Notes under the pieces: model-generated
The model's input: the letters and a program-made list of their open reading frames with translations, nothing else
Database searches by the model: none
Told to the model about the DNA's origin: nothing
Program-made: the position numbers and the translations under genes
Part shown: piece by piece, positions 1 to 64,000 of the stretch
Layout: each line of letters begins with the position of its first letter
How positions within the stretch are numbered: the first letter of the stretch is position 1
Source: Octopus sinensis
Taxonomy: Eukaryota
NCBI RefSeq assembly: GCF_006345805.1
Contig: NC_043003.1
Coordinates: 90,086,001-90,150,000, forward strand
Length of the DNA stretch: 64,000 nucleotides
Direction: 5' to 3'

Positions 1-23
1 AACATCTTTTTCCTCCTTTTAAG

Positions 24-705
24 CTAGACCAAAAATCTGAGTATTGAGTGGACCCTTGTCCCAACACTTGTCTCTAAAGGAAGGTATATTGCCTCCCATC
101 CATTGTTTTCAAAGGGTTTAACCAACTCACTATATTTTCTGTATTTCTTGAGGAAAGCATCTTTGATGTTTGCTTCCCAGGGAATTGTCAGCTCTAATAT
201 CTTTACCAACTTCCTTTCCTTGCACCACATGACAAGGTTGGGTCTTTTAGTGGCAAAATGTGGGAAGCAATAGTTACCATCAACGTCAACAGAGACTTCC
301 CAAGTCCCCCACCCCATTTTGGATAATTTTTCTTCCTTACAGTGGCTGGCATATAATGTTCACCTTCTCTGCAAAACTATCGTCCCAAGCTCCACTACTT
401 TCACCATTGCTTATTTGCTTTACTCTCTCCACCACTGCAACAGCTAATATTCTGAGTACTTGGTTATGCTGCCATGTGTATCTGTGCTCCAAATCTAATG
501 GGCAATTGCAGAGTATTTGTCTCATTGTTCTGACCTTTCCACAGACCACACACATCTTTCTTCAAATGCTTTAGGTTTTACAAAGATTAGGCAGCATGTA
601 GACAGAATGGTCTCCATGACCAAAGTTCTTTCCAGCCTACCTTTCACCCAACCACAAACTCCTCCCAAGAGGTACACTGTCCCTGTTGGCTACACTGTAT
701 GAACT
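24..705 (-). mobile_element. Degenerate 3' part of a restriction-like-endonuclease non-LTR retrotransposon (HERO/NeSL/R2-like)
   Basis: Broken minus-strand frames give a CCHC-type finger (CVVCG..T.RQILCNCP..LEHRYTWQHNQVLRILA) followed by an RLE-like block (RPNLVMW...ILELTIPWEANI..A..KK..KYSEL...GW...PLE). Confidence 0.7.
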
Positions 706-1173
706 CCATATAGTGGCTTTTCACCTTTCCTTTCTTTATTTGGTTGGCTACTGTAGTTTTTCTCTCCTTCTACTTATATCACATAACTCATCATCACTTA
801 ACACCTATTGTCATGGATTGGACATTTTGATCAGAGTTGGCAAGCAAGAGAGCTACATCAAGCTCCAGTCTGATTTGGCATGATCTCTATGTCTGGATGC
901 CCTTCCTAACACCAACCACTTTGCAGAGTGTGCTGAGTGCTTTTATGTGGCACCAGCACATGACTCTTGCAGGTCAGTCTTTTCCAACAGGGGGACCAGG
1001 CTTAACACTTCTGCTGTGGAGTGCAGGTATTCTTGTAATATAAACATATAACTATATATATCTATATATGGTTTCCTCAAAAGCAGACACACACACACAC
1101 ACAGTTGAACACATGCAGTTAATAGTCAATAGCCCTATTGTACATGCTATGAAATGGAACAGAACCAACTTAC

Positions 1174-1258
1174 CGCAGCTGAGCATGAATTAAAGGATTG
1201 TTGTTCAGTTTCAAAGTTTGTAAACTTGTTAGGCGTCGTATCTGGGGTGGAAGAGTCT
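1174..1258 (-). CDS. FLII: Flightless-I coding exon 6 (LRR): (E)[27 protein letters not shown](R)
   Basis: 85 nt, bounded by gcag and gtaagt, phase-compatible with exon 5. Matches the FLII LRR segment ESLPPQMRRL..LQTL.L..NPL.HAQLR. Confidence 0.95.
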
Positions 1259-1380
1259 CTGCAATTAGAGAGTTAGAACACTTTTTTTTTTAACTGAAAC
1301 AAAATTTCTTCTTTTTTTTTAAGCAATTGTCAGAATGAGGATATTTTCTCAAAACAGTAAACAGACATTTAGGTCTAAGA

Positions 1381-2410
1381 GATCATCATCATCATTTAAT
1401 GTCCATCGTCCATGCTGGCATGGGTTGGATGGTTTGACCAGTGCTGGCAAGCTGGAAGGCTTCACCAGACTCCAGTCTGATTTGGCTTGGTTTCTTTGGC
1501 TGGATGCCCTTCCTAACACCAACCACTCCAAGAGTGTAATAGGTGCTTTTACATGCCACCAGCACAGGTGCCATTTGTGTGACAGCAGTATCTGCCACAA
1601 CTGTGATTTTACTTAGTTTGATGGGTCTTCTCAAGCATGACATAATCCAAAGGTCTCAGTCATTGCCTCCATGAAGCACAATACTTGAAAGGAGTTTTTC
1701 ATGTGTCACTAGCATCAGCCAATTTACCTCTGTGAGGCCTAATGTTCAAAAGGTGCTTTTTACATGCCACCAACATGGGTGCCAGTTACATGACACTAAC
1801 ATCAGCCATGACTACAATTTCACTTGGATCGACAGGTCTTCTCAAGCACAGCATATTGTCAAAGGTCTCTGTCACCAGTCATTGCCTCTGTGAGTCCCAA
1901 ACTTCAAAAATTATGCTTCACCACCTCGTCCCATGTACTCCTGGGTCTACCTCTACCACAGGTACCTTCTACAGTTAGAGATCCACACTTCTTTACACAA
2001 CTGTCCTCGTCCATACACATCACATGACCATACCAGCACAGTCATCTCTCTTGCACACCACATCTGAAGCCTCTTATGCCTAACTTTTCTCTCAAGATGC
2101 TTACACTCTGTCAAACATGTACACTGACATTGCACATCCAGTGAAGCATGCTGGCTTAATTTCTTTTAAGCCTATGCATGTCCTTGGCTGTCACTGACCA
2201 TGTTTCACTGCCATGTAGCATAGCTGTTCATACACAGGCATCATACAATCTGCCTTTCACTCTGAGGAAGAGGCCCTTTGTTGTCAGCAGAGGTAGGAGC
2301 TCTCTCAACTTTGCCCAGCCTAATCTTATTCTCACAGCTACTCTCTCAAAGCACCCAACTCGGCTACTAACATGATTACCTAGATAACAAAAGCTATCAA
2401 CTGCCTCTAC
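1381..2410 (-). mobile_element. RTE-clade LINE 3' fragment with (GAT)n tail
   Basis: Reverse complement of the RTE C-terminus and 3' UTR seen on the + strand at 16.2-17.2 kb and 51-52 kb. ATCATCATC tail at 1381. Confidence 0.8.
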
Positions 2411-2867
2411 TTTATCCCCCTGGCAGTTGATGGAATCTATTTTCTGTACATTTTCAGATATTTATAAAACACTTAAGTACTTTTTGAGATAATCAATAGT
2501 TCATCAAAGGAATATCAATATCAAAAAGAACATATAAATATATGTTCAGCATGTCAAATACACATCTGTGTTTAAAATATAAGTTATCATTTTAACACCC
2601 ACTTTATCATGGTTGCATGGGTCAGATGTAATTTTTTGACAGATTTCCTCCAGCTGGATATCCTTCTTGTCACTAACACTTACCTGTTTCCAAGCAAGGT
2701 AATATTTCCCTGTGGCCACATGTATTTTTAGGAAAGATTGGAAACAACAGTTTGTATGACAGTGATGCTTGCTTACAATTGTTGCATGATGCAGAGGACG
2801 TGAGCACACACACAAACTCATATCTATCTCATCATCACTTTCATTAACTTAAAAACTTAATACATAC

Positions 2868-2944
2868 CTAAATTATTGTTACTGAGATCCAAGTAAATAA
2901 GTTCAATCAAATTAACAAATAGAAGATTTGGTATGTTCTCAATT
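2868..2944 (-). CDS. FLII: Flightless-I coding exon 5: (E)IENIPNLLFVNLIELIYLDLSNNNL(E)
   Basis: 77 nt, bounded by ttccag and gtatgt, phases 2 and 1 fit the neighbouring exons. LRR match to FLII [21 protein letters not shown]. Confidence 0.95.
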
Positions 2945-3225
2945 CTGGAAGATAATATAGAGACTGGTGAGTTTCTTCTTTATAATGATATTTAATTACA
3001 CTTATACTATGGAAATATTAGTTCAAAATGAGAATAACAACACAGCAAGAAAGGCAAGGATAAGATGTATGAGATTGTATATGCATAATCCATATAAAAA
3101 GATATGATTTATGCAAATATATTATGTGAATGGTTGTTAGAAGGTTATGTAATTATTTTCAAACTCAAAACATACATGATTACATAAAGAGATCACTTAA
3201 ACCGTTTCAATACAAATATACTTAC

Positions 3226-3311
3226 TCATTATGGCTAAGATTCAAAACTAATAAACCTTTAACATTTTGCAACTGTTCTGGAACTTCCACTAAATTATTA
3301 TGGCTCAGATC
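3226..3311 (-). CDS. FLII: Flightless-I coding exon 4: DLSHNNLVEVPEQLQNVKGLLVLNLSHN
   Basis: 86 nt, bounded by cttatag and gtaagt. LRR match to FLII DLSHNQL.E.P.ELE..K..LVLNLSHN. Confidence 0.95.
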
Positions 3312-3581
3312 CTATAAGAGAAAAAAATAAATAATATAATACACACACATGCATACAGCAAAAACACCACAACATATAAATTCCTTGGACAAGTTTTGCT
3401 CTTAATGGAACAAAATTCTCATTGGATGACAACTTCAAAACAATGAGAATACAAAAGGTTCACAACAAAAAATATATAACAAACATTCCATCTTCAGCTG
3501 CCTAAATGGATATCAGTATGGTTTCAACACAAAACATTGGAATAACATTGTCCTTCTCCTCTAAGCTAAAGCCACTCAACC

Positions 3582-3620
<39 letters not shown>

Positions 3621-4238
3621 TATATATGTGTGTGTGTGTGTGTCTTTCTTTGTCCCCACCACTTACTGCTCAACAACCAGTGTCGGTGTGTGTATGTGCC
3701 CATAACTTAGCGATTCAGCAAAAGTGGCTATTAAAATAAGTACTAAGCTCAAGAAATAAGTCCTAGGGTCGATTTTTTTTTTACTAAAAAATCCCTTCAA
3801 GGTGGTGCTCCAGCATAGCCACAGTCAAATGACTAAAAGAATAAAATATAAATGCTGGATGTTGTTTTGTTTTGCACTAAATCAGTTCTAATCAAGCAGG
3901 CTTACTGCATTCATCCATGACCATCTGAGTCTTGTATACCAAGGATTGTATTGTCCAATGTGTTATTCCTTTATAAAGACAGTAGGATGTAATTTGAAGA
4001 AATTTAGTTGCTATTTCTAGCATGTTGAACAACTATCCAGTGACTTATCCTGCAGCTTTTATGCTAACTCTCCCTCTAGCTCTCATTTACTCTCTTTATA
4101 CAATGTAAAGTGTGACTGGAAAAACCAATCAGCCAACATTTATATTGGCTATTATTATAGTGAGATAATTTGCAGTATATTTTTTTGTGTAATTATATAC
4201 ATGCACATATAAAATCAAAAACTACACTCGATACTTAC

Positions 4239-4391
4239 CACAACTGTTAGTTCCTGAGAGCTAAAAACGGAGTCAGGAATACCACTGTCCGAAAGTTTGT
4301 TGTGATGAAAGACAAGGGAGCGCAAAGACTTTAACTCACCAAGCTTAAGACTTAGTTCATTGATTTGGTTCCTACATACAGATAAATGTTC
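4239..4391 (-). CDS. FLII: Flightless-I coding exon 3: EHLSVCRNQINELSLKLGELKSLRSLVFHHNKLSDSGIPDSVFSSQELTVV
   Basis: 153 nt, bounded by ctttag and gtaagt, phase 0/0. Matches FLII EHLSV..N.L..L.GEL..L.SLR......N.LK.SG.P. Confidence 0.95.
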
Positions 4392-4508
4392 CTAAAGAAA
4401 TATAAATGCAACTTCATTGAAATATTTCAATACAGATTTTAAAATATTACTATAAATGCAAAGAGATAAATGAAAAACTTTAAAATATAGAAAGATTTTG
4501 ACACATAC

Positions 4509-4619
4509 CAATTTTTTCAAATTATTAATTTCTTCTGGGACTTCAGTTAAACTGGTTCTGTTGAGACGAAGCCATCTCAAACCAGCCATATCCGCCACTT
4601 GAGAAGGGAAGGAACCACA
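4509..4619 (-). CDS. FLII: Flightless-I coding exon 2: CGSFPSQVADMAGLRWLRLNRTSLTEVPEEINNLKKL
   Basis: 111 nt, bounded by ttgcag and gtatgt. Matches FLII G.FP..V..M..LRWL.LNRT.L...PEEL..L.KL. Confidence 0.95.
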
Positions 4620-4693
4620 CTGCAAAAAGAAATAATTGAACTTCAAAATACAAATTTTTGAAAACTGAAAAACCAAATGTGAAATGACATTGG

Positions 4694-4915
4694 TTAACCC
4701 TTTTGATGCCAAATTTTCTGAGATCACCCACAATTCCATGATGCAAGCTTTTGTTTAAGTGATGTAAATACAAACTTTCCCCTCAAAATTTCATGTGAAT
4801 TCATGTTCCAAATACCAGCTTAATAAAACTAAAATATTTTATTAAGTTCTTCATGATTTTCAAAATTAATTGAAACAAAAGCAGTGTATTTCAACAGAAA
4901 TGTTAAAAGGTTTAA
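4694..4915. mobile_element. TTAA-flanked MITE (piggyBac-type ends), family 1
   Basis: Begins TTAACCCTTTT and ends AAAAGGTTTAA. Related copies near 27.5, 45.2-45.4, 60.4 and 61.2-61.4 kb. Confidence 0.7.
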
Positions 4916-4967
4916 CTCTTAGCATTCAGATTATTCAATCAAATCTAACACTTATTTATCCACATTG

Positions 4968-5700
4968 CCGGTGATACGTAAAAGCACCATTCGCTCATGG
5001 CCGTTTGCCAGCTCTGCCTGGCCCCGTGTCGGTGGCACGTAAAAGCACCATCCGTTCGTGTTCGTTGCCAGCCTCGCCTGGCCCCGTGCCGGTGACACGT
5101 AAAAGCACCGTCCGTTCGTGGCCGTTGGCCAGCTCTGTCTGGCCCCGTGTCGGTGGCACGTAAAAGCACCATCCGTTCGTGGCCGTTTGCCAGCTCTGTC
5201 TGGCCCCGTGTCGGTGGCACGTAAAAGCACCATCCGTCCGTGTCCGTTGCCAGCCTCGGCTGGCCCCCGTGCCGGTGACACGTAAAAGCACCATCCATTC
5301 GTGGCCGTTTGCCAGCTCTGTCTGGCCCCGTGTCGGTGGCACGTAAAAGCACCATCCGTCCGTGTCCGTTGCCAGCCTCGGCTGGCCCCCGTGCGGTGAC
5401 ACGTAAAAGCACCGTCCGCTCGTGGCCGTTGCCAGCTGTCTGGCAACCGTGTCGGTGGCACGTAAAAGCACCATCCGTTCGCGTCCGTTGCCAGCCTCGG
5501 CTGGCCCCCGTGCCGGTGACACGTAAAAGCACCGTCCGTTCGTGGCCGGTTGCCAGCTCTGTCTGGCCCCGTGTCGGTGGCACGTAAAAGCACCATCCGT
5601 TCGTGTCCGTTGCCAGCATCGCCTGGCCCCGTGCCGGTGACACGTAAAAGCACCATCCGTTCGTGGCCGTTCGCCAGCTCTGTCTGGCACCTGTGCAGGT
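4968..5700. repeat. GC-rich minisatellite, 12 units of about 60-61 bp, mostly alternating two variants
   Basis: Core GGTG(A/G)CACGTAAAAGCACC recurs about every 60 nt, followed alternately by GCCAGCTCTGTCTGGC or GCCAGCCTCG(C/G)CTGGC. Confidence 0.95.
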
Positions 5701-5878
5701 GGCACGTAAAAAACACCCACTACACTCGTGGAGTGGTTGGCGTTAGGAAGGGCATCCAGCCGTAGAAACACTGCCAGATCTGACTGGGCCTGACGAAGCC
5801 TTCCAGCTTCACAGACCCCAGTTGACCCGTCCAACCCATGCTAGCATGGAAAACGGACGTTAAACGATGATGATGATG
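4968..5878 (+). mobile_element. 5'-truncated RTE 3' UTR copy carrying an expanded minisatellite
   Basis: Ends in the RTE tail (...GCTAGCATGGAAAACGGACGTTAAACGATGATGATGATG). Flanked by ATTG at 4964-4967 and 5879-5882. Confidence 0.8.
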
Positions 5879-6522
5879 ATTGTTTTGAATTTATCCAGTA
5901 TTACTTTGTAGCTTTTGAGATTTTGATTGTGTGACTGCATATTTTTTTAGACTAACATTCTGGGGAAGGTGTGAGAGGTTGGATCTGGCCAGTTTGAAAA
6001 TAAAATAGGAACAATATCTTGGCCAGATACAGCTGCTTTAAATTCTAAAGGGTTAAAGTCACAGTGGATTAAGTGTTCATTTAATTATTTCAACTTGTCT
6101 ACTTTACATAAAGTGAATTTACATTGAAAATCGGCATCTTCATAAAATAATATATATTTATTTAGCAGTAGTGGGACTAAAAATGATATTAAAATTTGAA
6201 GAATAAAAACATTTTTTTAAAAATCACTATTTTCCATGAATATATTTTAGTTATAACTAAAATATCATCATGTTAAAGTCCACTTTTCCATACTTGCATG
6301 GGTTGGACAGAATTAGCTGTGGCAGGTTCTGTATGGCTCAATGCCCTTCCTGTCACCAAACCGCACCTGATTCCAAGTGAGGTAATACTTCCTGGCTTCC
6401 CAGTGGCCAAACATGTTTCCATGGAAAATTGGAAAGGAATGACAACTGCACATGTGATAATGATGGTCATTTACAACTATCATGTGATGTCAAGACAAGA
6501 AGACATTAACTCACATGCACAA

Positions 6523-6561
<39 letters not shown>

Positions 6562-8312
6562 TATGACAGGCCTTTTTCAGCATCTGCCTACCAAATCCCC
6601 TCACCCTGGTTGGTTTTGGACAGAGTCGATACAATAAGGTACCAGTCAAGTACAGGGGTTAATGCAATCAACTATCTCCCTCCCACAAAATTTCAGGCCT
6701 TGCACTTAAAATAGAAAGAATTATAGTTCTCATTTTCACTGATTTGATGAATAAGTTTTCTACTTTGCTGAGTGGCATCAGAGAAATTCTATGAATATAT
6801 ATGCTTACATTGAATTCAAGGGCCAAAATAACAACCATTTTCCTGATATATAGAAAATTATAAAATGAAATGATGTAATTTTCATCATCACCATCAACAT
6901 TACCTTCATGATCATCAATCCTTTTCACATCAGTTAATACAAGAATGTATGTCTGATATGATTTAAAATGGGATATTATTTCTATTGATATAAGTGAAGT
7001 AAATACAGTTGATAATTGTTATCTGAAATTTTAAAATTTGAAAGCATCCAAAATTTTTGGGGGAATGAGAGAAGTACTCTTGCCATTACTATTTTAACAT
7101 CTACTTTTCCATGCTAGTAAGGATCAAAGCAAGTTGTCAATGCAGATTTTCCATGACCAGATGTTCTTGTTGCCAACTTTCAACCAAGGTAATTATAGCT
7201 GGATATGTTTTCACAGATGGGAAAAAAAGAGAACTGCCTGTATAATGGTGATGCTCATTTATGAATATCCCATGCTATCAAAACAAGAAGACAAACACAC
7301 TCATACAGTATATATATATATATCACTTGTAAGAGAAAAGAAAAGGGAGAAATTTATTTGAACAAATTCCATTCAGCATAACATCAAATTCTTTACATCT
7401 ACAGTTTTTCTTTTTCTCTTACAAGAATATTCATATACACATATCCATCAATGTGAAACTAAATCTTTGGATTTCACTGAAGCACTGGATAGTAACATCC
7501 CTTTAAGAGGATTTAATATCCTCAATGTAATTATATATATATATATATAATAAATATACAATAAGCTTCTTTCAGTTTCTGTCTACCAAAATACTCACAA
7601 GGTTTTGGTTGATCCAAGGCTATCATAGATGTTTACCAAAGGTGCTATGCAGTGGGAATCAGCCTGAAACCATATGCAGAGTCTTCAAGACTAGCAGGAA
7701 CTAGGAGAAAGAAACCATGACTCACGAGTTGCTACAATAAGTTATTCTCAGGCCAGAGATCTAATCTAAATGTTTGTAACAGAGTAGTCTCTACCAAAGG
7801 AATCCAAAGAGCCTAGGGTGATGGTGTCCAAATGCTCAATGAGTTACATTTACCATTTTCACTAACAGGGAGTTTGGTTTAACTTAATACTATGTTTGAA
7901 GACATGTCCAAAATACTGCACATAGTGGACTTACATCTGGAACCACAATGAGCTTCTTAAACTAGGCAGCTATGTCTGCTGCTCCTAACTATCAATGCAT
8001 GCATTAAAAATTGTAACAATATGTTATGGTGGAGTTCATGCTTTCCTATGAAACAATTTTGTTTTTTTGTAGAAACTTGTTTTATGAAGTAGCAGGCTCT
8101 TCTTTAACAGGCAAGTATACATTTTTATTTCCTGAGAGAGAGAGAGTGAGAGAAAGAGAGAGAATGTGTGTGCATGCGTGCGTGCATGCATGACAGGTTT
8201 ATGGTTTACACTTCAAATTATATTGTGTAATACTTTTATTATCACACCCGGTTTCAAAGGATTGTGTGCATTTTCTGGGTTAGCAACAGGAAGGTCGTCT
8301 GGTTGGAGAAAA

Positions 8313-8585
8313 GGGTTAGTAGTGGATAAGAGCACAAGCTACTAACCCTCGGGTTCTAAGTTCAATCCAAGGCAGGGACTTGAAATATAATATCAACAGA
8401 AAAATAACATCAGCGACATACCTTAGGTATGAGAACACTGTACCCCATTAGTCAAATAAAGGGTTGGGTTTGAAATTCCACCAGAACACCTGATGAAGGC
8501 TGGAGAGTGCATCAGCCGAAATGTTGTGTTAATAACAAACAAGGTGAGGACACCTATCCGTACATTGTAAATAATGTACATAATC
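8313..8585 (+). mobile_element. tRNA-headed SINE-like element with a hammerhead-containing tail
   Basis: A-box-like TAGTAGTGGATAAG, B-box GTTCAATCC at 8360-8368, and a hammerhead core at 8485-8530. Confidence 0.6.
8485..8530 (+). ncRNA. Minimal type I hammerhead ribozyme motif (Penelope/dimeric type)
   Basis: Stem I AACAC/GTGTT, core CTGATGA plus one extra A, stem II GGCTG/CAGCC, GAAA, loop-less stem III, predicted cleavage triplet GUU. Confidence 0.6.
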
Positions 8586-8879
8586 CTCATCCCCACAAAA
8601 ATAGAGAAATATATAATGTATATGACCATCTTAACATCCACTATTCCATGCTCACATGGGTTGGACAGAATTTGGTGTGGCAGATTTTTTACAGCTGGAT
8701 GCTTTTCCTGTTGCCAGCCCACACCTGTTTCCAAATAAGGTAATATTTCCCCAAAACCAGACATGTTTTCACAGAAGACTGTAAATGAACATCACCACTT
8801 GCATGAAGGTGACACATTTTACAAACTATCATGCAAAGTTGAGGTAAATAGACTGTAACACCTACACACATATGTATAT

Positions 8880-9050
8880 ATACAATGAGCCTCTTTCAGT
8901 TTCCATCTGCCAAATCCACTCACAAGGCTTTGGTTGGCCCAAAGCTATAGCAGAAGTCATTTATGCAAGGTGCCGCACAATGAGTGAAACCAAATCCAAA
9001 ACCATGTGGTTGGGAAGAAAGCTTCTTGCTATACAGCTATGCTTGCATCT
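8880..9050 (-). mobile_element. Representative copy of an abundant SINE (other copies near 7.6, 11.7, 19.1, 37.4, 38.9, 39.9, 43.2, 56.1, 57.0 kb)
   Basis: Shared CAAAGCCTTGTGAGTGGATTTGG...GGAAACTGAAAGAAGCCC block. Confidence 0.7.
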
Positions 9051-10389
9051 ACTTTTTATTTAAATTATTTAAAGGTCACTGGATATTTATTAACAAAATC
9101 AATTTGAGCAACCAACTACAAGTACAAAAAAATAAATAAACAAAAAAAAAACCCCAGAAGATGCTTAAAGCTCCTTCTTTACTGATATCATTGCCAGGAC
9201 TGACTGCTTTCATCTTCTAGGTTTCAATAAAATATAAACTAGCCATTAAACAAGATTAATTCAATTGACTATAAACTTCCTCAATGATTTGCGGGTTTTG
9301 TACTAAGGTAGGGATAAGTGTCAGAGGTTAGATGGTAAGAGTAATGAGATGGGTTGTGTAGGGAGGAGGAGTCTAAGCTTATCCTATGTTATAAGGGTGA
9401 GTGCAATGGAACTTTGGCTTATGAGTTAAATTTGTTCTCAAAGGCTATTTGTCATCTAAACTGTTCATAAACTGAAACTATGTTTCCTATAGGAAATTCA
9501 AGAGAAGGCATGGAGAATTCTGACAGGGGCATGCAGTGAGTGAAAGCTAAACACTGACATTCTCCTGGTGATATTGCCAGCTTGTTGCCAACCATAGTTG
9601 CCACCTTGCATGGTCATTACTTGAGACACCATTCATCACCCAGGATGTTTTATGTTAAAAAAACTGTAAATTGATTTGCTAGTGATGTGAGGTGTTCACA
9701 AAACTGAGGTCCCACAGTAAAGGTGGCAGGCATGAAGGCAAAAGGGAACATGGAAAAGAGAAAATAGACAAGGTGGTGATGATCCAGAGAGAGCCAATGA
9801 AAGCAAGGGATGGGCCTCATGCTGGGTAGACCAAAGTGACAAGATGGTATTAAGATAGAAGAGAAGCTTTGGAGAGGGGAACGGTGAGAGAAGTTGCAAA
9901 GCATCACATGTAGTAAGACAAGAGATATGGATAGTGATAGGATAATGATTGTGGGGGAGTGATGAGGATGAGAGATATGAACAATAGAGAGATGACTGAA
10001 GTGGGGGTAGAGGGATGGAAGAGGGAAGGTGGGTATCTATAGAATAATGATAGTGGACAGTCTCTCATACATAAGCCTAGCAAAAAATGGGGAGAGGTAG
10101 TGACAGAGTGGTATAGGGGCTAGCAATTTATAGTTTGTAAGCTTCACAAATGGTGGGGAGATAAGAGATGGTGGGTATGAGTGATAGAGGGATGAGAAGA
10201 TTGAAGTGAATAGGGAGGTGTGTGAAAAAAGGAAGGTGGTCAACAGGTAGAGGAGAGGGGTATAAATGATGGTAGTAAATATAGGGTGGGCAAGCTAATG
10301 ATGTATATATCCACACACATATAAACATATATATATACATGCATATACACACATACATGTAAGTATGTACACATAGATATCCCAACTTT

Positions 10390-11590
10390 TATCATTATCA
10401 TCATTTCAATGCACATTTCATCATGGTTGGTTGGATTTTCTGCAGCACTACTTATCTACTTATTGTCAATTAATACTGTCCTTTGTCAGCCCCGCCCTCC
10501 GTGAGATGCATCATCTTTGGGTCACCATTTATCACTTCATTCCATGTCTTCCTTGGTCTCCCTCTTCCATAGCTTACACTAACATGGAGCATATGGCACT
10601 TCCTTATGCAGCAGTCATCCTCCATACACACATCATATGACCATACCAACAGTCTTCTCTCTTGCACACTATACCCATTCTCCTTATACTCAATTTTTCT
10701 CACAGCTCATAATGCACACTGACATTATGCATCTATCAGTGCATGCTAGCTTCTTTGTCTTTGCAGGTCTTCTGTATTCAAAGCCCACATCTCACTACCA
10801 TACAGGAGTTCGAACACATGGATCATACAATCTGCCCTTTACTCTGGAGGAGAAAGCCTTTGTCACCAGCAGAGGTAATAACTCCCTGAACTTTTTCAGC
10901 TAATTCTTCCCTACAGTACTTTAAGAGCGACCACATTCACTGCTAATTATGTCACCTAGATGCCTGGCATTTAAGAGAATCAATTTCTAGCATGCACTTA
11001 ATGCTTATTGCTCCAGTGCATCTGTCACATTCAAAGTCTGCTTTCTTTGCTAACCTGCCTGTAATTCCATATCTCTTGTGCACCCATAGCTTACACTGAG
11101 TATAACATAGGGAGTTGCTCCTTTTCTGCATATCATGCAAGGCTGTTTCCTTGAGGGTGCAAGGAACCTATCTAAGCTAAGTTTATTTTGAGGTCTCTTC
11201 TTGCTATGTATTATTTGGAATTTCTTCAAATTCCTCTATACAGTCTTCCATAAAAGCATATAGAAGTCCCCACAGACATCCAGTTTTTAACTCTTTTGTT
11301 GGTGGCATACAGAAACATGATGAAAAGAAGGCGATTGAGGATTGAGCTATGAAGGACATTCAAATTTATTACTGAACTCATTACTGACTCTTACTTTACA
11401 AACTACATCTTTATACCAGCTTGCACAATCCTCGCATACCATTCATCTATGTCTAGTCTTTTTAGACATCACTAAATTACCAAGTATGGCACTTTGTCAA
11501 AGGCCTTCTGCAAGTCAATGAATGCTAGATATAATAGCTTGTTCTCAGCTAAGTACTTTCCCTGCAGTTGCCTAACTAGAAAGATGGTAT
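10390..11590 (-). mobile_element. Older RTE-clade LINE remnant (RT fragment and C-terminus)
   Basis: Minus frames read PGRGTTDTIFLVRQLQGKYLAENKLLYLAFIDLQKAFDKVP, CTQCKLWVHKR and YGRGRPRKTWNEV, with stops. Confidence 0.75.
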
Positions 11591-14137
11591 CTGTGGTACC
11601 TCTTCCAGGCAGTGTGGTTAAAGTGTTCACTCTGCAACCACATGTTTTTGAGTTCAGTCCCAGTGATATCTTGGGCAAGTGTCTTTTACTGTAGTTCCAG
11701 GTCAATCAAAGACTTGTTAATGAATTTTGTAGATGGAGGATGAAAGAAGACCACTATATGTATGTTATGTATGTGTGTATCCCCTTGTCTTGACATTGCA
11801 TGTAAGTTGTAAACAAATGTCACTGTTACACAAGCAATGTTTTTTGCTGTAATCTTCTATGAAAACATTTTGAACGTTTGTACCATTTGCATTTAAAGGA
11901 CAAGAGGCAATATTATCTCAGATAGCAACAGGTGAGGGTTGGTGAGAGGAAGAGCATCTGGTCATAAAAGATTTGTTTCTATGAATCTCGTCTGACCCAT
12001 GCAAGCATGGAAAAGTGGGTGTTGAAACGATGTTAATGATATATGGCGTACAAAAAGACGTGTATACACAGATTTAAACACATCACTTCACCACCACCTC
12101 TCTCCTACTGACGTAGCCATGTATCTCTTTTACTGTAAGACACCTATTTCTGACCCTCTATCCATACTCTAACTTCTCATCACCTGGCACAAAGCCACTT
12201 CCCTCAATACTACTCCCCACTCAATTGAGGAGTCTTGCAAGAAGTTATTTGGGTAACCTTACTGCTGCTGGTGCCACACGTAAAAAAGCACCGAGTACAC
12301 TCTGTAAAGTAGTTGGCATTAGGAAGGGCATCCAGCCATAGAAACCGACTTGCCAGCTCCTGTCAATCTGTCCAACCCATGCCTGCATGGAAAATGGACG
12401 TTAAATGATGATGATGATGATGATGATAATTATGAAGATGCATACACACACCTTTATTTAACTTCGGCAAGAGTTAATAAATTGAGAAGTACTCCAGAGG
12501 TTTCATCCACATCTTGGTTGTCAAGAGAAATATTAAAATGGAGTCAAAGAGAGACTGTGAAATTGCTCCAAGATTATTTTTCTACTTGCAGCATTTTTGT
12601 GGTTACTGATCACATGAAGATGTAAACATCAACTGGCTAAAAGCCAAAATTAGACCCACCCATAACCTTAGTTGTTAAATTTCAATATGTTGAAATTCCA
12701 GAAGCAGACCAACTTTCTAAGTTGGTCTACTTCTCATGTCAATCTGAATACGACCAAAATCCAAGTTGATCGTGCCATCTACACATACATCATCCAAAAA
12801 TTACAATAGACTTCCCTGCGCAGTAGACTGTCTTAGTAATCAAAAGACAAAAACAATCTTTATAGATTTCCTATCGAACTAAACTGCGCATTCAAGTATG
12901 TTGTTTCATTTGAATTCAAGAAAAAAAAAAGTCATAGAAAAACTTCAATAAGTGACTAATTTAGTTGTTTCCTTGTTTATAAAACATTGTCATTGTGTGC
13001 AAGCCGTGTAATGCCAGTTGATAAGTGATTTACAATTTAATTATTTAATTACTTGAACTGTTATTTGCCCGTGATTGCTTTACTTTGTCAAAACTATGAC
13101 TTTTATCATATTTGTCTAATGCCTCTGAGAATTGCATGAAAGTTGCATAATCTCATTTCCTCTCGTTAAAAATCCAGATCTACATGAAAAAAAGTCCTCT
13201 TAATTCTGACGTGAAATTCAATATTACTGATGATCTAAGTCGATAAAAATATATTTAGAAAACAAAAAACAGAAGGTGAAATACGTTAGTAAAAAATGAT
13301 GAGAGAAAATATCTACTTTTTCGGAAAACCAAACGTTAGCTTAGTTCTTTAAGTTTACAAATTTTTTACGTTAACTTTGGCACACATTCTGTAGCCAATA
13401 GATTTAATCACTATTAATGAACCTATATTGGATCATAGACTCGCTACAGGTGATCCAAACGGAAAATAATAATATTGTTGCTCCTATTTTCTTCAATAAT
13501 TATTTTCAAATTTAGGCACACAGCCAGAAATTTTGAAGGGAGGGGGTTATTCGATACCATCAACTCTAGTATTTGATTGTTACTTTCATTAATTGCAGAA
13601 GGATGATAAAACTAATTAAAATATTTCACTACAGTCAAAATATAAGCAAAATTGCCAATTAATTAAGAACAACATATAATAAGATATTAAACAATTTATA
13701 GAGTTCATGACTTAAATCTTTATACATATTTAAAGTCATCTATTTATCTGCTATCAGTCAAAAAGGTTCGAATCTAAATATTAATTATAAACCGAAAACT
13801 AAGTTTCTAACTTCGACAATCATAATTGGAGACTTGACAAACTAAAAGTATATAAAGTATTATTTACTACGAATAACCTTATTTGTTACGCATTTATCTG
13901 CACAAGTATGTACAAAAAATAAAAATTGCTTTAAAATTAAGAATAGCTATCAGAAAAAAATGAGTGAAATTGGTCGAGAATGTCTATTCTTAGTAAGAAC
14001 AGCAAATCTTAAAGTGAATCCAAGTGAACAGCTCGCTGAAGCTGTAAGGTAATGTCTAAACTAAGACAACCCCTAAGGTCCTATTAATGTTAGGTATCAT
14101 CTTTACAATATATTCTTAGAGTGTATTCCTCACAGCC

Positions 14138-14194
14138 GTAGCAGAACCCAACTACGAAGAACCCAACTACGAAGAAGTAGTTGGGTTCTGCTAC
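14138..14194. repeat. Perfect 18-bp inverted repeat with an internal 15-bp duplication
   Basis: GTAGCAGAACCCAACTAC (14138-14155) is the exact reverse complement of GTAGTTGGGTTCTGCTAC (14177-14194). Confidence 0.95.
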
Positions 14195-14358
14195 TCATTT
14201 GTTGCGAATATGCAAACAATCCCGGATATCTTGTAAGCCTAGCAATTGTTTCCTCAATAAATAATATTAAACCCTGGTAACAATAAACATGTTGTTCCTT
14301 TCTTCGTTAATGAAACCTAACATTTTAATGTGGTTGGGAGAGGGATTTTTTTGTTGTT

Positions 14359-14409
<51 letters not shown>

Positions 14410-14781
14410 AATATATGTGTGTGTGTGTATATATAAACCATTGACAGCTGTGAGAACTCGGACAATATCACTCGTAATCATCTTGAAAGATTGCAACTGC
14501 TAAACGAAACAAATTTCTAAAAGTAACTACCATTAAGATTTGCTCTAAAGGGAACATATGTGTATATAAAGATGTTTCTGCTACTAGTAGTAATAATAAT
14601 AATAGAGAAAATATTGAGAAAGCCGGGCAGCAACAAAGGTGGAGGTAGATGAGGTGATTAGAAAGAATAGCATACGAACAAAATTCTTAAATTGACTTTT
14701 CGCTAAAACAGAGCAGTTATGTTAGTATACCTGTATACATTAAAAACAAGATATTGTCAAAATGAATAGATTCCGCTATAC

Positions 14782-14844
14782 CTGAAAATCATTTCGTGTG
14801 AAATCTATGCCTCTGACAAACGGTAACACCCCAGTGGCTGCCAT
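14782..14844 (-). CDS. FLII: Flightless-I coding exon 1: MAATGVLPFVRGIDFTRNDFQ
   Basis: Nearly invariant FLII N-terminus. ATG at 14844, donor CAG|gtatag, phase 0 joins exon 2 across a 10.2 kb intron. Confidence 0.97.
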
Positions 14845-14882
14845 TTTGCCGTTCACTCAGTGACGTCACAGCTGTTCCGGAA
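14840..14882. promoter_or_regulatory. FLII proximal promoter/5' UTR motif cluster: YY1-like, CRE, E-box, ETS-like
   Basis: GCCATTTT overlapping the ATG, TGACGTCA at 14861-14868, CAGCTG at 14869-14874, TTCCGGAA at 14875-14882. Confidence 0.5.
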
Positions 14883-15309
14883 AATCACTTCTGAAAACTT
14901 AAGTATTTGAAGTTGCGTGTGGTTGTCTCTAGATTACATACATAAGGCAACTATCTACTTATGTCTTCTAACAGTTTCACATTTTAATATGGATCAAAAC
15001 TGTTTCGAGTCTAACGTACTTGAAATATCTTTCACTTTTTTTTTTTTTTATTGTTTATGGCTGAGTCAGATGAGTTAGGGTTACGCCCGTGAACTTCGTG
15101 CAAGGCTTCCAAAACAGCTGAGAGAAAGGGAAGAAAGATATTAAGCAATCGTCAGATCGGAAAACAATCCGAATGCTTGCTACAAAGGGAACTCCATTAA
15201 AAGCACCCAAGTGTTAGATGTTAAAAGTTAAACTAGACGATGGAGTGGGTCTACCCCTACCTACCCAAGAATATGTAGACTTTATCTGACGAGTTTCTGT
15301 GGACCCAAT

Positions 15310-17240
15310 ATGCTACAAAGGTAAAGGTAACGCTTTAGATACAAATAATAACTGAGGCATCAAGTTGTTAGATCCGGTAATGAAGGTCACGGAGTGGGTT
15401 ATAGCCCAACTAATTAGGGAGAGAGTCAGCTTAGATGAGATGCAGGGAAAAGCACCATTGATGCTATATTTCTGGTAAGACAGCTGCAGGAGAAATACCT
15501 AGACAAAGATAAACCCCTGTACCTGGCTTCTGTTGACATGGAGAAAGCCTTTGACAGGGTCCCCCGATCCCTTATCTGGTGGTCAATGAGGAAACTAGGG
15601 ATAGTAAGGTGAGAGCTGGCAACGAGTACAGGGAAGAAATCCGGGTAGAGGTAGGGGTCCAACAAGGTTCAGTCCTCAACCCCTTCCTTTCGATCATAGT
15701 CCTCCAGGCAATAACAGAGGAATTCAAGACAGCATGCCCCCGGGAGCTCCTCTATGCTTATGACCTTGCTGTAATTGCTGAGTCACTATCAGAACTGGAG
15801 GAGAAGTTTCAGGTGTGGAAGCAAGGATTAGAATTGAAGGGCCTTAGCGTCAACCTAGCTAAAACCAAAGTCCTAAAAAGTAGGAAGGTAGACAAGTCAC
15901 AAATGCCTTCAGGTAGATGGCCCTGTTCGATCTGTAGAAAAGGCATAGGTAGAAACTCCATAAGATGTACCCAGTGTAAGCTATGGACACAAGAGGTGCA
16001 GCAATATCAAAGGAAGGCTAACTGGGAGGATAGTTTTTGTATGTGGCAGATGCTCTGGTGCTATAAATAACACTGAAAATGTCCAGAGACCAACTTCCGC
16101 CACATTCAAGGGAAAAAAACTAGAAGTAGTTGATAGCTTCCATTACCTAGGTGACCAAGTCAGTAGCGGGGGAGGGTGCACTGAAAGTGTAGCTGCTAGA
16201 ATAAGAATAGACTGGGCTAAGTTCAGAGAGCTCTAACCTCTGCTGGTGACAAAGGGCCTCTCACTCAGAGTAAAAGGTAGACTGTACGACACATGTGTAC
16301 AAACAGCCATGCTACATGGCAGTGAAACATGGGCCGTGACTGCTGAGGACATGCGTAAGCTTGCAAGGAATGAAGCCAGTATGATCCGATGGATGTGTAA
16401 TGTCAGTGTGCATACTCGACAGAGTGTTAGTGCCCTGAGAGAAAGGTTGAACCTAAGAAGCATCAGATGTGGTGTGCAAGAGAGACGATTGCGCTGGTAT
16501 GGTCATGTGGTGAGAATAGATGTTGATAGCTGTGTGAAAAAGTGCCACACCCTAGCAGTTGAGGGAACCTGTGGAAGAGGTAGACCCAGGAAGACCTGGG
16601 ATGAGGTGGTGAAGCATGACCTTCAAACATTGGGCCTCACCGAGGCAATGACTAGTGACCGAAACCTTAGGAAATATGCTGTATGTGAGAAGACCCGGCA
16701 AGCCAAGTGAGACCATAACGCGTGGCTTATGCCAGGGCTGTAACCAGCCCACTTATACGTACCTTTCCTTCATTGGACACTAAACTTTGCTTGAGGCAAG
16801 TGAAATCGAAATCGAATCAAATTCGATGACTGTCACCCATGCCAGTGGAGCGCTAAGAGTACCATCTGAGTGTGATCGTTGCCAGAGAAGCTGACTGGCT
16901 TCTGTGCTGGTGTCATGTAAAAATGCCGGTGGCACGTGAAAAAACATTTGAATGAGGTCATTGCCAGTGCCGCTGGACTGGCTCCTGTGCAGGTGGCACG
17001 TAAAAAACACCATTTGAGTGTGGGCGTTGCCAGTACCGCCTGGCTGGCCCTCATGCCAGTGGCACGTAAAAGCACCCACTACACTCTTGGAGTGGTTGGT
17101 GTTAGGAAGGGCATCCAGCTGTAGAAACTCTGCCAGATCAGATTGGAGCCTGGTGCAGCCATCTGGTTCGCCAGACTTCAGTCAAATCGTCCAACTCATG
17201 CTAGCATGGAAAGCGGACGTTAAACCATGATGATGATGAT
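15310..17240 (+). mobile_element. 5'-truncated RTE-clade LINE (RT, C-terminus and 3' UTR), disrupted
   Basis: DMEKAFDRVP, GVQQGSVLNP, LLYAYDL and GRGRPRKTWDEV motifs, (GAT)n tail. Closely similar to the copy at 49.7-52.0 kb. Confidence 0.9.
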
Positions 17241-17249
17241 GTGTGTATG

Positions 17250-17470
17250 ATGGATGTAAATGAGCAGCATTACCATACAAGCAACGTTGTTTATTTCCAG
17301 TTTTCTAATGAAAAGCATGTTTGGCCTTGAGGAAATATTACTTTGCTTGGAAACAGGTGAGGATTGGTGACAAGAAAGGCATCCAGTTGTGGAAAATCTG
17401 CCTTAACAATTTCCATCTGGTCCATGCAAGCATGAAAAAGTAGATGTTAAATAAGGATGATAATGATGAA
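17250..17470 (+). mobile_element. Representative copy of an abundant RTE-tailed short repeat (at least a dozen copies in the window)
   Basis: Shared GGAAATATTACCTTGCTTGGAAACAGGTGAG...CCATGCAAGCATGGAAAAGTGGA...GATGAT block. Confidence 0.7.
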
Positions 17471-17929
17471 TAATTTAGTAAAATTTAATTTGTCATCATT
17501 AAGTGGAATTTGGAACATAAATTAGCATGAGAGTTGGATGGAAGGTTATAACTTAGATCATTTTGAACCAAGGGCAATTTGTTTGTCCCCTCCAGTTTCA
17601 ATTCTCAAAGCCCCCTTCCTCCAACTATGAGAAACATTGAGCTACATAGTTATAGCTATGAACTATCACTGTTCTAACTATTCACAGTCAGAGATAGGCC
17701 AGTATGAACTTAGTAGCCTGGCAGTGGACACAGTATTAATTTTGTATATTAATTGCCAATACTGTCTTGAAAATCATATGTTGAATGAAGTGAAGCTTTA
17801 TGTATCTAGGTAGCATGGTGTTCACTACATCAAGTACAGAGGAAGATGTCAAAGCAAGACTTGGATATATGATTAAGCCTTCAACATTTTAAAGCCTGTT
17901 TATGAAGCAAATAGTCAATCCAAAGCCCA

Positions 17930-18270
17930 GTTGAGAAAGAAAGAGAATGGTAGGGTGGGTTAGGGTAAAGCACAATCGATTTTCTGCAGTTCTACTGAAA
18001 CGCCAACAAGAGAACATATGAAACCTGGTAAGGAAAGGTAGTCCTCAGACAATTGCATATGAAGCAACATAGTGAAAACTGGAAGGAAACTACAAAGTGG
18101 AACAACCTTCTCTCACCAAGGAAAACAAAATGGAGAAGGCTCCATTGAAACTGATGCACTGGCAAGCAGCTAACACCTAGGGACAAATGCAATCCATTGT
18201 CAAAGATCAAGACAGATGGAGACCTCTTTTTGGTACCCTGTGTTCTTCATGGAGTCAAAGGACTTAAGAA
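17930..18270 (+). mobile_element. Highly degenerate 3' end of a second RTE-like LINE family
   Basis: Fragmentary C-terminal pattern resembling W.P...RK.GRP...W...V.KD..RWR..LVPC. No intact frame. Confidence 0.4.
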
Positions 18271-19329
18271 AGAAGACAACAAAGCAAATCCTCTGTTCAG
18301 ATATATTTAGTAGAGGATTTTCAATAGCAACATCAAACCCATTTAGCTCAGTCATGTCAAACTATAAAACTGCCAATGGTACTTATCTCTTTTCCAGTAC
18401 GCTATTGCAAGATTGGATATTGTACTCAAGCTAATAAAATACTTGTTAATATTGTCATTATCATTGTTAAGGGTTATTTTTCCATGCTTGCATTGACAGA
18501 TCAGATGGAAATCATTGAGGTAGATTTTCTGTGGACAGATCCCCTTCCTGTCACCAACCTTCACCTGCTTCCAAGCAAGGTATTTTCTTATTCCTTGCTG
18601 AACATATCTCCATGGAAGATTGTAAATGAACATCACTTGTGTGACAGTGACACATGTTTACAACTACCACACAATGTCAAGATGAGAAGACACTCACACA
18701 CATTATACATTGTCTGGGCATACATGCTATACGCATATAAGTTGTGGACTGGCTATATGATTCATCTCTGATCCTGTTCAGGTATGTGATGTTGATAAGC
18801 CACAAAAATGGTGAAACATCAAGGTCTGTCACTCTTGGATGGGATTAGAGGCGAGTTATCTCACTTGTCCATTAATTTCAGGTGTTTTAACACCTGGCAC
18901 TTTGAGAGAGTGTTCTCCACCATGCCAAATCACATATGCAAATATTTGGAACATATATATTAAGTGCATGTGGTTGATAATATATATATCATATGACATA
19001 CTCTTTACTTTACATACACACGCATATATATGATGGGCTTCTTTCTGATTCTGGCTACCAAATCCATTCACAAGGCTTTGATCAATCCAGGGATATAGTA
19101 GAAGACGCTTACCCAAGGTGCCATGTAGGGAGACTGAATCTCAAGCTACATGGTTGGAAAGCAGACTTCTTAACCATACAGCCCTTGTATAATTAATCTT
19201 TATATCATTACTAGCATTATGACCCGTCGTTGCCAGGTCATAGTGCTAGTGCATGTATATATATATGTGTACATATTACATGTACATCTATATATATACA
19301 TCTACACATAAAATACAAAATTATATCTT

Positions 19330-19663
19330 GATATCGCTAGTGATAACAATACTCAAAATATATAACAGACTGGAATTGTTAGCCCGTCTCTTGCAATTTC
19401 GATCAATTGTATCTTGTGCTCCCTCTTGTATAGAAGCATGGCTACAATCCAGCCTACCTCAACTTCTAGGGGGGGGGGGGCATTAAAAATTTTTATCCAG
19501 CACGTCCCAGATATAAAGGTAAAAATAAAATATTTCCAATTTGCGAGTTCGAGTCGAGTACTCCCTTGCATGCTCCGTTGACTCGAACCTTGCTTCTATT
19601 GTGGCGAATTTACCGCCTCTGGTTAGATATCTTTCATATTTTCAATGGTGCTTTCCTCCAGGT
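19330..19663 (-). pseudogene. Unit C, 3' part: degenerate Tx1-type ORF1 (the target element)
   Basis: Frameshifted translation HLEESTIENMKDI/YLTRGGKFATIEARFESTEHAREYST/IGNILFLPLYLGR/WIKIFNAPPPLEVEVGWIVA is colinear with the ORF1s at 23300-24601 and 25068-26465. Confidence 0.8.
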
Positions 19664-19907
19664 TGTTTTATTATTACCCACTAGGGGCGAACATAGATGG
19701 GACAATACAATCTGATGTGGGGTCAGACACACGAATGGGTTTTTACAATAAATCGAATTTAAAAATTTACATGAAATTACAAAATAGACACAAAATCGAA
19801 TGATGGAACAGACCGTAAGACATTACGGGTGGAGTGGGTGCGGGTTTAGCTCGGACCCCACGAGCCCCGCCTCCCCACTGATACTTTTGGTTTCGTTTGG
19901 TTTACAT

Positions 19908-22900
19908 TTATGTTGTATCTTTCACTCGCAACTTACGTGCTACATCTTTCCATCGTTCTTCATACACTCTCCTAGTCAGGCATATTCTCTCCAGCCCTAT
20001 CTTCCTTTTCAGGTGAAAGATGAAATAATTCATCAAACCAGGGCCGGAGATGAACTTGCCTGACTGTAGACCTTTCATTCTCGTCTTCCATATCACCTCT
20101 TTCGCAATTGCTACTACAACGAGAAAACAAAACTTACCTTCTTTCGCGAGGAAATCCGGTGGGTCAATTTTTGTAATCGACTCAGTCGACAGCTGTACTC
20201 TTCGTGTACCTGACAACAGCTGTTCGGTATAAAACCACACCTCAGACACGTCCGGACAATGAACAATAGCGTGCGGGACGGTTTCCCTATCCCACCCGCA
20301 TCTTGGACATATCGGACTGTCTTGGCCTCCGTGCCTTGCGAGTTTATCCCGAACAGGTAGAGCTCCTCTGTAACATTGCTATGCCAGGGACTTCTGGAAG
20401 TTGTCCAGTGTCTTCGGCTTGAACGTACGTCAGAACAGACTGGCCAGCTGATTATCGTCGAGACCTAGGGCTTCTCCCAAGGTATCTTCACATTCCGCCT
20501 CTACCAACCCTCTATAGAAGAATGTGGTGGAACCCCCACTGCAGGTGTTACCCGAGCGACGGAATAGCAGGAGAGCCTTGCGACACTCCGTGTACCAAGT
20601 ACCAAGTTTCGATCTACGATTCAGCCAGGTTTCCCATCCACCGAAACTAGTGAACTTGGGAAACATCAGTTTTGCTAGCGAAGACCACACCCGTTCACCA
20701 TCCAGATAGAGCCACAGATGTCTTAACCTCAGCGCATGTCTGCGCATCATCAGCCAAGGCATCCCTAGCCCACCCTTTAACGGTTGTTGACAGCAAGTAG
20801 AGCGTTTCACAAGTGGTTTCCGGCCCTTCCACAAGAAGTAGAAGAGCTGTCTTTCCAACTTGATCAACCACGAATCAGGGCAAGGAACGACGGAAAGGCG
20901 GTAGGTGATAACCGATGCGATAAACACATTGGCCACCTCCGCCCTCCCTTTCAAGGATAGCCACCGCCAAGACCAGGTCTTGGCTACTGCAGCCACCTTG
21001 CTCGTTACCTCGCCCCAATTCTTCTCTATTTGGAGGTCTGGACCGAACCAGACCCCTAGCAATTTAATCGGACCCTCCGTCCAACGTCCCACGACGCTGT
21101 CAGGAGGCATCGACTTGCCTCTCCAGGTGCCGAGTTGCAAGCCGACTGACTTTTCGCGATTAACTTTTGCTCCTGTCACCGTCTCGTAAACCTCTATGGA
21201 CTTGCCTACTTTACATAGGTGGTCCATTTCGGTTACGATGATGGTGATGTCATCCGCGTACGCTGACACTGATTTTCCATTACCTGGCTGTCTCAGGATG
21301 CCGCTCAGTTTTCGCAGTAATGGCTCAAGAGCCATCACGTACAAAAGCGGGGAGAGCGGACACCCTTGACGAACCGAGCGTTTGATTTTGAACAGCTTCG
21401 ACAAGAAGCCGTTCACCCGAACTACCGAGTCGATGTTATCATAAATTTGGATAATCCACCTGAGGAAGCCAAGGCTCAGCCCGAACCGTGCCAGGGCAGA
21501 TACCAGGTAACGATGGTCGACCCTATCAAAAGCTTTAGATTGGTCTAAATGGACCAGTGCCCCACCCTTGCCAGAATCACTATTAAACCCCTCTATAGTG
21601 TACCGCATTAGATGGAGATTATCCTGAATGGATCTGCCCGGAACGGCACATGTCTGTGCCCCTCCGATCAGACCATCCGCGACACGCGCCAATCTTTTCG
21701 ATAACACTTTGGCCAAAATCTTCAACTCTGTGTTTAGCAGAGTGATGGGCCTGAAATTATCAATGCACTCCCCCTTGCTCGAGTCCTTTCTGACGAGAGT
21801 CACTACTCCCCGGTGCACAGATCTGGGTATAAGCCCGTTCTGCTGCCAGTTCGCATAGACCTCCGCCAGTAGGTGCCCGAACAAGTCTGGCATACTCTTA
21901 TATAACTCATAGGGTAGACCATCCAAACCCGGCGCCTTGCCCGCGCCGCAGTCCGCCATTGCCTCAACCACCTCCTCAGGCGTGATTGGCCCTTCACAGC
22001 CCTCCGCATCTCGCCCCGATAAGCGCGGCAGCCCGTCAAGAAGGTCCGTAAAGGCCCTCCTCCTATCCAGTCCGCCGCACTCACCGAAAAGCTGAGCGAA
22101 GTGCTCCTGAAAGGCCTCACACATCTCCTTGAGTTCGTTTATCAACTCACCTTGTTGGTTCGTCAAAGATCGAATCGTGGCATCGTTACCATGCTGTGCT
22201 TCCACCACTCGGGCCCATCTCACGGCGTTGATTCCTTCACATCCCATATGGCGGATTCTAGCCCTGACAATGCAGCCCATGTGTTTGGCCTCGAGGTGCT
22301 GGTTTAACACCAGTCTCTTGGACGCCACCTGAGCCGCAGAGCCAGTTTTCAAGGCTTCCTCTAATTCCTTAACTAGAGTAGTTTCCCTTCTAGCCTCTCT
22401 AGCCACTACTCCTATGCTATATCTAATTGACTCGAACCGATGGCTCGTTTGAGGGCGTACCACCATTTGTTATTAATGATGGTACCAGATAGTGCCCTCT
22501 GAATTATATCCCTAATCCGGTCTTTGTACTCCTTAATCGCCAAAAGGGACGTATTAAGTTTCCAGTAAGCGGATCCTCTATTTTTAACCTTATCTATGTC
22601 AAGCTTACAGGTGACCATTTTATGATCACTGTAGCTGATCGGGTAAAACTGTGGACACTTAGCTATTTTTCTGTCTACTTTTCTAATTAGTATTCTATCT
22701 AATTATGACCTGGAAGATCCGTCGCTGTTTGACCATGTCCACAATGGAGCGTTCGGAAATTCCAGCCTATAAGGATCTGCTAGCTCAAAGCGGCTTAACA
22801 GTTCCATGAAGCCACTGTTACCTTTTCTATCTGAACGCGAGCCAACACAATCTACATCCGCTTTGCAAATTGTGTTAAAGTCACCTAGCACAACTAATGA

Positions 22901-23290
22901 ATGCGAAGTACCAAGAAAGTTTTCTAGTTCACGAAAATAATCACTTTGCCCTGTATGGTTGAGTGCGTATATTGCAACCAGTCTGATAACTTTACCGTTA
23001 CTGAACGTCAAATCCATGACGACCAGCCTACCTTCTGGATCTGCAAAAATTAACTTTTTCTCAGAAACCCGGTTTCTTTTTATTAGGACCAACACCCCAC
23101 TTCCGCCAGGAGAGAAAAAACTCTCATAGCCGTCAAACAGTGGGAGTAGACCTCTTGGCCCCTCTAACCGGGTTTCTGTAGCAACAATAACATCTAAATT
23201 ACGCGACCTGATATCATGCAGGAAGCGACCTTGCTTCCAGCCTGCTCCCAGGCCGCGCACATTCAAACAACCAACATAAATGTAATCCAT
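19908..23290 (-). pseudogene. Unit B ORF2 (AP endonuclease, reverse transcriptase, C-terminal zinc finger) with three in-frame stops and one frameshift
   Basis: EN motifs LNVRG, TETR, LGDFN, (Y>*)LDRI and SDH. RT motifs NFRPITLLN, DQSKAFDRV, RQGCPLSP and AYADD. Finger CPRC..ETVPHAIVHC. Stops at 22703-22705, 20430-20432 and 20379-20381; frameshift near 22440. Confidence 0.92.
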
Positions 23291-23299
23291 TACTTACCT

Positions 23300-24601
23300 T
23301 TATATCAGTGGTTCAGTTTTCTCTTTTTCTTCTTTGTTTATCTCTTTTTCTGGGCCTCGTGGGGGAGTCTGATGTAGGCCCTCGAATATATATGGAGATG
23401 TTAAATCCATTCTGAGCGGGCCTACGTCATGAAAGAATTCGGACTTTATCCGCCCGTAATCCTTCCGGCCTATTCTGTAAACTATATAGTCATTCTTTTT
23501 TCCTATTCTTTCCACTTTGGCCATAGCTGCCAACACGTTCCCGAGTCTGTTGTTTGATGCCTTAACGGCCATATATGAGTTCATCGACTCTCTTTTCTTC
23601 TTTTGGATCACTCTTGGAGGGGTGGTTTCCGTTTTTCTTTTTTTTCTGGTGATTTTTGACCACCCCTCCTCATTGCTCTTTTTTTCCTCTGCCGCTGGTT
23701 CTGCTGCCTCTGTCACTTCCACACCTTCAGTTGTCTCTTCTGGGCCGCCCGGCGCTGCTTCTGGTGACACTTCATCTTCTTTTTCACCTGGCTGAGGTGC
23801 TTCCTGCGGTTTGGGTTGGGGTTGGCATTCCGCCCTTACATGACCCTTCTTGCCGCAGCCGAAGCACCTCGGCTTTCTGCCCTCTACGAAAACTGTTATT
23901 CTATCGTCTTCACTTATTTTTAGGGTTTCTGGAATCTCCTCCAGTGTTTGAATTTCTGCCTGAATGGCTATTACTATCCGCTGCCCTTTCCAAAATTCCT
24001 CCTCCTCTACTGTGGCCTGGAGGATGTTTATTTTTTCCTCTGGCGGAATGTTATTCATCGTGATTTTCGATGTTCTTTTTCCTCTATACAAGGGGAGGAG
24101 AACAATGTTCTCCGCTTTTATTGGCTCCATCGACAGTTTTTTTGCTATCTCCTCTGTTGTGAAACGCACCTCTACTGTGCCGTATCTCTTTTCTCTGTTG
24201 ATGTATGTGATCTTGTCCATTAATGGTTTTAAACAATTCTCGATTTTTTTTTCCTCAATTTTTTGTATCATTTTGGTTGTCGTATTAAAGGTCTTATAGA
24301 TTATTCTTCTTTTTTCGATTTCTTCATGTTTTTGGGCGTTTGAGACCACTGTCACTTCCGTGCCCTCTTTTGTAACACAGTCCGCATATTTTTCCAAGTC
24401 TTCGACGTTTATTTTTTTGATTTTCTTGCCAGCTACTTCTGAGAATTTTTTCGCTGGTGCTGGTGCTGGTGCAGGGGTTTCCTTTTTCTTTGGCGCCACC
24501 ACCTCTTTTTTCTTTGGCGACACCACCTCTTTTTTCTTTGGCAACACTGCCGGAGATTCTTCTTCACTAGTCACGGGAGAATATGAGATGGGGGATTCCA
24601 T
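23300..24601 (-). CDS. Unit B ORF1 (gag-like, one CCHC knuckle), 433 aa, open
   Basis: First ATG (MESPISY) at 24601; knuckle CFGCGKKGHVRAEC; TAA 9 nt before the ORF2 ATG. Confidence 0.85.
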   Translation of the reverse strand: MESPISYSPVTSEEESPAVLPKKKEVVSPKKKEVVAPKKKETPAPAPAPAKKFSEVAGKKIKKINVEDLEKYADCVTKEGTEVTVVSNAQKHEEIEKRRIIYKTFNTTTKMIQKIEEKKIENCLKPLMDKITYINREKRYGTVEVRFTTEEIAKKLSMEPIKAENIVLLPLYRGKRTSKITMNNIPPEEKINILQATVEEEEFWKGQRIVIAIQAEIQTLEEIPETLKISEDDRITVFVEGRKPRCFGCGKKGHVRAECQPQPKPQEAPQPGEKEDEVSPEAAPGGPEETTEGVEVTEAAEPAAEEKKSNEEGWSKITRKKRKTETTPPRVIQKKKRESMNSYMAVKASNNRLGNVLAAMAKVERIGKKNDYIVYRIGRKDYGRIKSEFFHDVGPLRMDLTSPYIFEGLHQTPPRGPEKEINKEEKEKTEPLI

Positions 24602-24828
24602 CTCGAACAACTGGCTTAACAAGCCCTTGGTAAATCCAAGATAAATGATATTTTTTCCCCCACGAAGGGGGGAACACCACCACGGAGTCCTCGCACGAAG
24701 GCTGACTTCAACAGTTGTACAACAATAAACAAAGACAGGTAGACACACAGTAGAATATAACGGAGAGAATAAATACGACGGCAAAATATAATAACTTACT
24801 ATACACGCAAATAGCTTTCCTCCAGGTG

Positions 24829-26595
24829 ATTTTATTACTACCCACAAGGGGCGAACATAGATGGGACAGTACAATCGGGGAACTTAAAATAAGAAAGCAA
24901 ATGACAAGAAAAGGAAAAAATAAAATAAAAAAATGACATATGAAAGAATATTTACAATGAGATGTAAATGCCCACTCGATCCCCGGAATCGAGAGGTTAC
25001 ATTTTCGTCACATATATTTCACAATATTTTCTTTTTTCTCTTCTTTCTTCTCTCTCTTCTCACAATTCTATACGTATTCCATAATAGTTTTCAATTCTCT
25101 AAAGTCAATCACTGAGCCCTCAGGCAGCCGCTCTCTCACTCGAACACTCGTGTAAAACGTTACACTCTCTCCGGCAGCTCTGAGGAACTCAGCGACTCTT
25201 TCTTCGGGGATTAGAGCAGTCTCCTGCCACTGATCAGTCATCCTGTTGACCCATATATGTCCCTCCGTATTACATGTCAATTCTTTCATTTCAGGGCAGA
25301 AATGGAAGGTTACTAACTTGTAGAAGCAGTAATCTTGTTTCCGTCCTACGTTTTCCCTCGTTTTTCTTTTCGGGCTTATTTCTTCCTTGTTCTCCTCTCT
25401 TTGTTTCTCTCTTTTTGCCTTCTTTTCTTTCTTCTTCCTTCTCTTGTCTTTTTGGTTCTTTGTCTGTTCTCTCTTTCTCTCGTGTTTTATGTTCCTTTTC
25501 TTTTTCTTTTTGTGTGCCGTCTTTTCTTTTCGTTTGATTCTGATCTCTCTCTTGTTTTTTTCCTGTTGTTTCTTTTTCCTTTTTTTTTCCTGACTCTGTT
25601 TTGGTTCTATTTCTTTCTTTTCTTTTATTTCTTTTTCCTTCATTGACTTATTATTTCCTTTCTCTTGTTGTTTTGTTTCCTTTTCTATGTTTTCTTTTTC
25701 ATTTACCGTATTCTTCTTTTCTTCAAGTTCCTGCTCGCACTCCGCTACAAATTCGTATAACGGGCACTCTTTTTTAATGTGCCCCCTTGTCCCGCACAAG
25801 TAGCAGTTTGGCTTTCTTCCCTCTACAATTACACTGAGGGTTTTCTCATCTTCAATTTCTATTCTGTAGGGGAACCTTTCAATGTCCTCTTTTGTGGCCA
25901 TCAAACACAGTTCTACCCCATATCCTCTCCAGTTTACCGCGTTGGACTCCTTAAAGGATTCCACCTCCACTTCCTCTTCTGCTGCTCCTAGAATAGCTGT
26001 TGCCAGCCATTCTGTTTTCACTTCTGGGGGTATATTCGGGATTTTAACCCGGACCCCTCTTCTTCCCTTGTATGAGGGCCACATTATAAATGTTTCCGCT
26101 CTTAGTACAGTGGTAGCCAGTGAGGCTGCAATTTCTTCCGTTGCACATCTCACCTCCACCGTACCAAATTTCTTGCCTCTACTCACGTAGGTCGATTTCC
26201 CCATTATGTCTCCCAGACATTTTTCGATTTCTGCTATCTCCACTCTTGCCAGTTTCTTTGTATTTTTGTCTTGGGTTCTATATGTTACAGTCTTGTTTTC
26301 TTTGTCCTCTTTTGCTTTCGCGGGGGGGATTAGCTTCACGCTATCACCCTCCCTTTTGAATAGCTTTTCATATTCTTTGAGTTTACTCTTCTCAAAGAAA
26401 ACATCCTTCACGATTATCGACGAATCATTATTTTTCTTTCCCGTGACCCCCGCGTAAGTCGCCATGACTAGAGGGTCAATTCACCTTCTTCGGAAGGTTT
26501 CCACACGTGGAGGCAAACGCCTCGCGCGATATTAATCACTTTACACAACAAAATTTCAACGTCTAATCACAGATAACAACACGTATAGCTTGGAG
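24829..26595 (-). mobile_element. Unit A: 1767-nt ORF1-only (half-LINE/HAL1-like) Tx1-type element
   Basis: About 130-nt 5' UTR, one ORF, about 240-nt 3' UTR ending in the same tail as unit B, no EN or RT sequence. Flanked by CACCTGG at 26596-26602 and 24822-24828. Confidence 0.8.
25068..26465 (-). CDS. Unit A ORF1 (gag-like, CCHC knuckle, Lys/Glu-rich tail), 465 aa, open
   Basis: Knuckle CYLCGTRGHIKKEC. YVSRGKKFGTVEVR and VIVEGRKPNC align with B ORF1 YINREKRYGTVEVR and VFVEGRKPRC. Confidence 0.88.
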   Translation of the reverse strand: MATYAGVTGKKNNDSSIIVKDVFFEKSKLKEYEKLFKREGDSVKLIPPAKAKEDKENKTVTYRTQDKNTKKLARVEIAEIEKCLGDIMGKSTYVSRGKKFGTVEVRCATEEIAASLATTVLRAETFIMWPSYKGRRGVRVKIPNIPPEVKTEWLATAILGAAEEEVEVESFKESNAVNWRGYGVELCLMATKEDIERFPYRIEIEDEKTLSVIVEGRKPNCYLCGTRGHIKKECPLYEFVAECEQELEEKKNTVNEKENIEKETKQQEKGNNKSMKEKEIKEKKEIEPKQSQEKKRKKKQQEKNKREIRIKRKEKTAHKKKKKRNIKHERKREQTKNQKDKRRKKKEKKAKREKQREENKEEISPKRKTRENVGRKQDYCFYKLVTFHFCPEMKELTCNTEGHIWVNRMTDQWQETALIPEERVAEFLRAAGESVTFYTSVRVRERLPEGSVIDFRELKTIMEYV

Positions 26596-26760
26596 CCAGG
26601 TGTTCAAATCTTCTTTTTTCTCTACATTGTATACTTTATAGACAATAGTCTTTTCTTCAATTTAATTTTTTATTATCCATCTGGACTATTCCATTTCTGC
26701 ACGCTAATTTTATTTTTAATTTATTCCCATTCATGTGAAACCACTTATTCAAGTTCAAGT
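26596..26760 (-). pseudogene. Unit C, 5' part: upstream half of the split ORF1
   Basis: Translates IEEKTIVYKVYNVEKK, then (with a 1-nt indel in an A run) RRFEHL, which continues into EESTIEN at 19660. Colinear with B IEKRRIIYKTFNTTTKMIQKIEEKKIEN. Confidence 0.75.
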
Positions 26761-26924
26761 CATTGATGCAATTTTATACCAATTGCTATTTTTACTTTTG
26801 TTATGTCAAGATTTACTTATTATATTATACTTTAGTTTGATTTTAATTATTACTTACTACATATACTTCAATTGTTATTATTATCTCTAATTTTTATTGT
26901 TAAAGTGAAAGTATCTGACATAAA

Positions 26925-27150
26925 ATAGAGAAATGTTTTTGTTTCACTTTTAACACATAATACTGAAATAGTGGAGAAGATATGATATTGCTATGGGCTC
27001 GCTCTAGGCAAGAAGTTGAACATTTTTTTTGCCCATGAAACTACATGGACCCTAAGTAAGGCATGTGTAAAATTTGAATGAAATTGGTTGAGTAGTTCTC
27101 AAGTTTTAGGGAAACAGACAGACACACATTCTCAGTTTTATATATAGAGA
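26925..27150 (+). mobile_element. Non-autonomous Helitron/Helentron-like repeat
   Basis: Ends in CAGACAGACACACATTCTCAGTTTTATATATATAGAG, similar to the tails at 63180 and 63840. Confidence 0.45.
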
Positions 27151-28079
27151 GATTTATCATTACTGAAAGTGGTATGTTGGTAGAAACATCTTGCAGCATT
27201 TTTGTCTTGAGTACATTCTTTGTTGAAGTGTACAACAAAGATAAACTAATTACCAGTAATATGTTGTATTCAATTGAATTAGCAACATGACTGAAATCCT
27301 TTCAGAACAGAATCACAACTAAGTTATTTTTAAAATATATATGCCTGTAATTTACTAAAACAAAGCATAAATCTGATAGTGTTTCAACCTAGAAATCATA
27401 TATAGATTCAGAGTTATATAACAGGTTTCTTTTTTATTGCGTATAAAGTGTTTTATTTTAGAGATTGCGAAAATGGAATATTGTGGCATTCTATTTCAAG
27501 TTATGAGAGCTGTAACCTTTTTGATACCAACCCACCTGAGACTGCTCCTGGTTCTTTGTCACAAACTTCCTCTTTTAATATGATCTAAATTAAAACATTA
27601 CATCAAATAACATTTTGGGCTAATTTATGTGCCAAACATTACTTTAACCCTTTAGCACTCAGATTACTTTGTCAAATGTAATGCTTATTTATTCAGATTT
27701 TAAAAAATCAATCTTGTATTACCTTGTAGCTTTGAAATTTCAAAGATGCGATTATTTTTAGAATGACATTGCAGGGTAGGTGTGGGAAGCTAGATCTGGC
27801 CAGTTTGGAAGTAAAAATGATAGACTGGATGTGGTCTGTTTAAATATATTTTTTTCAAATTCTATATTATTTTCATAATGCAAACAAAGGTAGTGTTTTA
27901 CAACAAAATGGTACAAATAATAAATGAAGTCAAATAGCTCTGACCAGCACTCAAACTCATATCACATATTTAACTAGCCAGGAATTTATTTCTTACTCTT
28001 TAGTGCTCACTATACACCGTGAACGTATATTTCATGTATTTGGTGATTTGTCTGAAGTTGAAAAAGGAAGGATTTGGAA

Positions 28080-28760
28080 GAGCAATGTGTTTGCATGAAA
28101 TTCCATTTCAAATTGAGAAAACCTTAATGAAAACTTTTCTTATGATGCAACATACTCAAGGGGAGGACTGTCTGAGCTGTACCCAATATCATAAGCATTT
28201 CAACATCAGAACAACCACCAGAGATCAATGGAAAATCAGATTGTGAAAGTGTGTGCCTTGTTCCATGAAAATCATTGCCTGGCTATCCATGAAGTTTCCA
28301 AAGAAGTAGATTGTTGTCTACTTCTTTTGGAAATAATGGGAATGTGCCACATGATTTTAAAACAAAATTTGAAGCTGCATAATGTTGCATCTGCTATCAG
28401 ATGAAAAAAGAAAATGAAATGATTAACTGACAGGAGCTACTCGATTGTTCAAATGCTGATGATTCTGAAAAATGCTCAAAATAATAACCACTGGTGCATA
28501 ACTACTATGTCAAAACATAAAAAAAAAAAGAAAAACACAGGTATAAAGATATGATGTTAACCAAAACACAGTTGTCACAATGCATGAAATCATCATCATC
28601 AGGATCAAAAGAAGCCTATTAGAGTCACTCAATTCTGAAAATGATGACTTTTTATGGGCAGGGCATCATTCATTATGGGTTTGTTCCACATAGACAAAAA
28701 AGAAAATTACTTGACATGAGACAATTGAGAGAAGTACTGAGGCATGGACAAAGAAAAAAT
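28080..28760 (+). mobile_element. Degenerate mariner (DD34D-type) transposase remnant
   Basis: Fragments resemble GEDCLS.TQ, V..L.HEN..L.I.EV, IIT(G) and GIIHY(E)FVP of mariner transposases. Many stops and indels. Confidence 0.65.
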
Positions 28761-29172
28761 TGAAGGTATGCCTCAAGAACAGAACAGTTTACAAGTTGCT
28801 CTTTTTCCGTGGTTTTTGGACCAAGACATGACTCAATCTTTAGCTGCCCAATTCTCCAAATTTGGTCCCAAAGTTGAAATCCTTGTAAGGTTACGAATTT
28901 CAGAGGCTAGGAGAGATTGATGAAAATGTGTTCCAAAATGGGGAAAAAATGTTGAGAGCAGCGTATCAACAAGCGAGAAAAAATACCTTTGAACGAGATA
29001 AGTCTCTTCAAAACATTTGTGCTCTTTGGTTAAGAAACTTGCATTCCAACCATGTAGTCTCCAGTTCAGTAATACCACTACAAGGTATCTTGGGTAAGTG
29101 TTCCCTACTATATCCTTGGGCCAACCAAAGCTTTGTGAATGAATATGGTAGACAGAAATTGAAAGGAGCCAG

Positions 29173-29208
<36 letters not shown>

Positions 29209-29444
29209 AACTGTTAATCCCTACACATTTTTTTTCTCTTGTTCCTTTCTGACAAAAAGCTTATGCATGAAATGTCAAAGACGTTTCCTTTCTTCCCGAG
29301 CATTAAACTAATACACTTGCTTGTTGTTCCTTTACTTTTTTTGTCTTTTGTTTTCTGTAAATTTGAATGACACACACACACACATATATATGTATGGATA
29401 GATAGATAGTTGGAGAGGTATATATATATATATATAAACACACA

Positions 29445-30510
29445 CAGGGTGCATGTTTTTTGAGGACACTTCTTTCAAGAGCTCTAACTTTCTTCTAACT
29501 TATTTCTCTTACCTTTTCAAATAAATAATTTCAGACATTAGGTTGACTCAGCAAATGAAAAGATACACTATAATTATTACCTTAAAAGCATAGCATTGTG
29601 ATACAGAGATAGCTCACTTCCTGAAAGTTGCTTGATCTTTTGCTGTCAAAGTTGGGAGCGGCTGATTAGGATCCAACATCAGCAGCTAAACGCAAAATGC
29701 ATTTGCAGGATCTTAACACCATTCGAACACTATTACATTGCAAACAAAATCAAAGAAATAAAAAAAAAAACATGGAAAGTCAATCAGAGCCATTCTATAG
29801 CTTCATAATGCATCACCAGAAGAGTTGTGCATGAGGACATTAGGTACAAGTCATACGTTAGTTTATGCTGGAGGTGATAAGAAAGGATCATTTGATCCAT
29901 ACAAAATGCTTGCTAAAGAAGCTAAAATACTAAGAGGCTGGATGCTTTGGTTTTTCTCTGATGGGAAAAACTTTGATCAAGACCAAAAGGTTAACTGAAG
30001 GAATAACAGATGGTTATTTAGAGACTTGAATGAGATTCCACTTGTCATGCATGCTAAGTTTCCAGCAGCAGTAATAGTTCTGAGTTGCCAACAGTGAAGA
30101 TGTCATGTCTCCTCACTTTTTTTCATAGGGCTGCTGTCTACTCAGAAGTGTTGGAGAAAGTTGTGAGGTCCTGGATAGACAGAGTATGCAACAGAAGATC
30201 ATGTTTTTCAACAAGACCCTGTGCCATTTCATAAGGCTAGGACAACCCGAGCATGGATGCATGCCAATCTCCATGATCATGTTCTCCCAGACACATGGCC
30301 TCCTAGCTCAACAGACCTCAATCAACTGCATGACTATGTATGGAGTGTAGTTGAGAGAGAGGTCAATGAATACCCCCATAACATCATACAATCTCTCAAG
30401 TCAACCAAAATTGACAAAGATAATATGATTTGGACATTTCAACACTTCCAGTCGTATATTGAAGGAGCTGTTGTTGCTAATGATGGATTCAATGAACAGA
30501 TGTAATAAAA
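29445..30510 (+). mobile_element. Degenerate Tc1/mariner-superfamily transposon (maT/DD37D-like)
   Basis: Starts CAGGGTG. Fragments WFFSD(E)KNFDQDQKVN, VFQQD..P.HKARTT.AW and WPPSS.DLN.L.DYVWSVVEREVN. Confidence 0.8.
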
Positions 30511-31334
30511 GAATTCTCAAGATTATTTGTACTAATCTGTTTTCAAGTACAGCTATGCATCTTTTTCTAAATTCATACAAATGACCACAAAATCTGAATT
30601 GAATGCTAGAATTGCAGATGTTGTCACTGTAGTGTGCTAGATCCAGCATTTGTTCTTCAGAAGTAGAGAGGTTGGTAAAAAAACCAAACTTACTATTTTC
30701 TATTTGGTTTTCATTTCTATCCTCACCAATGGTTATGAATTTTGGGTAAAAGAGTATGATCACGAAAACAAGTGGCTGGAATGGGGGTCCTCCAAAAGGT
30801 CTCTGGAGTAATGTTACTTGATAGGATGTGTAGCTCAGGGAGTCTCTCTAGGTCAAGCTGTGACTCCTCTGCATTGACAGGTCATAACTCCATTACTGCA
30901 GGCATGTGATTAGAATGTTACAGGAAAGAAGAGCAAAGATAGATTCTATAAGCCAAGCTGACTTAGGAATAGATCAGAAACAAGATGGTTGGGTAATATC
31001 CATAGACTCAGTTGGCAATCCAGCTGAGAAATCTGGTGATGGCTTGCTTCTGATAGGACCCTATGGAGGAAGTGCCTGAGGAGTGTACACCTACATCCCT
31101 ACAAGGAATAGCGGGTAGAGAAGATTGATAAAGGGATAGATTTGTATGTATATATGTGCGTATCCTTGTCTTAACAGCATGTGATGGTTGTAAAGGAGCA
31201 TCACTATTATACAAGTGATGTTTATTACCTTACCTAGAAATAGATGAGGATTGACAAAAGAAAGAGCATCTGAATTTAGAAAACCTGTCTCAATGGATTG
31301 TGTCCGACCCATACAAGCATGGGAAAGTGGATGC

Positions 31335-31557
31335 TAACCCTTTAGCATTTAAACCAGCCATATCAGACCCAAATATCCTGTTTTATGTTCACATTGTCCA
31401 CATCTGGTCTCTCATACCTACCCTGCAATGACATTCTAAAAATTAACAATCACATCATCAAAATCTTGAAGCTACAAAATAATGCATGATTAATACAAAA
31501 CAATGAGAATAAATAAGCATCACATTTTACAGGGTAATCTGAATCCTAAAGGGTTAA
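31335..31557. mobile_element. TTAA-type MITE, family 2, uninterrupted copy
   Basis: Terminal inverted repeats TAACCCTTTAG(C)ATT and AATCCTAAAGGGTTA. Confidence 0.75.
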
Positions 31558-33240
31558 ATGATGGTGATGTGCAGTCTCTTTTTGGACAGATCACTTATTC
31601 CAAATTAAGAAAAAAAAAAAGCAAAAAAAAAATGAACATTTGTGGTATTCTGATTTATTTAAAATTTTCTTTTTTATACATATTTTACATCTTGGAGTAC
31701 ATCACATTTTCCATAAATATTGTCATTTTTGAAATTTATAACAAGAATACTTTTTATTAATAATTAATACTTTCAACTGCAAGATTGTATAAACAATTTA
31801 AAGACTTGACACCAAACAACAGAAGCAGTACCCTAGCCTTCCCCCAAAACCAACCAAAATTAATTTGGTTTGTTACTGTGGTGTATGTGTGTGTGTGTGT
31901 GTGTGTGCGCATATATCTACATCTATATATGATCGGGGAAGTGCAGGACTCAGTCAGATTGTGAACAAAACTGTAAAAGTTGAAACAGAAAAATATATTT
32001 AGAGCAATATTGTCGTGTCTATTTTTTCTTCTTTAGACATGATTGCTTGCTATGATTTATTATACACTCACCTGTGTGTTGGTACAATAACAGTGAGTTG
32101 TTTGTTCAGCCAATATGGTCATTTTTTTTATGATTCAGTACATAACCTAACAAATTGGCTGCATTTAATTGTTAAACATATTCACTCTAACATAGAGTAG
32201 AACTTGTTTTATTTTTACTCGAGCCCAAGGAGACATTTCTGTTATTCTACCTGCAATATTACTTATTGCATTATGTGCCAAGGCATCCATTCTCTCAAGT
32301 AGGAACTGTAGATTTAGAATAGATAAGCAAAGTTGAGAACAGTGGTAAATTGGAAGTTGCTTAAAATGGCTTTTAGAGATAAAGTTTTTAATGGAAATTT
32401 TTGTCCAATCAGAATGGAAGAATATAAGAATGGTATCAGAGATTCAAAAGACAAATGGGCAAACATGCATAAAAGTATGAAATTAAACGATGAGTGAAAC
32501 AAAGTTATAAAAAATTTCTTCAGTAAACTTTATAATAATACAAAGATAATCTTTAAAATCCAAAAAAGGAAAGAAGGTTGTCTTATTGTGGAGAGAAACA
32601 TTGATAGATATATTTATAATTCTCTAACAAGCTAATTACTGAAATGTAACAGCTCCATTCAAGCTTATATAATTTTACTGGTCCATAGCAACTGAAAGCC
32701 CAGTTCACCGAGCTGTAAATAGATACTACATCATGGTAGAGTCTCACAGCTGTAAGCAGAGGGAATGTTGTACATAAAAATAGCAATTTTATTTGTTGGC
32801 TTACAGTGCAGTCTTTGACTTTTTCTTGTGGGTGTCATCTACCAACCATAGACAGGAAAATGGAAGAGATGTGGATCTCTTAAATTTATGGAAGCATAGA
32901 CTGGAAAGATCTGTAGATTTGCAGAAATTACTGCATTTAATCCCAAACAATAAAAGGACTTGGAAAAATGCAATTTTTCAAAGTCCTTATATAATATATC
33001 TAAAACTGAAATATCAATAATAATACAAAGTGCAAAGAAATATTACAAATATTATATTTGTTAATTCTATTGGTTATATATGTATATTAAATATATAGTA
33101 ATATACATGTATATATAACTATATATTAGAAGAGCTATAAACAGACATACCCTTTTAAGACAGTATGCATACTTTTATACAAAACAAAACCAGTACACTA
33201 ATGGAATATAATGCGACGGTCTTCAATTTTTATTAGGTGG

Positions 33241-33298
33241 TCTACACTGAAGAGGCTCAAGGATTAAATTTCCAAAAGCTGAAACTCAGGTATGTAGA
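33241..33298 (+). ncRNA. Type I hammerhead ribozyme motif (Penelope pseudo-LTR type)
   Basis: Stem I TCTACA/TGTAGA, core CTGAAGA, stem II GGCT/AGCT, GAAA, short stem III, triplet GUA (predicted cut after 33292). Confidence 0.65.
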
Positions 33299-36109
33299 TG
33301 TCCTAAATGGCGTAATCTTTCATAGTTGTGCTTTTGAATGTAGTAATTCTTTCTGTTTCCTCACCTACTGTTATTTCTCTGTTTCCTTGGTGCTTTACAG
33401 TGGTTTAATTAAGACTTTAGCTCTTATTTCTAGCAGGTTGATGCTTTTCTGCATCCTTATGCTTTGTGCTGATTTGTAATTTATAGCTAAATAATGCTTT
33501 TTGCCTGCAAACCTATGTTACTAGTGTTGATACCATCAATTTTTAATTTTATCCACAGATGATATTAACAATAGTGACATCTTATTTCAAACCTTAGTGT
33601 TTGAATGTTTTGTTTATATATATACATATACTTTTATTTGTTTGTTATTTGACTGCAGCCATGCTGGAGCACTGCCTTTTAGTTGCACAAATCAACCCCA
33701 GGACTTTATCAGTAAGCCTATTACTTATTCTATCTGTATCTTTTGTTTATTGGTATAATGAATGGATGATGTTTGGGATATAACTGCTTTTTAATATCAA
33801 ATTTTGTGAGACTTAACTAGTGATTTGTTATCACTAAGCTATGAATAGGTACAACAGGGAAACAATTCTCTGCTTTAAATAATAGTCATGCTATGACTAA
33901 CACATGTTTCATTAACTTTCAGGATTGAGTTAACATTTTTCAAAGAGTTACATTAGTAACATAGAGATGCTATTAATAGTGTTATCACCTAAATATTGTT
34001 GAATATATGATTCGCATTGTCTACAGTTATGAAATTAATAAATGAAAAAATTTTCAAAAAAGAGATTTTGAAGACAAATATCATGAGAAACATATATAAA
34101 TCTAGAAATTTTTTGAATCTTTAAAGATATAAAAAAAAAAGAAGTTCTTTGGAGGTTTTGATAAATAAGAACCAACAAATGCATGAAATTCCTTTTATCA
34201 GATTCACTTTATATGTAACATATCTAAATGTCTCTGTGTTCACTTGCCTCAACATCTCATTCTTTTACCTGAAGTCTATGTAGCTGCATTTTAAAGTTAT
34301 AGTTTTGGCACATTCCTCATAATCATCTATAAAAAGTGACTTTTATCCTAACTGGTAAAAACTAAGCTTTCAGATTAAATAATGTAACAACTTCTTACAT
34401 TATATGTAGCTTGTCTGTTATTAAAGTTTTAGCAAATGGCATATAATATATTAGAGACAAAAAATATTTTTCTATTCAAGAAGCAGGAGATATATTAACA
34501 CATTTTTTAATGGTAACTCATCTATGAAATTTAACAATGACTTAGTAACTACTACAAAATATATACATAAAAGAAAGGGACAGAAATAAAGAAGCCAAAA
34601 GATGAAGATTTCTAAAGTTATGTTTATCCATTGGTGATCGGTATAGTCAATGACTTTGACCATACAACACTTCTACAGAAGACACATCCATGCAGGGAAA
34701 CAGAGAATCACTACCCTTCTTTACACTATACCTTCTGTGTGCTTGAACCAGTGAAAGTGGTAGTATTTCATTGTTGTGTCAAACCTGAACCACTGAAATG
34801 AAAGGCATAACGTCTGTGCTGCCAATAAGGTTTATCTATCAGTAATCGATGAAGACTATCACTGATTGTGCAGTACTTCAACAAGAGATGCAGGCATAGT
34901 ATGTCACTAAATCAAATAAATGTTTGTGTGTCTCAGCTTTTTAAATTAATCTCTACAATACACTTTCTTAGAAGGATATTCTCTACTTTTATTTGGAATT
35001 ACATTCTGTTAGAGTGGGGAACTAATAATATTGAGGAGTAAAGATGATTTTCAATGTGTGAAGCTTATCTAATCAATAACAATAGTATAATCATTATAAT
35101 AAAAAAAGTAGTCATAAATTAATTAAAGAAACCATATTTTTACTCCTTAATTAAGGATAAGGCCATATATTTTATTGGTGAAGAGAATAGGTTTACGTGA
35201 TGTTTGTACCTTTCCTGAGGTGAGTAGACTTATCTCCTCAGGAGGTTACCTCTTGTTTTTTGTTAGCTATGCTTACAATAATAATGATTTCTAATATTGG
35301 CACAAGACTACACTTTTGAAATGAAAAACAAGATTTGCTTATATTGATCTTAGGATTTGGCTGGTACTATATTTTATCAACCCAGGAAGGTTGAAAACCA
35401 AAGTTGACTCTGATGAGATTTGAACACGGAATATAAAGTAACAACTAAATCCTTCAGGACATTTTATTTTGCTTGTCACCCTACAAACTTTGCCATGTTT
35501 TTTCAAGATCATGTGGGAGGGCTATAATTAGTTGTATCAACTCCAATTGTTGATGGTTTTATTGATTTGGAAAGCAGAAAGGTAAAGTTGACCCTAGTGT
35601 AAGCTGAACACAATAAAGGGCCAATCAAGGGATAAATGCCACAAAGCATTTTGTCAAGCACTCTACCAGTTCTGTTAACTCACTCACTCATTATTAAGAT
35701 AATGACAATAAAGGCAGCAGTGAGTAAGCTGGCAGAACATTTAGAGCATTGGAAAAATTGCTTAGTAGCATTTCTGCTAACATTCTGAGCTCAAAACCTG
35801 CCAAGGTTAATTTTGCCTTTCATCATTTTGGGACTCTTGAAATAGAGTACCAGCCAAATAATGGACATGATGGTATTATTAGCCTTGTGCCTTATTCAGA
35901 AGCCATTGAGATAATGAGGATAAATGATTTTGAGGCTAATTTTGTAAGGAAAGTAATATAATGGACTGAACAGGCCTCAACAATAACAGCATGCATCATT
36001 CTGTTGGTGTCATAACTGTGATAGAATTTGTTCCTTTTTTTCACTCTAGAAAATAATTTGGATTATTGAACAGATCCATCAGGTCTAATAGGAAAGTTTA
36101 GCATAAGTT

Positions 36110-36700
36110 ACAGCCTGATAAATGGAAACTCTCTACTGACTTTTTGAAGAAATGATAATAAATATGCTTCCATCCCTGTTGGACACTTAGTGATCATGAA
36201 GGAAACATGAAAATTTGGTGTCTTCTTACACAAGATTAAATGGTCTCATGAAGCAATTCATAAAAGCTTTCCCACAGGATGGAGAGGGCTTCAAGTTTTT
36301 TCTATAGCAAGTGTCCAGGTTGAAGAGGGTGTATTTTCAGATATAAGAAATTTGTCAAGGACGAAAACTTTGAAAATTTCTCTTAGTGATTCTTATAAAG
36401 ATGCATGGATTAGTTTTAATGAAGCGATGAAGAACTTCTAGGGTAATCACAAGGATCCAAAATACAAAGACATAGTGGGAAGAATACTGGGAATTTCGGA
36501 GGCCTTAGGATGTAAAATATGCATTAAAGTTCATTTCCTAAATGCCCATTAGGATTTCTTTCTGGAAAATCTGAGTAATGTGAGTAAAGAGCTAGGAAAA
36601 AGGTTTCATCATGACATAAAGGAGATGGAAAGAATATCAGGGAAGATGGAATGTCAATTTGATGTCAATAGGAATGTCCAGATGCTCACAAGTGAAAGAG
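36110..36700 (+). mobile_element. Degenerate DNA transposase remnant, probably Chapaev3-like (CMC)
   Basis: Fragments GLMKQFIKAFPQDGEGFKF, GNHKDPKYKDIVGR, IKVHFLNAH.DFFLENL..VS.E.GKRFHHDIKEMER match a recognisable SEEQGERFHQDI-type transposase family. The superfamily label is from memory. Confidence 0.6.
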
Positions 36701-37860
36701 TTTCAGGTATAACTCCCAAGTGGAAAAGAAGAGATTTTCAGGTGCTGAACCAAAAGATGAATGGAACTTATTGTAAAAATCTACTTTCTTATACTTCAAT
36801 TGCATTTGTGCCATTTTATTTTGCTCAATAAAGTACCAAATTAATTTTTATTTGCTTCATTTTGTCCTAACATTTGCAGATTTACCTACAAATTATGGTA
36901 GATTCTATTATTAAGTTGTGAGAAAACCTTAGGTAAAGGAAAGTGATTTTTTGATATCTTGAATTAGCACCACAAAAATATATAGAGTAACATACAATTA
37001 TCAAAATGTTTCATTTTGCAGACCTATGCAATAAACAAAAAATATAGATAAAAAGGAATTTTGGAAGAGAAGATATATGATGTCCATATATAAGAAAAGA
37101 AATATCTTGGCTTATGTTGCATTCTATGGATTACATAGATTCTAGAAAAAACATGGAATGTATTAGAGAATAAAACGATTTTCTAGAATTTTTGAAAATA
37201 ATAAAATTGTTTGAAAAAAAAAACAAAGCAATAATATCACAGTTTTTCCTTGTTTGGTTTGACTTGGTGATAATGCATCATTCTTTATCAAGGTTTCTGC
37301 AATGAAATAAAATGAAAAGTACAATTTATTATGTAAGTGTGAAAGAGGGAAGTAGATTGTTTTCCAGGACAGAGAGGTTGAAAAGTTTGCTTTCCAGTGA
37401 CATGGTTTAGGGTTCAGTCAACCAAAGCCTTGAGTGAGTTTGGCAGACAGTAACTGAAAGAAGCCCATTGTGTATGTATATGCACACATGTGAGCAGGCG
37501 TATGTGTGTATGTATGTTTGTGTTTTCTTATCATGACATCCTGTGATTTGTAAATAAGGGTCTATTTCATACAAGCAGTGTCATTCATTTCCAATATTCT
37601 GTAAAATCGTTGTCTGACCGTGAGGAAATATTACCTAAGTTGGAAACAGGTGAGTGTTGGCAGCAGGAAGGCTGTATGTCTGGAGAAAATCTTGCTTCAA
37701 TAAATTCCATGAAAAATGGAACATTAAAATGGTGATGATGATGATGTAATATAAATTTGTTGAAACGAACTCCTCTGCTTAGTTGCCTATGCTGTCCAGA
37801 TTCAGCTCTTGTCTTTGAGTATCATTTGTGATTTATTTCACTTTACAGCTCAGTGTTGTC

Positions 37861-37937
37861 CACATAACTGAATACTGTTGTGGAGTGACTCTCTGTCATT
37901 GACAGGAAGTCAATCCACAACAGTATTCAGTTATATG
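37861..37937. repeat. 77-nt near-perfect palindrome
   Basis: Perfect 21-bp arms (37864-37884 and 37914-37934), with pairing continuing inward to a 3-nt loop. Confidence 0.95.
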
Positions 37938-39054
37938 ATGAAGAATAAGATATGGCTGAGAATGAAGAATGTGATGAAGAATAAGATGTGTCTGAGAATA
38001 GTCTTTTATAAGAGCCCAAAAAAACTATAAGAGATTTCATTGAGTGAATCATTTTAGCTTCAAGTATTGGAATTTTTATGGAAGTCAAAAGATCTAAGTT
38101 TTTTTACAGTTACCAAAGTATCCCAATTTATTACATGAAAAATACCACAGTCAAATTTGTCAAAATCCTTCACATAATTTAAGGAACTACTGCAAATATT
38201 TGTTCAATGGGAGTTCAATGATTTGACAGACTAGAGAGAGAGATGTAGCAAGTAGTTTTGTTTGGTATGGAAATAAAGCTGCAAATTACTGAAGAAATTG
38301 TTGTTACGATGCATGTAAATACGATATAGAACTGCACCTTGCAATGTCAACAAATAACTTCTGATCCAAGGGATGAGAGACAGAAAAAAATCAAAAAACG
38401 ACCAACTTAGATTAGATGTTTTTGTATTAGATATGGTCAAAAGCAATAATACTGCATTCACCAGAGCTCTTACAGTAGGTGCATGGTATAAAGAAATAAG
38501 TCAATAGTTGACTTCAAATAATGCACACACATAAATGAAATGCATGCAGACAAAATAAAATTTTGTTGGAAACAGGAAAGAATGAGGAGAAAAAAGAGAG
38601 AAATTGGTCAGAAACAATGACAATGATACCTGAATAATAAAATCAGGAATGTAGATTCTTTCTCTTTGCTGCCTTGCACTTTTATTTTATTTATATTTCA
38701 GATGATGGCAGTTTATTCTGTGAAAGAGATTGCAAAAGGAAAAAGAAGAAAAAAAAACGAATCAGAATTTATGATAAAACACCAAGTAGCTGAGATTGCT
38801 AAAGTGTTTTGAGATGGGCCTGGGATTTTAGAAACGTAAAATAGGTATACACATGGCTGTGTGATTAAGAAGCTTGCTTCCAAGCCTTGAGTTCAGTTAT
38901 AATGTATGCCACCTAAGGCAAGTGTTTTCTACTGTAACCCCATTACTGACCAAAGCCATGTGAGTGGACTTCATAGATGAAAACTGAAAGACGCCTGTCA
39001 TATATGTGCATGTATATATATATATGAGCAGAATTTAGGCTAGTTGAAATATGC

Positions 39055-39148
39055 TTGTCACATATTTCAACTGCTAAAAGGCAAATACATTGTGTTTACC
39101 ATGGTTACTGCAGTGTATTTACCTTTTAGCAGTTGAAATATGTGACAA
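39055..39148. repeat. 94-nt foldback with perfect 27-bp arms
   Basis: TTGTCACATATTTCAACTGCTAAAAGG (39055-39081) is the exact reverse complement of 39122-39148; 10 further bp pair inside. Confidence 0.95.
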
Positions 39149-39207
39149 ACACATTTTAACTAATCTAAATTCTGCTCTAAACACTGCTTTGTACCAATGC
39201 TGTTATA

Positions 39208-39244
<37 letters not shown>

Positions 39245-42200
39245 GCTTTATTTGTATGTACACTTGTCTTGACATCATGTGATGATTGCAAATGAGCATC
39301 GCTGTCATACAAAGTTGTTAATTTTCAGTCTACCCTGGTGAAGAATTACCTTGCTTAGAAACAGATCAGGACTGGCAACAGAAAGGGTATCTGGCTGTAG
39401 GAAATCTGACTCAACAAATTCTGTCTGACCTATGCAAGCATGAAAAAGTGGATGGTAAATGATAATGGTGATGAGGATCATGAAAATAGTAACTCTGTTG
39501 ATGAAAGTGTGTCAGAATCCCAAGAGATGTTGCTCTTGAGGGTATTATGAATGACATAGCTACAGTCATAAACAACATGATTAGAAGTGTTCTACTGTTT
39601 CTGCCAACTTATCAGTCTTAAGGATTTGTTTCCATATCTCAATGACATTGGTAAACTCAATCTATTGCTTAGTTTAACACCACTACTTGGCCCATAGGTG
39701 CCTTTAAAGGGGTTCACTCCCATGAAAATATTTAAGCCTACTCACTAGACTAACTTACTCCTACTGGTCATATAGGTCCTGAAAATGTCTCTGAGTCCAG
39801 CTCTTCCCTCCTTAGATTAAGCTGTTAAAAAAAAAAAACAATACTTTTAGGTACTGATGTAGCTGTGTGGTTAAAGTTTGCTTCCCAATCATATGGCTTT
39901 TGGTTTCAGTCCCACTGCATGGCACCTTGGGACAGTTTCTTTTACTGTAGTCGTGAACTGAAAGAAGCCCATTGTTTATGTGTATGTACACTTATCTTGG
40001 CATCATGTGATGACAGTGCATGAGCATCACTTTCACACAAGCAATGTTAGGTATATAGGTATGTATAGGTATATAAGTATATGTATGTGAGGGAGTGTTC
40101 GGGTCTCCATTTCTTAACACCATGTGTTAATTGTAAAAGTATAGAGTGTCACTCATTTCCAAAATTCTGTGAAAGCATGTCTGACCATGGGGAAATATTA
40201 CCTTGCTTGGAAACGAGTGAGGATTGGTGACAGGAAGGACATCTGGCTGTAGAAAATCTACCTCAATAGACTCCATCCAGACTCTTAGTAGATACTAAAA
40301 TGATGACGACAATGATGCACACAACAATTAAATTTTTAAACAGGGATCAGGGCTAATATTTGCAGAAGAGCTATACTGAACTACTGCAATCTTAGCAGAA
40401 AGTAAAACTTAGTTGGCTTCAATAAGACTGAAATCTAGAAAACTGGAAAACAAAGCCAAATACTGGAATATCTAAGCTATGTTTACCAAGGAACAGAAAC
40501 CATATTGATTTTACCAGGACCTGCAAAGTCATAGGTATAGCCTCTTCCCCTTACTAAGTCATAAAAAAAAATTTCACTACATTTAAAATATTCACTAAGG
40601 CAGCAAATTGGCAAAGTTGTTAGAGTGATGGACAGAATGCTTTGTGTTGTTTGTTCCAGCTCTCCACAATGTGAGCTCAAATCCTGTGAAGGTCAACTTT
40701 GTCATTCTTCCTTTCTGGGACAATAAAAAAGTACCAATCTGAGGCATGTGTTGAGAGGAATTCTTTGGGGTTTCACCTCTGGAAACATGAGTGTTTCGTT
40801 CAACATCCTTAAACAAACCTTGTTCAGGGGCCTTTTGAGCAGGATAGGTTAATTGACTTGAATAGAATTCTAACTGAGCCTCACTTGCAAGGTCATGCGC
40901 TGTTTTACCTGATATGAGATCACCATGTCACACACATGGTTGTGATGCATGTGCCTGGTGTACACTTATCAGATGAGTAGTCATGGTGGGTACATTGGGT
41001 TTCATATATTTGTACACCAGTGTCACTCTGGTGGCATGGACTGTTCTCTCATTCAATAATGATATAATAATAATAATAATAATAAATAACCATTAATGCA
41101 GTAAAATAACAATACTAAAACATATCACAGCATATACTCAAGACACATAGAACTATGCTTGGTAGCACAGTGAAAGCAGGCAATAAAAATAAGATTATTG
41201 AATGACAATAATAAAAGTTTGAAGTCTTTGATGGGAGTGGAGAAATAAATCTTGGAAAACAGAAAGCAGAAAAATAAACAACCATCCAAAACAAAACTAT
41301 TTAGAAGATACGAACAAAGTTTTACAATAGTTATTCATCTGCGGGCAAAGTGAGGTTATTCATTGACAAGATCCAGAATTAAATTAGAATTAAAACTGTT
41401 TGCTGATATAGTGGTTACAACATAACAATGTCAGAAAACAAGATGTGGCTATTGTGGCTTTTGCTTTATGACAGCACTTCTTCCAGCTCTTTACATTCCA
41501 AGTTCAAATCTGCCAAGGCCAAATTTGCCCTTCACGTCTCTGGAGTCAATAATACAATGTACCAGTCAAGTACTGGGGTCAATTGTGTTGACTAATCCCT
41601 TCTCCTTAAAACTGCTGGCCTTGTACCAGCATTTGAAACCCATTATTATTATTTGTATACAAGACAGTGAACTGGCAGAATTGTTAACAGATCGATTTTA
41701 CTCGCTGAGAGGCATTTCTTCCAACTTTATGTTCCAAGTTCAAATGCTGCTGAGGTTGTTACCTATAGTAAAACATTAATAATGAGCTGACAGAATTGTT
41801 AGTATGCCAGACAAAATGCTTAGTGTGACATTATGTCTGTCATTACATTCTGAGTTCAAATTCTGCTGAGGTTGACTCTGCCTTTTATCCTTTTGGAGTT
41901 AGTGAAATAAGTACCAGTTGAGCACTGAGGTTGATGTAATCAAGTAGTCCTCCTCACAAAATTTCAGGCCTTGTGCCTATAGGGGATAGGATTATTATTC
42001 ATATACTTCTTAACAGTGGTAAACATTGATAATTCTTTCTACTGTAGGCATGACCTGAAATTTTGGGAGCAGGCATTAGTTGATTACATCTGTAGGATAA
42101 AGGCAGTCGATTTCTGTAGGTTATTTTCATGCAATAGACTAGTGTTTGATTCACAGAAAGATCTCTCATTCACTTAAATCTACAGAAACTGGTCTAAGAG

Positions 42201-42750
42201 CCTTTGTGGATTAATTTGAACTTTCAACCTTAAAATGGCACCATTCGTTGTTTCTGACAGAAAGAAAAAAAAACAACCAAAATTTCCAGAGATGTCTACA
42301 GTAAAGTATCAATTACTGCTACAGAATACAAGTATAATAGTGGAAAAGACAACACCAAAGAAAGATATCGAAGCTCTTACCTGAGACACCACACAAAAAC
42401 TTAATTACATATTTGTATTCATGTGCTCAATATGCACTTTTAGGATAGTGCAAAAAGTCTGATAAATGTATACTTATGGTTTAGTAACTACACTATTAGA
42501 GCCATATCATAGTTTCATACTAGTATCCAAGTGCATAGCAAAAGTTTTGTTCCACTTTACATTTTACTATTTATCAGAGTTAGTTTCTTTGTTATTTTTA
42601 AAGCTGGTAACCTATACAGTATCATGTAATAAATGTTTAGATGATAATATTGCTTCTGTAAACAGAGCTGTTTGTTGTACTATTGTTTATTTTCCCACAT
42701 GTTGTGTTTTGCTGACTTCCAATTGTTGTGTTCTTTCTGTCCTACCTTTA

Positions 42751-42790
<40 letters not shown>

Positions 42791-44934
42791 TGATAGTATA
42801 CTGTCTTAAAATTTCAATATTTGTATATTAAAGCAGAACAATGACTGTAATACTAAAATAACAACTAATCCAAATGCACCAAACTGGTTAGGTACTGCTG
42901 TTTAGTTGCAGCAGTCTCTCCCTCTACTAGGTTATGCTTACAGATTGATTTGATTACAAAAAGTGTGTGCCTACATTTTAGCTCCAATTACAAGGATTTG
43001 CATTAAACTGAATGTTACACCAATTATTTGCACTAAATGATCTATGTCTTGAATAGAGGTGAAGCACATACCCAGAAAAACCTTCAACATTCCACTTTCT
43101 CTACTAAACAGTTTTCTGATTTCCTTCTCATCCCACATCTTCACAGAATGTGATCACCTTCTTGCTGCTAATGGTCTATAAACATTAACAAATATGAACA
43201 ATTTAGTCTTGAGCAAGTGTCTTCTACTATAGCCTCAGGCCAACCAAAGCCTTGTGAGTGGATTTGGGAGATGGGAACTGAAAGAAGCCCATCATATATG
43301 TGTGTGTGTTTGTGTATGCTTATGCCTCCTTGTCTTGACATCACATAATAGTTGTAAATGAGTGTCACTGTCTTACAAGCAGTGTCATTTGTTCAAGGGA
43401 AACATATTTGGATATGGGGAAATATTACCTAACATGGAAACAGGTGAGAGTTGGCAACAGGAACAAGCATCCAGACACAGAAAATCTGCCTCAATAAATT
43501 CTGTCCATCTCATGCAAGTACGGAAATAATGATGATGAAATTTTTGAGAGTAAAATAGTAGTGGTATGCACAATTTTGATTAGGTCCCTATTCAATTACT
43601 AGTTTTATGTTAATTTTTCTAACTCATGCCAGCATGGAAAAATGGATTTTAAAATGATGATGATGACGACTGCATAAATTAGTATTAAACAACTATCTTC
43701 AATCCACTAAATTTGAAAAATCTGAAAATTACAACTTAGTCAATTTATTAGAAAAGTATTCATGTCATGTTTCTTTAAAATGAAATTAAAATTTTCCAAT
43801 TCTAAAATATATTAATATTGGATCAGCTAGTTAACCACTCTCAAATGCTATGTCTTATCTTTGGCAGGTAAAAAAACCCACAAAACAAATCACACATTTT
43901 TTGGATTATTCCCACTATGGGCAAGTGCCTTCTACTATAGCTTCAGGCTGACAAATGTCTTGCAAGTGCAATTGGTAAACAGAATATGTATGGAAGCCCA
44001 TTATATGTGTATGCATAATGGCACACACACACAATTGTAGTCATGGCTAGTGCTGATGATGTGTGCAAGACACCCATGCTGGTGACATGTAAAAGGTACC
44101 TGTGCTGGCAACACAGAAAAGACACCCAGTACACTCTATGGAGTGGTTGGTGTTAGAAACCTATCCAACCAAAGAAACCAAGCCAAAAGAGACTGGAGTC
44201 TTGTACAGCTTTCTGGTTTATCAGTTCCAGTCAAACTGTCTTAGCCATGCCAGCACAAGCCTTCACCACTGAAAAAAAAAGTCATCTGTGTGGGTCGGCA
44301 AATAGCAATGCTGTTGGATCCTTACATGTTGAGATTGATGAGAGAATCCATTACGCACACACACACACAAAGCGGGTTAAATAAATTATGCCTAATTCAT
44401 GCAAGCATTGAGAAAACAAATGTTAAAATGATGATGTCTAGATATAAAATACATTTCTGGGTTATGATTAAACTCAGGGAAATTTACAACTATTTATAAC
44501 ATGGTAAAAACCCTGCCAAATCAGACTGGAACCTGATGCAGCTCTCCAGCTTACCAGTTCCAGTGAAACCATCTAACCCATGCCAGTAGATGCTAAAGGA
44601 TGATGATGATGATGATGGTTAGAATGATTTTATTCACTATATCATGGAACCAGTTTACTATTAGAAAATACCATGTTGTTAAAAAGAGTCAAAAGGAATA
44701 CGACTTTAAGAAAACTAGACAAAACCTTAATGATGCTATGAGAGATGGGAAATGATAACAGATTTATAGATTATGGTTTTATCAGTTTGGAATATAATCC
44801 AAAAGGAGTATTTAGATCTAGGTTTTGTTGTGATTTAGTGTAGTTTAGAATTAGTTTTAGAAAGGATAATCCTAGGATACTTACAACAATAGAGTTTGAT
44901 GTCGAGACTAAGGCATTGCATTGTGAATCACTAA

Positions 44935-45113
44935 TCACTCATAATGACTGACCTGTGTTCGGGTTAGCAATCGCCGCATAGCTGTAAACAGCTTCCTTAG
45001 CATCTGGCAGATAATTACTATGCAGAGGAATATTGCATATCCAGCATACATATATAACGAGATGTATCTTGGTGGCAGCCACAGTGTCATATACTTGATA
45101 TTACCATTGTCAT
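44935..45113 (-). CDS. Cdc1/MPPE1-like metallophosphoesterase, terminal coding exon with predicted transmembrane helix
   Basis: Acceptor ttctctctttatcttag, phase 1 matches the upstream exon. (N)DNGNIKYMTLWLPPRYISLYMYAGYAIFLCIVIICQMLRKLF...HYE*. Confidence 0.88.
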
Positions 45114-46975
45114 CTAAGATAAAGAGAGAAGAGAACAACAGTTGTAGAATGAATTAATTACTGATCATAGAAGGATTATTGTACTTCATTAGCCATTTTG
45201 ATATCAACTCTCCTGGGGCTACTCTTTGTTCTATGATACAAAATGCCTGTTTTAAAATAATTTAAATTAAGACCTTCCATCAAAATTTCATGTTAATTCA
45301 TGTTCCAAACATCAGCTTAATAATGACAAAATTATTTTACTAAATTCTTCATTATTTCCAAAAACTAATTAAAAGTGTATTCCAAGAGAAATGAAGTAAC
45401 AAAAGGGTTAACATTGGCAGCAAAGTTACATTTTCTCTCAATTCACTCATGGAAGTTCCAGATAATATACAAGAGAGAAGGCCCTAGCTTGGAAACAGAA
45501 ATTTTCAAGTGGTGATCTAAAAAATAACATAACTTACTCCCCACCTACCCACATACAAGTTAATAATGACAAGGGCAGTTAGGTTTGAAAACCCCAGCTC
45601 AAGACCAAGATCTAATTTGTGGATACACAGCAAATCGATCCACAAAAATCAGGCTAGAGCACAGCTAAATGATACAAATAGCAGCAGAAAACCAAAGTAG
45701 AAGTTACCTGTGCAGACCTCAAACATTGTGAAAAATTTGCAAATTGAGAACAGAAACGAGAAATAAAGAACAAGTTAGGAGTCAGGTAAATTTGCAAAAG
45801 CAACAATTCATTACCTGTGTCTACACTTGCTCACATTCAGTCAATGGGTTATGTGCAAATTGGGTTGCAAAATTTTCTGTCCTACCTTGGTTCAGCTTTC
45901 TTAGTAATTCTTTATTTTGGCATTTCACCTAATTCCAACACAGCCTATAAAGTCATGCTCATCTGGTTCAAAGTTTTTTGAGAGTTTCAGTAGAGCTAGT
46001 GCCACAAAAAAGTAAAGTGTGTTCAGGGTACCATTTTTTTACAGGGTATTAGGAAGGGCATCCAGCTGTAGAAACTGTGCTTGACGCAGCCTTCTGACTT
46101 ACTAAATCCAATTGAACCATCAAATCTATGTCACTGTGGAAAATGGTTTTAAATGATGATGACGACGGCGGCGATGATGACGATGTTCTTTGCATCAATT
46201 CTGCTGTAGCCTTCTCACCACTCTGTATGTTTTCCATACATTTAGATGTCTTCACTAAGGTAACAAACAATTTGTTAAATTTTATATACAAAAGCTCCAA
46301 TTTTAATCTCTTTTATCTTAAGTGCTGGAGTCAGATTAACCGAATCAGTATGACAGAGAAGATAACCCAGACTAGAAAACTAACAATATGAATAGGTTAT
46401 GACTAATAGACAATACCAAACATAAATGTGTACAGTGCTGTGATACAGTACTGATCTACACAATCATTTCAAGATTTGCATTTCAGTACTAGAAGGGAAT
46501 TTAGGAGACTAGGTTCTTCAAATACATTTTCTAATGATAATAACCGAAACTTATTTTCAACACTTTCTCATCTGAACAAATGACATTCCAGTCTATTCGA
46601 TGGATAACAGCTATGTTTATAAATATCTAAACTTCATTTAACACTGACCCTCTTGCATTAACTCTGTCATGCACCTTCTACCTTCTCATCAGCATTAACA
46701 GAGGTAGTAGACAGAAGTGGAGAGGAGAAGACTTCATCTTTTTCTGATATCTTCAGTTTAATTCAAGTCTATTTTTCAACTGTATATTTACTTCTTACAT
46801 ACTGTACCTCTTTACCAAGTAATTTTACTTATTTCCTACGTGAAACCTTAATAGTTAGACTTTAAATCAACACTTACTATAATTGGGCATGCCACAAAGA
46901 ACAAAAAGTAAAAAGTAAATCTCTTATAAGTACTATTTTTTTTTCACAAAAGTTTTAAAATAATATATTACTTAC

Positions 46976-47180
46976 TTATAACCAGAACACCATAACCCAT
47001 CTTAGGTTCACCCATCCGATAGCTGCAGGTAGGCACCATGATCTCAACTAAAGTACTTTTCTCATCAGAATTGATTTCAATATAGTTTTCTTCTGATGTG
47101 AGGTCACGTCTTGTCACAGGCCAGTAATCACCATCATCATTTTCTTGTGACAAGCAATCCTCACACAAGAATAAATTTGC
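46976..47180 (-). CDS. Metallophosphoesterase internal exon: ANLFLCEDC...LVEIMVPTCSYRMGEPKMGYGVLVI
   Basis: 205 nt, bounded by atctag and gtaagt, phases 0 and 1. E.xVP.xSxR motif typical of Cdc1/MPPE1-family C-termini. Confidence 0.9.
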
Positions 47181-48285
47181 CTAGATAAAGGGAAAATAGA
47201 ATTAGTTTATTGATGAAATATGCACAACTCCCTCCAACTCTGTTAGCTTTTAATTTCATTTTTGGTGAATCATTTTAACTTTATTAGATATGTTTGTTTT
47301 GCTTCTATTTTTCTTCATTTTATTGTTAAATGTATAACATTAAAATCTCAATTCTATCTATGCTGATATATATTTCTTAGCTAACCTCTGTATTGGCTGT
47401 CCAAACTTTACATCCACTAGCAAGCTCACAGACAAAATAGGTGCTGGAATTTTGGTAAAAGAGACAGGACAAAATTCCAAAATTAACAAGCTATAGTTTG
47501 TGACTATGGCATTTTTTACATTTGGTAATTAACCTTTTTATGATAATATAGATATATAGGTGCAGGTATGTAGTTAACAAGCTCATTTTGCAACCATGTA
47601 AAATAATTGTAAAAGAAATTGCTTTCAAAACATAAGTATTATGGCAGACCCTTAGTAGTCATGAGAAAACATGAGTCAGTAAGGGACGTAAAAAAGTAGT
47701 AAAATCCAATATTTCCAATAGAATTTTTACTATTTGAATGATCTGAGAGATGTATTAAGATATTATTAGAATATGGTTATACAGGAAGTGAGAGTTGCTT
47801 GTGAAAAGTAGGTTGAAAGGATGACAACAAGTGAAATTCAGTTAGCTGGAGATTAGTTTTAAAGCCTACATCTGATCATTATGTACTGCAAGAAAACAGC
47901 CAGAGAGAATGGTCCTAAATTGAAATCATATTGAAATATAGTCTAACCCATATCAGTATGGAAGATGGATGTTAAATGATGATGATGGATTAATATGTAG
48001 ATCATCAGGTCATGAAATTTTCTGCCAGTTCAATAGGGAACTATTCTTTCATATACTGTAACAGGATTGAAGAGAAGTAAGGTGTGTGAAAAGAGAATAA
48101 TATAATGTATTTCCTGAAATAAAGTCATTTTATTTACAGCAGGAAACAGCTGTATATCTTAATATAATATTATTGATTTTCATTGCAAGAGACAAACATT
48201 TTAATTGTTATAAAAGAAATCATGTTAGAAATGAAGCAGCAGGGAATAAGATATATTAAAAGAAAATAATGGAAAACGAAATTAC

Positions 48286-48336
48286 CTTGTGCCAGTGACC
48301 AGATATGACCATGTGTGGCCGAATGGGCTTCAACAG
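48286..48336 (-). CDS. Metallophosphoesterase internal exon: LLKPIRPHMVISGHWHK
   Basis: 51 nt, bounded by ttgcag and gtaatt, phase 0/0. Carries the GHxH metal-ligand motif. Confidence 0.9.
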
Positions 48337-49727
48337 CTGCAACACATAGGAATACTAAAATGATACTTTCATAGCAAACTGAACATTTAGGGTGCAAAAT
48401 ATATGACAAAAAGAAAAGGGAGGAAGCAGAAGCAGCTTTTTTAGCAAAATATCATCTAAGGGTTAGGATAGGCAAAGAGAATTTCCACATAGAATAGGAA
48501 GTGCTGTTTAGTGTCATGAAGTAGACATTCAGTTAGTTATGCATAATATGAAGGCATAAGTATTGCATTAGTAGAAAATACTTCAAGCAGGCATAGTCTG
48601 ATATATTCTGAGCCAGATAAGTGACCCAAGCATGATAACGGGAATTGCTTCTTAAAAAAATAAAAATGATAATACCTTAATAAAGCAATGCAACATTACT
48701 CAACTCAAACACAGAACATTCAAGACAACACTGTTCAATCCAGCCACCAGATAAAACAATGATGTAACACTTCACCTGAAACACTAGGCAACATAACTTT
48801 ATTTCGCCCAAAGATCAATTAACTTGCTACTGCTCCAATTAATAACTTAATAATTATTTGGACTATAAATGTAACAATACCTTAATTTAAAAAAAACATT
48901 TTAATTATTGAGATTAACCAGTTACTGTGAAAACATTGTATTTGATAATTTCAAATAAGAAGTAACTGTAATAAAACCTGAAATCAAAATATAGAAACAA
49001 ATTAAATTTTTTAAAAATCAGATTAATGAAAAATAAACAAAACAAGTTATCATATTAAGAATATATCAGTTAATGTATTTCCTAATGTATGTAATCTTCT
49101 GAAAGTAATCTGATGACAGTGATGTTTTTTTATATGCGGGTATCCCACAGAAAAATATTCATACACATGTTTTTGGCTTATGAGTATTCTAAAACAAAAA
49201 CAACAAAAAAAAGCAACGTATGTGTGAATAGAAATACGTGTGTATACATATATGTGTGTGTATCCCTATCCATCCATTAACTTCCCCAACAAACTTTTTT
49301 TATCATCACTTATTTGTCTATATTTACAAGAGTTTGCAACTCTTAATGAAAAAAAGATAATAGTAATAGAATATTGTAGTGATGCTTCATTCCCTAACCG
49401 GATGGGTATATAACAACTTGGCAGCCAAAACTTGGGATCTTTAGTGAGACACAAGCCTTTATGTATAAATGTACCTGATGAGACCCAGCCTGCAAAACTG
49501 ATGCAATGCATGTTGGATAGTAACAGGATGGGTTAAGATGGCTGTTGCATAAAATAAAAAATAAAGATTAATACCAAATCCACCTTCTCATTACTTAAGC
49601 AATTATTATTATTATTATTATCTCAACTAACACTGAGGAATTCCTGAAGTAGATCCAATGGAAACACACCCCAACACACTAATCAACATATACCCATTCA
49701 ACCAAAAATATTAAATATACATATTTG

Positions 49728-52024
49728 CAAGACAGTGTGTGAGAGAGAATCGTGATGTGGTAGGAGAGAAATGTGTTCGCATGGATGATGGCTCACTTGC
49801 GCTAAATGAGGATGCAAAGAGAGAGGCTTGGAAACGCCACTATGAAAGGTTGCTGAATAAAGAAAATGAATGGGATAAAGAGAGTCTGCCAAATGTTGAC
49901 CCAACAGAGGGACCAGCTATCAAAGTTGACAGTTCCTTGGTAGTTAAGGCAATTAGAAGCATGAAGACAGGGAAAGCTCAGGCCCATCAGGAATCACTGC
50001 AGAGATGCTCAAAATATCTGGTAGTGTCGGCTATAGCCTAGTCATCTGTATAGTTAATCAGGTGATACACGAAGAAGTCATACCCAATTACTGGTGTAGC
50101 AGCATAATAGTCAACTGCTACAAAGGTAAAGGTGATGCCCTAGATACAAATAATTACAGAGGTATCAAGCTGTTGGATCAGGTAATGAAGGTTACGGAGA
50201 GGGTCATAGCCCAACTAATTAGAGAGACAGAGTTAGTTTAGATGAGATGCAGTTTGGGTTCATGCCAGGGAAGAGTACTACTGATGCTATATTCCTGGTA
50301 AGGCAGCTGCAGGAGAAATACCTAGCCAAAAATGAGCCCCTGTACCTGGCTTTCATTTACATGGAGAAAGCCTTCGACAGGGTCCCCCGATCCCTTATCT
50401 AGTGGTCAATGAGGAAACTAGGGATAGATGAATGGTTAGTCAGAGCTGTGCAAGCCATGTACAGAGACGCTGCTAGTAAGGTGAGGGTTGGCAACGAGTA
50501 CAGGGAAGAATTCAGGGTAGAGGTAGGGGTCCATGAAGGTTCAGTCCTCAGCCCCCTCCTATTTATCATAGTCCTCCAGGCAATAACGGAGGAATTCAAG
50601 ACAGGATGCCCCTGGGAGCTCTTCTGTGCTGATGACCTTGCTCTAATTGCTGAGTCACTATCAGAACTGGAGGAGAAGTTTCAGGTGTGGAAGCAAGGAT
50701 TAAAATTGAAGGGCCTTAGAGTCAACCTAGCTAAAACCAAAGTCCTAATAAGTAGGAAAGTAGACAAATCACAAACGCCTTAAGGTAGATGGCCCTGCTC
50801 AATCTGTAGAAAAGGCAGAGGTAGAAACTCTATAAGATGTACCATGTGTAAGCTATGGACACATAAGAGGTGCAGCAATATTAAAGGAGGGCTAACTAGG
50901 AAGATAGTTTTTGTATGTGGCAGATGCTCAGGAGCAATAAACACTGAAAATGCTCTGAGACCAACTTCCACCACATTCCAGGGAGAAAAACTAGAAATAG
51001 TTGATAGCTTCCATTACCTAGGTGACCAAGTCAGTAGTGGGGGCGGGTGTGCTGAAAGTGTAACTGCTAGAGTAAGAATAGCTTGAGCAAAGTTCAGAGA
51101 GCTCTTACCTCTGCTGGTAACAAAAGGCCTCTCGTTCAGAGTAAAAGGCAGACTGTATGATGCATGTGTATGAATGGCCATGCTACATGGCAGTGAAACA
51201 TGGACCGTGACAGCTGAGGATATGCGTAAGCTTGCAAGAAATGAAGCCAGTATGCTCCGATGGATGTGTAATGTCAGTGTTCATACTTGACAGAGTGTAA
51301 GTACCTTGAGAGAAAAGTTGGACCTAAGAAGCATCAGTTGTGGTGTGCAAGAGAGATGTTTGTGCTGGAATGGTCATGTGGCGAGAATGGATGAAGATAA
51401 TTGTGTGAAAAAGTGCCACACCCTAGCGGTTGAGGGAACCTGTGGAAGAGGCAGATCCAGGAAAACCTGGGACGAGGTGGCGAAGCACGACCTTCAAACT
51501 TTAGGTCTCACCGAGGAAATGATTAGAGACAGACCTTTGGAATTATGCTGTGCGTGAGAAGACCCGGTAGGAAAAGTGAGACCATAACCCGTGGCCTCTA
51601 CCTGGGAGGTAACCAGTCCACTTATGCATACCTTTCCTTCTTGGGACACAAAACTCTACTTGTGAAGACCTGTTGAGGCAAGTGAAAATCAAGATCGATC
51701 AACATCAATGGAAACTGCCGGTGGTACGTAAGAGAACCATCTGAATGTGGCCGTTGCCAGTGCCACGACTGGCCTCATGCCGGTGGCATGTAAAAAGCAC
51801 CATCCGATCATGGCCGTTTGCCAGCCTCGTCTGGCACCTGTGCTGGTGGCATGTAAAAAGCACCCACTACACTCACGGAGTGGTTGGCGTTAGGAAGGGC
51901 ATCCAGCCGTAGAAACATTGCCAGATCAGACTGGGCCTGGTGCAGCCTTCTGGCTTCCCGGACCCCAGTTGAACCACCCAAACCATGCTAGCATGAAAAG
52001 CGGGTGCTAAACGATAATGATGAT
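49728..52024 (+). mobile_element. 5'-truncated RTE-clade LINE (RT, C-terminus, 3' UTR), disrupted, antisense in the phosphoesterase intron
   Basis: NYRGIKLL, MEKAFDRVP, GVHEGSVLSP and FCADD motifs with several stops; (GAT)n-like tail. Confidence 0.92.
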
Positions 52025-52047
52025 ATATATGTTTGTTCCTTCTCAAA

Positions 52048-52303
52048 CAGGTTTCCCGGTTTCCTTGGCGTATAGGTTCCCCACCTAGACAGGACGCCTG
52101 TCTGTCGCAGGTGAGCTGCAGGAGGAAAGAGTGAGAGAAAGATGCGGCGAAAGAGTCAGTAGAAGTTCGTCATTACCTTCTGCTGGAGAAACATGGAGTT
52201 TAGGTGTTTCACTCATAAACACACATGCTGCCCAGTCTGAGACTCGAACCTGTGATCCCTCGACTGCAAGTCCGCTGTTCTAACCACTAGGCCATGTACC
52301 TCC
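52048..52303 (-). mobile_element. tRNA-derived SINE
   Basis: 5' end GGAGGTACATGGCCTAGTGGTTAGAAC (A box) and GGTTCGAGTCT (B box). Confidence 0.7.
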
Positions 52304-52531
52304 ACACACGATATATATATATATATATAGTCTATTATATATATATACATATTAGTATTATATATAATATATTATATATATTTATTTATACATATTTATA
52401 TTATATATATATATATATTATATATATATATATATATATATTATAGTATATATAATATATATATATGTTAGTATTATTTATTATATATATATATATATGA
52501 ATATATATATATATATATTTATATATATACA

Positions 52532-52566
<35 letters not shown>

Positions 52567-52624
52567 TTATGTATATTATAATGTATATATATGTATATTT
52601 TATGATATATATATATATATATGT

Positions 52625-53200
52625 CATAATCATCATCATCATCGTTTATCGTCCGTTCTCCATGCTAGCATGGGTTGGACGGTTCGACCGGGGATCTGGG
52701 AAGCCAAAAGGCTGCACCAGGCTCCAGTCTTCTCTGGCAATGTTTCTACAGCTGGATGCCCTTCCTAACGCCAACCACTCCGTGAGTGTAGTGGGTGCTT
52801 TTTACGTGCCACCTCCACAGGTGCCAGGCGAGGCTGGCAACGGCCACGGTCGGATTGGTGTACTTTATGTGCCACCGGCACGGAAGCCAGTCGAGGCGGG
52901 GCTGGCATCGGCCACAAGTCGGATAGTGCTTTTTACGTACCACCAGACCAGGGATCCTGGCTGGATCAATTCGATTTCAATTTCGCTTGCCCCAACATGT
53001 CTTCGCAAGCAAAGGGGGTTGGCATGGGTGCCTGTCGTCGGATGAGGTTCTATAACAACTTCGCTTGCCTCAACAGGTCTTTGTGTCCAAGGGAGGAAAG
53101 GCATTCATAAGTGGGCTGGGCTCACTTGTCCTGCCTGGTCTTCTCACGTACAGCATATTTCCAAAGGTCTCGGTCGCTGGTCATTTCCTCAGTGAGGCCT
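52625..53200 (-). mobile_element. RTE 3' UTR copy
   Basis: Reverse complement of the tail at 51.5-52.0 kb; ATCATCATC terminus at 52625. Confidence 0.8.
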
Positions 53201-53212
53201 ATGTATATATAA

Positions 53213-53263
<51 letters not shown>

Positions 53264-53415
53264 AATGTATGTATATATATTATATATATGTATGTGTATA
53301 TATATATATATATGTATGTAATATATTATATATGTATGTATATATATATATATGTTTATGTATATATATAATTATATATATATATATTTATGTGTTTGTT
53401 GAAATGGAAAGATGA

Positions 53416-53515
53416 NNNNNNNNNNNNNNNNNNNNNNNNNNNNNNNNNNNNNNNNNNNNNNNNNNNNNNNNNNNNNNNNNNNNNNNNNNNNNNNNNNNNN
53501 NNNNNNNNNNNNNNN
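53416..53515. other. Assembly gap (100 N)
   Basis: Run of exactly 100 N; the true length is unknown. Confidence 0.99.
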
Positions 53516-53777
53516 ATCTAATAATGTATATCTATATGTTATATATATCTGATATTATATATGTCTATATATTATCTATATATATATATCTCTATCTATA
53601 TATATATAGATCTATATATATATATCTATATCTATGTATATAATCTATCTATCTGTATTATATATATATATCTATTATATCTATATTCTCTCTCTCTATA
53701 TCTCTATATATCTCTATATCTATCTATATCTTATCTCTATATATATCTATATCTAGAAAGTAAAAAGAGAGAAAAAA

Positions 53778-53951
53778 GAAAGCTGACCATGCAGAGCGTT
53801 TAATAAAACCTTTATATTTCAGACACAAAGGCCCATCTTCAGAAGAAAGAAAAACAGTCCAGTTTTCTCAGACTGTTCATTTCTTCTGAAGATGGGCCTT
53901 TGTGTCTGAAACAAAGGTTTTATTAAACTTTCTGCATTGTCAGAAGCTTTC
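53778..53951. repeat. About 175-nt imperfect inverted repeat with a perfect 32-bp core
   Basis: TTTCAGACACAAAGGCCCATCTTCAGAAGAAA (53817-53848) is the exact reverse complement of 53880-53911; inner and outer stems extend the pairing. Confidence 0.95.
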
Positions 53952-56900
53952 TATTTTCTCCCTTTTTTACTTTCTTCTGAATTACAATGCTTCAAGCAAA
54001 CTACAATGCTCTTTTATATACAGACTAGTTGCTGCATTGGATCTTTTGAATATGATAAGGATAAAGACGAATGTAGCTATATCACCACTCCTCTTTCTTG
54101 ACCCCCATTATTTTCTACTGCCGCTCTAAATTATAGTTGGCTTTAGGCATTTTTTTCCTAAATTCATTCTGTTACAATAATAGCAAAAAAAAAGCAATGT
54201 AAAATAGTCTCTAGTGCTGTTGAAAAATTTGCTAAGAAATTATAATGGAAAATCCTGTATGTTGCAAATCTATATGATCGTATGTTTCCGAGGAAAACGG
54301 GTTATTTTAAATTGATGTAATGTTTGCACTAATTGATTAAATGGAGCTGCTTGAAACAGCTGTAATGTACTGATACTTGGACATTCTTGTTACTTATTTG
54401 CTTTTTATCTCTCTCTCTCTATGTATATATATTTATCTATCTATATATATATATATATCTTTATCTATATATATATATATATATAATAAACAGTCTTTCA
54501 GTTTCAAAAGTTAGTGAAATAAGTAAAAAAAAAAAAAAGCTAGCTTGCTTTATCTATTAGATTTATGTATTTAAGTAATACACATAAATTCAATAGTCAA
54601 TTTTGTGTAGTTTGTCAAAATATGTAATAAAGCATCTACTTTTTTTTGTGTAAGTGACTACAATTCAAGAATTTTTAATGATTAACAAATAGTATTTAAA
54701 TTAGAGCAATTCCAAAACTGATAATGAATATAACAAAAGAGGTTTATGAAAATAGCATTTACTGGACTAACATTTGAGGAGCAGAAGACCTACCTTAGTG
54801 AGACAATTCAATCTGCAACTGTTTCACAATACTTTTTAGCAAAAACATTCACCAACATTATGTAATTAAAATGATAATTAGATTGGTGTTTTCTTATAAG
54901 TGTTTTCACAAGCCAAGAAGAACTTAGTTGCAAGAAGGTTTTTCTGGTAAGAAGAGAAAATAGATTTGAAGGATTGTATATGGATACATTTTTCAGATAA
55001 GAATTTAAGAGTAGAGGATGACTAGAAAGATTTGTAGTCACTAAATTTTAAAGGAAACATTAAATTTCATCCAATTAAATTTTATAAATTCATTGATTTC
55101 ATAGACTTCTTTGGAGACAGAGGTTCTATTTCATACTTGTACTTGTTGATCAGCTGAGAGGACAAGATGAAAGTAAATAATTTTTCTTTTACATTCCTGA
55201 ATATAGTAAAAAGTGAGTGAAAATGAAATCAATCCCAGATTCAAAGAACTCATTTAAATCCAATTTTTTAAATTTTAATAAATAAATAAAGTACACAAGT
55301 GAATTAATGAAAAATAAAAATGTCTTTCTCCAGCTATTCTAATTCTTGCTTGTTTTATCTCTAAAGCTTAATGATCAAATGATTTGTTCTTTTCAAATCT
55401 TGATTCATTTCTACTTTACCATCACTCACCAGCTCATGGTACATTATTATAACTCCACTTATACAATCCATGCAACTGGACATCAAAGACATCAACACAA
55501 GTATGCAAGAGCAACAACAATGTTGATTTGCACATGTAATGCAAATGGATGATGCATGCACATTAAGAAAATGCTAAATTGATGATGGAAGGTCCATGTA
55601 TTTAAGGTAAACCACAGAAAATTAAAGAACAGAAATTTGAACAAATCTGAGAACACTGGGTCTTACAAATAAGTTTACACAGGATTGAGATTTGATGTTG
55701 CAAATCTGTTAAGAACACAATAAAAAGGAGCCAACCCATCATCAGCCCAAGCTAAACATCATCAATATTTTATGAAATTATGAGTTTTAGACCTCACTCT
55801 CTCTTTACACTTTTACTTGTTTTAGTCATTGACTGCAGCCATGCTGGAGCACCACCTTTAGTTGAGCTAATCGACCTCAGGACTTATTCTTTGTAAGCCT
55901 AGTACTTATGCTATCGGTCTCTTTTGCTGAACCACTTAGTTATGAGGACGTAAACACACCAGCATCGGTTGTCAAGCGATGTTGGGGTGGACAAACACAA
56001 ACACACATATATATATACATATTTACAATGGGCTTCTTTTCAGTTTCCATCTACCAAATCCACTCACAAAGACTTGGTCAATCCGAAGCTATAGTAGAAG
56101 ACACTTGCCCAAGGTGCTACACATTGGGACTGAACCTGGAACCATGTGGTTGGTAAGCAAGCTACTTACCACACAGCCACTCCTGCACCTCAGTAAAATT
56201 TTCAACTCATTTTCAGTATGATATCACTGAGATTTACATGACACAAGTAAATCTAGTAATGGCAATGTTACGCATTAATATGAGACACTACATTGCCTCT
56301 TAGATGCAATGCTTACTGTACTGAACTTGTCTGATTATTTTCATATATATTGTGGTAAAATATCTAGTAAAATACTGTGTACAGGGCAGTAACATTGAAA
56401 AAAATTTCATGTTCATATAATGACTTGAAGATATTTCCTTTTGCCTTCTCTATGATCATTTAAATAAACTCAGCACTTACTGCAAGCTTACAAATATTTG
56501 TCAATTATATATTGGCTGCAACCAACAGTAGTGAATTGTAACATCTATCCATGGCTAGATTGGCTGGTTAAATGAAAATCTTTTTTTTTTTTACCAGTAC
56601 ACTCTACTCACTTTGACAAGATAATCATTATTAACTTTTTCATCATTTGATTGGTTCCATGTTGATACAATCAAAAATTATAACTTTTAATCAGAAAGTA
56701 GAGTTCATTAGAATTTTTGATATTCCCAGTTCAAATTCCTTTCACATTTCTACAATTCCTGACACAAATTTTTGTAAAGAACTTCATCTGAATTTTGAAT
56801 TCAGGTTCAAGAGATTTAGAAATTAGAATTAATAAAAAGAAAGAGATGAAGTTTCATATATGGTTAAAACATAAACTTTACACTTTGATTCCTACACTTA

Positions 56901-59900
56901 AAAATGAAGATAATCAACTCAATAACGATTACTAATTATGAGTGGCTAAGAAATTTGCTTCATAACCACTTGATTTGGGGTTTTAGTCCTGCAGCATGAC
57001 CTCTTGGGCAAATCACTTCTATTATAACCCTAGGCCAATCAAAGCCTTGAGATAGAAACTGAAAAAAGCTTGTCATTTATGAATGTATGTACATATAAAT
57101 ACATGCATGTATAAATATATGTGCAATAAAGAACTAGAGGTGTGTTTGTGTGCGTGTCCTTGTCTTGACATCATGTGAAACTTATAAACAAGCATCACTT
57201 TCTTTCCAATTTTCCATGCAAACACGTTCAGCAATGGAGAAATATTAATTTGCTTAAAAATAGGTGAGGGTTGATGAGAGGAAAAGCATCTGGCCATAGT
57301 AAATCTGCCTCAACAAATTCTGTGTGACCCATGTAAACATGGAAAAGTGGACATTAAAATCACAATGATGATGAATTTCTTCTACTAAACTATACTAATT
57401 TCTGTAAAAGAAGGGCATAATGCAAATGGAATCAATCTTTTCATATATTCCTTCATTTGAATCTGCAACTTCACTTGCCTGAGTTTTCCTGTTTCTTGTT
57501 TGTTCTTCAGGGAGACCACTAAGATATTCAAGATTCTAGTGGTTAGAATTTTGTTCATTTGCCTGCCTTTCTGTCATTGGTCAGTGTCAGTAAGGTGTGA
57601 TAAATTAACAAAAATTAAGGTTATTCTTAAATGTCGTAGGTAGTTTTTAACAGATGCAAGATTTTATTGTGTTTATATTTGAAAGGGTTGGTCAGTGCGA
57701 AAACCAGACAAAGTTGCTGACTTAGTAAGGTAGGAGGTGTTTCATTTCTGAAGGTTATGTCAATAGGGTGTGTTTGCTTTTAATGATATTTTCTGCAAAC
57801 TTCATTTACTTCCTATCATTACAGATGTTTAAGCTTGGTAAGGCATTGGCTATTAAATGACATGATGTAGGACTGCTGTAGTTGAATTCTGGTTTGGATT
57901 ATCCCTTGCAATTGCTGCTACTACTTCAAGCTTAGAAGTGTTTTCTCTTACAGCTATAATCCACTTTTACAATATTTCTGTTGAACAGCTTGCAGTATTT
58001 GTGGTTGGAGGAGATATGCTTCTTTTTTTATTATTAACAAACATTTAGATGTTTTTTCCCATATTAGATGTTACATTCATGTTTTTGTGGGTTTTATTCT
58101 TGTATTACAGTTCTCCCTTAACACTTTAGTAGTGAAACCTACTGATGTTTCAGCATGAAAGATAGAATCCTTTTTGTAAGGTACATGGAAAATAAGAGTG
58201 TTACTATTGAAAATTAACATTTCTATTTGAAATATTAAATACATGTTGTATGCTTGGAGTCACTACAAAAGCATGTCCTGGTTTCTTGACATGTCTTGAT
58301 AATGTTGCACTATCTTAGTAAATGAAAGGGCCTCATAACTATGTCTGGGTTGTTTTATTGTTTGATAGATTGGAGAAAATGGGTCAAGGTTATTAACAGG
58401 AAGAAGTAACCTGCAGTAGAAAATCTACTTCTATGAATTCCATCTGACCCATGCAAGCAGGGAAAAGAGGATGATGATGAAACAATGATGTATTAAGTAC
58501 ATTTTTCTTTCGTCTGTACAACAAGACATACAATCTTTACTTTTTCTATTTGTCAGTATTACTGTTGTTGGGATGGTATTTGTTGATATGGTTGTTGATT
58601 TTCTTTATGCTAATCTCTTAACAAAGGAATAAAAGAGAGAGTAGTCTGTTACAAGTTAAGAAGGCTGAAATAAGAAAAAGTTAGGTTTGTACATAAGTAA
58701 CACACAGTGGCTTGTAATGAGGTTTATCCTAATGATCATTAATTCAACACTAAATTCTCACTTTCAACAGGGCTCATTAAGGTGAAATGATAAATATTCT
58801 AAGAAAGTGTAATGCCTCATTTTTGAGTCATCGCTTGTCATGGTGGAATATGACAAGTGTTTGGAATAATATTGAGATGCAACATGACTAAAGCATCTTC
58901 AAAAACAAATTCTTACTTTTTGTTTTTAACTGAATAAAAAAAAACTAAGACAACCCATATGTTAAAAAAAAAGAAAAGGATAATTTCAAATGCCAAAAAA
59001 AGTCAAAACTTTTTTAATGTAAGGAGTCATTCTATTATTAAAATGAATGCAATTAATTTTAATTTCATTAATTAAAATGAATGCAATTTTAATTAAAATA
59101 TTAATTTTAATAATAGAGTAATAACATGTTTAATTAAATATTTCAATAGCCATAATGAGATGTTGTAACTAATACCTATAAACTACTTCCTCCTCTTTTC
59201 TTTTTGTCTTGTGTGCATGTGCTAAGCACATGCACACACACACACACACACACTAACAGTTTATGAATATGAATCCAACAGTAAAGACTGGCCTTTAGAC
59301 ATTTTGAATAATTTATAAATAAATTATCAGAAATGAACGGAGGAGTTAAACTCTTTTTTTTGAGATTATGTTTCTTTTTACCACAAGAAATTAGTTAACA
59401 CTAAACGGTGCTTTAACTGAATGTCAATAAAACAATGTTTGATTTATGGTAGTTAATTCAGATAGGAAGGGATATGTTCTACATTCTAAATAAAATATAT
59501 GTGAAGCAGATATGACTTGGGTAGAATAAGAGGAAGGGACAGAAAATTAAGAACTGGGGAACATATAGATAGGGGTGGTTATCATATAGGCAAAAATAGA
59601 TTAAAGAAGGAAAATGGAAAGCAAAAAAAAAAAAAATAAGGCAAAAACAAAGCGAATTAGGATTAAAAGCAAAAAAGCAAAAATTAACCAACAAAGCAAA
59701 ATAAGTAAATGTAAAATAAATACTGACCAAAAAAATTTTTTTGGAATTTGAGAAAAACATTCAAATTAATAAAATCTAAATAAATAAATATTTAAAGCAA
59801 ACAGATTCTTGATAAACCCATGTTTAACCTTGTCTTTACCTATGACTTATGAAGATAATTTGTTTGCATATGTATGCCCATGGTTAAATATAGGTAATAT

Positions 59901-60163
59901 ACTGGTAGTGTAATGGATACTTCTATCCCTTAGACGTTTATTTTAACCTCTAACTCAACTAACCTTTAAGTAAATGACAAATAGTTAGCTATCATAAAAA
60001 TATTGTATAAATATAGCAATTGCACAGACTAGGCTTGGTGACAGGCAAGCCTAGTACATGACTCATACATTGTTCGCTTTCCAGACATTTTTACATTACT
60101 GCATGTACTTTATATGCACTTTCTGACAAGTTGTGGTGCACTTGAGCACTGTATACAATAATT

Positions 60164-60197
<34 letters not shown>

Positions 60198-60904
60198 GTC
60201 TTCAGTTTGGAAATCAAACAGAATCAGCCACTGAAAAACAGGTATTTTGAAATTACTGCTATTTATTATCTGATGCCATTTGATTGTATAAAATTGGATA
60301 CTTATAACACAGTAAGTTTCTCTAAATGAACATAATACTGATGATAATATATCAAATAAAAATTTATCTTCCAGACTGTTTTATTTGATGTTTCCACTAT
60401 TAATCTATTTGATACCAAACTGCATGAGAACTACCCAAGTCCTGTGATACAAATTTCATATCTAATTAAATTAAATCAAAACTTTTCATTAAAATTCCAT
60501 GTTAATTTATGTTCCAAATGCCAGTTAAATAATGACAGTTACTGTATATATAAATATCTAAGTAAAATCACTGTGATCATACATACAGGCTTGTCCTTTA
60601 CACGTTCCGGTGCCTCATAAGATGCACTTGTACCTGTGCCACATAAAATGCACTTGTGCTAGTGCTGCATAAATGCACCCAGCACTCTCTGTAAAGTGGT
60701 TGGCATTAGGAAGGGCATCCAGCTGTAGAAACCATGCCACAACAGACAACTGAAGTCTGGACAGCTCCCCGGCCACTTCAACATTCACCGAAATCAGGCT
60801 ATTCCCACCCGTAATACAATATTATGTTGGGTGAATGCACTTCATACACGAGGTACACAAATGAATAGGAGACCGGTGGGAGCGCTATGAATGGTATGGA
60901 CCCT

Positions 60905-61100
60905 GGAAAATTTGGAACACATCAGAAAAAGTTTTCAGAAATGCATTAATGAAAATGGACACCACATAATGGTTGTTGTTTTTCACACTTGATTTTGACA
61001 AATGCTAATTCAATACAAACACAATAAAATTTGCTTGCAGCTAAAATGAATGATTTTGTGAATTCTTCAAAAGCATCTGTCCTCTCTGCCCCACCCTGTA
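60905..61100 (+). mobile_element. 3' end of a Tc1-like transposon
   Basis: ...CINENGHH..VVFHT*-like C-terminus, ending CCCCACCCTG followed by TA. Confidence 0.55.
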
Positions 61101-61993
61101 TAAATGGGATACCAAGTGTATGATGGAACACATTGAATTTGTTTTTTCTACAAAATATACTTGTAAAGTAGGAGTATATCTTATATGCCACCAAATATGG
61201 TATCTTAATAAATTCTCTATTATTTTCAAAATCAATTGAAACAAAAAGCAATGTATGGTGACAAAAGGGTTAAAGTGATCTAAATTAAAAGCTTCCATAA
61301 AAAATTTCATGTTAATTTATTCTAAACATCAGCTTAATACAGGCAAAGTTATTCTTCTAAATTCTTCATTATTTTCAAAATTAATTGATACAAAGGTAGG
61401 GTATATTAACAGAAATATGGTTAATGAGTCAGCCTTCCTCTCTGAACTACTGCATACTGCTCAATCTATAGCCATTTGTTGCTCATCTCTCTTCCTCTTA
61501 TCACTCTGTCACATTTCCTGCACTAGCTAAACATTTCACCCATTCCTAAACTAAACACTTTGCCTAATTCTTCTTTCTCAAAATCATATCAATCTGCGGA
61601 TTTCCAATGAAGCTTATAACATCAACATAATTTAAACTGACCACTGATCACATCAATCTTAATTCATTACCAGCCACCTAAAGTTAAGCTGAGCTGAAAC
61701 AGAGCTACATCCTCTTATGACTTAAAAATAGTAAAATTGAAATAATAAAAAAAATTTTTTAAATAATCCAACCAAAATGATAGAAAACATAAGTCAGATG
61801 TTTCAAATAAAATTGCTCCTACAATTCTAAAAAGATTTCAAAATCCTTAATAAAAACAAACAAATTAAACATCTCCCTGCCAATTTCTTTGCAAACACCA
61901 TCAGTCCTGTTGGATCATAAACTTGTAGATTTTTTTTTTTGTAGGGAAGGAAAAAAAAATCTACAATGTGCCATTAAGTTAAAAAATACTTAC

Positions 61994-62134
61994 AGGATAA
62001 ACATGGCTCTTTAGCTTTGGAGAAATTGATTCATGGTTCAAAATGATTCGGAATGGCATGTAAATTTCTTCACCAACTTCTTGAAGTATCTTCTTGTGCT
62101 TGGGTAAAAATGGTTCAAAGAAACGGACATCCAA
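61994..62134 (-). CDS. Metallophosphoesterase internal exon: LDVRFFEPFLPKHKKILQEVGEEIYMPFRIILNHESISPKLKSHVYP
   Basis: 141 nt, bounded by ttttag and gtaagt, phase 0/0. IILNH fits the ligand-His motif preceding GHxH. Joins 48336 across a 13.7 kb intron. Confidence 0.82.
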
Positions 62135-62782
62135 CTAAAAAATATATAACATTTTTATATATATGGACTCATATTATATATATATGTATAGTTATTTCGT
62201 ATAAATTCTCTCCTTGCCATTAAAAGTAACTCAAAAACTATTTATCAGTCCATCTTTTCTAGATGGACCGGGGAGTCCTTCCTTTAATTTTTTAATCTTT
62301 TAACTGGTTCCAGTCAGTGAGTGAGATATACAAGCACAAACACATAAATTTAAACACATACGTGTATAATAATTAAAATGAGGAAAACAGAAATTCAAAT
62401 TAATGTCATAATAATTTCAGTAAACAAACATTTTAATTATTATTGCTCGTTCATTTCGTTGGACATCATTATTTGACACATGGAAGGTGGACATTAAATG
62501 ATAATGAACACTTCATAGATGTGCTAACTGTGCAAACAGACATGATGTATACAAGCCTTCATGAGTGAATTTCTAAGCATTTGAAATGTCAAAAGGATAT
62601 ATGTTAACTGACCAAGAAGCATATTTTATACATACTGGATTGTACCTTGAATTTACGAAGTGGTCTCCTTTATTATCTATTGGAGTTTAACTGATGTTTA
62701 CTCAGTTAACTGAATACTATACAAATCAGCTTCTTATATGAAGTGCATGATTATAACTATTCCCTCAAATTTATATATATAT

Positions 62783-63844
62783 ACTAGCAGTATCACCTGG
62801 CGTTGCTCGGGTTTGTAAGGGAAATAACTATATAAGCATTTTTAGAGATGTAAAGTATAATAGCCATCTCAATATGGCTAACCACAAAGCGGGGGTGGGG
62901 GGGTACTATAGCTTTTTACGTTCTGAGATTTAATAATACATTTTTAGAGAGTTACTTCCCTTATATAATAGCAAAAAATGCATTAAAAAATGGGAAAAAA
63001 TGATGGTAAACTTTTTTTTAAATCGTAGACTCATCGTAGACGCGCACTAATACCCAGAAGGGCTCAATATGAATCACGACTATAAGACACCCGGTTTTGG
63101 TTAAACTGCACCGCAAAATGTGGGAGTAGTTAGGAATCTAAATCGGAGTAGACAGACACAACCTTACTTTTATATATAAAGACTAGCAGTATCGCCCGGC
63201 GTTGCTCGGGTTTGTAAGGGAAATAACTATATAAGCATTTTTAGAGAGTTATAGCAAAAAAATGCATTAAAATTGGAATAAAAAATGATGGTAATTTTTT
63301 TTTTAAATCGCTGACTCATCGTAGACATTTTTAGAGAGTTACTTCCCTTATATAATAGCGAAAAAATGCATTAAAATGGAAAAAATGATGGTAAATTTTT
63401 TTTTAAATCGTAGACTCATGTAGACGCTTTCTTAGCCATTTCTGTTTTGGTGTCTTCAAGCCATGAAGTCGTTCTAAAAGAACGCTGGTCTCCTTGACAA
63501 CGCATTACGACGTTGATTTCTTTACACTCCCTTCCCCACAGCTTCACGAGGGAGGGAAGAAGGGGGAGAAGCAACACAGGTGCAGCTGTGAGCGTGGACG
63601 CCAACTCCGCCGCAATCGACACACGAAAAAATATGCATTAAAATGGAATAAAAAATGATGTTAAATTATTTTTAAAATCGTAGACTCATTGTAGACGCGC
63701 GCTAATACTCAGACGGGCTCGATATGAATCACGACTATAAGATACCCGAATTTGGTTAAACTGCACCGCAAAATGTGGGAGTAGTTAGGAATCTAAATCG
63801 AAGGGGACAGACACTCACACAACTACAGTTTTATATATATAGAT
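62783..63844 (+). mobile_element. Two head-to-tail non-autonomous Helitron/Helentron-like units
   Basis: Both start ACTAGCAGTATC.CC.GGCGTTGCTCGGG (62783, 63182) and end ...ACACAAC...TTTTATATATA. The second has internal duplications. Confidence 0.65.
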
Positions 63845-64000
63845 ATGATTTTGATTTTGATTTTTCCAGTTTCAGCTTATGAGCTGTGGCCATGCTGGGG
63901 CACCATATATACACATACATATACACACACATAATCATCATCATGGAAGTCTATCTTCCATACTGGCACTGGTAGGATAGTTTGATATGATCAAACAAAC

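Follow-up and report, generated by a model that had tools for sequence, protein, structure and literature searches.

Retrotransposons of the Tx1 clade are known to target other transposons, to share their targets with non-autonomous partners and to give tandem insertions that sandwich a target-site duplication (TSD), and the criterion of Kojima for target specificity is the occurrence of a given target in more than 20% of the flanks (PMC4494074). In Tx1L and Tx1D of Xenopus laevis, as reviewed in the same source, the arrangement is like the one we describe here from Octopus, in that an L1-superfamily APE LINE occupies a defined site in a multicopy transposable element and the outcome is a composite element with target duplications. 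The host of Tx1L/Tx1D, however, is a non-autonomous piggyBac DNA transposon, whereas the octopus host, element C, is LINE-derived and related to the invader; the octopus system, which is of L1/Tx1 type by its domains, also adds a partner with ORF1 only, and long mixed arrays.

An autonomous and a non-autonomous element sharing one target inside a transposon, again as in the octopus, are represented by Tx1-Mar and SINEU-3 of crocodilians (Kojima 2015, PMC4494074). Their target is Mariner-N4_AMi, with a 16-bp TSD, and in this pair, as in the octopus, tandem insertions sandwich the TSD and have been explained by sequential insertion (PMC4494074). The two systems differ in that SINEU-3 is an snRNA-headed SINE, whereas the octopus partner, element A, codes for ORF1 and is 1.8 kb long; in that the Tx1-Mar target is a DNA transposon rather than the LINE-derived C; and in that the octopus arrays reach at least eight units and mix subfamilies. 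Further Tx1 families target Harbinger and LTR retrotransposons (PMC4494074). Kibi, Koshi, Keno, Mutsu and Dewa (Kojima & Fujiwara 2004, as cited in PMC4494074) resemble the octopus elements in using multicopy 'safe' targets, which are host repeats or genes (a microsatellite, an RNA gene) and not, as in the octopus, a related retrotransposon. Head-to-tail dimers and arrays of transposable elements arising from double insertion at the same site, as also found here, were described by McGurk & Barbash, who noted that unequal exchange can expand them (10.1101/158386, PMC5932611); theirs was a population survey of Drosophila, however, and its site-specific elements were mainly of the rDNA and telomere types.

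The octopus system is of this known general type of target-specific element, with a new kind of landing pad. The explanation that best accounts for the whole of our observations, to which we assign a probability of roughly 0.78, is that A and a second element, B, belong to a target-specific L1/Tx1-type group of Octopus that integrates at a defined position in C.

The locus and its three elements

The window, that is, the whole stretch of Octopus sinensis DNA analysed, is 64,000 nucleotides long. On its minus strand the order, with junctions read directly from the sequence, is C5'-CACCTGG-A-CACCTGGAGGAAAGC-B-ACCTGGAGGAAAGC-C3', and the features are as follows (L007 to L010 are Octopus vulgaris loci compared below).

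26603-27143, minus strand: C, 5' part; AT-rich leader and start of the ORF1 remnant (...NGNKLKIKLACRNG..IEEKTIVYKVYNVEKK..), from homology to L007, L009 and L010
26596-26602, minus strand: target copy 1 (upstream half of A's flanking duplication), CACCTGG; continues C5' ...GATTTGAA
24829-26595, minus strand: element A, 1,767 bp, ORF1 only, non-autonomous, without ORF2; first 8 nt CTCCAAGC
25068-26465, minus strand: ORF1 of A, an open frame of 465 codons (list of open reading frames; Pfam zf-CCHC)
24829-24876, minus strand: 3' tail of A, about 48 nt, ...GATTGTACTGTCCCATCTATGTTCGCCCCTTGTGGGTAGTAATAAAAT, similar to the tail of B
24814-24828, minus strand: target copy 2, CACCTGGAGGAAAGC, between A and B
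19664-24813, minus strand: element B, 5,150 bp, a full-length L1/Tx1-type LINE, now defective
23300-24601, minus strand: ORF1 of B, open, 433 codons
19908-23290, minus strand: ORF2 of B, broken; APE endonuclease, reverse transcriptase (RT) and zf-RVT (Pfam)
19650-19663, minus strand: target copy 3, ACCTGGAGGAAAGC, native C sequence coding for (H)LEES
19199-19649, minus strand: C, 3' part; remaining ORF1 remnant (..YLTRGGKFATIEARF..PPLEVEVGWIVAMLL..), TA-rich sequence and the 3' end of C itself (...GACCTGGCAACGACGGGTCATAATGCTAGTA...)

A and B are two related retrotransposons inserted at the same point in what remains of C, a third element related to them. Their 3' junctions are 1 nt apart (AAAAT followed by CACCTGG for A, AAAACA followed by ACCTGG for B), and the C3' side opens with ACCATTGAAAA at 19649. 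The preliminary description had given the same order and the same coincidence of sites, which direct reading of the junctions confirms; it had also recognized C, although over a shorter interval than the one we find, about 27143-26596 plus 19663-19199. The 7-bp TSD that it reported for A is seen as well, and to this we add that the 8-mer CTCCAAGC, at 26595-26588, follows the duplication in register with the rest of a 15-bp target.

The ORF2 of B has an APE endonuclease (Pfam Exo_endo_phos, 1.6e-9) N-terminal to the RT (RVT_1, 7.9e-31) and, on its C-terminal piece, a zinc-binding domain past the RT (zf-RVT, 6.3e-7); the best match to a solved structure is human LINE-1 ORF2p (7e-49), with R2 reaching only 1e-23. 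By these domains and matches, rather than by an RT tree, B (and A) is assigned to the L1/Tx1-type non-LTR retrotransposons. The ORF2 of the window copy is interrupted by a premature stop at 22703-22705, a 1-nt deletion near 22439 and further stops at 20430-20432 and 20379-20381, and has a 12-nt in-frame deletion near 23108, while its ORF1 shows in-frame deletions of 24, 45 and 12 nt against its relatives. Over its full length this copy is 92-94% identical to the B copies in L008, L009 and L005, and open ORF2 frames of B type are present elsewhere (1,130 aa in L009 and 1,132 aa in L006), so that a source of the enzyme exists. An exact look-up of the A ORF1 and B RT proteins of the window found neither on record. 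The nearest RT relatives, from Argonauta hians (L001) and L002, both have just about 60% protein identity, and neither 3' flank was informative: L001 has another tail and no target in common, and the L002 sequence stops within the 3' UTR. In a repeat annotation of O. vulgaris from 2026, 13 'L1-Tx1' families are listed as recently active (PMC13282606).

The ORF1 of A consists of an N-terminal half that appears RRM-like (by eye only), a CCHC knuckle (Pfam zf-CCHC, E = 1.3e-4), a tract rich in K and E, and a C-terminal domain. Its identity to the ORF1 of B is 35% over 206 aa (E = 4e-40), the CCHC motif CFGCGKKGHVRAEC of B aligning with that of A, and it matches the O. vulgaris proteins P0122, P0124 and P0126-P0129 at 98-100% identity. 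As DNA, the window copy of A is about 91-98% identical to the main-family copies in L007 to L010 (93.0-98.2% in a MAFFT matrix), and an A-like family at 71%, A2, is present in L010 too. Nucleotide similarity between A and B is confined to the 3' tail of about 48 nt (44 of 48 positions), in which the motif GCCCCTTGTGGGTA is kept in all relatives; a conserved hairpin in this tail found no support, the three predicted pairs showing essentially zero covariation. Mammalian HAL1-type 'half-L1' elements have kept ORF1, are without ORF2 and presumably use ORF2p in trans. Element A differs from these in not being a deletion derivative of B, since the two ORF1 proteins have only about 35% identity and the elements have nothing but the 3' tail in common. 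Lacking ORF2 and RT, and having both tail and target site in common with B, A displays the features of a trans-mobilised partner, and the shared tail suggests that it is most likely copied in trans by a B-type ORF2p.

Element C is a non-autonomous element of about 1 kb, non-coding and without ORF2; its middle is the remnant of an ORF1, and the insertion site lies inside this remnant. A plain tblastn of the A and B proteins against the window left C undetected, and the window copy by itself, which has lost 15 nt that paralogous copies keep, gives only weak colinear matches to the ORF1s of A and B. The homology emerges clearly only once paralogous copies of C are used and frameshifts corrected; the remnant then aligns with the ORF1s of A and B (E = 3e-12 and 1e-12) across FEHMEES, so that the colinearity first noted for the rejoined C of the window is recovered far more clearly. 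The copies of C have the same stop and the same frameshift in common, and the 3' tail of C differs from that of A and B. When the conceptual C peptide was built into a profile, the database yielded no C-type protein and hence no coding parent of C. At two loci (TA)n borders C, a hint of a habit like that of the microsatellite-specific families.

Recurrence of the arrays and the target site

Our sample comprises five arrays, the window included, all located via annotated A-type ORF1 proteins rather than by a genome-wide census. All four of the other A-anchored O. vulgaris loci examined sit inside copies of C, in identical orientation, and the architecture is head-to-tail C5'-(A)n-B-C3', with n from 1 to at least 8 and a duplicated target of about 14-15 bp as separator. 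L009 reads C5'-A-B-C3'; L008 has at least eight copies of A, then B and C3'; L007 has C5', three copies of A and B; and L010 has C5' followed by A2-A-A2-B'. Rather than a singular double hit, the window locus is one case of an array architecture that recurs. The 5' part of C is seen in the window, L007, L009 and L010; its homology begins at ...ATATAAAACTGAGAATGTG in all four, and the window sequence matches the 5' array flanks of the other three at 94-96% identity, gaps not counted. The 3' part is seen in the window, L008 and L009, with 88-92% identity of the window to the other two and a common homology endpoint in all three. No empty copy of C was seen among the loci examined.

Four of the five arrays, the window among them, use one nucleotide of C, and the fifth, L010, uses a second site about 300 nt downstream (GCTAA^CAATTCCAGTCT, a native C segment whose score was reached in 0 of 2,000 shuffles). 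In the window and L009, A directly adjoins C5', with no resident tail upstream. B is the 3'-most element of every array, a regularity that needs either an upstream-context requirement or a shared history.

The exact 14-mer occurs just twice in the 64 kb, as target copies 2 and 3; when up to two mismatches are allowed, 0.24 matches are expected, and three or more were obtained in none of 100 shuffles. B is flanked by a perfect 14-bp duplication in the window (ACCTGGAGGAAAGC, copies 2 and 3) and by one of 14 bp with a single mismatch in L008; the duplication around A is 15 bp and perfect in L009, against 7 bp in the window, and L010 has 13-14-bp repeats of the native C segment. In L008 and L009 the sequence homologous to target copy 3, at the junction of B with C3', is ACATGGAGGAAAGC. 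The spacers differ between loci, at up to 5 of 15 positions, and repeat within a locus, the copy adjoining C3' being native C sequence. That the 14-15-mer might belong to every element terminus, a possibility against which the preliminary description had wished its interpretation to be checked, is ruled out by this variation from locus to locus and by the match to the local C; the copies of A and B examined at other loci are, like those in the window, flanked by C.

Each spacer is preceded by a tail ending ...AATAAAAT or ...AAAACA, which resembles the native left context ...TTTGAA. Beyond a looser context, the sites have little more than AA^CA in common, and recognition of so short a core by the endonuclease could not in itself account for homing to C. 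Moreover, the B-type copies of L005 (O. sinensis), with an endonuclease of 92% protein identity, and the B-like family of L006 (O. vulgaris) form arrays with other spacers, so that either the specificity is labile or the enzyme is not its sole determinant. A segment of 23 nt from the L005 target recurs, at 21 of 23 positions, within the 5' UTR of a neighbouring family.

These features bear on a possible, though doubtful, explanation in which homing is achieved mainly by nucleic-acid homology and not by a sequence-specific endonuclease: transcripts of an array, initiated in the adjacent spacer or reading through into it, would carry target sequence that would anneal to the nicked C site, or else gene conversion would act between C copies. 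For the enzyme, a short nick site resembling AA^CA would then suffice. Homology-guided annealing of target-carrying transcripts has been proposed for R1Bm and R2. The presence of CTCCAAGC 5' of sister A copies at two loci, the window and L009, in the register of the 3' half of the target, is consistent with such annealing, as are the chimeric spacers, which drift stepwise along the arrays, the very short core conserved over all sites, and the L005 segment, which gives the impression of flanking target taken along. The 3' junctions, however, are precise at every copy, read-through or upstream-initiated RNAs are without direct evidence, and an Rfam scan of the region returned no ribozyme or RNA family, only sub-threshold matches to TA repeats. 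Homing of this kind is in any case a variant of the main explanation and not an alternative to target-specific integration.

Independence of the integrations

The flanks beyond C are unrelated between loci; an orthologous or segmentally duplicated relationship between the window and L009 was rejected, no flank homology being found. Different subfamilies of A are mixed within a single array, and copy 1 of A in L007 is 98.6% identical to copies in L008 but only 92.4% identical to its neighbours in its own array. Between loci, the 5' regions of B are 80-92% identical, compared with 94-96% for the adjoining parts of C5', and the copies of A are 90-99% identical. The unrelated outer flanks, the mixture of A subfamilies and the greater divergence of B than of C argue for repeated independent integrations and not for duplication of a locus, and target-specific homing into the related element C is supported. 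The domains, the divergence and the C alignments together sustain the original proposal that A and B are L1/Tx1-type elements independently integrated in ORF1-derived sequence of a relative.

It is very improbable that there was one chance double insertion, after which C5'-A-B-C3' was copied as a unit, by segmental duplication or by retrotransposition of a C transcript with its passengers, and the numbers were changed by unequal crossing-over; were it so, the other loci would not be independent evidence of site specificity. Copying as a unit would suit the constant order of (A)n then B in all arrays, the homology between loci that stops exactly at the ends of C, as if the C termini bounded a mobile unit, and the odd CTCCAAGC variant common to the window and L009, and two A copies of L007 that are 99.4% identical, with identical junctions, fit local duplication. 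The divergence of B, C5' and A is uneven and uncorrelated between loci, however, several A subfamilies occur per array (the L010 array being heterogeneous), the 5' junctions of A within L008 vary from copy to copy, and even a copied unit still requires two hits within 1 nt at least once. Also very improbable is that the elements have no specificity for C and favour sites beside their own copies (any tail-plus-spacer junction) or TA-rich heterochromatin, C being merely where the first copy landed, for although the arrays with other spacers in L005 and L006 and the likeness of the tails to the native left context would agree with this, five separate arrays begin or end in C, four of them at the same nucleotide, and A abuts C5' itself in the window and L009.

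A possible route of integration and its implications

For target-specific integration in C, we propose that B-type elements would supply ORF1p and ORF2p, the latter with APE endonuclease, reverse transcriptase and zinc-binding tail, and that A-type elements, with only ORF1 and the B tail of about 48 nt, would be served by this ORF2p in trans. Integration would take place by target-primed reverse transcription at a defined position within C, with a bottom-strand nick at ...TTTGAA^CAC(C/A)TGGAGGAAAGC and a top-strand cut 7-15 bp downstream, so that each integration would duplicate the site and thereby regenerate it. Later integrations may then stack head-to-tail to give C5'-T-(A-T)n-B-T-C3' (T, target), of which the window would represent n = 1; the order of insertion was probably B first and A later.

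In this scheme, C would be a multicopy, harmless landing pad and not a competitor that is knocked out. The element-on-element parasitism inactivating a competitor that had been suggested for this locus does not hold up, because C, at about 1 kb, with its shared stop and frameshift, no ORF2 and a 3' tail of its own, was already non-coding and hence not an obvious competitor when hit; the 'multicopy safe harbour' suggested alongside it fits better.

A more far-reaching reading, which we regard as unlikely, is that these elements form an octopus group of Tx1-like LINEs specialised in homing into sister-LINE sequence and guided largely by target sequence on their own RNA, in read-through or upstream-initiated transcripts, and less by the specificity of the endonuclease. 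Two examples lie behind it, namely the ORF1 remnant of C in O. vulgaris and the 5'-UTR-like segment of another family in O. sinensis. If it were true, the specificity would be re-programmable by RNA and the arrays would be self-renewing landing pads.

The octopus finding overturns nothing, because the targeting of transposons by the Tx1 clade is already established. As far as the searched literature shows, these would be the first worked target-specific L1/Tx1-type elements in a cephalopod, and the first to have a related LINE-derived element as their landing pad. A site that duplicates itself turns single insertions into arrays of at least eight units, and so offers a route from transposon to tandem repeat. 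The autonomous element, its ORF1-only partner and their target also constitute a natural trio for studying site choice by APE-type LINEs, a subject that bears on RNA-templated targeted insertion.

Layout of the window locus

Direct reading of the minus strand over 27400-18800, combined with location of the motifs, bore out to the base the arrangement of A, B and C proposed in the preliminary description:

26602-26596, minus strand: end of C5', the left part of the split host element C, reading ...GAAGATTTGAA-CACCTGG
26595-24829, minus strand: element A
24828-24814, minus strand: target copy between A and B, CACCTGGAGGAAAGC
24813-19664, minus strand: element B
19663-19650, minus strand: target copy between B and C3', ACCTGGAGGAAAGC
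19649, minus strand: start of C3', ACCATTGAAAA

The 3' junctions (AAAAT^CAC... in A, AAAACA^AC... in B) are precise and offset by a single nucleotide, the local target is duplicated over 7-15 bp, and the same insertion site has been used repeatedly. The exact target 14-mer has no further occurrence within the 64-kb window; with a tolerance of up to two mismatches the expected number of matches is 0.24, and three were reached in 0 of 100 shuffles. The reverse transcriptase (RT) coding sequence of B holds CACCTGGAGAGGCAA (21115-21129, minus strand), whose first 9 nt match the target CACCTGGAGGAAAGC, and no insertion was found there in any copy examined.

The surroundings are AT-rich, with many tRNA-like SINE copies and TA/CA microsatellites; one tRNA-like octopus SINE lies directly 3' of C (19050-19190, minus strand), and its relatives are dispersed across the window and the fetched loci. 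Other features of the window come from repeat families that have no bearing on the A, B and C locus: a tandem array with a unit of ~61 bp; a larger dispersed repeat, >650 bp long and present three times, with identities of 89-92% for direct and 77% for inverted copies (coordinates for array and repeat: 4900-5700, 16844-16885, 51719-51823; 15602-16368 vs 50474-51239; 1820-2472, inverted); and a weak RT-like match at 50262-50669.

Element C and its repeated occupation

C measures ~1.0-1.2 kb, the window copy comprising 27143-26596 and 19663-19199, and by itself this copy has weak colinear similarity to ORF1. It lacks 15 nt that are retained in the paralogous C copies of L008 and L009, two O. vulgaris loci, which read ...RRFEHMEESTFEKCLGASMKGI / YLIRGGKFATIEARF... 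/ ...PPPEVEVGWIVATLL. When the two flanks at L009 were joined to give the empty site, the frameshift-corrected translation matched both A ORF1 (E=3e-12) and the B-type ORF1 protein P0121 (E=1e-12), each alignment crossing the insertion point without interruption, and the duplicated CTGGAGGAAAGC encodes LEES, homologous to IEEK in B. The site therefore does lie within ORF1-derived sequence of a relative, as had been suggested. Because all C copies share an in-frame stop and a frameshift, and C has no ORF2, is only this long and has a 3' end unlike the A/B tail, it is a non-coding, non-autonomous relative. It is not an active competitor, and the earlier idea that A and B inactivate one is abandoned, while that of site-specific homing into a related element is retained.

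An inverted, 5'-truncated 129-bp copy of the 3' end of C (L007:8436-8563), 98% identical to that of L009, lies directly upstream of the array-bearing C at L007; this usual signature of retrotransposition is evidence that C retrotransposes via its own 3' end. (TA)n or TA-rich sequence borders C on both sides at L009 (8550-8640, 16790-16860) and on the 5' side at L010 (6780-6870), and the corresponding window positions are 27143-27160 and 19185-19199; possibly C, too, is target-specific, with (TA)n microsatellites as its target.

A profile search with the ORF1 N-terminal domain recovered near-identical ORF1 proteins of both types, A and B, from O. vulgaris and O. sinensis, and the loci encoding them were examined. 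Each of the four further A-anchored loci, all from O. vulgaris, lies within C, and the orientation is the same throughout:

L009, OX597816: C5'-A-B-C3', the layout of the window
L008, OX597820: at least 8 A copies, then full B, ACATGGAGGAAAGC and C3'
L007, OX597814: C5', then three A copies, then truncated B
L010, OX597833: C5', then A2-A-A2-B', where A2 is a 71% relative of A

Successive elements are separated by spacers of 13-16 nt, which are locus-specific (window, CACCTGGAGGAAAGC; L007, CACGTGTCTGAAATC; L008, CACATCGAGGAAATT and variants), and the spacer copy adjoining C3' is native C sequence; the 14-15-mer is thus the target rather than a constant element terminus. The repeated L010 spacer, CATTCCAGTCTTCA, is a different native C segment ~300 nt downstream (score reached in 0 of 2,000 shuffles), and the C copy there is without the stretch between the usual site and this segment. 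Four of the five arrays (the window and L007-L010) hence occupy the same nucleotide of C and one a second site, and in these five arrays sequence comparison supports site-specific homing of A and B into C.

Several results point away from duplication of a single composite locus as the source of these arrays. Dispersed repeats apart, the flanks outside C have no similarity among loci or to the window. At L007 the A copy adjoining C5' has 98.0-98.6% identity with those of L008 and just 92.4% with its two array neighbours, which are 99.4% identical to each other and otherwise closest to the L010 copy. Divergence of the parts is also unequal: identity between loci is 80-92% over the initial 2 kb of B as against 94-96% over the adjoining C5', and between the window and L009 the values are 98.2% for A, 91.5% for the flanking C3' parts and 94.3% for B. 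At L008, moreover, the A copies vary in their 5' junctions. Such patterns fit repeated integrations by different subfamilies rather than the copying of one composite, with local duplication having contributed in places, as in the second and third A copies of L007, which have identical junctions.

Elements A and B and possible sources of specificity

B is 5,150 bp long, with ORF1 open (24601-23300) and an ORF2 encoding APE endonuclease (Exo_endo_phos, 1.6e-9), reverse transcriptase (RVT_1, 7.9e-31) and C-terminal zinc-binding (zf-RVT, 6.3e-7) Pfam domains; among solved structures its RT is closest to human LINE-1 ORF2p (7e-49), with R2 far behind (1e-23). The ORF2 frame is interrupted by stops at 22703-22705 (premature), 20430-20432 and 20379-20381 and by a 1-nt deletion near 22439; in-frame deletions are present as well. 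Relatives with open frames occur at L009 (ORF2 of 1,130 codons) and L006 (ORF1 and a 1,132-codon ORF2). The RT search gave only ~60% identical relatives; behind one of them, in Argonauta hians (L001:10017-10650, BAAFZT010000001), its 3' UTR recurs in 5'-truncated form after a gap of 135 bp, and its tail carries GGCCCTTGTGGCTAATAAAGAAAT, a motif akin to the octopus tails.

A, of 1,767 bp, has ORF1 as its sole ORF (465 codons, open, with a CCHC knuckle), 35% identical to B ORF1 across 206 residues (E=4e-40). Since nucleotide similarity between A and B is limited to the final ~48 nt (44 of 48 positions), A is not a deletion derivative of B but a separate ORF1-only lineage bearing the tail of B. 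The O. vulgaris annotation includes A-type ORF1 proteins 98-100% identical to that of the window, which thus derives from O. vulgaris or a species very close to it. Over the K/E-rich tract (25300-25650) the A ORF1 of the window is read in another frame than the majority of the O. vulgaris A proteins (P0122, P0127-P0129) and rejoins theirs at ...KQREENKEE, so that two frameshifts compensate each other; P0124 shares the window frame over much of the tract.

Across the used sites the shared sequence amounts to a short AA^CA core with a loose context around it. At L005 in O. sinensis, B-type copies whose endonuclease is ~92% identical form arrays with other spacers, as does a B-like family at L006 (L005:1-20850, CM016867, CAACTGAATACTCGTCA; L006:4440-19184, O. 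vulgaris OX597840, CCCGAYAGGACG; all head-to-tail). At L005, 23 nt of target (CTGAACTTTCACCAACTGAATAC) reappear at 21 of 23 positions within the 5' UTR of the neighbouring element, reflecting either another sister-element target or flanking target captured into the 5' UTR. Sister A copies at two loci are preceded by the 8-mer CTCCAAGC, which is in register with the 3' half of the target; it stands before A in the window (26588-26595) and before both A and B in L009 (~9300-9307, 11090-11097), in place of the native AGGAAAGC. It may be a 5' extension derived from a donor or a variant of the local target, and its position looks as if part of the donor spacer were carried along with the RNA. Given the short core, the ~92% identical endonuclease with other spacers and the CTCCAAGC pattern, a homology-assisted step of the kind suggested for R1 and R2 (discussed in PMC4494074) is a live variant of octopus targeting. 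Neither a ribozyme nor any other known RNA family was found, and covariation gave no support for a tail hairpin.

Proposed mechanism and comparison with known systems

We propose that a bottom-strand nick at TTTGAA^CAC would prime target-primed reverse transcription and that the top strand would be cut 7-15 bp downstream; the resulting duplication would restore the insertion site, so that arrays could grow. B-type ORF2p would copy A by way of the common tail, and each new copy would insert at the spacer whose left neighbour is still C5'. With moderate confidence we suggest that B inserted first and A afterwards, because the 3'-most element of the arrays is always B, the youngest-looking A subfamily adjoins C5' at L007, and in the window B is more decayed than A.

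Tx1-clade elements are frequently target-specific, their targets including U2, U5 and 5S genes, microsatellites, piggyBac-type Tx1D, Mariner-N4_AMi, Harbinger elements and specific LTR retrotransposons (Kojima 2015, PMC4494074). There, SINEU-3 and Tx1-Mar have a Mariner target in common, and sequential insertion gives tandem SINEU-3 copies sandwiching a TSD; double insertions likewise seed tandem TE arrays (McGurk & Barbash, 10.1101/158386). A 2026 repeat annotation of O. vulgaris reports 13 recently active L1-Tx1 families, with no analysis of their targets in the searched passages (PMC13282606). The octopus system operates like these precedents, its elements being assigned as L1/Tx1-type rather than to a clade. 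The new features are the host phylum, an ORF1-only partner, arrays of such length and heterogeneity, and a target class consisting of a LINE-derived relative that is entered within its ORF1 remnant.

Follow-up and report, generated by a model that had tools for sequence, protein, structure and literature searches.

Element A, a 1767-nt unit at 24829-26595 of the window (the whole 64,000-nt stretch of Octopus sinensis DNA that was analysed), is a member of a multi-copy octopus family of ORF1-only half-LINEs. Very probably it is a beta-subfamily copy of a non-autonomous non-LTR family that has a gag-like ORF1 between its 5' and 3' UTRs, is devoid of ORF2 and is mobilised by the enzyme of B-type LINEs, represented in the window by the adjoining element B. 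An earlier note on this DNA had proposed that A retrotransposed as an ORF1-only unit rather than being a deleted LINE. This view and the size given there for A were borne out: multiple ORF1-only copies of the same length, for which the note had suggested a search, were found as 24 further full-length units (1736-1768 nt, with varying 5' junctions) in six loci on four chromosomes of Octopus vulgaris (OX597814, OX597816, OX597820 and OX597830), and identity between arrays reaches 99.8%.

All 24 units extend from the conserved 5' start through the tail, as does a single unit of 1618 nt (A2), which is 72% identical to A and likewise ORF1-only. A tblastn search of A with the intact 1130-aa B-type ORF2 as query returned no ORF2 remnant at E < 1, as had been claimed before, and of approximately 30 units inspected, A-type or A-like, none has an ORF2 of its own behind it. 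The parts of A, of B and of the host repeat T that holds them are listed in Table 1.

Table 1. Positions of elements A and B, their parts and the surrounding repeat T in the window
Feature	Position	Strand	Remarks
Left 8-bp direct repeat TAATGATA around T and its cargo	27155-27162	.	Read directly
Left arm of T, ~550 nt	26603-27154	(-)	Upstream of the insertion site; homology to locus arms
Upstream target-start copy CACCTGG	26596-26602	(-)	Read directly; TSD of the earlier note
Element A	24829-26595	(-)	1767 nt; beta subfamily; 98.5% identical to beta consensus
Variable 5' junction block CTCCAAGCTATA	26584-26595	(-)	Degenerate target continuation (AGGAAAGC) plus extra bases
A 5' UTR	26466-26583	(-)	Opens with the family-conserved start CGTGTTGTTATCTGTGATTAGA; alignments to all units begin here
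ORF1 of A	25068-26465	(-)	ATG to stop, 465 aa plus stop
Poly-C tract in A	26322-26328	(-)	7 C; length sets the frame of the first 87 codons
Conserved ORF of A, Met88 to stop	25068-26204	(-)	Part under purifying selection
CCHC zinc knuckle of A ORF1	25761-25808	(-)	Residues 220-235; Pfam PF00098
Lys/Glu-rich low-complexity region of A ORF1	25371-25733	(-)	Contains two private deletions
C-terminal orphan domain of A-type ORF1, ~100 aa	25071-25370	(-)	Specific to A-type ORF1
3' tail of A common to B, 47 nt	24830-24876	(-)	GATTGTAYTGTCCCATCTATGTTCGCCCCTWGTGGGTARTAATAAAA
Target-site copy CACCTGGAGGAAAGC between A tail and B 5' end	24814-24828	(-)	Pristine version
Element B, full-length L1/Tx1-like LINE	19665-24813	(-)	Adjoins A
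B ORF1	23300-24601	(-)	
B APE endonuclease	22703-23290	(-)	
B RT	20430-22466	(-)	
B C-terminal fragment	19908-20249	(-)	
Pristine target-site copy AACCTGGAGGAAAGC after B tail	19650-19664	(-)	Junction comparison
Right arm of T	19211-19649	(-)	Homology to locus arms; common end ...AATGCTAG
Right 8-bp direct repeat TAATGATA flanking T	19203-19210	.	Partner of the left copy

Shared tail, target site and probable partner LINE

Nucleotide similarity between A and B is confined to the last ~47-50 nt, which agrees with the B-type tail ascribed to A in the earlier note; the remainder of the 3' UTRs and the 5' UTRs are unalignable. In an alignment of 31 A, A2 and B tails, 39 of the 47 columns are invariant, even though A otherwise fails to align with B and is only 72% identical to A2. 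Tail and target are common to structurally different elements (B, A2 and C-type), and the tail core was also found in elements at other targets. A tail hairpin was considered and rejected, as its predicted stem energy was no better than that of shuffled sequences (z = -0.6 and -1.0). The stems of the window A and B tails differ by one compensatory change (C-G to U-A), at a pair that is broken in other copies.

T is a repeated, dispersed host element of about 1 kb, and one nucleotide position in it holds all insertions. Its left arm in the window is 94-97% identical to the left arms in L001, L002, L004, L005 and L006, with substitutions only and the same end point; the right arm is 82-91% identical to those in L002, L003, L005 and L006. 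The loci are not orthologues of the window, because homology ends at the boundaries of T, and T, which has an 8-bp TSD, may move along with the elements inside it. In neither the window nor any locus was T found empty, with B alone or with A alone. All loci were reached through A's ORF1, so that the apparent rule that A always occurs with B in T is biased.

Each tail, at 30 junctions, is followed by a target-like string, a recurrent and degenerate target of the form (C)AC(A/C)TGGAGGAAAGC; the pristine version, (C/A)ACCTGGAGGAAAGC, stands in the window behind both the A and the B tail. CACCTGG is present on both sides of A (26596-26602 and 24822-24828, minus-strand reading), as the earlier note had observed in describing a clean 7-bp TSD, but it is the exact part of a copy of this recurrent target and not a random duplication: the sequence upstream of A reads CACCTGG-CTCC-AAGC, whose exact part is 7 bp long and which matches the pristine target at 11 of 15 positions. 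The CTCC junction variant was also seen at L002, where a perfect 18-bp TSD (CACATGGCTCCAAGCTAT) brackets the A unit. The C at target position 4, found at all three window junctions, is a variant of the window's T copy; O. vulgaris target copies never have C at this position and mostly read CACATGG or CACATCG (CACGTG in L001 and L004). The 5' junction block is hypervariable between units whose bodies are 97-100% identical, and in L003 and L006 it differs between units with 99% identical bodies. The motif ACCTGG hinted at a U1-like snRNA pseudogene as the target, but the window gave no Rfam match at gathering thresholds. A permissive scan for an RNA gene in the right arm of T yielded only spurious miRNA-like matches in a TA-rich microsatellite.

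In B, an APE-type endonuclease and an RT are combined in ORF2, and ORF1 is separate. PF03372 and PF00078 were detected in the window copy, and homologues have PF13966 as well. The best solved-structure match of the B RT is human L1 ORF2p (E 7e-49, compared with 1.5e-23 for R2), which places B in the L1/Tx1 group. Target-sequence-specific insertion is common in the Tx1 clade but not universal. B occupies the same T nucleotide in the window and in L002, L003, L005 and L006, flanked by target copies; the B of L004 has the same 5' junction, its 3' end lying outside the view. ORF2 of the window B is broken in at least two places, and the L002 copy, a possible source of the enzyme, has an intact ORF2 of 1130 aa. 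L1-Tx1 LINEs are reported to have been recently active in O. vulgaris, with 13 families and 421 young insertions (PMC13282606).

The shared tail and the shared site suggest that the B-type ORF2 protein is the enzyme that mobilises A, with the 47-nt tail as its likely recognition signal. Alternatively, an unseen autonomous LINE combining an A-type ORF1, an ORF2 and the same tail could be the true partner, B being a mere co-resident. The distance between the ORF1 proteins of A and B (35% identity), the unrelated 5' UTR and most of the 3' UTR, the tail core at other targets and the existence of several B-like LINE lineages, such as the LINE of L008 (ORF2 74-85% identical), are all compatible with such a partner. 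We nevertheless regard it as unlikely, since not one A-type or A-like unit has its own ORF2 behind it, and B has the same tail, the exact insertion point and one intact ORF2 copy. Moreover, A2 was already ORF1-only at its present distance from A, at which dS is saturated, and the ORF1-only state must consequently be old.

Subfamilies and array order in Octopus vulgaris

The A units are arranged head to tail in arrays of one to at least eight, and a single B LINE closes the array wherever that end is in view (B is rightmost in six arrays with a visible right end). From the left to the right arm of T the order is alpha, beta, gamma, A2, B, with no reversal in any of the four arrays with two or more A subfamilies. 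The arrays lie 52-157 Mb along chromosomes of 80-226 Mb and have T arms on both sides.

Units in different arrays or on different chromosomes are 99-99.8% identical, compared with 92-97% for neighbours in most arrays. Unit 3 of L001 and unit 1 of L004, which are 51 Mb apart, differ at 3 of 1755 sites, whereas the former differs from its own neighbour at 53 sites and the latter at 134. On three chromosomes, alpha units share ~99% identity. Identity that is higher between arrays than between neighbours, together with the varied 5' junctions, argues for independent transposition rather than local duplication.

These data also bear on the possibility that A itself never retrotransposed and that only DNA was amplified, by unequal crossing-over or segmental duplication of the block of A and B within T. 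The T-A(n)-B-T layout seen in every locus and the possible mobility of T with its cargo would fit such a process, and so would the adjacent L001 units 5-7, which are 99.8-100% identical and have identical junctions. The satellite-like pattern in which neighbours are most alike and share junctions is true for these three units and false for most arrays; it shows that unequal crossing-over also shapes the arrays. As the sole source of the copies, DNA amplification is quite improbable. In addition to the excess of identity between arrays, divergence is unequal within pairs of loci (82-91% identity in the right arms, 94-97% in the left arms, 93-99% in B and up to 99.8% in A), near-identical units have different 5' junctions while the subfamily order is constant, and tail and target recur in elements as different in structure as B, A2 and C-type.

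The ORF1 protein

The A protein has a zf-CCHC motif (22.4 bits; Pfam cut-off 20.8) and matches the B ORF1 protein with 35% identity over 206 aa (E 4e-40), by which it is recognised as a homologue of LINE ORF1p; past the zinc knuckle the two proteins are without similarity. The earlier note had described an intact, open 465-aa CCHC ORF1 divergent from that of B. Openness, length, motif and divergence were all found as described, but "intact" has to be qualified. Compared with 24 relatives, the window copy has two private deletions, of 8 nt near 25415 and of 1 nt near 25585, which shift the reading of ~57 codons in the AG-rich low-complexity region away from the family frame; the ORF is still open only because no stops occur there. 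The first 87 codons are out of frame in most copies, the alpha and beta consensuses included, and show no coding constraint. The poly-C tract has 6 C in most alpha and beta copies (a frameshift), 7 C in seven units including the window copy, and 10-14 in two gamma copies. An ORF of 465-468 aa is limited to 2 of 25 A units (the window copy and L001 7406-9164), and the length conserved in the alpha and beta consensuses is ~380 aa.

Between subfamily consensuses dN/dS of ORF1 is 0.18 to 0.20 (0.14 against A2), with values of 0.06-0.11 in the N-terminal part. Differences between consensuses are in excess at codon position 3 (30/50, 53/87 and 34/63; p = 3e-4, 3e-7 and 2e-3). For single-copy variants pN/pS is also low (0.23), probably owing to unsampled sub-subfamilies and transition bias; these variants do not provide a clean neutral control, which makes the codon-position test the firmer evidence. 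Taken together, these sequence comparisons indicate that ORF1 evolved under purifying selection along the master lineage of the family.

Among 1.84 billion representatives, the C-terminal orphan domain matched only A-type (P0004) and A-like (P0010) octopus proteins, and its conservation extends to A2 and to the relatives from L007 and L008 (38-45%). The repeated matches of two long bacterial repeat proteins to one 31-aa stretch are spurious, and these proteins were rejected as relatives. With the stretch between Met88 and the end of the knuckle as query, only two matches came back, which say nothing about distribution in other species. Structure prediction (P0001, 10-sequence alignment) gave no usable fold (mean pLDDT 37). 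A protein search with A's ORF1 found six Octopus proteins with 77-93% identity, and their loci are the six that were analysed; the exact ORF1 sequence of the window copy is not on record. Several copies have NCBI gene models, and A units are currently annotated as "uncharacterized protein" genes; in cephalopod annotation they should be treated as transposon copies.

Domesticated LINE gag genes exist, L1TD1 of mammals being one, and the selected ORF and the gene models could be taken as signs that A is a host gene of this kind amplified as a tandem cluster. This is very improbable: frameshifts or truncations affect most copies, every unit has a LINE tail at its end and occupies a LINE target within a repeat, and the subfamilies succeed one another like transposon families. 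Least credible of all is that a full-length LINE lost its ORF2 here and that A is its single remnant, which never moved as an ORF1-only unit. A does directly adjoin a LINE that is full-length and has the same tail, but units that match it in length and structure occur 24 more times, on four chromosomes, the ORF1 is only 35% identical to that of B, the UTRs are unrelated and A has no trace of ORF2. The outcome that the earlier note had named as contrary to its proposal, a single-copy A nearly identical to a full-length family, was accordingly not what was found.

Proposed mechanism and comparison with known systems

We propose that a B-type L1/Tx1-like LINE would supply the endonuclease/RT protein that reverse-transcribes A RNA at the target. 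This protein would recognise the 47-nt 3' tail common to A and B, and its endonuclease would nick one site just 5' of (C)AC(A/C)TGGAGGAAAGC inside T. Each insertion would produce a more or less faithful target copy at its 5' side, beside the left arm of T, and as this copy would keep the site open to repeated insertion, head-to-tail arrays would result. The arrays would then have grown from the left, with the phylogenetically youngest subfamily beside the left arm and B beside the right arm in the T target, and their order appears to record successive insertions. The B elements of L002 and L006 are 99.1% identical whereas their T arms are 91-94% identical, so that B in these loci looks no older than the beta units on its left; unless gene conversion has occurred, this does not fit strict growth from the left. 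The ORF1 protein of A (~380 aa: an N-terminal region, the CCHC knuckle, a Lys/Glu-rich linker and the orphan C-terminal domain) may be needed for the propagation of A, presumably by packaging its own RNA in cis. Such a need would account for purifying selection having been kept although the protein is only 35% identical to B ORF1.

More tentatively, and with somewhat more doubt than belief, A may belong to an old, still active octopus guild made up of three or more gag-only lineages, among them A, A2/A-like and C-type, each with its own selected ORF1, in the A-type with the orphan C-terminal domain, and sharing a tail core. Its mobilisation would depend on several L1/Tx1-like LINEs that are related and target-specific but differ in the specificity of their endonucleases, and the guild would form ordered, stratified arrays at "safe-harbour" sites inside other repeats. 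If true, it would be a non-telomeric analogue of HeT-A/TART, in which the array order is the insertion history.

ORF1-only LINE derivatives are rare, and why a non-autonomous element keeps a gag-like protein when SINEs do without one is an open question. In the A/B system the tail (47 nt) and the target nucleotide are defined, ORF1 is under selection and at least one partner copy has an intact ORF2, and the presence of these handles in one system makes cis-preference, tail recognition, endonuclease specificity and 5'-junction formation directly testable. It also suggests that HeT-A-like array building is possible away from telomeres.

The kind of element to which A belongs is already known: a 2018 review lists HeT-A, HAL1 and Ag-Sponge as ORF1-encoding bipartite non-autonomous LINEs (PMC5786205). 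The A family is a cephalopod counterpart of HAL1 and HeT-A, and the comparison with these two and the target sharing put forward in the earlier note proved apt, given an ORF1-only family that shares its tail with B and enters T at exactly the nucleotide where B is inserted. Like A, the HAL1 elements of mammals are non-autonomous, L1-group derivatives that encode only ORF1p and presumably use the ORF2p of a partner; they arose several times (PMC5753468; PMC5786205). HAL1s are dispersed and poly(A)-tailed and have no target specificity, whereas A copies go into a single nucleotide position of one host repeat, where they build arrays, and end in a specific 47-nt tail that the partner has too. A ORF1 also differs from that of HAL1 in its CCHC knuckle and in being 35% identical to the ORF1 of the partner B. 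With so low an identity, A is not a recent deletion product of B, nor does it look like an internal deletion of it, as neither the 5' UTR nor the part of the 3' UTR before the tail can be aligned; descent from an older or unseen relative of B is compatible with these data.

HeT-A of the Drosophila telomeres resembles A in being gag-only and in residing beside RT-encoding relatives, TART and TAHRE (PMC5786205; PMC13534243), and its arrays, like those of A, are head-to-tail and mixed and occupy one kind of target site. According to cited references, HeT-A gag also has an internal frameshift and a length-polymorphic region (PMC5786205; PMC13534243). HeT-A, a Jockey-clade element, is added at the ends of chromosomes; in octopus, by contrast, the arrays are internal, lie inside a dispersed repeat with target copies at their bounds, have a partner whose RT is closest to L1 ORF2p, and suggest no host function. 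Ag-Sponge of Anopheles is likewise listed as an ORF1-encoding bipartite non-autonomous LINE, but it belongs to another clade, CR1, and the review describes neither target specificity nor arrays for it (PMC5786205).

For B, the nearest parallels are Tx1L, which inserts in Tx1D of Xenopus, and Tx1-Mar, which inserts together with SINEU in Mariner-N4_AMi of crocodilians; like B, both are APE-type LINEs directed to a specific site within another transposon (PMC4494074). The crocodilian system further resembles A and B in having a non-autonomous partner at the same target and nested or adjacent copies (PMC4494074). However, the crocodilian non-autonomous partners are SINEs without coding capacity, whereas the octopus elements keep a selected ORF1.

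Element A, its copies and the LINE B

The earlier note described element A as an ORF1-only unit with an open CCHC ORF, a 7-bp TSD and a tail like that of B, the full-length L1/Tx1-like LINE next to it, and this description of size, ORF, knuckle, flanks and tail proved accurate (see table). The ORF1, said to be divergent from that of B, is 35% identical to it over 206 aa as far as the knuckle, and beyond the knuckle the two are unrelated. DNA similarity between A and B is limited to the B-type tail (the last ~47-50 nt, 92%) and to the 14 nt after both tails, ACCTGGAGGAAAGC; the 5' ends and the remaining 3' UTRs gave no alignment. A search of A for a trace of ORF2 found none, as had been noted.

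Coordinates of element A, LINE B, host repeat T and C-type elements
Feature	Position	Strand
Element A, 1767 nt	window 26595-24829	minus
A leader, 130 nt	5' of ORF1	minus
A ORF1, 465 aa, ATG to stop	window 26465-25068	minus
Single zf-CCHC knuckle (Pfam)	A ORF1 residues 220-235	
A 3' UTR, 239 nt		minus
CACCTGG directly outside both A ends	window 26602-26596 and 24828-24822	minus
B, full-length LINE, directly downstream of A	window 24813-19665	minus
B ORF1	window 24601-23300	minus
B Exo_endo_phos endonuclease fragment	window 23290-22703	minus
B RVT_1 reverse transcriptase ORF	window 22466-20430	minus
B C-terminal fragment	after RT ORF	minus
T left arm	window 27154-26603	
T right arm	window 19649-19211	
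T with cargo, bounded by perfect 8-bp direct repeat TAATGATA	window 19211-27154	
Copies of TAATGATA	window 19203-19210 and 27155-27162	
C-type and relatives	L005 8594-10286; L007 8637-10262; L008 2439-4123 and 11137-12874	
Mixed array, between two haemocyanin genes	L008 ~2400-14800 (O. vulgaris OX597818.1, about 96.86-96.90 Mb)	

A search with the A ORF1 protein returned six Octopus proteins (77-93% identical, annotated as uncharacterised), encoded at loci (L001-L006) that are spread over four chromosomes in the O. vulgaris assembly GCA_951406725.2. These loci hold another 24 A units, 1736-1768 nt long, and a single relative of 1618 nt with 72% identity (A2), each spanning a conserved start, CGTGTTGTTATCTG, to the tail, in head-to-tail arrays of 1, 2, 3, 4, at least 7 and at least 8 units. 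None of the A or A2 units in the six loci and the window is followed by an ORF2 of its own, and the many units of the same structure on four chromosomes support the proposed retrotransposition of A as an ORF1-only unit. Wherever the downstream end of an array is visible (window, L002, L003, L004, L005 and L006), the final element is one copy of B. Since all loci were located via A, the rule that A occurs with B in the host repeat T is biased; no empty T site was seen in the window and the loci.

The window copy of B has an ORF2 with at least two breaks, and the L002 copy has an intact one of 1130 aa. Among solved structures the RT of B is closest to human L1 ORF2p (E 7e-49 versus 1.5e-23 for R2), and relatives of B carry APE endonuclease, RT and zf-RVT domains. 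For O. vulgaris, a repeat annotation from 2026 contains 13 L1-Tx1 families with 421 recent insertions (PMC13282606); specificity for another transposon as target is typical of the Tx1 clade (PMC4494074). The N-terminal region of B ORF1 contains three tandem 24-nt repeats (window 24480-24551) with PKKKEVV-like motifs.

In the last 47 nt, 39 positions are invariant over 31 tails of A, A2 and B, and outside the tail A and B have diverged past DNA alignment. The pattern is that of the "stringent" LINE/SINE pairs, where recognition by the RT depends on a specific 3' end, according to Kajikawa and Okada (2002) as cited in PMC4494074. Because tail and insertion nucleotide are shared, A would be mobilised by a B-type ORF2p.

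Constraint on ORF1

The pattern of substitutions indicates that ORF1 matters to element A. Between consensuses, dN/dS was 0.18 (alpha-beta), 0.20 (alpha-gamma) and 0.14 (alpha-A2), alpha, beta and gamma being subfamilies of A, and 0.06-0.11 for the part of ORF1 before the linker. Differences gather at third codon positions (30/50, 53/87 and 34/63; p = 3e-4, 3e-7 and 2e-3), an excess that applies only from Met88 on. In the first 87 codons differences are denser and evenly spread across codon positions, and a poly-C run of 6, not 7, throws the alpha and beta consensuses out of frame in that stretch. The missing constraint pattern and the frameshift before Met88 put the length of the conserved product at ~380 aa, and the 465 aa of the earlier note must be corrected accordingly. 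An ORF of 379-381 aa is present in about ten A units, the long ORF in only two of the 25 (the window copy and L001 7406-9164), and the 468-aa form is kept by the gamma consensus only. The window ORF, which had been called intact, is open, but private deletions of 1 and 8 nt put ~57 Lys/Glu-rich linker codons out of the family frame.

At window 26322-26328, and at the matching place in every A unit, the poly-C tract comprises between 6 and 14 C depending on the copy, and its length sets whether codons 1-87 are read in frame. Conservation of the C-terminal ~100 aa extends over A, A2 and A-like units at a greater distance (38-46%); no relatives of this part outside these octopus proteins were found among 1.84 billion representatives. 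Structure prediction for ORF1 was of too poor quality for use.

The target site and the growth of the arrays

Homology between the window and the loci ends at the same two points, which defines T, a host repeat of ~1 kb split by the insertions. The outer flanks are unrelated between loci; thus the loci are paralogous copies of T, not orthologues. T itself has the look of a transposable element, with no terminal inverted repeats evident; in other loci TA-rich microsatellite borders it. Just upstream of the left arm in L004 (8421-8562), the final ~130 nt of the right arm recur as an inverted copy, which suggests a tail-to-head pair of T copies with opposite orientations. A short dispersed repeat, possibly a SINE (~100-180 nt, 70-78% between copies), occupies window 18900-19182, just outside the right-arm side of T from ~20 nt past the TSD copy, and about seven other places, including 29021-29182, 56018-56178, 43208-43313 and 8863-9037.

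Each of the 30 junctions examined shows the tail (...AATAAAA plus 1-2 bases), then some version of the target, a few variable extra bases and the conserved 5' start. The target is pristine beside the right arm (ACATGGAGGAAAGC in O. vulgaris, ACCTGGAGGAAAGC in the window), almost pristine on the 5' side of B and progressively degenerate between A units. The "clean 7-bp TSD" of the earlier note therefore does match on both sides but is an exact piece of this recurrent, degenerate target copy (CACCTGG-CTCC-AAGC upstream of the window A versus CACCTGG-AGGA-AAGC downstream). The C at target position 4 is peculiar to the window copy of T and is found at all three window junctions, which argues for local duplication of at least 7 bp. 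In L002, the sole other array with a single A, the unit lies between perfect 18-bp repeats.

The 25 A units (24 from the loci and the window copy) were sorted into alpha (98-100% mutual identity), beta (97-99%; the window copy belongs here, with 98.5% to the consensus) and gamma (91-94% to alpha and beta), A2 being a fourth, more distant lineage. Read from the left arm towards the right, all arrays keep the order alpha (a), beta (b), gamma (g), A2, B: L001 aaabbbb..., L003 ...aaaaaaaB, L004 aggB, L005 g-A2-B, L006 aabbB, L002 bB and window bB. Amplification of a single block at the DNA level does not fit this constant stratified order, although in L001 three units in a row have the same junctions and 99.8-100% identity, so that unequal crossing-over contributes as well. 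The order fits repeated insertion at the target copy beside the left arm, which would produce stratified arrays.

Identity between arrays often exceeds that between neighbours. Between one alpha unit of L001 and one of L004, separated by 51 Mb, only 3 of 1755 sites differ, versus 53 and 134 sites, respectively, between each of them and its own adjacent unit, and alpha units across three chromosomes are ~99% identical. The 5' junction blocks vary among units with 99%-identical bodies (at least six distinct junctions among seven in L003), and divergence within locus pairs is unequal (right arms 82-91%, left arms 94-97%, B 93-99%, A up to 99.8%). As judged from these sequences, A appears to have spread by independent retrotransposition, not by DNA duplication alone.

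Growth strictly at the left end is at odds with the B copies of L002 (11101-16297) and L006 (14867-19760), which are 99.1% identical, with the T arms around them only 91-94%. This suggests very recent B insertions or gene conversion. Neither copy looks older than the beta units on its left, which is at odds with B as the oldest layer of those arrays and conflicts with strict left-end growth, unless B gene-converts or also enters the pristine right-hand target. Some complex 5' junction strings are shared across loci (CACATCGAGGAAATTTACCCACGTGTG in L003 and L006), and the CTCC variant is common to the window and L002, suggesting that the RNA carries along some of the target-like 5' sequence. Transcription would start in or before the target of the source copy, and homology may then serve to join the 5' end, a route proposed for other LINEs with specific targets (background in PMC4494074).

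Other gag-only lineages and known systems

The C-type elements form a third ORF1-only lineage, with an ORF1 36% identical to that of B and 28% to that of A, and a tail with the same core (...CCCCTGGTGGGTAATAAAGAAA). The L005 element occupies the leftmost slot of the T site; relatives in L007 and L008, loci with more distant relatives of A, precede different target strings, TCAGAAACGTYAGCACGCC and CATCGATACTC. In L008 the head-to-tail order is C-type, full-length B-like LINE (ORF2 74-85% identical to B), A-like, C-type, A-like (A-like units 65-69%); all lie at the CATCGATACTC-type target, and the LINE is not last. From these varied lineages and targets, several gag-only lineages seem to use several related, differently targeted LINEs. 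Two ORFs of 163 and 154 aa at window 15579-16710 (plus strand) look like RT and C-terminal fragments of another, unrelated LINE.

The interpretation first given to A is thus supported, once the TSD, the "intact" ORF and its true length are corrected. Our literature search, which was not exhaustive, found no description of the octopus combination of features. Known non-autonomous LINEs that encode ORF1 are HeT-A (Jockey clade), HAL1 (L1) and Ag-Sponge (CR1) (PMC5786205; PMC5753468), and in crocodilians a Tx1-type LINE and a non-coding SINE share a target inside a DNA transposon (PMC4494074). An internal frameshift and a length-polymorphic region are reported for the HeT-A gag (in a title cited in PMC5786205), to which the poly-C tract varying in the N-terminal coding region of A bears a likeness. 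The octopus system unites a selected gag-only element, a stringent tail common to this element and its partner, a target of a single nucleotide in a dispersed repeat and ordered internal arrays.
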